This document shows positions 1-32,000 of a stretch of 32,000 nt of DNA, piece by piece. Both the position numbers and the translations under genes were made by a program. Origin of the DNA: Acaryochloris marina MBIC11017 (lineage in GTDB: Bacteria; Cyanobacteriota; Cyanobacteriia; Thermosynechococcales; Thermosynechococcaceae). The notes beneath the pieces are model-generated. The model did not search any database, had not been told where the DNA came from, and saw only the letters and a program-made list of their open reading frames with translations. The DNA is taken from contig NC_009925.1 in the NCBI RefSeq assembly GCF_000018105.1, positions 2,160,001 to 2,192,000 of the forward strand, written 5' to 3'. Every line of letters starts with the position of its first letter. Position 1 is the first letter of the stretch.

Positions 1-1023
1 CGGGCGTTGCGCCTCCACAATGCCTATCGCAACAATCTCCAAAGCCTGGATGTGGAAATTCCCTTGGGCAAGCTGGTTTGTATTACCGGGGTATCAGGGT
101 CGGGGAAATCGACGCTGATGAATGAATTGCTTTATCCGGCGTTGCAGCATCACTTGGGCTTTAAGGTACCGTTTCCGAATGAGTTGGACCGAGTGGCAGG
201 TCTGAAGAGTTTGGATAAGGCCATCGTCATTGACCAATCCCCGATTGGTCGCACGCCTCGTTCCAATCCTGCCACCTATACGGGGGTGTTTGACGTGATT
301 CGGAGCGTGTTTTCGGAAACGGTGGAAGCCAAGGCCCGGGGCTATAAGCCCGGTCGCTTTTCCTTTAACGTTAAGGGCGGGCGCTGTGAAGCCTGCGGTG
401 GGCAAGGGGTTAATGTGATTGAGATGAATTTCCTGCCGGATGTTTATGTGCAGTGCGAGGTTTGTAAGGGGGCACGGTATAACCGGGAAACGCTGCAGGT
501 GAAGTATAAGGGCAAGTCAATTGCCGATGTGCTGGCGATGACGGCGGAGGAAGCCCTGAAGTTTTGTGAGAATATCCCGAAGGCGGCAAATAAGCTGCAA
601 ACGATGGTGGATGTGGGACTAGGGTATGTACGGCTGGGACAAACGGCTCCAACGCTGTCGGGTGGAGAAGCCCAGCGGTTGAAGTTGGCGACGGAGCTAT
701 CCCGGCGGGCGACGGGTAAGACGCTGTATTTAATTGATGAACCGACGACGGGGTTGTCTTTTTATGATGTACACAAGTTACTGGATGTGTTGCAGCGGCT
801 GGTGGATAAGGGCAATTCAGTATTGGTGATTGAGCATAATTTGGATGTGATTCGCTGCTCGGATTGGGTGATTGATTTGGGACCAGATGGGGGCGATCGT
901 GGGGGTGAATTGGTGGCAACGGGGACGCCAGAAGCGGTTGCGAATGTCGCTGGGTCTTATACGGGACAATATCTTAAGCAGGTGCTAGCGCTTCATCCGC
1001 CAACCATTGCTGCTGACGCTTAA
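1..1023 (+). CDS. uvrA: Excinuclease ABC subunit A, C-terminal part (5'-partial; gene continues upstream of the window)
   Basis: The reading frame is open from nt 1, so the TTG at nt 7 is an ORF-caller artefact. The translation shows the second ABC module of UvrA: Walker [10 protein letters not shown], Cys4 zinc module [12 protein letters not shown], signature LSGGEAQR and Walker [12 protein letters not shown]. Stop codon TAA at 1021-1023. Confidence 0.95.
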
Positions 1024-1140
1024 ATCCGCTAATTCACGTATTAGAATACAGTTGCAATCTGATTATCCTGATTGCTCTTGATATAGAGCAAATTCAAGAG
1101 ATTAATTGTTGGCTTTTCAAGGGTCGGCCAGGAGCAATGA

Positions 1141-4100
1141 GTGGCAGCTAATTTCCAATACGATGTTTTTCTCAGCCACAGTGCCAAGAATAAAGATGTG
1201 GTCAGGAAGATTGCAGAGCGGCTCAAATCTGCTGGGGTAAAAGTCTGGTTCGATGAGTGGAGCATTCGACCTGGAGATAGCATTCCAGCCAAAATTGAGG
1301 AAGGGTTAGAACAGTCCCGAGTGTTGGTACTGTGCATGTCTGCTGAGGCATTTGGGTCGGATTGGGCACAGTTGGAGAGTTATACCTTTCGGTTTAAAGA
1401 CCCACTAAACAAGGACCGTCGCTTTATTCCCCTCCGATTAGATGACGCCACTATCAGAGGATCACTGGCACAGTTTAGCTATATCGATTGGCGTAGGCAG
1501 GATAGCTCTGAAGCATATGGCAAACTGCTGACAGCTTGTCAACCTTATCAAGACGCTCCGCTACCAGACCCAAAACAACTCACTCAAGACGAATTTAAGT
1601 TAAAAATTCTATCGCTCGGACACACTGACGCCGTCTGGAGCGTGGCCTTCAGCGCCGACGGTCGCCGCGCCCTCTCCGGCTCCAATGACAACACCGTGCG
1701 CCTGTGGGACGTCGATACCGGACAATCCCTCAGGGTCATGGAAGGACACACTGACTCCGTCAATAGCGTGGCCTTCAGCGCCGACGGTCGCCGCGCCCTC
1801 TCCGGCTCCTCTGACAGAACCGTGCGCTTGTGGGACGTCGATACCGGACAATCCCTCCGAGTCATGGAAGGACACACTGACTCCGTCCAGAGCGTGGCCT
1901 TCAGCGCCGACGGTCGCCGCGCCCTCTCCGGCTCCTATGACAGAACCGTGCGCTTGTGGGACGTCGATACCGGACAATCCCTCCGAGTCATGGAAGGACA
2001 CACTGACTCCGTCCAGAGCGTGGCCTTCAGCGCCGACGGTCGCCGCGCCCTCTCCGGCTCCTCTGACAGAACCGTGCGCTTGTGGGACGTCGATACCGGA
2101 CAATCCCTCCGAGTCATGGAAGGACACACTGACTACGTCTGGAGCGTGGCCTTCAGCGCCGACGGTCACCGCGCCCTCTCCGGCTCTGATGACAACACCG
2201 TGCGCTTGTGGGACGTCGATACCGGACAATCCCTCCGAGTCATGGAAGGACACACTGACTCCGTCTGGAGCGTGGCCTTCAGCGCCGACGGTCGCCGCGC
2301 CCTCTCCGGCTCCTATGACCGCACCGTGCGCTTGTGGGACGTCGATACCGGACAATCCCTCAGGGTCATGGAAGGACACACTTCCTACGTCAATAGCGTG
2401 GCCTTCAGCGCCGACGGTCGCCGCGCCCTCTCCGGCTCCCAGGACCGCACCGTGCGCCTGTGGGACGTCGATACCGGACAAACTCTCAGGGTGATGGAAG
2501 GACACACTGAATACCTCCAGAGCGTGGTCTTCAGCGCCGACGGTCACTACGCCCTCTCCGGCTCCTATGACAGAACCGTGCGCTTGTGGGACGTCGATAC
2601 CGGACAATCCCTCAGGGTCATGGAAGGACACACTTCCTACGTCTTGAGCGTGGCCTTCAGCGCCGACGGTCGCCGCGCCCTCTCCGGCTCCTCTGACAGA
2701 ACCGTGCGCTTGTGGGACGTCGATACCGGACAATCCCTCCGAGTCATGGAAGGACACACTGACGCCGTCTGGAGCGTGGCCTTCAGCGCCGACGGTCGCC
2801 GCGCCCTCTCCGGCTCCTCTGACAGAACCGTGCGCTTGTGGGACGTCGATACCGGACAATCCCTCCGAGTCATGGAAGGACACACTGACTCCGTCAATAG
2901 CGTGGCCTTCAGCGCCGACGGTCACCGCGCCCTCTCCGGCTCCTATGACAGAACCGTGCGCTTGTGGGACGTCGATACCGGACAATCCCTCAGGGTCATG
3001 GAAGGACACACTGACGCCGTCTGGAGCGTGGCCTTCAGCGCCGACGGTCGCCGCGCCCTCTCCGGCTCCAATGACAACACCGTGCGCCTGTGGGACGTCG
3101 ATACCGGACAAACTCTCAGGGTGATGGAAGGACACACTGAATACCTCCAGAGCGTGGTCTTCAGCGCCGACGGTCACTACGCCCTCTCCGGCTCCCAGGA
3201 CCGCACCGTGCGCCTGTGGGACGTGGATACCGGACAAACCCTCAGGGTCATGGAAGGACACACTGGCGAAGTCTGGAGCGTGGCCTTCAGCGCCGACGGT
3301 CGCCAATACTATTCTTCTGCATCAAATGGTGTCCTACGTTTATGGCCATACGGCGATGAAACCTTGCCAGTAGTCACCGATCAGGTCGAATATACAAACG
3401 CCAAAGTCTTATTTGTAGGCAACAGTGCAGCGGGCAAAACCGGGCTTTCCAACCGGCTGGCACTAGACGCCTATAAAGAGACTGATTCTACAGTCGGTGC
3501 CTGGGCGACGCAGTGGAAGCTTCCTGTTGAGTCAAACGACGGCGTAGAAAAGGAGATTTGGCTATGGGATTTTGGGGGACAGGCGGATCAGCGGCTAATT
3601 CACCAACTCTATATGGATCAGACTCAGGTAGCGGCTTTAGTCTTTGATCCACAGAAGCCAGAATTCCTGGAGGGACTACGAACCTGGGATCGGGATCTGA
3701 CAAGGGCCGCTACAGGCGACTTTAAAAAATTGCTCGTTGCCGGACGCATCGATGCCGGAGGTCTACGCAGTGTCAGTCGCCATCAGGTTGAAGAATTTGC
3801 CCAAGAATATGGATTTGAGGAATACATCGAAACGAGTGCCAAAGAGAACATCGGCTGTAAGGAATTAAAACAGGCAATCTGTCAGTTAATCGATTGGGAT
3901 AGCATCGCCAAACGGACAACACCTAAGCTTTTCAGAAGACTCAAACAAGAGATTGTCTCCCTCAAGGACGAAGGTCGCACATTGATGCGCTTCAACGAAC
4001 TGCGTGAGGCCCTAACCCTGCGTATGAGTGGGGAACGCTTTACTGACACAGAGCTAAAGACTGTTATTTCACTTCTCGCTGGTCCAGGTGTAATGTGGGA

Positions 4101-5370
4101 ACTCGGATTTGGCTCCTGGGTTCTGCTAGCGCCTGAACTAATCAATGCCTATGCTCAAGCCGTTATTCGCACAATTCAAGAGGATGAACGCGAGTTGGGC
4201 TGTATCACAGAAGCCTGTGTCCTGGCTGGTCAGCTCAGCTATCCCAACGATCTCCAGCGGCTACCGGAAGAGGAAGAACGTATTCTGTTGCTGGCGATGC
4301 ACCGACTCCTGGTTGAAAATAGCCTCTGCCTGAGCGAACCTACGGAAACCGGAACCCTTTTGATCTTCCCTAGCTATGCTCGCCGCGAGCGTCCCGATCT
4401 GATTAAACACCCCTCCGTTATGGTCAGTTATGAGTTTGCAGGGTTTCTTGATGACATCTATGCGACTCTTATTGTTCGCCTGCACCGAATCAGCCCTTTT
4501 GAAACTGAAGAACTCTGGAAAGACGCCGCAGATTTCAAAAGCAGGACTGGCTATAAGTTGGGGGTTAAACTCTCCCGCAAAGCAGCAGGAAAAGCAGAAT
4601 TGCTGGTTTACTTCGACCCAAAGCTGTCGATTGGCGAGCGGATGATCTTTAGCCAATATGTTCAGGAGCATCTATTCCGCAAAGTCAAAGATCGTGATCA
4701 GGTCAAACGGCTGCGCCACTGGGTCTGTGGCAACTGTGGCGAACCTGTCGAGAATCGCAACCGGGCTATGCAACGTCTACACGACCAAGGGAAAGAAGCA
4801 AAAATCATCTGCGTTAACTGCGAGACATACGTGCAGCTCTGGGACGAAATGGAAGCAACGTTTGCAGACCCCGACATCCTTAGTCGAGTCAGAACCTTAG
4901 AAGCAGAAGCCCAACGTGAGCTGGATAACGAGAGCAAAGAACGAGCCCTTGTTGGTGATGTGATTTCCACGGTTGCGCTAGCAGGCCAAATTTCCCGTGA
5001 ATTCTCCGTTAGCGACCACGGCCTCGATATGGAGATTGAATTTAAGAATGACGAAGGTGAGGCAACGGGCCAGCGCCTTTACCTACAGCTCAAATCAGGC
5101 GACTCGTATCTGTCTGAAAGAAAACGTGATGGAGTGGAAATATTCAAAATTTCCAAGCAACGACATGTTGAATATTGGATAAATCAGAAATATCCAGTTA
5201 TGTTAGTCATTCGTAATTCGGAAGGCGAAATTCGCTGGATGGAAATTAGCGAATATCTTCAACAGAAAACCCAAAATGGTAAAAAACAGATTCGACAGAT
5301 CGAATTTGTGGGTGAACGCTTTGACGTGATGAGTGTCAGACATTGGCGGGAGAAAGCTCTAAAGCCGTAA
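1141..5370 (+). CDS. Multidomain TIR / WD40 x14 / Roc GTPase / COR / zinc-ribbon / DUF4365 nuclease-like protein (ROCO-type, NLR-like candidate immune or cell-death protein), 1409 aa
   Basis: GTG start at 1141, preceded by GGAG at 1131-1134.
- TIR (about 1159-1545): YDVFLSHS..VKVWFDEWSIRPGD..VLVLCMS..SDWAQLE.
- WD40: 14 units of 42 aa, GHTxxVxSVAFSADGRRALSGSxDxTVRLWDVDTGQSLRVME (1618-3381).
- Roc GTPase: P-loop GNSAAGKT (3418-3441), DFGGQ (3568-3582), AGRID as an NKxD-like G4, and ETSAKE as G5 (3829-3846).
- COR-like region (about 3900-4680): VLLAPELI..VSYEFAGFLDDIYATLIVRLHRI.
- Zinc ribbon: CGNC..CVNC (4726-4821).
- DUF4365-like: SDHGLDMEIEFK..LYLQLKSG (about 4930-5300). Confidence 0.9.
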   Translation: MAANFQYDVFLSHSAKNKDVVRKIAERLKSAGVKVWFDEWSIRPGDSIPAKIEEGLEQSRVLVLCMSAEAFGSDWAQLESYTFRFKDPLNKDRRFIPLRLDDATIRGSLAQFSYIDWRRQDSSEAYGKLLTACQPYQDAPLPDPKQLTQDEFKLKILSLGHTDAVWSVAFSADGRRALSGSNDNTVRLWDVDTGQSLRVMEGHTDSVNSVAFSADGRRALSGSSDRTVRLWDVDTGQSLRVMEGHTDSVQSVAFSADGRRALSGSYDRTVRLWDVDTGQSLRVMEGHTDSVQSVAFSADGRRALSGSSDRTVRLWDVDTGQSLRVMEGHTDYVWSVAFSADGHRALSGSDDNTVRLWDVDTGQSLRVMEGHTDSVWSVAFSADGRRALSGSYDRTVRLWDVDTGQSLRVMEGHTSYVNSVAFSADGRRALSGSQDRTVRLWDVDTGQTLRVMEGHTEYLQSVVFSADGHYALSGSYDRTVRLWDVDTGQSLRVMEGHTSYVLSVAFSADGRRALSGSSDRTVRLWDVDTGQSLRVMEGHTDAVWSVAFSADGRRALSGSSDRTVRLWDVDTGQSLRVMEGHTDSVNSVAFSADGHRALSGSYDRTVRLWDVDTGQSLRVMEGHTDAVWSVAFSADGRRALSGSNDNTVRLWDVDTGQTLRVMEGHTEYLQSVVFSADGHYALSGSQDRTVRLWDVDTGQTLRVMEGHTGEVWSVAFSADGRQYYSSASNGVLRLWPYGDETLPVVTDQVEYTNAKVLFVGNSAAGKTGLSNRLALDAYKETDSTVGAWATQWKLPVESNDGVEKEIWLWDFGGQADQRLIHQLYMDQTQVAALVFDPQKPEFLEGLRTWDRDLTRAATGDFKKLLVAGRIDAGGLRSVSRHQVEEFAQEYGFEEYIETSAKENIGCKELKQAICQLIDWDSIAKRTTPKLFRRLKQEIVSLKDEGRTLMRFNELREALTLRMSGERFTDTELKTVISLLAGPGVMWELGFGSWVLLAPELINAYAQAVIRTIQEDERELGCITEACVLAGQLSYPNDLQRLPEEEERILLLAMHRLLVENSLCLSEPTETGTLLIFPSYARRERPDLIKHPSVMVSYEFAGFLDDIYATLIVRLHRISPFETEELWKDAADFKSRTGYKLGVKLSRKAAGKAELLVYFDPKLSIGERMIFSQYVQEHLFRKVKDRDQVKRLRHWVCGNCGEPVENRNRAMQRLHDQGKEAKIICVNCETYVQLWDEMEATFADPDILSRVRTLEAEAQRELDNESKERALVGDVISTVALAGQISREFSVSDHGLDMEIEFKNDEGEATGQRLYLQLKSGDSYLSERKRDGVEIFKISKQRHVEYWINQKYPVMLVIRNSEGEIRWMEISEYLQQKTQNGKKQIRQIEFVGERFDVMSVRHWREKALKP
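1618..3381 (+). repeat. Tandem array of 14 x 126-bp coding repeats (WD40 blades) inside the 1141-5370 CDS
   Basis: The GGACACACT (Gly-His-Thr) unit start recurs at 1618, 1744, 1870 and so on to 3256, an exact 126-nt period. Units 1-13 are near-identical at nucleotide level. Unit 14 degenerates after codon 17. Exact long duplicates exist, for example 1618-1725 = 3004-3111 and about 2448-2565 = 3078-3195. Confidence 0.97.
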
Positions 5371-5373
5371 TCT

Positions 5374-6567
5374 ATGCAATCTGAACAGTCCCCTTACCTC
5401 AATAAAGTTGGCATTATCGGTGCAGGCCCCGCAGGACTCGCCACAGCCATCGCCCTCAGAAAGCAAGGCATAGAAGTCCATATCTATGAACGCGCCACAG
5501 CCTTGCGGCCCATCGGCGCAGGCGTCACCCTCTCCCCCAACGGCATCAGAAGCCTAGCCGCCATTGATACCGATATTGTTCAACAACTACAACAGCAAGG
5601 CTCCCAACTCAATCGCTTCCGCATCAGAACCGCTAAAGGATGGCCCCTCCTCAACCAACCCGTCAAAGATGACGATTACGATCAGCCCTTTCTAGCCATT
5701 CGCTGGTTTAGCCTCCAAGAAATAATGAGGGCCAAACTCCCCCCAGAAATTCTTCACCTCAATCATCAACTCACTCACTTTGAGCAAACCCATCAAAACG
5801 TCAATCTGTCCTTTGCCAACGGTGAAATGGCAACCGTTGATCTACTGATTGGCGCAGACGGCATTCGTTCCATCGTCCGCAAACAACTCTTTGACCTAGA
5901 AGACCCAGCTTATGGTGGTTGGATGACCTGGCGCGGCGTCCAAAAATATCAGCATCCCTTGCTTCCCCCTCACCACACCACGATTTTTGCCAAACGAGGC
6001 AAAAGTTTAATCCTCCTAGATAACGGCCAAGGCTATGTCTCATGGGCATTAGAGATACCCATGCCCACCATTCATCGATCCCAACATCCCGAAGCAGCAA
6101 AAACCCGAGTCCTACAGGAACTCTCCAAATGGCATCCTACCTTACAAGAACTGGTGAACCTCACAGATGCAGACACCATCGTTGAAAGACCCGTATGCGA
6201 GCCTATGATCTTGCCTCAATGGAGCAACGGCAGAGTCACCCTCGTCGGGGATGCCGCCCATCCAATGGCACCCTTCTTAGGCCAAGGCACTAACACCACC
6301 TTCGAAGACGTGTGGGCCTTATCCACCTATTTATCTCAACAGGGCAATCTAGCAAACGCTTTGAAAAACTACGAAAACAACCGTATTGAGCGCGCCCATA
6401 CTATTCAATATCGGACAATGTACTCCGCTGCTCAAATGCGCAACCCTTTCCTACGACCTCGATGGTTCAAAACATCCTTAGGAAAAGTACCAGACCAGGC
6501 CAAAGTCAGCGAAAAGGCATTTTCAGATTGGCTCTACCAGTATGAGCTAACAACTGAATCAACTTAA
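5374..6567 (+). CDS. FAD-dependent aromatic-ring monooxygenase/hydroxylase family protein (UbiH / salicylate hydroxylase / zeaxanthin-epoxidase-like), 397 aa
   Basis: Rossmann dinucleotide motif GIIGAGPAGLATA, GADGIRSIVR motif, and GDAAHPMAPFLGQGTNTTFEDV FAD-ribityl motif. The ATG lies 3 nt after the stop of the preceding gene. Confidence 0.85.
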   Translation: MQSEQSPYLNKVGIIGAGPAGLATAIALRKQGIEVHIYERATALRPIGAGVTLSPNGIRSLAAIDTDIVQQLQQQGSQLNRFRIRTAKGWPLLNQPVKDDDYDQPFLAIRWFSLQEIMRAKLPPEILHLNHQLTHFEQTHQNVNLSFANGEMATVDLLIGADGIRSIVRKQLFDLEDPAYGGWMTWRGVQKYQHPLLPPHHTTIFAKRGKSLILLDNGQGYVSWALEIPMPTIHRSQHPEAAKTRVLQELSKWHPTLQELVNLTDADTIVERPVCEPMILPQWSNGRVTLVGDAAHPMAPFLGQGTNTTFEDVWALSTYLSQQGNLANALKNYENNRIERAHTIQYRTMYSAAQMRNPFLRPRWFKTSLGKVPDQAKVSEKAFSDWLYQYELTTEST

Positions 6568-6620
6568 CTCGCCTCCGTCAGGCCAAGAAAAGACTGGAGT
6601 CCTATACGCATTTACACAAA

Positions 6621-6650
6621 AATAAAGCGCCCCCGGAGGAGCGCTTTATT
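6621..6650. terminator. Bidirectional intrinsic terminator hairpin between convergent genes (FAD monooxygenase and psbA)
   Basis: Perfect 10-bp inverted repeat AATAAAGCGC (6621-6630) / GCGCTTTATT (6641-6650) with a 10-nt loop. It is flanked by an A-run upstream on + (acacaaaa), which gives a U-tract for the minus-strand psbA transcript. The 3' arm itself ends TTTATT on +. Confidence 0.75.
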
Positions 6651-6713
6651 CAAATTAGGTTCTCAGTTTAACCGAGGTTAAACCTTTAATTCAGAACTGA
6701 ATCAGTTCAGGAA

Positions 6714-7796
6714 TTAACCGTTGATGACAGGAGCAGTAAGAGCAACAGGAGCAGACTCACCAGCAGCCAAGTCTAAGGGGAAGTTATGAGCGTTACGCTC
6801 GTGCATAACTTCGAAACCCAAGTTGGCGCGGTTTAGTACGTCAGCCCATGTGTTCACAACGTTACCTTGTGAATCAACGATGGAGTGGTTGAAGTTGAAA
6901 CCATTCAAGTTGAAGGCCATGGTGCTGATGCCCATTGCAGTCAACCAGATGCAGACAACGGGCCATGCACCCAAGAAGAAGTGCAAGGAACGGCTGTTGC
7001 TGAAAGATGCATATTGGAAGATCAAACGACCGAAGTAGCCGTGGGCTGCAACGATGTTGTAGGTCTCTTCCTCTTGGCCGAACTTGTAACCGTAGTTGGC
7101 GGACTCACCTTCGGTGGTCTCACGAACTAGAGTGGAGCTAACCAAGGAACCGTGCATGGCGGCGAATAAGGAACCACCCAGTACACCAGCAACTCCAAAC
7201 ATGTGGAAGGGGTGCATGAGGATGTTGTGCTCAGCTTGGAACACGAACATGAAGTTGAAGGTTCCGCTGATGCCTAGAGGCATTCCGTCGGAGAAGCTGC
7301 CCTGACCTAGAGGATAGATCAAGAAGACAGAGTAGGTAGCGGCCAAAGGTGCAGAGTAAGCAACACAAATCCAAGGACGCATCCCTAGACGGTAGCTGTA
7401 CTCCCACTGACGACCGAGGTAGCAAATACAACCAATCATGTAATGGAAAATGATTAGCTGGTAAGGGCCACCGTTGTACAACCACTCATCAAGAGAAGCT
7501 GCTTCCCAGATGGGATACAGGTGAAGGCCAATGGCGTTGGATGAAGGAACAACGGCACCAGTGATGATGTTGTTGCCATAAAGTAGTGAACCAGCAACGG
7601 GCTCACGGATTCCATCGATGTCGACGGGAGGGGCGCCGATGAAGGCGATTACGAAACAGGTTACAGCGGTGAGAAGTGTAGGAATCATCAATACGCCGAA
7701 CCAACCGATGTATAAACGGTTGTTGGTGCTGGTGATGAAGCTACAGAATCTTTCCCATGCGCTGGCGCTTTCGCGTCTTTGCAAGACTGTTGTCAT
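6714..7796 (-). CDS. psbA: Photosystem II reaction-centre protein D1, 360 aa precursor
   Basis: [18 protein letters not shown].. N-terminus. By manual numbering all key residues are present: Tyr161 (YZ), Asp170, Glu189, His190, His198, His215, His272, His332, Glu333, His337, Asp342 and Ala344. A 16-aa C-terminal extension follows Ala344. Residue 130 is Gln. Confidence 0.99.
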
Positions 7797-7870
7797 GGTT
7801 ATGATTGCTGAAGTATGAATTTGTATTAAACAGAAGCAGTTAGATAAATCTAAGTTAACTTCTGCACTTG

Positions 7871-7899
7871 ATTGTAACTACCCTATTTAAAAATGTAAA
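7871..7899 (-). promoter_or_regulatory. Sigma70-type psbA promoter: -35 TTTACA, 17-nt spacer, -10 TACAAT
   Basis: The minus strand reads gTTTACAtttttaaatagggtagtTACAATcaagtgc. The -35 is at 7899-7894 and the -10 at 7876-7871, about 75 nt upstream of the psbA ATG (7796) in an AT-rich leader. Confidence 0.65.
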
Positions 7900-7937
7900 C
7901 TTTTTAAGTATTTCTTAGGATTGCAACACAATCGTAG

Positions 7938-8330
<393 letters not shown>

Positions 8331-8544
8331 CTACGGGAGGTCAGCCTAGGAATTCAAATCTTTAGTCCTAGAGAATAATCCAGCCAAAAATCAGCCCCAA
8401 GAGAAAGCCGGTAGAACCATATACAGATAGTCAGGTGCGAAGTAGTATGGTAAAGCGCTGCAAACGTTGCAATGTAAAGGCATGTAAACGTTTGAACGTG
8501 TTTAAAACTTTGCGTAACCGTCTCCCTAGAACTGGTAAGGAATA

Positions 8545-9291
8545 ATGATGCATCCTCACTTGCAATCAGCTGTCGCTCAACGCCGGGCCATCAAAATCAT
8601 CAGTGGCTTAAACAACTTCGATATCGCCCATGTCACTGCCGTGGTTAAAGCTGCTGAACAAGGTGGAGCCACTTTTGTCGATATTGCTGCTGATGCTGAT
8701 CTAATCCGCACTGTTCGACAATCCATTCAGTTACCGATTTGCGTATCCGCCGTAGAGCCTGAAAAGTTTGTTGAGGCCGTCGCTGCTGGTGCAGATTTAA
8801 TCGAAATTGGTAACTTTGATAGCTTTTACGCCCAAGGACGTCAGTTCAGCGCCAAGGACGTCTTAGAACTGACCCATCAAACCAGAGCATTATTGCCCAC
8901 CATTCCTTTATCCGTTACCGTTCCCCATATTTTGGAGTTGGATCAACAGGTCCAGCTGGCTCAAGACTTAGTCAAAGCAGGAGCCACCCTGATCCAAACA
9001 GAAGGGGGCACCAGTAGTGATCCGAGCCATTCAGGCACGTTAGGATTGATGGAGAAAGCAGCCCCCACCTTAGCGGCTGCCTATGAGATTTCCCGATCCG
9101 TTGATATTCCCGTGCTCTGTGCTTCTGGTTTATCTAACGTCACAGCGCCTCTGGCCATTGCCGCAGGGGCCTCGGGAATTGGAGTTGGATCAGCCGTCAA
9201 TCGACTCAATGATCCACTAGCAATGGTCGCAGCCGTCAGAAGCCTCGTAGAGTCCCTACCCCAATCCGTTCATCGGCCTGCGGTTGGATAG
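8545..9291 (+). CDS. Ycf23/DUF561-like TIM-barrel protein, 248 aa
   Basis: AIKIISGLNNFD..AAEQGGATFVDIAADADLI resembles, from memory, the conserved N-terminal signature of the plastid/cyanobacterial Ycf23 (DUF561) family. No domain search was run. Confidence 0.6.
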   Translation: MMHPHLQSAVAQRRAIKIISGLNNFDIAHVTAVVKAAEQGGATFVDIAADADLIRTVRQSIQLPICVSAVEPEKFVEAVAAGADLIEIGNFDSFYAQGRQFSAKDVLELTHQTRALLPTIPLSVTVPHILELDQQVQLAQDLVKAGATLIQTEGGTSSDPSHSGTLGLMEKAAPTLAAAYEISRSVDIPVLCASGLSNVTAPLAIAAGASGIGVGSAVNRLNDPLAMVAAVRSLVESLPQSVHRPAVG

Positions 9292-9414
9292 TTGGCCATA
9301 CCACCTAATGGACCGTCAGCAACTGGCGGAAAAGGGGTGACTGCACAATCTCAGACAATAACTTAAATACCCTGCATCAGCAGGGTATTGGGCGTAGTTC
9401 ATGGAGCAGAAATT

Positions 9415-11949
9415 ATGAGAGCCGTACTCATGGCTGGTGGAGAAGGGACTCGGTTACGACCGCTAACCTGCGATCTACCCAAGCCGATGGTACCTATTCT
9501 CAATCGACCGATTGCCGAGCATATCGTTAATCTGCTCAAGCACCATCAGATCTACGAAATTATTGCAACGCTTTATTACCTCCCCGATGTCATGCGGGAC
9601 TATTTCCGCGATGGCTCTGACTTTGGTGTTCAAATGACCTATGGCATCGAAGAAGAACAGGCATTGGGGACTGCAGGCTGTGTCAAGAATATTTCCGCCC
9701 TACTCACGGATACATTCTTGGTGATTAGCGGCGATTGCATTACGGATTTCGATTTAACAGCCGCCATTAAATTTCATCGGCAGAAAGGGTCTAAAGCTAC
9801 CTTAGTATTAGCTCGCGTCCCTGATCCCATGGAATTTGGGGTCGTGATTACAGACCAATCCCATCAAATTTGTCGCTTTTTAGAAAAGCCCTCCACCAGC
9901 GAGGTCTTTTCTGACACGGTTAATACAGGTATCTATATCTTGGAGCCAGAGGTTTTAGATTACCTACCCAGCGATCAACAGACCGACTTTTCCAAAGATC
10001 TATTTCCCCTCCTCTTGGAGAAAGGGGAACCCATGTTTGGCTATGTCGCTGAGGGATATTGGTGTGATGTCGGTAGTTTAGACTCCTATCGAGAAGCCCA
10101 ATACGATGCCCTGCAAGGGAACGTCAGAATTGAATTTGCCTACCAAGAAATGAATCCCGGACTCTGGATGGGGCAAAACGTCCATGTTGATCCAGAGGCC
10201 AAGCTCCATCCCCCCATCCTCATCGGCGATAACTGTCGGATTGGGCCACGGGCCAATATCGAAGCCGGTACCGTGATTGGGGATAACGTCACCATTGGCA
10301 ATGATGCAGACCTGAAGCGACCAATTATCTGGAATGGAGTCCTGATTGGAGAAGAAGCCCATCTTCGGGCCTGTGGCATCGCCCGAGGGGCAAGAGTCGA
10401 TCGTCGCGCCCATGTCTTAGAAGGCGCAGTGGTTGGAGCCCTGTCAACGGTGGGAGAAGAAGCCCAGGTTAGCCCAGGAGTACGCGTTTGGCCCAGTAAG
10501 CATATTGAACCCGGTGCCGCCCTCAATATCAATTTAATTTGGGGCAGTACTGCCCCCCGGAATCTCTTTGGCCAGAGAGGCGTCGCCGGCTTAGCCAACG
10601 TTGACATTACGCCAGAATTTGCCGTTAAACTCGGCGCAGCCTATGCCTCAACCCTAAAACCCGGATCTCAGGTTACGATTTCCCGTGACCAACGCAGTAT
10701 TTCGCGGATGGTGTCTCGATCCTTAATCTCAGGCATTATGTCCGTGGGCATCGATGTTCAGAATTTAGAAGCCACTGCACTACCGATTGCTCGCTGTGTC
10801 CCTCGTAATGCCCTCGTGGTTGGTGGGGTTCATGTGCGGATTCACCCCGAGCGATCTGACTTTATCCTGATTGAATTTTTTGATGAGCAGGGCATTAATA
10901 TTTCCAAGGCCAAGGAAAAGAAAATTGAAGGGGCCTACTTTAAAGAAGATTTTCGGCGAGCTCCCATTGGCGAAATTGGTGGCATTACCTATCCCGGCGT
11001 TTTATTAGATGATTACGCCCAGATTTTCGAAAAATGGCTGAATACCGCCGTGGTCCGAGAAGGGGACTTCAAAGTCGTTATCGACTATGTCTATGCTGTA
11101 TCGGGTGCAGTCTTACCGCGATTGCTCAGTAAATTTGGCTGTGATGCCGTCGTTCTCAATGCGAGTTTGCGCACAAAAGGCCCCACCCCGGAACAACGGG
11201 AAGAGTTACTCACCCAACTCGGCCCTGTGGTGGAAGCCTTAAAGGCTAACTTTGGCGTCCAGGTAGCAGCCAATGGTGAGCAGCTTCTCCTGGTAGATGA
11301 AACCGGGAGCGCTATACGAGGAGAGCAGTTAACCGCCTTGATGGTAGAGATTATTTTAACTGCCAATCCTAGGGGCACCGTTGTCGTCCCCGTGCATACC
11401 TCCAGTGCCGTCGAGCAAATTGCCCGCCGTCACGATGCCAACGTCATTCGCACTAAGGTCAACCCCACCGCTTTAATGGAAACCTGCTGGACAAACCCCA
11501 ATGTGGTGTTAGGCGGCAGTGCAGATACGGGATTTATCTTTCCCCAGCTGCATCCCGGATTTGATGCCATGTTTTCCATTGCCAAGCTGATTGAAATGCT
11601 AACCCTCCAGCAAAAATCCCTTGGGCAACTTAAGGCCAGTTTGCCCCGCATTTTTCATCGAACACAAACAGTACGATGCCCTTGGAATCGAAAAGGGGCA
11701 CTGATGCGCTACTTAGTCGAGACCCATCCGGCTGAGACCTTAGAACTGATCGATGGCGTTAAGGTCAAAGACCCCGCATCCGATAATTGGACATTAATTC
11801 TCCCCGACGCCAGCGAACCATTAGTGCATATTTTTGCCAATGGGGGCGACCGCGAATGGGTGGACGCAACCTTACGGGAGTATCGTCAGCGCATTCAAGA
11901 ATTTACAGAACGGGATCCGGATTTAGAAAACAATCTTGAGGAAAGCTGA
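9415..11949 (+). CDS. Fusion protein: sugar-1-phosphate nucleotidyltransferase (GDP-mannose pyrophosphorylase-like), left-handed beta-helix, and phosphoglucomutase/phosphomannomutase-like domains
   Basis: [28 protein letters not shown] nucleotidyltransferase signature. Hexapeptide repeats [27 protein letters not shown]. The C-terminal half aligns by eye to PGM/PMM domains I-IV. The preferred start is ATG 9415, with GGAG at 9403-9406, rather than the in-frame TTG 9388 of the ORF track. Confidence 0.85.
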
Positions 11950-12096
11950 TCCCTTTCTGCATTCTTGGTAGACTGCCTGAGTCTGCAAGATGACGATCAA
12001 GGTCACAGCCCTGAGAACCCATTTGAGCTCAGCTTGCGACTCTGCTCGTAGAGGGCTGCAATCTCCCCCCGATAGAAGATTTGAAGGACTAAAAAC

Positions 12097-12540
12097 ATGA
12101 ATACTTGTGTCTTAATGGCAGAGATTACCAAAGCCCCTCAACTGCGCTATACCCAGGATGGACAAACCGCCATCTCCGAAATGTGGGTGCAGTTTCCCGC
12201 CCTGCGGTCTGGCGATCCCATGTCTACTATCAAAGTAACGGGCTGGGGAAATTTAGCCCAACAAATTCAAGAACAATTTCAAGAAGGCGATCAGGTCATT
12301 ATTGAAGGTCGCCTCGGCATGAATACCATCGACCGTCCCGAAGGCTTTAAAGAAAAGCAAGCTGAGTTAACGGCGTCACGAATTCACACCACTGATATGT
12401 CCATCAGCGCGAGTGCTGCCCCTGCGGCCGCACCCGCTCGTCCTGCCGCTCCAGCAGCGGCAACACCTGCAGCCATTCCTGCACCGCCGGCGCCAGCTCC
12501 AGCAGAAGCAGAACCCAATTACGATGACATTCCCTTCTAG
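12097..12540 (+). CDS. ssb: Single-stranded DNA-binding protein, 147 aa
   Basis: OB-fold N-terminal region (..PQLRYTQDGQTAISEMWVQF..VTGWGNLAQ..VIIEGRL), an Ala/Pro-rich disordered linker, and the acidic C-terminal tip NYDDIPF typical of bacterial SSB. Confidence 0.88.
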   Translation: MNTCVLMAEITKAPQLRYTQDGQTAISEMWVQFPALRSGDPMSTIKVTGWGNLAQQIQEQFQEGDQVIIEGRLGMNTIDRPEGFKEKQAELTASRIHTTDMSISASAAPAAAPARPAAPAAATPAAIPAPPAPAPAEAEPNYDDIPF

Positions 12541-12545
12541 TCGGC

Positions 12546-13829
12546 TTAATCCAAATTGATGTTAATGGTGCGCTGACCAATATCGTGGCGGTAATAGCAG
12601 CCCTCAAATTGAATGGACGGTATCGCCTGATAAACCGTTTTTAGCGCTTCTTCAAAGGTGCTCCCTTGTCCAGTCACCGCTAAGACCCTGCCGCCACTGG
12701 TGATAATGGCTTGGTCTTTAAGTTGGGTGCCAGCATGAAAGACGGTGACGTTCTGGGCTTCGGCTTTATCAAGATCGGCAATTGGGAAGCCCTTTTGGTA
12801 GCTACCGGGATACCCTCCTGAGGCCAACACGACACAGGCTGAGAAGCCTGACTGCCATTGGATATCAATTTCAGCCAGTTCTTGTTGGGTACAGGCCATC
12901 AAGAGCTGATCCAACGGGGTGGCTAGAAGACTTAATACTGCTTGGGTCTCGGGATCGCCAAATCGACAGTTAAATTCGATGACTTTGGGCTCACCGGTAG
13001 GAGTGATGATCAGCCCTGCATAGACCACACCGCGATAATCAATGCCTTTCTGCTGCAGTGCCGTTAGAGTAGGTTGAAGAATGTCTGTTTCTACACGCTG
13101 CATTAATTTAGGGGTAACCCAGGGAACCGGCGCATAGGCTCCCATACCGCCGGTATTTGGCCCCGTATCTCCTTCGCCAATGGGCTTATGGTCTTGAGCT
13201 GGAATCAACGGTTTAATGGTTTTGCCATCCGTCAAAGCTAAAACTGAAACTTCTTGCCCTGTTAGATATTCCTCAATTAAAACGGTCTGGCCCGCTTCGC
13301 CAAATTTACCGGAGAAGGCCTCATTCACAGCATTCAATGCTTCATCTAGGGTGAGAGCAACGGTCACTCCTTTGCCTGCAGCCAGACCATCTGCCTTAAT
13401 CACAATTGGAGCACCTTCCGACTGAATATAAGCCTGAGCAGCATCTACATCGGTAAAGGTTTGGGCCTTAGCCGTAGGGATACCAGCCTCGGTCATGAGG
13501 GTTTTGGCCCAGGTTTTGCTGGCTTCGAGTTGGGCACCAGCTTGGGTAGGGCCAAATACAGGGATGTTAAACGGCTGCAGGGCATCCGTAATTCCCTCAG
13601 CCAGAGGTGCTTCTGGCCCCACAACTACTAAGGCGATGTCCTGGGATTGGGCAAATTGACCAATAGCAGCAAAGTCTTGCTCAGAAATATCAATATTTTG
13701 ACAGTTGGTTAGGGTAGCAGTACCCCCGTTGCCAGGTAAACAATACACTTGCTGCACCGTTTGCGATCGCAACAAGGACCACGCCAATGCATGCTCGCGA
13801 CCACCACTGCCAATCACTAAAATATTCAC
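12546..13829 (-). CDS. purD: Phosphoribosylamine--glycine ligase (GAR synthetase), 427 aa
   Basis: MNILVIGSGGREHALAWSL N-terminus, ATP-grasp core (GMGAYAPVP, VIEFNCRFGDPE) and C-terminal GGRVLAVTG. Confidence 0.97.
   Translation of the reverse strand: MNILVIGSGGREHALAWSLLRSQTVQQVYCLPGNGGTATLTNCQNIDISEQDFAAIGQFAQSQDIALVVVGPEAPLAEGITDALQPFNIPVFGPTQAGAQLEASKTWAKTLMTEAGIPTAKAQTFTDVDAAQAYIQSEGAPIVIKADGLAAGKGVTVALTLDEALNAVNEAFSGKFGEAGQTVLIEEYLTGQEVSVLALTDGKTIKPLIPAQDHKPIGEGDTGPNTGGMGAYAPVPWVTPKLMQRVETDILQPTLTALQQKGIDYRGVVYAGLIITPTGEPKVIEFNCRFGDPETQAVLSLLATPLDQLLMACTQQELAEIDIQWQSGFSACVVLASGGYPGSYQKGFPIADLDKAEAQNVTVFHAGTQLKDQAIITSGGRVLAVTGQGSTFEEALKTVYQAIPSIQFEGCYYRHDIGQRTININLD
13763..13770. repeat. 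HIP1 palindrome GCGATCGC
   Basis: Exact octamer read directly from the sequence. Confidence 0.9.
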
Positions 13830-13899
13830 GGCTAACGTCTACCCAACAGAGAACATCCTATAGTCTGGGTGACGCTAGTAGCATTGGTCAACAGCCAGG

Positions 13900-14631
13900 T
13901 TAAAACTTGACTTTGAACAGGTGAAACAGCTCTTGACTCTCAGCTTTGATGACCTTACCCCCTGCCGTTTTAATCACACTTTTCCAGGTCTCGAGGGGCT
14001 CAGGAAACACTTCTGCCCCTAAGTAGGTTTCTAGGATGGACCAGTTATCGGCTAATTCGCTATCAGGATCAATGACATCAAAGACGACAACACTCCCAGT
14101 TTTAAGCACTCGCTTAATTTCGGTGAGTACCGTTTGCCAGTAGTCCTGGGGAAAATAGCAGCTAAAGCCAGTCGCAATTACCCCATCAAATTGGTTGTCT
14201 TCATACTTCAGATGATGCGCCGGGCCGCGCTCTACTCCCTTGAACAATTTGGAATTTAACTGCGGTCCCCGACTATTGACGGCTTCCTGGGCGACTTTAC
14301 TCAGCTCTTGACCGTAGAAATAGGCTTCCCATTCAAACCAGGGATAGACCAAAAAGCTCAGCCCACAGCCAATATCCAGCCAATGCTGTTTTTTCTTAGG
14401 TTTTTGGAACTGCCAAAATTCAGAGGCAATTCTGGCTTGCAGACGCCCCGCATTCCAGTCTTGAAACACAGGCATTGCTTCTACTTCAGGCGGTAGCTCA
14501 AAGGCCGCCTGTTCATATTCACGGTTAAACCGTTGGGTCACCGCCTGGATCTGCTCATGCCACTGATCATCAGGATTGGCTAATTGAGGCAAACTCGTGT
14601 ACAAATTCGTTTGCTGTTGTTTTTTAGCCAT
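13900..14631 (-). CDS. Class I SAM-dependent methyltransferase
   Basis: Motif I WLDIGCGLSFLV, with acidic and post-I motifs downstream (FDGVIATGF, GSVVVFDV). The ORF-track start at 14655 is TTG. The first ATG (MAKKQQQ) is at 14631, so the start is uncertain by 8 codons. Confidence 0.8.
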   Translation of the reverse strand: MAKKQQQTNLYTSLPQLANPDDQWHEQIQAVTQRFNREYEQAAFELPPEVEAMPVFQDWNAGRLQARIASEFWQFQKPKKKQHWLDIGCGLSFLVYPWFEWEAYFYGQELSKVAQEAVNSRGPQLNSKLFKGVERGPAHHLKYEDNQFDGVIATGFSCYFPQDYWQTVLTEIKRVLKTGSVVVFDVIDPDSELADNWSILETYLGAEVFPEPLETWKSVIKTAGGKVIKAESQELFHLFKVKF

Positions 14632-14675
14632 AGTGCGACTCGGAATGTAGGGCAAGCGTCTGATCGATAGAGAGA

Positions 14676-14855
14676 TTAGCCTTTGAGAGCTTTAACGAAA
14701 TTCTGGCGATAGGACTTATTCGCTAACATCACGGGCCAAAGCAGGGTGAGAACAAGACGGTTCGAGGTGAAATTCGTCTGTCTAAATCCAGCCCAAAAGC
14801 GCCAACCGCCCCCCGTATAGATGACGACTAACAGTAGCCAGACAAAAAAGGGCAT
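14676..14855 (-). CDS. Small hypothetical membrane protein, 59 aa (below the ORF-track length cutoff)
   Basis: Manual translation: MPFFVWLLLVVIYTGGGWRFWAGFRQTNFTSNRLVLTLLWPVMLANKSYRQNFVKALKG. It has two hydrophobic segments. A strong SD, AGGAGG (14870-14865), lies 9 nt upstream of the ATG. The stop is about 20-45 nt upstream of the co-oriented methyltransferase gene. Confidence 0.55.
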   Translation of the reverse strand: MPFFVWLLLVVIYTGGGWRFWAGFRQTNFTSNRLVLTLLWPVMLANKSYRQNFVKALKG

Positions 14856-15088
14856 AAACGATGTCCTCCTGATCGAACGTTTCGACGATGATAATGCCTC
14901 AATTTTAGTTCACAGATCCGGCAATTGTTTGTATCTGCACAGTTCTGTAATGCCACGTTGGTTTACCCTGGAGCCACTAATGGAAACGACTGATTGAGAT
15001 TTCGTTCTGGTCCTATTCCTATCCCAGCAATTCAGGCGGTGTCGGCACCAGAATGTCATCATAGAAATGACCGTCGAAGGAATCAACC

Positions 15089-15580
15089 ATGTCCCAGTCT
15101 GCTCATGAGCCAGATGCGGTATCTGTCGAGACTGAAGTCATTACGGATGACGACTATCAACAGTCCCTAGCACAGCAAAAGCATTTGGCCGAACAAGATC
15201 GAAAAGCAAGAGAACAAGCCCGACAGATTTTGCAGCGCTATGACCAGGGCTTTACACCGAATTTAATTCAAGATATTCGCTTGTCTGCCTTTGATTCGTT
15301 GACCGCCAGTCGAGCCATTATGCAGCTGTTACGGCTAAGTTTGGCAGAGGATGAGTACGGTGCCGTGGGGGAGTCTCGGATGACCTATACCAGGGGACGA
15401 AATGTTGCGATCGCACAGCAATGCGGCCAGATTCTCTACCAGCTGGGCGGGTTGAAATTAATGGAGCACGTCTTGACCCGTCTCATTCCACCGTTCGACC
15501 AAGATAATTTAAATCAGGCCTGGCAAGGGCTTGGGACCGGCGCCTCTCACTATTTTGACGCTAGACATCACCTGCCCTAG
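15089..15580 (+). CDS. Hypothetical protein, 163 aa (acidic N-terminus, charged coiled-coil-like segment)
   Basis: Clean ATG-initiated ORF with no competing frames. I could recognise no motif. Confidence 0.6.
   Translation: MSQSAHEPDAVSVETEVITDDDYQQSLAQQKHLAEQDRKAREQARQILQRYDQGFTPNLIQDIRLSAFDSLTASRAIMQLLRLSLAEDEYGAVGESRMTYTRGRNVAIAQQCGQILYQLGGLKLMEHVLTRLIPPFDQDNLNQAWQGLGTGASHYFDARHHLP
15407..15414. repeat. HIP1 palindrome GCGATCGC
   Basis: Exact octamer read directly from the sequence. Confidence 0.9.
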
Positions 15581-15641
15581 CATTGCGTCTCAGACATACT
15601 ATTGCCCTGGCATAGAGAATCTAAAAACGATCAGAATACAT

Positions 15642-16532
15642 CTAAGGAGCAGGAACTTCTGCTGCTTCATATAAAGGAGCTGGCTTTTCTCTAATCCGTT
15701 GGGCAATGGGTTGAACCCGCTTAACCACCTTGATCAAGTATTCATAATCAGGTGGCTGAGCATTCGAGATATAGCCGATGGATCGTTTCGTCCGAGGAGA
15801 GGCGGACTCCAACGCCTCTAGTAACTGTTCTTTCAACGCATCATCAACATCAGGACCAATCAAAACAGAGCCTGAAGGCACCAGATGGGAATCGCGATAG
15901 AGAATGCGGAATTGAGTCCCTTTAAACTCAGAGCGAAACCGCTCCAATTCTGCCAAAGAGAGTGCCCCTGCAACCACTTCGCCCCCATCAACCCACTTCA
16001 GTACTTCTTTGGGTGTAGCCCCGAACTTAATTTCTGCAAGCGTTAAACCATACAGATTGAATACCGGAAAGTAGTAACCAGCAGCCGATCCTTTTTGTCC
16101 TAATGCAACAACTTGATTCCCCAGATCTTTAATGGCCGTTGAGGGGTCGTCTTCTCGAACCACAATGACAGACTGCTCTTGATCCCCCCCCTCACGAGGT
16201 AACACGGGTACATACTGAGCCTGAGAAATAGCAATCGCAGCCAATCCAGGTGGCGCAAAGACTAGGTCCCAATTTTGCCTCTCAATTTGATCTATGGCTT
16301 GAATTTCGTTGAGAGCAGGTTCTAGCTCAATGAGGCTTTTTAATTCAGCTCCTAAATGCTCTTTCAAGTCAGCATATTGCTCTAACGAACGAGAACCTTC
16401 ACCATAACTAACAACACCAATCACTAATTTCTTTAAGGGTTTATTCTCAGTGCCGTTACAGGCGACCAACAACCACAAAATAGGTACTAAGAAAACCCAG
16501 AAAAAACGGCGAGAATGCATCTTCAAGATCAT
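15642..16532 (-). CDS. PhnD/type-2 periplasmic-binding-protein-like substrate-binding lipoprotein, 296 aa
   Basis: Signal peptide with lipobox LLVAC. The body (KLVIGVVSYGE..LVFAPPGLAAIA..GSAAGYYFPVFNLYG..AGALS) resembles phosphate/phosphonate-type ABC substrate-binding proteins. No permease or ATPase gene is adjacent. Confidence 0.7.
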   Translation of the reverse strand: MILKMHSRRFFWVFLVPILWLLVACNGTENKPLKKLVIGVVSYGEGSRSLEQYADLKEHLGAELKSLIELEPALNEIQAIDQIERQNWDLVFAPPGLAAIAISQAQYVPVLPREGGDQEQSVIVVREDDPSTAIKDLGNQVVALGQKGSAAGYYFPVFNLYGLTLAEIKFGATPKEVLKWVDGGEVVAGALSLAELERFRSEFKGTQFRILYRDSHLVPSGSVLIGPDVDDALKEQLLEALESASPRTKRSIGYISNAQPPDYEYLIKVVKRVQPIAQRIREKPAPLYEAAEVPAP

Positions 16533-16837
16533 AAAAAAACTTCATCTAACTTATCTATGCTTGATCTTGTCGCGGTTCGTCTAGCTAAGCTAAGCTTGGA
16601 ATTAGCTATAAGCTAGCAAAATCAATTGTTTCAAAGTATCACAATGTCAAAAATCACATCAGATAATATCCCAGCATAGACCAAGTTCCGTAGAGACATC
16701 AATATTAAATTGAAAGCCGCAATAATTCTCTGCTTGAAAATAATCATTGTGACTTTACATGACTTAAAACTTTGGTAATAAACCACTCAAATTTGCAAAA
16801 TAATACTTATCTAAACAATAGCTAAGGAATCCTGCCA

Positions 16838-17758
16838 ATGTTCCAAAATCTAAAATTGGGCGTCAAGCTAAATCTCATTTTGCTTTCGGTTTTCTTAATT
16901 ATTGTTTTGATTAATGGTTTACTTTTATCCAATGTTTTGCAAAAGAATGCGGAGCAAGAAGTCAAGGACAAAGCATTAGTCCTGATTGAGACCATGACGT
17001 CTGTTCGGGAATATACCAGTAAACAAGTGAACCAAGGAACCATCCAAAAGCTCTCCCCTGAACTAGAGATAGATGGTCAGTTCATCAAAACAAGCGTCCC
17101 TGGCTATTCGGCTCGAGAAGTCTTTACTAACCTGCAAAAACGGGATCAGTACAGTGATTTCTTCTATAAAGAAGCAACTTTAAACCCCACCTATATCCGC
17201 GACAAAGCCGATAGATTTGAGACGGAAATCGTTGAGAGATTCCGTAGTCAGCCGGATTTGCAAGAGCAGGTCGGTTTTCGCAAAATTTCAGCCGGAGACT
17301 TGTTTTATATTGCCCGACCGTTACAGATTAAAAGTGAGAGTTGTTTAGTCTGCCACAGTACCCCCGATCGAGCCCCTGCGAGCCAAATTAAAACCTATGG
17401 AGATACCGGCGGTTTTGGTTGGGAACTCAACGAGATTGTTGGTGCTCAAATGATTTCCGTGCCGGCCAGTAAGGTATTTGCAGAAGCTCGACGATTGCAA
17501 CTGATCGTGATTGGCATTCTAGCCGCTGGATTTATCGTTGCGGCCGTTATTCTCAACCTATTCTTGAAATTCTCAATTATTACGCCCTTAACCAAAATGT
17601 CTAAGTGGTCAAGAGACGTCAGCACTGGGGCCTCGGATACTGACTTTGAGCATAAACCCAATGATGAAATTGGAGTGCTTGCAGCCTCCGTAAACCGCTT
17701 AAAGGTCAGCTTGGAAATGGCTATGAATATGCTGAAGCAGAACCCAGAAAATCCTTAA
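16838..17758 (+). CDS. Heme-c DUF3365 (Tll0287-like) periplasmic sensor domain, transmembrane helix and HAMP domain; no output domain; 306 aa
   Basis: N-terminal TM segment, CxxCH heme-attachment motif CLVCH (17342-17356), second TM segment LQLIVIGILAAGFIVAAVILNLF, then a HAMP-like segment (ITPLTKMSKWSRDVS..NDEIGVLAASVNRLKVSLEMAM). The protein stops right after HAMP. AAGGA RBS at 16824-16828. Confidence 0.75.
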   Translation: MFQNLKLGVKLNLILLSVFLIIVLINGLLLSNVLQKNAEQEVKDKALVLIETMTSVREYTSKQVNQGTIQKLSPELEIDGQFIKTSVPGYSAREVFTNLQKRDQYSDFFYKEATLNPTYIRDKADRFETEIVERFRSQPDLQEQVGFRKISAGDLFYIARPLQIKSESCLVCHSTPDRAPASQIKTYGDTGGFGWELNEIVGAQMISVPASKVFAEARRLQLIVIGILAAGFIVAAVILNLFLKFSIITPLTKMSKWSRDVSTGASDTDFEHKPNDEIGVLAASVNRLKVSLEMAMNMLKQNPENP

Positions 17759-17836
17759 GTCATCCCATCAGGCATAGCAGGTGACTAACGGAGAGCTTGA
17801 TTTGCAGCACTGTCAGTCAGCGGATCCTCACTGAAC

Positions 17837-20533
17837 TTAGAAAAAGTCTTTCGCTTTCTGGACCGCAAGGGTGAGAGCAAAAATAGCAAAGATAAAGATG
17901 CCGAAGATCCCTAAATGTTGATTGACATTGACTTTGAACGTATTGCTGAATTGCTCATTAATGCCGTTGATTAAACCTTCAGCGGCACTAATGGCACCAT
18001 TACGTTTTAAATTCCACTCCGTTAGGTCTTCTTGATACTTTTCAAGATCTTTGTTGAATTTATCAAAGGCATCTGGAGATTGAGCATCAGCCCCTGTGGG
18101 TTGTTTAGGCTGTTTGGGCTTCGGTTGATCGACAATCGGGTCATATTCTTGCTCGATGCCGGGAAACTCGCATTTTTTAAAAACGCTCTCTCCCATGCAA
18201 TCACAGCTTTTTTTCCGATCCGCTCCGATTTCATCGTATTCTTTGACCTTGCCGGAGGTCACATCTTGCCAGCAAGGATCCTCTGCTACATCAATACCGG
18301 CTTCCGACAGCGTGGAGAGGGCTTCAAACGGCCACTTCGTCAGGGATAACTGGTTGAGCACCTTTCCTGGCGGGCCAAACGTCTCAATAGGTAAAACGCC
18401 ACCCCCAAAGATAATTTGAGGAATCAGAAAAACCAACACTAAAATAGGAGCCACACTCTGATTAGGAGCCGCTGCCGATCCTAAAAGTCCCAGCAGCATC
18501 CCCGCAATCACCGACAGGGTAATGGTTAGATACATCCCCAGGAGAATGCCAGGTTCACTCGGTAAGTCCTTGACCGCAATGATTTTAAACAGCAAGAAAA
18601 CACCGCCCTGGTAGAGAGCTAGCAAAACACTCACCCATACCTTGGAAAAGACATAGGGGGCAATCTGTAAGCCAATAATTCTTTCTCGACGATAAATATC
18701 GACTTCTTTGACGATTTCGCGCATCGTCGGTAGCGCACCCACCATCACAGCAAACAGAATAGTGGTGAACAGCATCGTTAACGCCAAACTGGCATCACCA
18801 TCTTTCGTACTGAATAGGGGCTGGCTCCAGGTCACCAGATCTAGCATTCCTAAGATCGGTGCGACAGCCAGCATCAGCAAAAGGCTAACGCGATCGCGCA
18901 TTAGAATCGCAATATTCCGCTTCGATAGAATGAGGAATTGCTTCCAACTCGAAATAGTTTTGACCTGAGCGCCTGGCAATTGCTGCTTCAGGCGTTTCGC
19001 CCCTCGTTGAGTTCCTGATGCCCCTAAGGATTGTTGGCGTTGCGCCACATATTTTTGATATAAGGGCGATTGCTGATAACGCTGTTGCCATTCCTGCGGG
19101 GATAATTCATGTTCAACCTTGCTGTAAATTTGGTTGAACTTTTCTACGCCAAAGTAGCCAGGCGCTTCTTTCGGCGGACCATAGTAGGCTAAATACCCCC
19201 CTCGGGCCATAAACACCACCTGATCACACATCGTCACATTGTCGGTAGCATGGGTGATCAGCAAAATGGTGCGGCCTTGATCCGCTAACTCCCGCAACAG
19301 CTGCATCAGTTCAGCTTCGGTGCCAGGATCGAGGCCCGACGTGGCTTCATCTAAATAAAATAGGCTGGGCTTGGTCAGGAGTTCTACCCCAATGGACACC
19401 CGCTTAATTTGGCCGCCACTGAGGGACTTAATGGGGACAGAGCGCCGATGTTCCAGTCCTAAGTCTTTCAGGACTTCGCTCACCCGCATTTTTCGTTCTG
19501 CCCGGGTTGTATCATTGGGCATGCGCAATTGAGCCGCGAAGTCCAACGCTTGTTCAACGGTTAATTCCATATGGACAATGTCCCGCTGGGGAACATAGCC
19601 AATTTGATTGCGATAGGCATTGAAATTACGGTATAAATCCGTGCCGTTGACCAAAACATTGCCACTCGTCGCCGGCCGGAACCCGTTTAAAGCATCCAGT
19701 AAGGTTGATTTCCCTCCACCACTGACCCCGGCAATCACCACAAATTCCCGGGCCTGAATTGATAAGGAGATATCTTGCAGCAGGTTGAGGTCCTTATTGA
19801 TTTGCTTATTTAGACCAATGGCATCAATCCGCAGATTTCCCTCTTCATTGCTATGGAGTAGGGTCTCATTCAGATTAAAGACCAGATTGGTTGGACCCAC
19901 GCGAATCGAATCCCCGACTCGGAGAGGGTGATGGCCAACAATTTGCTTGCCATTTAGGAAGGTGCCATTGGTGGAGTTGAGGTCGAGAACAATATAAGAT
20001 CCGTCTTGCTTTTTGATTTGAGCATGGAAGCGGGAGACCGACGGATGGTTAATCTCCATGTCATTGAGCGGATCGCGACCTAAGGTGAAGGTATCACGCC
20101 CTTTTAAGTCTAAATGCCGAGATTGCGTGGGAGGAGATCCCACGCCAGCTTCAGGCACACCTGAAATCGTCGTTTTCTGGGCTGAGACAGGGACAGGAGC
20201 CTGGGCAGGAATCGGAGCAGGTGCTGCGATCGCAAGAATGATTTCATAGTTACCAATCCGAACTTGATCACCCGGCACCAGGGATCGAGGGGTATGAGGC
20301 GCTAGCTGAATACCATTAACGTAGGTACCATCAGAGCTATTAAGATCCGTGACGACATAAGCATTGCCAGAATATTTAAATTGGGCATGATGCCTAGAGA
20401 CTGACAAATCATCACTTAAAACGAGCTGATTATCTGGGGAGCGACCTAAATTGACTTCAGTTTGCGTCAGCGGAAATTCTCTAACGAGAGCTTGGTCTTT
20501 GCGGATATCAAGTTTGGCAGCAGGATTAGGCAT
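17837..20533 (-). CDS. FHA-FHA-ABC transporter fusion (two forkhead-associated domains, ABC ATPase and ABC-2/ABCG-type membrane domain)
   Basis: FHA1 VNLGRSPDNQLVL..SRHHAQF..DLNSSDGTYVNG. FHA2 FTLGRDPLNDMEI..SRFHAQI..DLNSTNGTFLNG. Walker A GVSGGGKST, signature LSGGQIKR, Walker B LFYLDEATSGLD. Six predicted TM segments follow, with a long loop before the last. The ORF-track start at 20572 is TTG; the first ATG (MPNPAAKLDI) is at 20533. Confidence 0.88.
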   Translation of the reverse strand: MPNPAAKLDIRKDQALVREFPLTQTEVNLGRSPDNQLVLSDDLSVSRHHAQFKYSGNAYVVTDLNSSDGTYVNGIQLAPHTPRSLVPGDQVRIGNYEIILAIAAPAPIPAQAPVPVSAQKTTISGVPEAGVGSPPTQSRHLDLKGRDTFTLGRDPLNDMEINHPSVSRFHAQIKKQDGSYIVLDLNSTNGTFLNGKQIVGHHPLRVGDSIRVGPTNLVFNLNETLLHSNEEGNLRIDAIGLNKQINKDLNLLQDISLSIQAREFVVIAGVSGGGKSTLLDALNGFRPATSGNVLVNGTDLYRNFNAYRNQIGYVPQRDIVHMELTVEQALDFAAQLRMPNDTTRAERKMRVSEVLKDLGLEHRRSVPIKSLSGGQIKRVSIGVELLTKPSLFYLDEATSGLDPGTEAELMQLLRELADQGRTILLITHATDNVTMCDQVVFMARGGYLAYYGPPKEAPGYFGVEKFNQIYSKVEHELSPQEWQQRYQQSPLYQKYVAQRQQSLGASGTQRGAKRLKQQLPGAQVKTISSWKQFLILSKRNIAILMRDRVSLLLMLAVAPILGMLDLVTWSQPLFSTKDGDASLALTMLFTTILFAVMVGALPTMREIVKEVDIYRRERIIGLQIAPYVFSKVWVSVLLALYQGGVFLLFKIIAVKDLPSEPGILLGMYLTITLSVIAGMLLGLLGSAAAPNQSVAPILVLVFLIPQIIFGGGVLPIETFGPPGKVLNQLSLTKWPFEALSTLSEAGIDVAEDPCWQDVTSGKVKEYDEIGADRKKSCDCMGESVFKKCEFPGIEQEYDPIVDQPKPKQPKQPTGADAQSPDAFDKFNKDLEKYQEDLTEWNLKRNGAISAAEGLINGINEQFSNTFKVNVNQHLGIFGIFIFAIFALTLAVQKAKDFF
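18890..18897. repeat. HIP1 palindrome GCGATCGC
   Basis: Exact octamer read directly from the sequence. Confidence 0.9.
20226..20233. repeat. HIP1 palindrome GCGATCGC
   Basis: Exact octamer read directly from the sequence. Confidence 0.9.
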
Positions 20534-20697
20534 TGTCAGAGTCGAGACAGCATAAATGAAATGGGCTGGCAATGGGTCGATTGTGGGCGAGGGGGCTGGG
20601 ACTACGCGTCAGGTTCCCTTTCGATCACATTCGAACATTGATCAATATTAATCCCATTAAAGTTCGAATCCTTCAAGATGGATTTATTCCGCAACAC

Positions 20698-22029
20698 TCA
20701 GGAGCGTAATCGTTGCCGAAATTCGGTCGCTTGCTCTGCAACTGGAATTTGCTGCGATAGCAATTTGACTAGCTCTTGTTCAGTCACACCAGGATACTGG
20801 GTCAGGGTGCGCTGATAAACAATCGCTGAGATAGGGCCAATAAACTCTGCCAAAACATTCTGGCACTTTTGTCCAAATTCTGGCCGAATAACCGGTTGTG
20901 AGCTCGGAACAATGGGTACTGTTGCTGACTCTGGAGCAGATGATACTGGACCTGTGGAAGAAGGCGTAGGAGGTGGCTCGATCGGCTGGCTTGTCGGCTG
21001 AGCAAAGGAAGCAGGGCCAGCTGGCTGACTCGTAGACTGCCCACTAGCAGGAATACTAGAGCCAGATGAATTAGGCTGAACAGAATTGACCGCCTGAGTG
21101 GGTTCCATCCCCATCGTTGAGTTTAAAACGGAAGCAGGGATCGATTGGCCACTACTTTCCAACACAACAAGCTGCTGCAGGACAACCTCAGCATTTGCGG
21201 GACGCTGACTCGCCACTGGCGCCATTAACCAATCTAAAAGATTGGCAAATCGTGGAGAGATATTAATAGCGGTTGAGCGCCACTCAAACTTATCCGTACT
21301 CCCATCGTAAAACTGACTGAGTTCTTTACCCGTCACCAAATAGACAAAGGTTCGACCTAGCGCAAAAAAGTCAGACTGGGGAACCGCCTGCCCATGAATT
21401 TGCTCGCGGGGGGTATAAAAGGAGGAGACCACCCGGGTTCCTCCTTGTTGGGTATTGGTCACATTCGTCACGGATCGAGCTGTACCAAAGTCAACCAAAC
21501 AGATGTTGCCATTGGCTTTCAGCATAATATTAGAGGGCTTAATGTCCCGATGCAGCACCTGCTGCTGATGGACAACCTGGAGAATTTTTAGGACTTGTTT
21601 CAGCCATTGGACCGCCAGTTTTTCATCAATGGGATGTCCCCGTTGTCGTAAATAATCTTGTAAGTCCAACCCCACGATTTTTTCCATGACCAGACAATGG
21701 AGGGGCTCTTTCCAATTGCGAGGATAAAACGTGAAGTAAGAGTTGGGCTCAACTTTAGGAATGCCAGGATGATTGAGTTGGCTCAGCAAATTAGCCTCAC
21801 GCTGAAACAACTCGACATGCTTGGGATAATTGTCAGTCAGTATTTTGAGGATCTTAGGGCTACTCTCTAAATCACTCACTTCATAGGTTTTGCCAAATCC
21901 GCCTTGACCTCGTAGACTAATGACTCGATAACGTCCTTCTAGCAACAGTTCTGAACCACAACTCGCACAGAACAGATGGTCATCTGAGCTTTGTGGATCG
22001 GCACAACTAGGATTGATGCAGAGACTCAT
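20698..22029 (-). CDS. Hanks-type Ser/Thr protein kinase with N-terminal zinc ribbon, Pro/Ser-rich linker and small C-terminal domain, 443 aa
   Basis: CINPSC..CASCG zinc ribbon. Glycine loop GQGGFGKTY, catalytic loop HRDIKPSNIML, DFGTAR, and a Thr-rich activation loop ending TPRE. It lies upstream of, and is co-oriented with, the FHA-ABC gene. Confidence 0.9.
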   Translation of the reverse strand: MSLCINPSCADPQSSDDHLFCASCGSELLLEGRYRVISLRGQGGFGKTYEVSDLESSPKILKILTDNYPKHVELFQREANLLSQLNHPGIPKVEPNSYFTFYPRNWKEPLHCLVMEKIVGLDLQDYLRQRGHPIDEKLAVQWLKQVLKILQVVHQQQVLHRDIKPSNIMLKANGNICLVDFGTARSVTNVTNTQQGGTRVVSSFYTPREQIHGQAVPQSDFFALGRTFVYLVTGKELSQFYDGSTDKFEWRSTAINISPRFANLLDWLMAPVASQRPANAEVVLQQLVVLESSGQSIPASVLNSTMGMEPTQAVNSVQPNSSGSSIPASGQSTSQPAGPASFAQPTSQPIEPPPTPSSTGPVSSAPESATVPIVPSSQPVIRPEFGQKCQNVLAEFIGPISAIVYQRTLTQYPGVTEQELVKLLSQQIPVAEQATEFRQRLRS

Positions 22030-22995
22030 GCGAGGGTAATTAACCGAATGGGAGTAAAACAGCAGCGGTCAGACTGAAGGATTTCAGTCATGATTTGCGA
22101 CGGTGTCAGGATAGTATTTTGCCCAGTCGTAGGCAGCAGGACTTTAGGGTGAGGCCCATGCTATGTAGGTTCAGTGCCTTCATCTATAGAGGTATAACAT
22201 CAAGGTAAACCCCTGAGGAATCACGTTTAGAAGACAGGTTGCCTCATCAACGATTTCTTTACCCCCTATAGAAATATCAACAGATTTCAAGATCTTTATG
22301 CAAGGTCAAGAAAACATATTTGAAGGTTACCCACATTCACAACATTTATTTGCGGCGAATGGGGTCGGAACAAAAATGTGACACCGCAACTTTCTAGTTT
22401 TAGTGTATGGGGCCAAGGACGCCACGAAAATGATCTCCGTCATCCCTACATCTTTCTTATGATCAATAGTGGCTTGTGATCTAGCGCAAGATTATATCGT
22501 GTCAGGATTCTACGGATATCTTATAGGTCTTGAGTTTGGAACCAGCGCCTTTCGGTCACGCAACGCCCTGATCAAAAACACTGTAAAGTGCCTATGCAGA
22601 GAAAACTAGCTTTCTAGGATATTTTGTAAGCGAATAGTTGTAGTTTCTTATCCTTGCTTCAAACAATCTAGATCAGACATATAAGTCGCGATTTCACCTT
22701 GGCCAATGAAATTATGTTTATGCTGGAGAAATCAGACAGATCTCTAAATCTTCTGATTCAATCCTCACAACACCATAAAGCAATGAGCTAAAACAATTCC
22801 CGCTCTGACAAAAAAGACATATGTTAGGCTTCTGTCTTAAAACTTAATACCCAATTCTGTCTGATCACCAAGGTAACGCACTGGAGAGAAACGGTGTCGT
22901 TTAGCTCAGCATGATCCTAAAGACAGCGATTAAAATATATCTCTGGACGATTATTTCAACGATATACTTGCATTCTGACCCTCATATTCAAATGA

Positions 22996-25799
<2,804 letters not shown>

Positions 25800-25945
25800 A
25801 ATGAGTCCATAGGATAATATGCGTCTAACGTCCAGTATTGCACTCTGTCATCCCCCATTTAGGAGCCTTCTAGCCTATCGATCCGAGGAGATTTCAAAGA
25901 ACCGTTAGAATCAGAGGGAGATCAGATTAATTCAGGGCCACATCT

Positions 25946-27853
25946 ATGACGTCCCCCCAGGCAGTTGAATTTTTGGATGAGTTTGAAGTGATTGTCGTCG
26001 GGGCAGGCCATGCCGGGTGTGAAGCTGCGTTAGCCTCTGCTCGCATGGGCTGCAGTACCCTATTGCTCACCCTCAATCTCGACAAAATTGCTTGGCAACC
26101 CTGCAATCCTGCGGTGGGAGCCCCCGCCAAATCTCAGCTCACCCATGAAGTCGATGCCCTGGGCGGCGAAATTGGCAAAATGGCGGATCGCACCTATTTG
26201 CAAAAGCGTCTGCTCAACCATTCCCGGGGTCCTGCCGTTTGGGCCTTACGGGCTCAGACCGACAAACGCGAATATGCGGCAGTGATGAAAACCATCGTCG
26301 AGAACCAGGGCAATCTGACCGTGCGGGAAGGTATGGTCACGGATTTAGTCCTGGGAGACAATGATGAGGTCGTTGGAGTCCAGACCTATTTTGGCGTCGC
26401 CTTTCGCTGCCAGGCCGTTATTCTGACCACAGGCACCTTTTTAGGGGGACGCATTTGGGTGGGAGATAAATCCATGCCCGCTGGACGAGCCGGAGAGTTT
26501 GCGGCGGAGGGGCTGACCGAAACCCTCAATCAATTGGGGTTTGAAACGGGACGATTGAAAACTGGGACACCTGCTCGGGTCGACAAGCGGTCTGCGGACT
26601 TTAGTGTGATGGAACCTCAGCCCCCGGATCAGCAGGTGCGTTGGTTTAGTTTTGATCCTGCAGTTTGGATTGAGCGGGAGCAGATGAACTGTTATATCAC
26701 CCGCACTACCCCGGAAACCCACCAGTTGATTCAGGACAATTTACATCTATCCCCCGTCTATGGCGGCTGGGTCGATGCCAAAGGCCCGCGCTACTGTCCC
26801 AGTATTGAAGACAAAATCGTGCGGTTTGCCGATAAGGCTAGCCATCAGATTTTTATTGAGCCAGAAGGCCGCGATATCCCTGAACTCTATATTCAGGGAT
26901 TCTCCACGGGTCTACCCGAGGCATTGCAGTTACGGATGTTGAGATCGCTGCCCGGTCTCGAACACTGTGCCATGCTCCGCCCAGCCTACGCCGTGGAATA
27001 TGATTATCTACCTGCAACCCAGTGTTATCCCACCTTAATGACCAAACGGATCGAGGGTCTCTTCTGTGCGGGACAAATTAATGGCACCACCGGCTATGAA
27101 GAAGCGGCGGCTCAGGGGATTGTTGCCGGTATCAATGCTGCCCGCAGGGTGAACCAGCAGGAAATGCTCATTTTCCCCCGAGCGGAAAGCTATATTGGTA
27201 CGCTCATCGACGACCTGTGCACAAAAGACCTACGAGAGCCCTATCGGATGTTGACCGGCCGATCTGAATATCGATTGCTGTTGCGATCGGACAATGCCGA
27301 TCAGCGATTGACCCCCTTGGGGCGAGAAGTCGGTCTGATTGATGATCGACGCTGGCACTTATTTACCCGTAAGCAGGCCACCATCACCGCTGAGAAAGAA
27401 CGACTTCATGCCACCCGGCTAAAAGAGCGAGATCCCGCCGCCCAAGCGATTGTCCAAACAACAGGTGAAAAAATTAAAGGGTCGATCACCTTATCTGATC
27501 TGCTGCGTCGGCCCAAGTTCCATTACTGCGACCTTCAGCAACACGGCTTAGGCATCGAGACCCTGGAGCGCTCTGAACGGGAAAGCGTTGAAATTGAAAT
27601 TAAGTATGCAGGGTATATCCAGCGCCAACAGCGCCAGATTGAGCAGGTTAGTCGGCAAGAACAGCGCAAACTACCTGAAAACATAGATTATGCCAGCATT
27701 GAGACGTTATCCATGGAAGCCCGGGAGAAATTGGCAAAAGTGCGGCCCCTAACGGTAGGACAGGCATCTCGCATTGGTGGTGTCAACCCTTCAGATATCA
27801 ATGCTTTGCTGTTTTATCTCGAAACATTAGCTCGCTTGTCCCCAGTCAGCTAA
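25946..27853 (+). CDS. mnmG: tRNA uridine 5-carboxymethylaminomethyl modification enzyme MnmG (GidA), 635 aa
   Basis: [26 protein letters not shown] motif, [57 protein letters not shown]. Confidence 0.97.
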
Positions 27854-27898
27854 AAGCCTGTGATACGATGTTAAAGTCTTGTTGGCTTTGGTCAACGA

Positions 27899-27972
27899 CG
27901 GGATGTAGCGCAGTTTGGTAGCGCGCCTGCTTTGGGAGCAGGATGTCGCAGGTTCGAATCCTGTCATCCCGA
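27899..27972 (+). tRNA. tRNA-Pro (anticodon UGG)
   Basis: Manual cloverleaf. Acceptor CGGGATG/CATCCCG; D-arm GCGC-agtttggta-GCGC; anticodon stem CCTGC/GCAGG with loop tTTGGGa (anticodon TGG); variable loop atgtc; T-arm GCAGG-ttcgaat-CCTGT; discriminator A. CCA is not encoded. Confidence 0.9.
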
Positions 27973-28305
27973 TTTAATCTTAAGAGCTAACGCAAAAAAG
28001 TCACTGAGAGTGAGGGTGATCACCGCAACTCTGAACTATCATGACTTTACTAGTTAATGTGATGAAAAAAGCCGATCTAGGCTGTCATCCGACCTATCGC
28101 CTGAGCACAAATTCTTTAGGAGTCTACATTGCCACAAGCATCAGCAATATAGATTAATCTATGCTGTCAGTTAACGCTTCTGGGTATCCATAGATCTTCC
28201 CAAAACTGAGTCTGGTTACCCCTGCAATCTTGAACTGTTTTTAGTGTACAAATCAGTAATAAATGTGATTCATACTCATTAACTGGCTCTCCCCAATCAT
28301 CTCAT

Positions 28306-29769
28306 ATGACATTTACGACCTTAACTTTCGTAGTATTTTTACTACTGACCTTCACCAGTTACTGGAAATTAGGAAAAAGGTCATTACAAAATATTTTTCT
28401 GGTTGTTATTAGCTACATTTTTTATGGCTGGTGGGATTACCGCTTTTGCTTTTTGTTACTAGCCTCTAGTTCTGTCGATTATTGGATCGGCTTATACCTC
28501 GCTCGATCAGACACAGACAGAACTCGAAAACTTTTATTATTCAGCAGTCTATGTATCAACTTAGGGTTACTAGGGTTCTTCAAATACTGGAATTTTTTCT
28601 CCCAGAGCTTGGTTGATACCCTATCCCTAGTGGGCTGGAAGTTAGACTATGTTGCCCTGAATGTTATTTTGCCCGTTGGCATTAGCTTCTATACCTTCCA
28701 AACCCTGAGTTACACCATCGATATATATCGGCGCCAACTACAGCCTACAAAAAACTACATAGACTACCTGGCCTACGTTTCCTTTTTTCCTCAACTCGTT
28801 GCTGGCCCAATCGAGCGGGCACCTCACCTGCTCCCGCAGTTTCTCAACTCAAGACAATTTAACTATGAGTTAGCCGTGGATGGATGCCGCCAGATTCTCT
28901 GGGGACTAGCCAAGAAAATGTTGGTTGCGGACAACCTAGCAGCTATCGTTGATCAGGCCTTTGGACAACCCAGTGAATATCCTGGCCCTCAGCTCGTCTT
29001 TGCAACCATTGCCTTTGCATTCCAAATTTACTGTGATTTTTCCGCCTACTCTGATATTGCCATTGGCACCGCCAGACTCTTTGGGTTTGACTTGATGAGA
29101 AATTTCGCTTACCCCTATTTCTCCCAGTCGATGGCTGAATTTTGGCGACGATGGCATATTTCCTTCTCTTCGTGGTTAAGAGACTATGTCTATATTCCCC
29201 TGGGTGGTAGTCGGGTCCCGTCATTCCGCAGAATCATCAACGTGATGTTGACCTTCTTAATCAGTGGTTTATGGCATGGTGCAGCCTGGAATTTTGTGAT
29301 CTGGGGCGGCATTCATGGTGGCGTCGTTCTCGCCGAAAAACTTTGGATCCCTGCTCAAACCCTCAAAGCAACAGATACCCCCTGTGGAGAGGGGTTATTT
29401 CCCAAGTTGAGTACTGTGTTCAGAGTGCTGATTACCTTCTCCCTCACCTGTCTATCTTGGATCTTCTTCCGAGCCAAAACAATTCAAGATGCGGGCTTTA
29501 TGGTCCAGAAGATATTTATGGATGCCCTCCGCCCTTCCGCCTATAAATCCTTCGGAACCATTGTTGCTGATTGCCCTATTGGTAAATGGATTGTTGTGGT
29601 TTTAGCCTGTTTAGTGCTTATTGAGTGGCTACAGCGAAAGTATGCCCATCCCTTGGTATTGAAGAAGTTACCGCAAAGTATCAGATGGTCAGCCTATACC
29701 CTATTACTGTGGATCACCTTGGCATACGGAACCTGGAGTACTGGACAATTTGTATATTTTCAGTTTTAA
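28306..29769 (+). CDS. MBOAT-family membrane-bound O-acyltransferase (AlgI/DltB-like), 487 aa
   Basis: Polytopic membrane protein with MBOAT hallmarks: FYTFQTLSYTIDIY, FPQLVAGPIER, WRRWHISFSSWLRDYVYIPLGGSR and LISGLWHGAAWNF, which carries the conserved His. Confidence 0.92.
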   Translation: MTFTTLTFVVFLLLTFTSYWKLGKRSLQNIFLVVISYIFYGWWDYRFCFLLLASSSVDYWIGLYLARSDTDRTRKLLLFSSLCINLGLLGFFKYWNFFSQSLVDTLSLVGWKLDYVALNVILPVGISFYTFQTLSYTIDIYRRQLQPTKNYIDYLAYVSFFPQLVAGPIERAPHLLPQFLNSRQFNYELAVDGCRQILWGLAKKMLVADNLAAIVDQAFGQPSEYPGPQLVFATIAFAFQIYCDFSAYSDIAIGTARLFGFDLMRNFAYPYFSQSMAEFWRRWHISFSSWLRDYVYIPLGGSRVPSFRRIINVMLTFLISGLWHGAAWNFVIWGGIHGGVVLAEKLWIPAQTLKATDTPCGEGLFPKLSTVFRVLITFSLTCLSWIFFRAKTIQDAGFMVQKIFMDALRPSAYKSFGTIVADCPIGKWIVVVLACLVLIEWLQRKYAHPLVLKKLPQSIRWSAYTLLLWITLAYGTWSTGQFVYFQF

Positions 29770-29855
29770 GCTCTCATAATGAATGACTTGCAAGCCAGAT
29801 TGATGTTAGGGCCCCCCTAGCCTGTCTTAATAAATTGATTTTAAGTGTTCTCTGA

Positions 29856-30827
29856 ATGAAGCAATTTATCTTCCGACTACTAAAATTCATATCCATTCAG
29901 TCTTTAGTCCTGTTCATCGTGCTCGTTTTTTATGTCATGAACCATGACAAAACAGCCAAAACCAACTACTTGGCAGCCACTCTCGATAAACATGATTTAC
30001 TGGCTAAACAACAACCACCTCGGGTCATTTTTCTAGGGGGTTCTAATGTGGCGTTTGGCTTAGATTCTTCACTAATTGGACGTCGCTTAAATCGCAACCC
30101 CGTCAATATGGGGCTACATGCGGCACTAGGACTGGAATATATGCTCAATGAAGTGGACGCTTCCCTAGTAGAAGGAGATATCGTTGTTATTTCATTTGAA
30201 TATGAGCAATTTTCTAGTCCTTTACCCGATATTCCAGAACGTCTGTTTACGGTGATAGACAGTCGTCCCCAGAATGCTCAGTTCGTTCCTTGGTACTATG
30301 CCCCCATCATGCTGGACAAAGGCCAACTCTATCTAGGAGGCGTTATCCGTACAGCGATCAATTCAGTCCTAGGGACCTACGAAATTGATCGCGTTTATCG
30401 CCGCAGCAACTTGAATGAGATTGGAGATGCCACGGTTAATAACACAGAAAGTGGACGAGACTTAACCCAAATCAAGGGAAAGCTAACGGTCAATGATGAC
30501 TCCGTGCAAACAGCGATCACCATCTTGAATGCCTTTAATCAATCAGCCACCCAAAAAGGAGCCAAGATTTATTATTCCTATCCTTCATTACTCGACTCTG
30601 TTTTTCGAGATAATGCTGCTGCCATTGGCCGCATCGATGCTCAACTCAAACAATCCTTAGATTTTCCCCTGCTAGATGCTCCTAAAGATATGGCATTTAG
30701 TCAAGAGTATTTCTTTGATTCTGAGTATCATCTCAATCACAAAGGTACAAAAGTTCGTTCGGAATTAATTTCGGAACAATTGTCGAAGCGTTTAACAGAA
30801 AGCACTGATACCAAAACTGATAGCTGA
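29856..30827 (+). CDS. Membrane-anchored hypothetical protein, possible SGNH/DltD/AlgJ-like partner of the MBOAT acyltransferase, 323 aa
   Basis: N-terminal TM anchor (SIQSLVLFIVLVFYVM). A block-I-like motif VIFLGGSNVAFGLDS and a C-terminal FFDSEYHLNHKGT suggest an SGNH-like fold. Its position directly downstream of an AlgI-like gene matches known two-component O-acetylation systems. The function call is tentative. Confidence 0.55.
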   Translation: MKQFIFRLLKFISIQSLVLFIVLVFYVMNHDKTAKTNYLAATLDKHDLLAKQQPPRVIFLGGSNVAFGLDSSLIGRRLNRNPVNMGLHAALGLEYMLNEVDASLVEGDIVVISFEYEQFSSPLPDIPERLFTVIDSRPQNAQFVPWYYAPIMLDKGQLYLGGVIRTAINSVLGTYEIDRVYRRSNLNEIGDATVNNTESGRDLTQIKGKLTVNDDSVQTAITILNAFNQSATQKGAKIYYSYPSLLDSVFRDNAAAIGRIDAQLKQSLDFPLLDAPKDMAFSQEYFFDSEYHLNHKGTKVRSELISEQLSKRLTESTDTKTDS

Positions 30828-30884
30828 AGGATTTAATCTAGACTTGCTATATTTCTCACCTTAGAAGGATATTGCTTAGTTACT

Positions 30885-31793
30885 ATGAAATTTATTCCGT
30901 CAAAAATATGGTTGATCATTCTATTTTTGAGTGGCGTCACCTGTGGTGTACTTCTGAGTAAGTTTCTGTTTAAGTTTCAAGACCGCCTCCAGACCTCTCA
31001 AGCTTCCCAGGCACAAGAACTCCCCACTATTCCGGATCAGGTGCAGGGGAAAATGTCTCTTTATGTTTTAGCGGGGCAATCCAATATGACGGGCAGAGGC
31101 CCGCTAGATGCTGAGAGTTCAAAAACACACCCCCAGGTTTTTGTATTTGGGAATGATTACCGATGGCACCTCGCCAAAGACCCTCTGGATTCTATAGACG
31201 GCCAAGTTGATCCAGTCTCCCAGGAAGGCAAGGCTCCCGGTGTGGGGCCCGGCATGACCTTTGCATCGGCATTGCTCAAACATGATAAAGATGCTGTTAT
31301 TGGCCTGATTCCCTGTGCTAGGGGAGGGTCAACCATTCAAGAATGGCAACGCAATTTAAGTGAAAACTCTCTCTATGGGTCGTGCCTCAAGCGATTGCGA
31401 GCGGCCTCTTTGATGGGCCAGCTGGAAGGAATGTTATTTTTTCAGGGAGAAGCAGATGCTTTGGATCAAAAGCAATTTTCTCACCTCTCTTTATCTCCAC
31501 AACAATGGTCCAAAAAGTTTGAAAAGTTTATTGAGAGTTTTCGACTAGATACAAAGCAGGAGAATCTACCTATTGTCTTTGCTCAAATTGGGTCTCATGA
31601 TGCCCCCAATCTCTTAACTCAGTGGAACGTTGTTAAAAAGCAGCAAGAGAATATTCAATTACCCCATGTAGCCATGATTACCACGGATGATTTAGCCCTT
31701 GAGGACTATGTTCATTACACCACTAAAAGTTATCGTACGATTGGGCAGCGATTCGCCAATGCCTATATTAAACTAACCGAGAAGAATCTATGA
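30885..31793 (+). CDS. SASA/DUF303-family SGNH carbohydrate O-acetylesterase-like protein, 302 aa
   Basis: N-terminal TM or signal segment, then the SASA hallmark VLAGQSNMTGRG, a GGSTI block, a QGEADA block and a C-terminal DYVHY (DxxH) block. Confidence 0.8.
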   Translation: MKFIPSKIWLIILFLSGVTCGVLLSKFLFKFQDRLQTSQASQAQELPTIPDQVQGKMSLYVLAGQSNMTGRGPLDAESSKTHPQVFVFGNDYRWHLAKDPLDSIDGQVDPVSQEGKAPGVGPGMTFASALLKHDKDAVIGLIPCARGGSTIQEWQRNLSENSLYGSCLKRLRAASLMGQLEGMLFFQGEADALDQKQFSHLSLSPQQWSKKFEKFIESFRLDTKQENLPIVFAQIGSHDAPNLLTQWNVVKKQQENIQLPHVAMITTDDLALEDYVHYTTKSYRTIGQRFANAYIKLTEKNL

Positions 31794-31935
31794 TGTGAAA
31801 GTCTGACAAAATGGGAAATATCAATATATGATTGAAGCAATTTTGGATTTTTAAATGGCCTTTAAATACAGCTTTATCTTTAGTTTTTATTAACTGTTTC
31901 AAATCGATTGTTAGCGTTGTTCATTGAGTGAGCTA

Positions 31936-32000
31936 ATGGAGACAAAACCAAGAATTCCTGTTGCAATTTTGTGTGGTGGCAAAGGAACGAGATTAAAAGA
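31936..32000 (+). CDS. Sugar-phosphate nucleotidyltransferase (RfbF/RmlA-like), 3'-partial at window edge
   Basis: METKPRIPVAILCGGKGTRLK matches the G-x-G-T-R-(x)n-K nucleotidyltransferase N-terminal signature. Only 21 codons are visible. Confidence 0.6.
   Translation, partial: METKPRIPVAILCGGKGTRLK

Follow-up and report, generated by a model that had tools for sequence, protein, structure and literature searches.

The gene AM1_2164 of Acaryochloris marina MBIC11017 raises the question of what a bacterium does with one protein that joins a TIR domain, a large WD40 array, a Roc-COR GTPase and a nuclease domain, and whether it is an immune or cell-death device built around a ROCO switch. The window, i.e. 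the whole stretch of DNA analysed, covers 32,000 nucleotides of the 6.5-Mb chromosome that carries the gene. As originally predicted, AM1_2164 is a single intact frame encoding one polypeptide of 1409 aa; its GTG start codon, preceded at 6 nt by an AGGAG sequence, is the same as in the equal-length database protein, and the translation, read with M1, matches ABW27178.1 / WP_012162657.1 (AM1_2164) exactly. Because of this match, and because another complete A. marina genome has the gene as an allele of 1409 aa with 2 residue differences, an assembly chimera or a misreading of several genes was ruled out. The features of the locus, in window positions, are as follows.

1130..1143 (+): Shine-Dalgarno-like AGGAG (1130-1134) and GTG start (1141-1143), read from the sequence
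1141..5370 (+): whole gene AM1_2164, TIR-WD40x14-Roc-COR-Zn-DREN (ORF, database identity)
1165..1530 (+): TIR, aa 9-130, catalytic Glu E79 (Pfam TIR_2, E=1.5e-30)
1618..3381 (+): WD40 array, aa 160-747, 14 units of 42 aa / 126 bp (Pfam WD40 x14, TRF, unit analysis)
3403..3885 (+): Roc-type small GTPase, aa 755-915 (Pfam Ras/Roc, TIGR00231; Foldseek)
3886..4710 (+): COR, aa 916-1190 (AF2 and Foldseek; no profile match)
4720..4830 (+): Cys4 zinc ribbon, C1196/C1199/C1224/C1227 (conserved Cys; weak Pfam DZR/DUF7479)
4870..4980 (+): long linker helix, aa ~1244-1280, from zinc ribbon to nuclease (AF2, model H496-532)
4984..5355 (+): DUF4365 / DREN PD-(D/E)xK nuclease, aa 1282-1405 (Pfam DUF4365, E=3.7e-25)

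Predicted effectors, sensor and switch

Of the domains named in the original prediction, Pfam recovered TIR_2, WD40, Ras/Roc and DUF4365, and conserved cysteines bear out the zinc ribbon, while COR drew no profile match and stands on its predicted fold. In the TIR, E79 is kept in 183 of 190 relatives (96%). The nearest solved relatives are the bacterial TIRs 7uwg, PdTIR 3h16 and 8g83 (E 3e-15 to 2e-14), the last deposited as 'NAD(+) hydrolase AbTIR', and E79 aligns with a Glu of 7uwg, the best match, which is the catalytic residue there. The ThsB and PDC-S66 TIR models of PADLOC match this domain, and its TIR-NLR model touches the protein in the TIR only. Some bacterial TIRs make signalling nucleotides, and the TIR of AM1_2164 could likewise produce one instead of depleting NAD+.

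The WD40 array comprises 14 Pfam stretches (E=2e-171), encoded by a tandem 126-bp repeat of 13.4 copies with 91% matches (TRF), and the 14 blades predicted earlier presumably fold into two 7-bladed propellers that serve as the sensor. Between units 1-13 the DNA identity is 84-99%, and the divergent unit 14 is the closing blade; GC3 reaches 77% in the array and 48% in the remainder of the gene. Amino-acid variation among the 13 blades is confined to 10 of the 42 positions, and since the other 32 have synonymous but no non-synonymous variation, the pattern indicates purifying selection on the repeats. Both residue differences between the A. marina strains, of which one is a codon swap of 3 nt, fall on variable positions, which are the same in independent lineages. 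Placed by textbook WD40 topology rather than by coordinates, the variable positions are predicted to lie on the top face, i.e. the putative ligand face, and this indirectly supports the view that the sensor evolves in the manner of an immune receptor.

Following the array, the G domain matches Ras (E=6e-22) and Roc (E=4e-17) at aa 755-915. Its G1-G5 motifs, namely the P-loop G760-T767, switch I T784, DxxGQ at 810-814, GRxD at 868-871 and SAK at 899-901, are intact and are invariant or near-invariant across 50 homologues, and the top Foldseek matches of the region are Roco, LRRK2 and LRRK1. Roc-COR is a dimerising GTPase switch, and in the AF2 model a COR domain clearly follows directly after the G domain, with a COR-A of two winged-helix-like modules (about aa 929-1078) and a COR-B alpha/beta module (about aa 1092-1181), at a pLDDT of 85-87. 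Neither Pfam nor a search of the family HMM against PDB sequences matched this COR. When COR was modelled without Roc, the top Foldseek match was the COR of C. tepidum Roco (3dpt_A, E=2.2e-8, 270 of 275 columns), and every one of ranks 1-16 was Roco or LRRK2; the C-terminal half of the protein as a whole matched LRRK2 (8fo9, E=1e-18) and CtRocCOR (3dpu, E=1.4e-17 over 518 columns).

The four cysteines of the zinc ribbon are invariant in 50 of 50 homologues and are kept even in relatives with swapped effectors. Beyond the linker helix, the nuclease carries a D...E...QxK motif (D1292, G-L-D1296, E1298, Q1316-L-K1318) that is at least 90% conserved; the PADLOC models of pAgo-associated REases match the domain (2.4e-10), and in the match of a family HMM to 9qbq_A, a DUF4365 protein of solved structure, the motif lines up. 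The residues proposed for mutation (E79, K766/T767, D1292 and K1318) were numbered correctly, but in the alignment to 9qbq_A the matching Asp is D1296 and not D1292. All catalytic and Zn-binding residues of AM1_2164 are intact.

The family and its genomic setting

Single-gene proteins of the TIR-WD40-Roc-COR-Zn-ribbon-DREN type occur in at least 451 species genomes of more than 10 phyla, most of them MAGs. The family has thousands of members, in which the effector-sensor-switch-effector order, first called unusual, does not change; the architecture is neither rare nor idiosyncratic. The WD40 count is 7 or 14, the two-propeller versions being a recurrent size class, and the catalytic residues are conserved. 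Its members are spread patchily over the phyla, between which identity is 62-69%, and two copies occur in some genomes. For a defence gene, the Roc-COR-DREN half shows unusual conservation, an observation that counts against an immune reading. The C-terminal slot of the WD40-Roc-COR-Zn core holds DREN or, in distant relatives, TIR or Metallophos+CHAT, the last with or without NACHT; an AbiEii/OLD-like AAA_21 ATPase is added in some members, and one relative (P0215) has an N-terminal response-regulator receiver domain. Truncated or degenerate relatives also exist, among them P0039 beside an IS21 gene, the frameshifted L064 and L065, which lacks the QxK.

The flanks agree with the first description, comprising a gene for a UvrA-like ABC protein, one for an FAD monooxygenase that starts 3 nt downstream, and psbA. 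The caveat that no defence island surrounds the gene also held, the locus lying among housekeeping genes in A. marina. Across 80 homologue loci, any given neighbour family is seen in 5 at most; homologues do not keep the downstream monooxygenase beside them, and neither a cognate messenger-receptor gene, such as a ThsA-type receptor, nor any other conserved partner was found near them. In 54 other genomes most of the nearest neighbours are housekeeping genes, with only scattered toxin-antitoxin and defence matches, which, with no baseline to judge them by, leave defence enrichment unproven. Since viral contigs yielded no relatives and plasmids very few, mobility is not evident. PADLOC, proposed as a further check, gave the TIR and nuclease matches described above, and none of its system models covers AM1_2164. 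The housekeeping context, the lack of a PADLOC system model and the lack of evident mobility all count against an immune reading.

The architecture was already catalogued by computation, and its novelty is lower than claimed at first. Kaur, Iyer, Burroughs and Aravind (2021, eLife) predicted counter-invader systems in prokaryotes that are built around AP-GTPase(Roc)+COR and join it to sensors made of repeats and to a TIR, caspase or REase as effector (PMC8195603, Fig. 6D). Their source data hold about 14 'TIR+BetaPropeller+AP-GTPase' proteins, which belong to the present family because NCBI names them DUF4365-containing; their tables give the family no COR or REase label, and these two parts are shown here by fold (COR) and by Pfam. 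WP_012162657.1 itself appears as a DREN fusion in Prostova et al. (10.1101/2023.06.08.544223, Fig. 5E legend). What stands of the claim to novelty is that the searchable literature yielded no experimental study of the family or of any bacterial Roco in defence.

A candidate mechanism and its rivals

The interpretation that we favour, and hold to be probable, is that AM1_2164 functions as a self-contained, single-protein NLR-like device of innate immunity or regulated cell death, with a ROCO switch instead of a STAND ATPase. It has indirect support because the effectors are those of abortive infection, because effectors are swapped among relatives, and because the sensor diversifies at its putative ligand face; effector swapping, neighbours that do not recur, patchy spread and two-copy genomes are hallmarks of conflict systems. 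The counter-invader prediction of Kaur et al. (PMC8195603), reached independently by comparative genomics, points the same way. TIR and DREN are known as suicide enzymes switched on by proximity, and by analogy those of AM1_2164 may be too: isolated DREN is monomeric and inactive until it tetramerises within the SPARDA filament (PMC12205087; 10.1101/2025.04.08.647717), and TIR tetramers build composite NADase sites in SPARTA (10.1101/2025.04.08.647717).

The trigger, direction of nucleotide control, oligomeric state, nucleotide dependence, WD40 ligand binding and biological role that we infer would fit together as follows. At rest, the nucleotide state would be an inactive one, and the protein would probably form a dimer through COR-B, as C. 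tepidum Roco does, with TIR and DREN kept apart. The top faces of the two propellers would bind the trigger, for which a phage or mobile-element protein is the likeliest candidate; about five hypervariable positions in each blade would determine specificity, and the signal would be relayed through Roc-COR, by GTP loading or a conformational change, into higher-order self-association. Clustered TIRs would then form composite NADase sites and clustered DREN the tetramer required for activity, such that NAD+ consumption and indiscriminate DNA/RNA cutting would leave the cell dead or arrested before the invader spreads. GTP hydrolysis may reset the switch or set its threshold.

The same parts could serve a cell-death or self/non-self device that is not aimed at phages, i.e. 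a stress suicide switch or an allorecognition receptor, which would sense endogenous damage or competitor-delivered effectors (T6SS/CDI toxins, conjugative elements) and would respond by firing TIR and DREN. The effector and switch evidence is identical for both readings, the gene is chromosomal and outside defence islands, and near-identical WD40 arrays with hypervariable hotspots, which the present array resembles, are a signature of fungal allorecognition NLRs. Hu et al. (2017) described highly repetitive arrays with such hotspots for prokaryotic WD40 proteins generally (PMC5587647), and Kaur et al. tie conflict systems of this kind to multicellular or social bacteria (PMC7159879). However, an intracellular sensor depends on non-self molecules entering the cell, which they most commonly do by way of phages and mobile elements, and effector swapping and AbiEii/OLD-like additions are typical of anti-phage systems. 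The family is also common in many phyla without known multicellularity, most source genomes being MAGs, and A. marina is unicellular, so we regard this alternative as unlikely.

We consider it improbable that AM1_2164 is a Roco for non-lethal signalling, a regulatory hub rather than a suicide device, in which the WD40 array would scaffold partners, Roc-COR would gate the output, the TIR would make a cyclic-ADPR-type second messenger or serve merely for interaction, and DUF4365 would be a DNA-binding or site-specific processing module. The missing messenger receptor or other partner and the unconserved monooxygenase speak against it, DREN is an indiscriminate collateral nuclease in its sole characterised context, and the domains that take the place of DREN in relatives (TIR, CHAT protease, metallophosphoesterase, NACHT) are effectors of conflict systems. 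It does draw on the match of the Roc-COR fold to LRRK2 and other eukaryotic Roco signalling proteins, on the nucleotide-producing bacterial TIRs, on the housekeeping context with its closely spaced monooxygenase, on the high sequence conservation across phyla and on the receiver domain of P0215. The anomalous GC3 of the array and the existence of decayed relatives would suit a decaying or selfish relic without current function, its array born of replication slippage in a GC-rich repeat, but a 4.2-kb ORF that is intact and of equal length in two strains, the full set of catalytic and Zn-binding residues, the apparent purifying selection on the repeats and the recurrence of the two-propeller size class make this very hard to believe.

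Relation to known systems

The favoured reading, a single-protein device with a ROCO switch, can be set beside several known systems. Like AbTir, PdTIR, TcpB, ThsB and the SPARTA TIR-APAZ, AM1_2164 has a TIR_2 fold; it differs in that the TIR shares one polypeptide with a sensor and switch of its own, with no ThsA-type receptor or other partner near. With SPARDA (short pAgo plus DREN-APAZ) it shares a DUF4365/DREN with a D...E...QxK active site, but it has no Argonaute, APAZ or nucleic-acid guide, and its sensing is presumably protein-based through the WD40 array and gated by GTPase. The STAND/NLR-like defence proteins (Avs/AVAST, bNACHT, TIR-NLR) each combine, in one protein acting alone, a repeat sensor, an NTPase switch and an oligomerisation-activated effector (TIR or nuclease). 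AM1_2164 shares this logic, with a Ras-superfamily GTPase plus COR in place of the STAND AAA+ ATPase, and in the order effector-sensor-switch-effector. Fungal HET-E/NWD and repetitive prokaryotic WD40 proteins have, as here, near-identical repeats with diversity at predicted top-face hotspots and evidence of unit-to-unit exchange; HET-E/NWD has NACHT where AM1_2164 has Roc-COR, and Hu et al. (PMC5587647) treated the repeat phenomenon in general and not this architecture.

In Roco proteins (Chlorobium tepidum Roco, Methanosarcina barkeri Roco2, human LRRK2/LRRK1), as in AM1_2164, Roc is followed directly by COR-A and COR-B, the best-matching structures being 8fo9, 8e05, 3dpu and 4wnr, and 3dpt for COR alone; LRRK2 also pairs Roc-COR with a WD40 propeller. 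AM1_2164 differs in that its COR sequence similarity is below detection, its G4 is GRxD and not NKxD, kinase and LRR are absent, the WD40 lies N-terminal and not C-terminal to Roc, a Zn ribbon is inserted after COR-B, and the outputs are TIR and nuclease. Similar in design are the AP-GTPase-COR proteins of Kaur et al. (PMC8195603), which likewise hold a fast-evolving repeat sensor, Roc-COR and a variable effector (TIR, caspase, trypsin, REase, GT4 and others) in one polypeptide, with several paralogues per genome possible. Their assignment is purely a prediction, and its prototype is LRR-Roc-COR-effector, whereas AM1_2164 has a WD40 sensor, two effectors, an N-terminal TIR and a C-terminal DREN, and an invariant Zn ribbon after COR.

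The gene, its domains and the predicted COR fold

AM1_2164 is one unbroken open reading frame of 1409 codons (window 1141..5370, +) on the 6.5-Mb chromosome of Acaryochloris marina MBIC11017, starting at a GTG codon with an AGGAG motif 6 nt upstream. Read with Met at position 1, its product is identical to ABW27178.1 / WP_012162657.1, and a second complete A. marina genome carries an allele of equal length that differs at 2 residues (BDM81931.1). Because of the exact match and the same-length allele, a mis-assembly, a chimera or a fusion of several genes can be ruled out, and the gene is single and intact, as the original prediction had it. Its neighbours in the window are ordinary chromosomal or housekeeping genes, namely those for a UvrA-like ABC protein, an FAD monooxygenase, psbA, HIT, purD, SSB and gidA, together with transporters and a Ser/Thr kinase, which agrees with the earlier remark that the gene is not in an obvious defence island. 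Scanning for promoters and terminators around AM1_2164 gave nothing beyond chance. The FAD-dependent monooxygenase gene (window 5374..6567, +) begins 3 nt past the AM1_2164 stop with no terminator-like site between them, and the two may be co-transcribed; however, the monooxygenase is absent beside the homologues of AM1_2164 elsewhere, so the link looks incidental. At window 17837..22029 (-), a 911-aa FHA-FHA-ABC transporter fusion adjoins a 443-aa Ser/Thr protein kinase, in what looks like a phospho-signalling pair unrelated to AM1_2164.

The modules of the protein, in order, are as follows.

aa 9-130: TIR_2 domain, Pfam E=1.5e-30
window 1618..3381 (+): tandem array of 14 WD40 repeats in 126-bp units, Pfam E=2e-171
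aa 755-915: small GTPase (Roc); Ras 6e-22, Roc 4e-17, TIGR00231 2.6e-17
C1196, C1199, C1224, C1227: Cys4 zinc ribbon, invariant in 50/50 homologues
aa 1282-1405: DUF4365 (Pfam PF14280), E=3.7e-25; 89 bits against a cut-off of 24.3

The Pfam and NCBIfam profiles thus recover the TIR, WD40, Roc and DUF4365 domains that had been read from the sequence, and the invariance of the four cysteines does the same for the zinc ribbon. In the TIR domain, E79, which we take to be the catalytic residue, aligns with a Glu of 7uwg, the best-matching solved bacterial TIR; PdTIR (3h16) and 8g83, deposited as 'NAD(+) hydrolase AbTIR', are also among the close solved relatives. With E79 kept in 183 of 190 family members (96%), the domain has the TIR fold and the predicted catalytic Glu of a putative NADase. 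The GTPase scores 62.9 bits with Pfam Roc PF08477 (cut-off 27), 78.3 bits with Ras and 63 bits with TIGR00231, and has the G1-G5 motifs of a Ras-like G domain: the P-loop G760-T767, switch-I T784, D810xxGQ814, S899-A900-K901 and a variant G4, GRxD (D871), are all invariant or nearly so in the homologues. For the nuclease, conservation within the family is 90% or higher at D1292, G-x-D1296, E1298 and Q1316-x-K1318. A single-sequence search of this domain, the DREN nuclease known from SPARDA, against the PDB returned nothing relevant, and a family HMM was needed to align GID...E...QLK with GtD...E...QvK of the solved DUF4365 protein 9qbq_A (E=5.8e-4). Judged by its sequence, AM1_2164 carries a DREN domain with the D...E...QxK motif intact. 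The mutations listed in the original prediction are sensible overall, but this alignment makes D1296 a better choice than D1292.

The roughly 365 residues that separate the GTPase from DUF4365 have no significant Pfam match, and it is here that the claimed COR domain had to be sought. Sequence comparison did not find it: Pfam gave no COR match at E<=1, phmmer of the C-terminal half against the PDB returned only Rab-type G domains and no COR, Roco or LRRK2, and a 22-sequence family HMM of the middle region hit no Roco or LRRK2 chain in the PDB. The predicted fold, on the other hand, did. An AlphaFold2 model of aa 749-1409, built from a 50-sequence alignment of two subfamilies at 38-83% identity, reached a mean pLDDT of 85.4 and a pTM of 0.81, and places after the G domain two winged-helix-like modules, an alpha/beta module, a small beta-rich zinc-ribbon region, a 37-residue helix and the nuclease. 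The top Foldseek match of this model in the PDB was LRRK2 (8fo9_A, E=9.7e-19, 563 columns); LRRK1 (8e05_A, E=6.7e-18), the C. tepidum Roc-COR (3dpu_A, E=1.4e-17, 518 columns, TM(target) 0.64) and M. barkeri Roco2 (4wnr) were also among the first-ranked, while plain Rab proteins aligned over only ~166 columns at E about 1e-11. A second model, of aa 916-1190 alone (pLDDT 86.7), served to exclude a contribution of the G domain to these scores. The best match was then 3dpt_A, the isolated C. tepidum Roco COR (E=2.2e-8, 270 of 275 columns), ranks 1-16 were C. tepidum Roco or LRRK2 throughout, and unrelated winged-helix and KA1-like folds appeared only from E>=2e-3. The TM-scores of this part are modest (about 0.4), which would fit a COR-A to COR-B hinge set at a different angle. 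Thus COR is missed by sequence profiles and appears at the level of the modelled fold, as COR-A winged helices followed by a COR-B alpha/beta module, and on that model AM1_2164 is a ROCO protein with a genuine, highly divergent Roc-COR tandem.

Diversification of the WD40 array

Units 1-13 of the array share 84-99% DNA identity, and unit 14, about 56% identical, presumably closes the propeller. Amino-acid variation among the units is limited to 10 of the 42 positions (4-7, 10, 16, 17, 23, 25 and 37) and often takes the form of multi-nucleotide codon replacement, with synonymous differences only at the remaining 32. The two differences between A. marina strains, Q to W at position 7 of unit 3 (CAG to TGG) and Y to S at position 5 of unit 5, both fall among the 130 hypervariable residues, for which the chance is about 0.0085, and the 3-nt codon swap suggests conversion from unit to unit. 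Four independent arrays likewise vary most at positions 3-5, 7 and 23-25. From textbook WD40 topology, we presume that the variable positions correspond to the D-A loop, the start of strand A and the B-C turn, i.e. the top face. Repeat self-identity has a median of 0.36 in 252 family proteins, and values of at least 0.65 occur in about 10%, from several lineages; A. marina is the extreme of the set, with 0.93 at the 42-aa offset. Hu et al. 2017 had already described prokaryotic WD40 proteins that are highly repetitive and vary at hotspots, and the AM1_2164 array shows both properties by which that group is defined, internal identity of at least 0.7 and hotspot diversity (PMC5587647).

The array also differs from its surroundings in composition. 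Its GC content is 64% and its GC3 77% (window 1618..3255), against 48% for both in the rest of 1141..5370, and an antisense ORF of 565 aa runs through it (window 1609..3306, -), most likely as a by-product of a periodic GC-rich repeat that leaves a frame free of stops rather than as a gene. Over 46 family genes, GC3 excess correlated weakly with repeat identity (Spearman 0.34, p=0.02), A. marina being an extreme outlier. With only this weak trend GC-biased conversion could not be adopted as the explanation, and it stands beside a foreign cassette as a candidate cause of the anomaly. A pool of repeats shared with other genes was rejected, as blastn of the array against 72,556 plasmids, which should include A. 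marina's own, gave one 64%-identical match. This actinobacterial match lies on a plasmid of Mycobacterium sp. JS623 (NC_019957.1 114959..115933), in a gene annotated 'TIR domain-containing protein', which could belong to the AM1_2164 family as a high-GC member.

A widespread single-gene family with exchanged effectors

The original prediction regarded the order of domains as unusual. A search with the C-terminal 661 aa found at least 1503 proteins, the best 120 of which match over the full query length at 62-83% identity, and most of these 120 are about 1115-1155 aa long with TIR_2, WD40, Roc/Ras and DUF4365. Starting from a 33%-identical relative added 1932 further matches, and the COR-Zn region alone gave 1751 clusters at 50% identity. 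In a domain map of the best 150, the order TIR-WD40-Roc-COR-Zn-DREN is intact down to about 31% identity, and the proteins fall into two size classes, with one propeller (~1110-1150 aa) or two (~1370-1430 aa). Relatives are present in at least 451 species-representative genomes from Cyanobacteria, Acidobacteriota, Planctomycetota, Verrucomicrobiota, Armatimonadota, Bacteroidota, Proteobacteria, Nitrospirota, Chloroflexota, Actinobacteriota and several candidate phyla. With the same order found throughout so large a family, the architecture is not unusual, and AM1_2164 is an ordinary two-propeller member.

Some genomes hold two paralogous copies, as in a Thermoanaerobaculaceae and a Blastocatellia MAG (loci L044 and L046, OY970330.1; L073 and L078, DAOLKO01). 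Forms of ~700 aa make up about 15% of the matches listed. One of them, the 688-aa Roc-COR-Zn-DREN-only protein P0039 from a Pyrinomonadaceae (locus L001, 4737..10067), has an IS21 IstB gene and 1.4 kb without a called gene upstream of it, and may be a truncated copy that has lost TIR-WD40. The nuclease appears degenerate in two relatives, apparently frameshifted in one (L064 11707..12087) and with QxK replaced by ITLNRG in the other (L065 11630..12010), suggesting occasional decay or inactivation of DREN.

Kaur et al. took the displacement of effectors around a fixed core as a criterion for conflict systems (PMC7159879), and such displacement is seen among relatives of AM1_2164. The only matches on plasmids (tblastn) were three distant relatives from Nostocales, which keep WD40-Roc-COR-Zn and are without DREN:

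L087 2567..6016: distant relative on a Nostocales plasmid
L085 3011..7342: distant relative on a Nostocales plasmid
L086 2987..8182: distant relative on a Nostocales plasmid

The protein of Calothrix NIES-4101 (BAZ36750.1) has a C-terminal TIR_2 (2.8e-24), and that of Nostoc sp. C057 (WP_256874761.1) ends with a metallophosphoesterase and CHAT and is followed by a NACHT gene; in the N. flagelliforme homologue, NACHT is fused in, in addition to a metallophosphoesterase and CHAT. The Calothrix gene adjoins a phage-type integrase. Extra modules also occur in some DREN-bearing members (P0124, P0126, P0215 and P0235), the types being HEAT with an AbiEii/OLD-like ATPase (AAA_21/AAA_15) after DREN, an N-terminal response-regulator receiver, a C-terminal AAA_22 and an N-terminal AAA_35.

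When 1026 neighbour ORFs from 80 loci were clustered all against all, no family recurred in more than 5 of the loci, so the unit is a single gene, and a multi-gene system was rejected for want of a conserved partner. The 148 nearest neighbours, searched with Pfam and PADLOC, are mainly housekeeping genes with isolated matches to DpdF, BrxH, PsyrT, SpbK-like and candidate systems, a mixed picture with few toxin-antitoxin or defence matches. Individual loci vary: L003 is dense with toxin-antitoxin pairs, L002 has a PIN gene pair amid mostly housekeeping genes, and L004 is housekeeping. No relative was found on IMG/VR viral contigs.

Proposed mode of action and place among known systems

In SPARDA, DREN is an indiscriminate DNase and RNase that leads to cell death or dormancy (10.1101/2023.06.08.544223). 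Isolated DREN is monomeric and inactive, being active only as a tetramer within target-induced filaments (PMC12205087; 10.1101/2025.04.08.647717). By the published activation rules, both effectors of AM1_2164 would therefore be switched on by proximity. The simplest model, and one we consider probable, is an NLR-like suicide device switched by Roc-COR. Its domains are those observed in the protein and its activation rules come from the literature; we infer what triggers it, in which direction GTP acts, the oligomer it forms and its role in the cell. A trigger would be bound by the WD40 propellers, binding would cause a nucleotide-dependent change of self-association through Roc-COR, and the clustered TIR and DREN domains would then deplete NAD+ and degrade nucleic acids, so that the infected cell dies or arrests. 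The same modules could instead serve cell death unrelated to phage, or allorecognition, which seems to us unlikely, and non-lethal signalling is less likely again; that the gene is a functionless relic we think highly improbable. The reading of AM1_2164 as an immune candidate is a reasonable one.

A more specific form of the suicide-device model can be put forward tentatively, as possible rather than probable: the AM1_2164 family may offer the first tractable Roc-COR-switched bacterial pattern-recognition receptor, in which a WD40 surface diversified by gene conversion within the array captures phage proteins, Roc-COR drives oligomerisation, and TIR and DREN fire together. If so, immune sensing would be an ancestral job of Roc-COR, reused later by animals in LRRK/DAPK proteins, and simple NADase and nuclease assays could read out Roc-COR mechanics. 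Prokaryotic Roco proteins have for about 20 years stood in structurally for LRRK2, the Parkinson's-disease kinase. The present family couples an unmistakable Roc-COR switch to easy read-outs, the predicted NAD+ consumption and nucleic-acid degradation, and since it is widespread (hundreds of species, more than 10 phyla) and outside PADLOC, it is a good experimental entry point and a worthwhile target. It opens the questions of whether bacterial Roco proteins are immune receptors, as comparative genomics predicts, how a GTPase instead of a STAND ATPase could gate effector oligomerisation, and how near-identical WD40 repeats could yield recognition diversity. A positive answer would make the family a widespread defence system encoded by a single gene, and would tie bacterial immunity to LRRK/DAPK proteins in evolution.

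Among known systems, no system-level model in PADLOC-DB v2 covers AM1_2164, its matches being at the level of domains that form part of unrelated systems: TIR (models such as PDC-S66 and ThsB), WD40, and pAgo-associated REase models on DUF4365. It is not SPARDA, having no APAZ or PIWI domain, no conserved neighbour and housekeeping genes around it in the window. It is not Thoeris, since the ThsB models match the TIR only, and weakly, and there is no conserved partner gene (ThsA, SLOG/Macro-effector). Nor is it a STAND/NLR protein (Avs, bNACHT, TIR-NLR), its sole NTPase being a small Ras/Roc GTPase; the PADLOC TIR-NLR model matches its TIR alone. Kaur et al. 2020 reported AP-GTPase(Roc)+COR in cyanobacterial conflict systems (PMC7159879), and in the systems of Kaur et al. 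2021 LRR-Roc-COR precedes any of at least 24 alternative domains, TIR, caspase and trypsin among them (PMC8195603). AM1_2164 has the make-up of these predicted AP-GTPase counter-invader systems, with a repeat sensor, an AP-GTPase, COR and a variable effector in one protein, the effector being displaced among relatives. The architecture was in fact already on record: the source data of PMC8195603 list about 14 'TIR+BetaPropeller+AP-GTPase' proteins of 1000-1236 aa, which belong to the AM1_2164 family because their NCBI names are DUF4365-containing, although the tables give them no COR or REase label, and the legend of Fig. 5E in the SPARDA preprint (10.1101/2023.06.08.544223) names WP_012162657.1 as a DREN fusion with TIR, P-loop NTPase and WD40. 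A different A. marina paralogue appears in the PMC8195603 source data as LRR+AP-GTPase+COR+TIR. Within the literature searched, no experimental study of a bacterial Roco in defence came to light. The present analysis contributes COR at the fold level, the invariant zinc ribbon, the family's size and taxonomic range, relatives with exchanged effectors and the evidence for repeat diversification; both the idea and the architecture had been predicted in earlier publications. The value lies in testing and not in discovery. AM1_2164 is best filed with the computationally predicted Roc-COR conflict systems.

What the first reader, a model, noticed from the sequence alone, without database searches (positions are those of the whole stretch)
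1618..3381. WD40 array with near-identical 126-bp units and variation confined to about 10 codon positions (hypervariable recognition surface)
I aligned the 14 units by hand. Units 1-13 are invariant at 32 of 42 residues. Using G1-H2-T3 numbering, the variable positions are:
- position 4: D/S/E/G
- position 5: A/S/Y/E
- position 6: V/L
- position 7: W/N/Q/L
- position 10: A/V
- position 16: R/H
- position 17: R/Y/Q
- position 23: N/S/Y/D/Q
- position 25: N/R
- position 37: S/T
The most variable sites flank the conserved GH..V.S and S-x-D-x-T turns. In WD40 propellers these turns form the top, ligand-binding face. Synonymous sites are also almost identical between units, which indicates ongoing concerted evolution by unequal crossover or gene conversion rather than ancient duplication.
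The same combination is the signature described for fungal NWD/HET-E-type NLR WD40 repeats, where it is interpreted as a rapidly diversifying non-self recognition repertoire. Finding it fused to TIR and nuclease-like effector domains supports a receptor function.
Basis: seen in the sequence. Interest (0 to 1): 0.75.

Follow-up and report, generated by a model that had tools for sequence, protein, structure and literature searches.

The report
Hypervariable WD40 sensor array in ROCO protein
A cyanobacterial gene carries 14 nearly identical WD40 repeats that differ almost only at the known ligand-contact positions. This is a known pattern for fast-evolving recognition domains, found here in a previously undescribed TIR–GTPase–nuclease protein that is probably an intracellular immune sensor.

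Summary
Nucleotides 1618-3381 encode 14 in-frame 42-residue WD40 units. Units 1-13 are 84-99% identical in DNA and invariant at 32 of 42 residues.

The three most variable positions (23, 7, 5) are the rule-defined top-face contact residues of WD40 blades (D-1, R1, R1-2). At positions 5, 7, 23 and 25, which I infer match the four selected sites of fungal HET-E/NWD repeats, dN is 0.81. dS is 0.10 across the array. Sixteen of 25 minimal non-synonymous steps fall on these four codons (p = 1e-10).

The syntenic Acaryochloris orthologue has the same scaffold but different variable residues.

The interpretation needs three corrections:
- The protein is not an NLR. It is a ROCO GTPase: TIR – 14 WD40 – Roc-COR – zinc ribbon – DUF4365 nuclease.
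- Synonymous sites are not nearly identical (dS about 0.10).
- Units are no more alike within this genome than between genomes, so genome-specific concerted evolution is not shown.

Highly repetitive WD40 arrays with variable contact sites are already described (HR-WD40, WRAP/2YMU, fungal NWD). The array is therefore a new member of a known kind.

The protein family around it is widespread. I found no description of it in the searched literature. It is plausibly a GTPase-based analogue of NLR immune receptors.

The parts
1141..5370 (+). Whole gene: 1409-aa TIR – WD40x14 – Roc-COR – zinc ribbon – DUF4365 protein (GTG start)
   Evidence: ORF list. Domain hits. Homologues start with the same ...YDVFLSHS motif.
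1165..1530 (+). TIR domain (aa 9-130), putative NADase effector
   Evidence: Pfam TIR_2 E = 1.5e-30. Best PDB relatives by sequence are the bacterial TIRs 7UWG, PdTIR 3H16 and AbTIR 8G83. Glu79 in 'DWAQLE' aligns with a Glu in 7UWG and 3H16, the two alignments printed.
1618..3255 (+). Thirteen near-identical 126-bp WD40 units (aa 160-705), the recently amplified hypervariable blades
   Evidence: TRF. Unit table and entropies. Pfam WD40 E = 2e-171 with 14 stretches. Best PDB match is 2YMU, E = 7e-168.
3256..3381 (+). Unit 14, the closing blade. The first ~16 codons belong to the amplified repeat; the rest ('QYYSSASNGVLRLW...') is the family-conserved old blade
   Evidence: Identity to the unit consensus falls from 0.78-0.94 to 0.22-0.56 after about codon 18. 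The same terminal blade motif is seen in homologues.
3403..3885 (+). Roc/Ras-like GTPase domain (P-loop GNSAAGKT, DFGGQ switch II, GRxD instead of NKxD)
   Evidence: Pfam Ras 5.9e-22 and Roc 4e-17. TIGR00231. Invariant columns in alignment A1.
3922..4716 (+). COR-like domain following Roc (approximate limits)
   Evidence: No Pfam hit. The AF2 model of the C-terminal 662 aa (pLDDT 72) matches C. tepidum Roco 6HLU (E = 2.8e-15), M. barkeri Roco2 RocCORdC 4WNR (TM 0.68) and LRRK1/2.
4726..4821 (+). CxxC...CxxC putative zinc ribbon between COR and the nuclease
   Evidence: C449, C452, C477 and C480 of the C-terminal part are invariant in 19 family members.
4984..5355 (+). DUF4365, a PD-(D/E)xK-type nuclease domain and putative second effector
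   Evidence: Pfam DUF4365 E = 3.4e-25. PADLOC Aga_REase hits. D..E..QxK residues are invariant or nearly so and align with the solved DUF4365 protein 9QBQ (weak). DUF4365 is the nuclease of SPARDA systems (PMC10810196, PMC12205087).

Best explanation
**What it is.** The region is a recently amplified, highly repetitive WD40 array of 14 blades, which probably fold as two 7-bladed propellers as in 2YMU. It serves as the ligand-sensing module of a single-gene, intracellular conflict or immunity protein built on a ROCO GTPase. The architecture is TIR – WD40x14 – Roc-COR – zinc ribbon – DUF4365 nuclease.

**Shown.**
- A 126-bp blade was amplified in frame.
- The scaffold (32 of 42 codons) has no amino-acid change, although dS is about 0.10.
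- The top-face contact residues (R1-2, R1, D-1 and neighbours) carry multi-nucleotide, non-synonymous differences. They give 12 different combinations in 13 blades.
- Variants are reshuffled among units.
- The orthologous array in a related strain differs at these residues.

**Inferred.**
- Unequal crossover or gene conversion among units, combined with diversifying selection on the top face, keeps generating new binding surfaces.
- Binding of a non-self protein, most likely from a phage, to the propellers changes the nucleotide or oligomeric state of Roc-COR.
- That change brings TIR domains (NAD+ hydrolysis) and DUF4365 nuclease domains into active assemblies, causing abortive infection.
For: **Array structure and identity**
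- Structure and unit identity.
- Closest solved relative is WRAP/2YMU, with 14 near-identical blades that form two propellers (PMC6805158).
- Internal amino-acid identity is 0.88, above the 0.7 HR-WD40 cut-off of Hu et al. 2017 (PMC5587647).

**Location of the variable sites**
- The top-entropy positions 23, 7 and 5 are D-1, R1 and R1-2 (PMC3419727).
- Strand and loop assignment comes from the model's secondary structure.

**Selection signal**
- dN at sites 5, 7, 23 and 25 is 0.81. dS over the whole array is 0.098, and dN at the other 38 sites is 0.033.
- Sixteen of 25 minimal non-synonymous steps fall on these four codons, binomial p = 1.3e-10.
- Twelve of 13 units have a distinct residue combination at the four sites.
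- 101 of 220 site pairs fail the four-gamete test.

**Comparison with relatives**
- The syntenic orthologue L001 has the same scaffold, but its last full unit differs at 10 of 42 residues. The flanking domains are 95% identical.
- Independent repetitive arrays in the same family (P0174, P0126, L005, L008, L014, L021) vary at the same positions.

**Domains**
- TIR, Roc and DUF4365 by Pfam.
- Roc-COR by fold search.
- Putative catalytic residues are kept.
- The family is stand-alone, with no conserved neighbour genes.
- It is widespread: at least 1562 word-filtered hits, and 475 clusters at E <= 1e-30 for the COR-DUF4365 part.
Against: - No experiment or published study links this family to defence, and PADLOC has only domain-level hits.
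- The gene sits among housekeeping genes (uvrA, psbA, purD, mnmG), not in a defence island.
- The dN/dS contrast uses pairwise counts on recombining repeats, not a site model.
- Synonymous sites in the units may be constrained. GC3 is 0.775 in the units and about 0.49 in the rest of the gene, and unit dS between genomes is three times lower than flank dS. This would inflate dN/dS. Even so, dN at the four sites (0.81) still exceeds the flank dS of 0.33.
- The 3D position of the sites rests on sequence rules and secondary structure. The single-sequence model had pLDDT 55, so there is no reliable model.
- Only one close orthologue was available, from a short-read MAG contig that ends inside the repeat.
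- The ligand, the role of GTP and effector activation are all inference.
Confidence: 0.6

Rival explanations
1. The array is a nascent propeller with relaxed constraint. It is simply a very young amplification (WRAP-type). The variable positions are the least constrained surface residues of any WD40 blade, so they accumulate neutral change first. No diversifying selection or recognition repertoire is involved.
For: Recent amplification of blades is common and continuous in bacteria (PMC9218822; PMC6805158). Positions 5, 7, 23, 25, 16 and 17 are also the most variable in older arrays of the family, where their dN/dS is about 0.5-1. Whole-array dN/dS is 0.86.
Against: At the four sites dN (0.81) is 8 times the array dS and 2.4 times the flank dS between strains. 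Codons differ by 2-3 nucleotides (TGG/AAT/CAG; AAT/TCT/CAG), while 32 codons have no amino-acid change at all. Twelve of 13 blades carry different combinations. Neutral drift should not exceed the synonymous rate.
Confidence: 0.2
2. The array is a signalling scaffold, not an immune sensor. The protein would be a ROCO-type regulatory GTPase for an endogenous pathway. The WD40 propellers would bind host partners, and the TIR and DUF4365 domains would act as interaction or regulatory modules.
For: The function of prokaryotic Roco proteins is unknown (PMC6337361). The gene lies in a housekeeping neighbourhood conserved with the orthologue. No defence database model covers the whole protein.
Against: A fixed host partner would impose purifying selection on the contact residues, not diversification or turnover between strains. 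The TIR is closest to bacterial NADase TIRs. DUF4365 is an effector nuclease in SPARDA defence systems. The family is patchily spread over many phyla with no conserved neighbours, which is typical of mobile single-gene conflict systems.
Confidence: 0.12
3. The pattern is an assembly artefact or comes from targeted mutagenesis. Either the number and order of units reflect mis-assembly of a repeat, or a dedicated mutator such as a diversity-generating retroelement writes the variation.
For: Arrays of 126-bp units with more than 90% identity break short-read assemblies. The orthologous MAG contig ends inside the array, and many database homologues are truncated there.
Against: The ORF is intact through exactly 14 in-frame units, each distinct, with a sharp start and a defined end. 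Fourteen blades equal two propellers, as in 2YMU and in other 12-14-blade family members. No reverse transcriptase or template repeat lies in the 32-kb window. The variable columns show no adenine bias: majority bases are G7, A6, C8, T6.
Confidence: 0.05

Closest known systems
WRAP (Npun_R6612 of Nostoc punctiforme, PDB 2YMU) and the Highly-Repetitive (HR) WD40 proteins of Hu et al. 2017
   Same: Cyanobacterial array of 14 near-identical 42-residue WD40 blades, and the best PDB match (E = 7e-168). Internal identity is above 0.7. Residual variation is concentrated at predicted top-face hot spots, and WRAP's recurrent W/R change is at the position called 7 here. Both are linked to TIR-containing putative innate-immunity proteins.
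   Different: WRAP has no synonymous differences and only 10 point mutations, so it is younger and barely diversified. This array has dS about 0.10 and 12 different contact-residue combinations. WRAP is fused to a STAND ATPase. This array lies between a TIR and a Roc-COR GTPase.
Fungal HNWD / HET-E / HET-D NACHT-WD40 NLRs (Podospora anserina)
   Same: Highly internally conserved 42-residue WD40 units. Two pairs of diversifying codons flank a conserved residue in the d-a loop and the b-c turn, with the same 18-residue spacing. Nearly every unit has a different combination. Units are reshuffled (PMC1805685).
   Different: There is no NACHT domain, and the host is bacterial. No paralogue family exchanging repeats was found in the window or on plasmids. 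No RIP. Within-genome homogenisation is not demonstrated.
ROCO proteins (C. tepidum Roco, M. barkeri Roco2, LRRK1/2)
   Same: A Roc GTPase is followed directly by a COR-like domain, with fold matches to 6HLU, 4WNR and LRRK1/2. A repeat domain is attached to the switch, and LRRK2 also has a WD40.
   Different: The 2019 Roco review describes prokaryotic ROCOs only as LRR-Roc-COR (PMC6337361). Here the repeat is WD40, with an N-terminal TIR and a C-terminal DUF4365 nuclease. There is no kinase. The G4 motif is GRxD.
Bacterial STAND NLR-like receptors with WD40 or TPR sensors (Avs, bNACHT; PMC13581612)
   Same: Tripartite logic of effector, NTP switch and repeat sensor. WD40 propellers have been reported as sensors. 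The effectors are TIR and nuclease domains.
   Different: The switch is a Ras-like GTPase, not a STAND ATPase. The domain order is effector – sensor – switch – effector. No member of this family has been tested.
SPARDA / SPARTA short-Argonaute systems
   Same: They use the same two effector domain types: the DUF4365 nuclease and the TIR NADase, both activated by assembly.
   Different: No Argonaute or APAZ is present. The sensor here is a protein-binding propeller rather than a nucleic-acid guide.

Membership tests
Highly-Repetitive WD40 / WRAP-like recently amplified propeller | Tandem WD40 repeats recognised by profile | tested here: met
   Pfam WD40 E = 2e-171 with 14 stretches. DHSW tetrad residues H2, S20, D24 and W30 are invariant.
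Highly-Repetitive WD40 / WRAP-like recently amplified propeller | Internal blade identity >= 0.7 over contiguous repeats (Hu et al. 2017) | tested here: met
   Mean amino-acid identity is 0.88 over 13 blades and mean nucleotide identity is 0.917. The cut-off is from PMC5587647.
Highly-Repetitive WD40 / WRAP-like recently amplified propeller | Low synonymous divergence among blades (recent amplification) | tested here: met
   dS is 0.098 among units, against 0.5-1.2 in older arrays of the same family. It is not zero as in WRAP.
Highly-Repetitive WD40 / WRAP-like recently amplified propeller | Folds as closed propellers (two 7-bladed for 14 blades) | tested here: inconclusive
   The blade number and four-strand periodicity fit, but the single-sequence model had pLDDT 55.
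Fungal HET-E/NWD-type NLR | NACHT (STAND) nucleotide-binding domain | tested here: not met
   No NACHT or NB-ARC hit. The central module is Ras/Roc with a COR fold.
Fungal HET-E/NWD-type NLR | Diversifying selection at four top-face codons of each repeat | tested here: met
   dN is 0.81 at sites 5, 7, 23 and 25, against dS 0.098. Sixteen of 25 non-synonymous steps fall there, p = 1.3e-10. The positional match to sites 7, 9, 25 and 27 is inferred from spacing and loop description. This is a pairwise count, not a site model.
Fungal HET-E/NWD-type NLR | Concerted evolution: repeats exchanged within and between paralogues, so units cluster by genome | tested here: inconclusive
   Reshuffling within the array is seen (four-gamete test). 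However, unit dS within the genome (0.098) is about the same as between genomes (0.108). No paralogue carrying this unit is in the window or on plasmids. The rest of the genome could not be searched.
ROCO protein family | Roc GTPase domain | tested here: met
   Pfam Roc 4e-17 and Ras 5.9e-22. The P-loop and DxxGQ motifs are conserved.
ROCO protein family | COR domain in tandem after Roc | tested here: met
   Foldseek hits: 6HLU E = 2.8e-15, 4WNR TM 0.68 over 333 columns, plus LRRK1/2. The query model has moderate confidence (pLDDT 72). There is no sequence-profile hit to a COR family.
ROCO protein family | N-terminal LRR, as in all prokaryotic ROCOs described up to 2019 | tested here: not met
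   WD40 takes the place of LRR. The review statement is in PMC6337361.
TIR NADase effectors | TIR fold with catalytic glutamate | tested here: met
   TIR_2 E = 1.5e-30. Glu79 aligns with a Glu in 7UWG and PdTIR 3H16, the two alignments printed; AbTIR 8G83 is among the hits but its alignment was not shown. That this Glu is catalytic rests on general knowledge of TIR NADases. Enzymatic activity is not testable here.
DUF4365 (SPARDA-type) nuclease | DUF4365 profile match with a PD-(D/E)xK-like acidic/QxK motif | tested here: met
   Pfam E = 3.4e-25. D549, E551 and K571 are invariant and Q569 is nearly so. The alignment to 9QBQ is weak, E = 0.055.
DUF4365 (SPARDA-type) nuclease | Partnered with a short Argonaute / APAZ | tested here: not met
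   No such domain is in the protein or among the neighbouring ORFs.
Diversity-generating retroelement target | Nearby reverse transcriptase, template repeat and adenine-specific variation | tested here: not met
   No RT was found among the ORFs of the window that were scanned or read. No second copy of the unit lies outside the array. Variable columns are not A-biased.

The most novel reading that the evidence does not exclude
The TIR – WD40 – Roc-COR – DUF4365 family is a widespread bacterial class of intracellular pattern-recognition receptors. In it a ROCO (LRRK2-type) GTPase replaces the STAND ATPase of NLRs. The family has 475 clusters at 50% identity (E <= 1e-30), spans many phyla, and comes in 7- and 14-blade forms. 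Its WD40 propellers are repeatedly rebuilt from one blade and diversified at the contact residues to track changing phage ligands. If so, immune sensing would be an ancient function of ROCO proteins.
Probability: 0.45. Interest if true: 0.7.

Novelty: new member of a known kind. Interest (0 to 1): 0.45.

Why it matters
The array itself is a clean, moderately aged example of a known process. One blade is amplified into a double propeller, and the ligand-contact residues then diversify while the scaffold stays frozen. It sits between WRAP (just amplified, almost no variation) and ordinary divergent propellers, so it is a useful natural snapshot of how a new binding surface is explored.

The context matters more. 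The array belongs to a large protein family in which a ROCO GTPase sits between the WD40 sensor and the DUF4365 nuclease, with a TIR at the N-terminus. I found no experimental or descriptive study of this family in the searched literature. If it is a defence system, it would extend the effector–switch–sensor logic of NLRs to a different switch. It would also give a bacterial model for ROCO proteins, whose prokaryotic function is unknown.

Tried and rejected
- **Exact-protein look-up.** The window's protein is not on record, so the source genome and other strains could not be retrieved that way.
- **Metagenome scan.** A search with an invariant 21-nt core of the unit gave 0 hits. The second scan that was allowed was not used, because protein-level relatives were already in hand.
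- **Plasmid search.** Megablast of four units against PLSDB plasmids gave no match, so no plasmid-borne paralogue with this unit was found.
- **Homology search with TIR + array.** It returned mostly unrelated WD40-rich STAND or kinase proteins. It was useful only to show that repetitive arrays are common, and for a few family members.
- **Single-sequence AlphaFold model of the array.** Mean pLDDT was 55. It was used only for strand periodicity. No 3D mapping or fold search was attempted on it.
- **DGR or targeted mutagenesis.** Rejected: no RT, no template repeat and no A bias.
- **Conserved neighbour genes across 19 family loci.** None found beyond three closely related loci.
- **Promoter and terminator scan around the gene.** Nothing above the shuffled background.
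- **Minus-strand ORF.** The 565-aa ORF across the array (1609..3306) was dismissed as a by-product of a stop-free GC-rich repeat.
- **Literature searches.** Searches for this architecture (DUF4365 + TIR + WD40 + Roc; Roco + anti-phage) found no paper describing it.
Full report
**1. The observation**

The window holds a 1409-aa ORF at 1141..5370 on the + strand. Tandem Repeats Finder reports a single array at 1618-3304: period 126, 13.4 copies, 91% matches, no indels.

Cutting at 1618 + 126n gives 14 in-frame 42-residue units that start with GHT. Units 1-13 are 84-99% identical in DNA, with a mean of 91.7%. Unit 14 is about 56% identical to the others.

Thirty-two of 42 residues are invariant in units 1-13.

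The amplified DNA begins abruptly at 1618. The 126 nt upstream are about 20% identical to the unit consensus, which is the random level. Amplification ends near codon 16-18 of unit 14. The rest of unit 14 is the conserved closing blade of the family.

**2. Where the variation lies**

Entropy is highest at positions 23 (2.16 bits), 7 (1.83), 5 (1.55) and 4 (1.20).

By the sequence rule of Wu et al. 2012, R1 is the residue between the two aliphatic residues of V-R1-R2-V. R1-2 lies two residues before it, and D-1 precedes the Asp of the DHSW tetrad (PMC3419727). In this unit (V6-x7-S8-V9; D24) those are positions 7, 5 and 23, exactly the three most variable. By my own calculation the chance of that coincidence is 1 in 11,480.

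The model's strand periodicity places the loops as follows:
- positions 1-6 in the D-A loop;
- positions 22-25 in the B-C turn;
- positions 13-16 and 32-36 in the bottom loops.

So positions 4, 5, 6, 7, 23 and 25 are on top, 16, 17 and 37 are at the bottom, and 10 is in the core. The last four vary mainly in one unit type (EYLQ..V..HY, units 8 and 13).

In Podospora NWD repeats the selected codons are 7/9 (d-a loop) and 25/27 (b-c turn), flanking conserved residues 8 and 26 (PMC1805685). Here 5/7 flank V6 and 23/25 flank D24 with the same spacing. I take these four as an a-priori set. The positional match is inferred from spacing and loop description.

**3. Selection and reshuffling**

Pooled Nei-Gojobori estimates among units 1-13 are dS 0.098 and dN 0.085. 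The split by site class is shown below.

| Site class | dN |
|---|---|
| Four a-priori sites (5, 7, 23, 25) | 0.81 |
| Other 38 sites | 0.033 |
| The 32 invariant codons | 0 |

Minimal substitution counts give 16 of 25 non-synonymous steps on the four codons, where 10% is expected (binomial p = 1.3e-10). Twelve of 13 units carry a distinct residue combination at those sites.

Codons there differ by two or three nucleotides, for example TGG/AAT/CAG/TTG and AAT/TCT/TAT/GAT/CAG.

Of 220 pairs of informative sites, 101 show all four gametes. For example, the synonymous AGG/CGA at codon 39 is combined with both AAC and AGA at codon 25. Units have therefore been recombined or converted in short tracts.

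No reverse transcriptase or second copy of the unit is in the window, and the variable columns are not adenine-biased.

**4. The orthologue, and a caveat**

The closest genome hit is a 3.9-kb contig of an Acaryochloris MAG (L001). It is collinear with window 2852-6580 at 90.6% DNA identity and includes the downstream monooxygenase.

The Roc-COR-DUF4365 part is 95% identical, with dS 0.33 and dN 0.024. The three full units on that contig have the same scaffold but other contact residues (DSVL/Y.N, DSVN/T.N, DAVW/D.S). The unit next to the closing blade differs from the window's unit 13 at 10 of 42 residues.

However, unit dS between the two genomes (0.108) equals the within-array value and is three times lower than the flank dS. 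Units also have GC3 of 0.775. The rest of the gene has 0.45-0.49, and 0.54 is expected for the same amino acids with the gene's own codon usage.

Genome-specific concerted evolution is therefore not shown. Either the unit pool is shared or was exchanged recently, or synonymous sites in the units are constrained, for example by GC-biased conversion. This could inflate dN/dS, but dN at the four sites still exceeds the flank dS. L001 is a short-read contig that ends in the repeat, so only its last units are fully trustworthy.

**5. The protein**

| Region | Assignment | Evidence |
|---|---|---|
| aa 9-130 | TIR_2 | E = 1.5e-30 |
| aa 160-747 | WD40 x 14 | E = 2e-171 |
| aa ~755-915 | Ras/Roc GTPase | |
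| about 350 aa after Roc | No sequence-family hit | |
| aa 1282-1405 | DUF4365 | E = 3.4e-25 |

An AlphaFold model of the C-terminal 662 aa was built with 19 family sequences (pLDDT 72). It matches the LRR-Roc-COR structure of C. tepidum Roco (6HLU, E = 2.8e-15), M. barkeri Roco2 RocCORdC (4WNR, TM 0.68), LRRK1 and LRRK2. The switch is therefore a ROCO GTPase, not a STAND NTPase.

The TIR is closest to bacterial TIRs including AbTIR and PdTIR, and Glu79 aligns with a Glu in the two alignments shown (7UWG, 3H16).

DUF4365 is the nuclease of SPARDA systems (PMC10810196, PMC12205087). Its D..E..QxK residues are invariant or nearly so in the family.

A CxxC...CxxC motif between COR and DUF4365 is also invariant.

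**6. The family**

- The C-terminal part finds at least 1562 proteins in many phyla, including Cyanobacteria, Acidobacteriota, Planctomycetota and Bacteroidota.
- The COR-DUF4365 part alone finds 475 clusters at E <= 1e-30 among 1.84 billion representatives.
- Most members are about 1130 aa with 7 divergent blades. A minority have 12-14 blades.
- Several members from different lineages have independently repetitive arrays: P0174, P0126, P0133, L005, L011, L021 and L024. These vary mostly at positions 4, 5, 7, 23 and 25.
- Close cyanobacterial relatives include both repetitive arrays with a similar scaffold (P0006, P0003) and old divergent ones (P0002, P0007). Propellers in this family are therefore repeatedly rebuilt from single blades.
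- No neighbouring gene is conserved across loci.

**7. Comparison with what is known**

- Highly repetitive prokaryotic WD40 proteins whose residual diversity sits at predicted hot spots were described by Hu et al. 2017 (PMC5587647).
- The 14-blade WRAP of Nostoc (2YMU) is the best PDB match. Its recurrent W/R change is at the position called 7 here.
- A link of such propellers to bacterial innate immunity has been proposed (PMC9218822).
- The combination of repeat reshuffling and selection at four top-face codons is the Podospora NWD model (PMC1805685).

The array is thus a new member of a known kind.

What I did not find described is the protein architecture. The 2019 Roco review lists only LRR-Roc-COR for prokaryotes (PMC6337361). 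The 2026 survey of bacterial pattern-recognition receptors covers STAND proteins only. PADLOC gives only domain-level hits.

**8. Mechanism proposed (inference)**

1. The two propellers present about 14 x 4-5 variable contact residues.
2. Binding of a foreign, probably phage, protein alters the nucleotide or oligomeric state of Roc-COR.
3. This brings TIR domains and DUF4365 domains into active assemblies.
4. NAD+ is depleted and nucleic acid is degraded.

Supporting background: TIR NADases need oligomerisation, and the SPARDA nuclease is activated by filament formation (abstracts listed).

Unequal crossover and conversion among the 126-bp units provide copy-number change and reshuffling. Selection keeps new top-face variants while the scaffold is held constant.

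**9. Verdict**

It is right about the recognition surface and the effectors. It is wrong about the NLR class and overstated on concerted evolution.
- The array is a new member of a known kind, of moderate interest.
- The more novel possibility is that this is a ROCO-based immune receptor family.

Noticed in passing
window 1618-3255 vs 1141-1617 and 3382-5367; L001 27-404: The amplified units have GC3 of 0.775, against 0.45-0.49 in the rest of the same gene and 0.50 in the non-amplified closing blade. The orthologue shows the same. Across the family, repetitive arrays sit near GC3 0.6-0.88 whatever the host's codon usage (rho = 0.53, p = 0.011). GC-biased conversion versus foreign origin of the blade is unresolved.
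   Followed up: partly
window 1618-3255 vs L001 27-404; flanks 3382-5367 vs L001 531-2516: Synonymous divergence of units between two genomes (0.108) equals that within the array (0.098). It is three times lower than in the flanking single-copy part of the same gene (0.33). Units do not diverge in step with the gene.
   Followed up: partly
window ~4726-4821 (+): A CxxC...CxxC motif, a putative zinc ribbon, lies between the COR-like domain and DUF4365. It is invariant in 19 family members.
   Followed up: no
window ~3740-3760 (+), Roc domain: The guanine-specificity motif is GRxD (LLVAGRID) instead of the usual NKxD, and it is invariant in the family. This may affect nucleotide preference.
   Followed up: no
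proteins P0012, P0024, P0028, P0036 etc. (688-730 aa): Many family members consist of Roc-COR-DUF4365 only, without TIR or WD40. Some lie on long contigs of up to 78 kb, so a sensor-less or split form of the system seems to exist.
   Followed up: no
proteins P0242, P0261, P0265, P0289, P0319 and others: A second size class of about 1370-1470 aa with 12-14 blades exists in the family and includes members with divergent blades. The double propeller is therefore an established variant, not peculiar to this gene.
   Followed up: partly
window 1609..3306 (-): A 565-aa ORF on the opposite strand spans the array, and there are other long ORFs in alternative frames. They are by-products of a stop-free GC-rich repeat and have no family support.
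   Followed up: partly
window 17837-20572 (-) and 20698-22029 (-): A protein with two FHA domains fused to an ABC transporter (ATPase plus ABC-2 membrane domain) lies next to a Ser/Thr protein kinase. This is a possible phospho-signalling pair.
   Followed up: no
window 7-1023, 6714-7796 (-), 12546-13829 (-), 25946-27853, 27899-27972: The surroundings are housekeeping genes: the uvrA 3' end, psbA (D1), purD, mnmG/gidA and tRNA-Pro(TGG). No mobile-element or defence genes were seen near the ROCO gene.
   Followed up: partly
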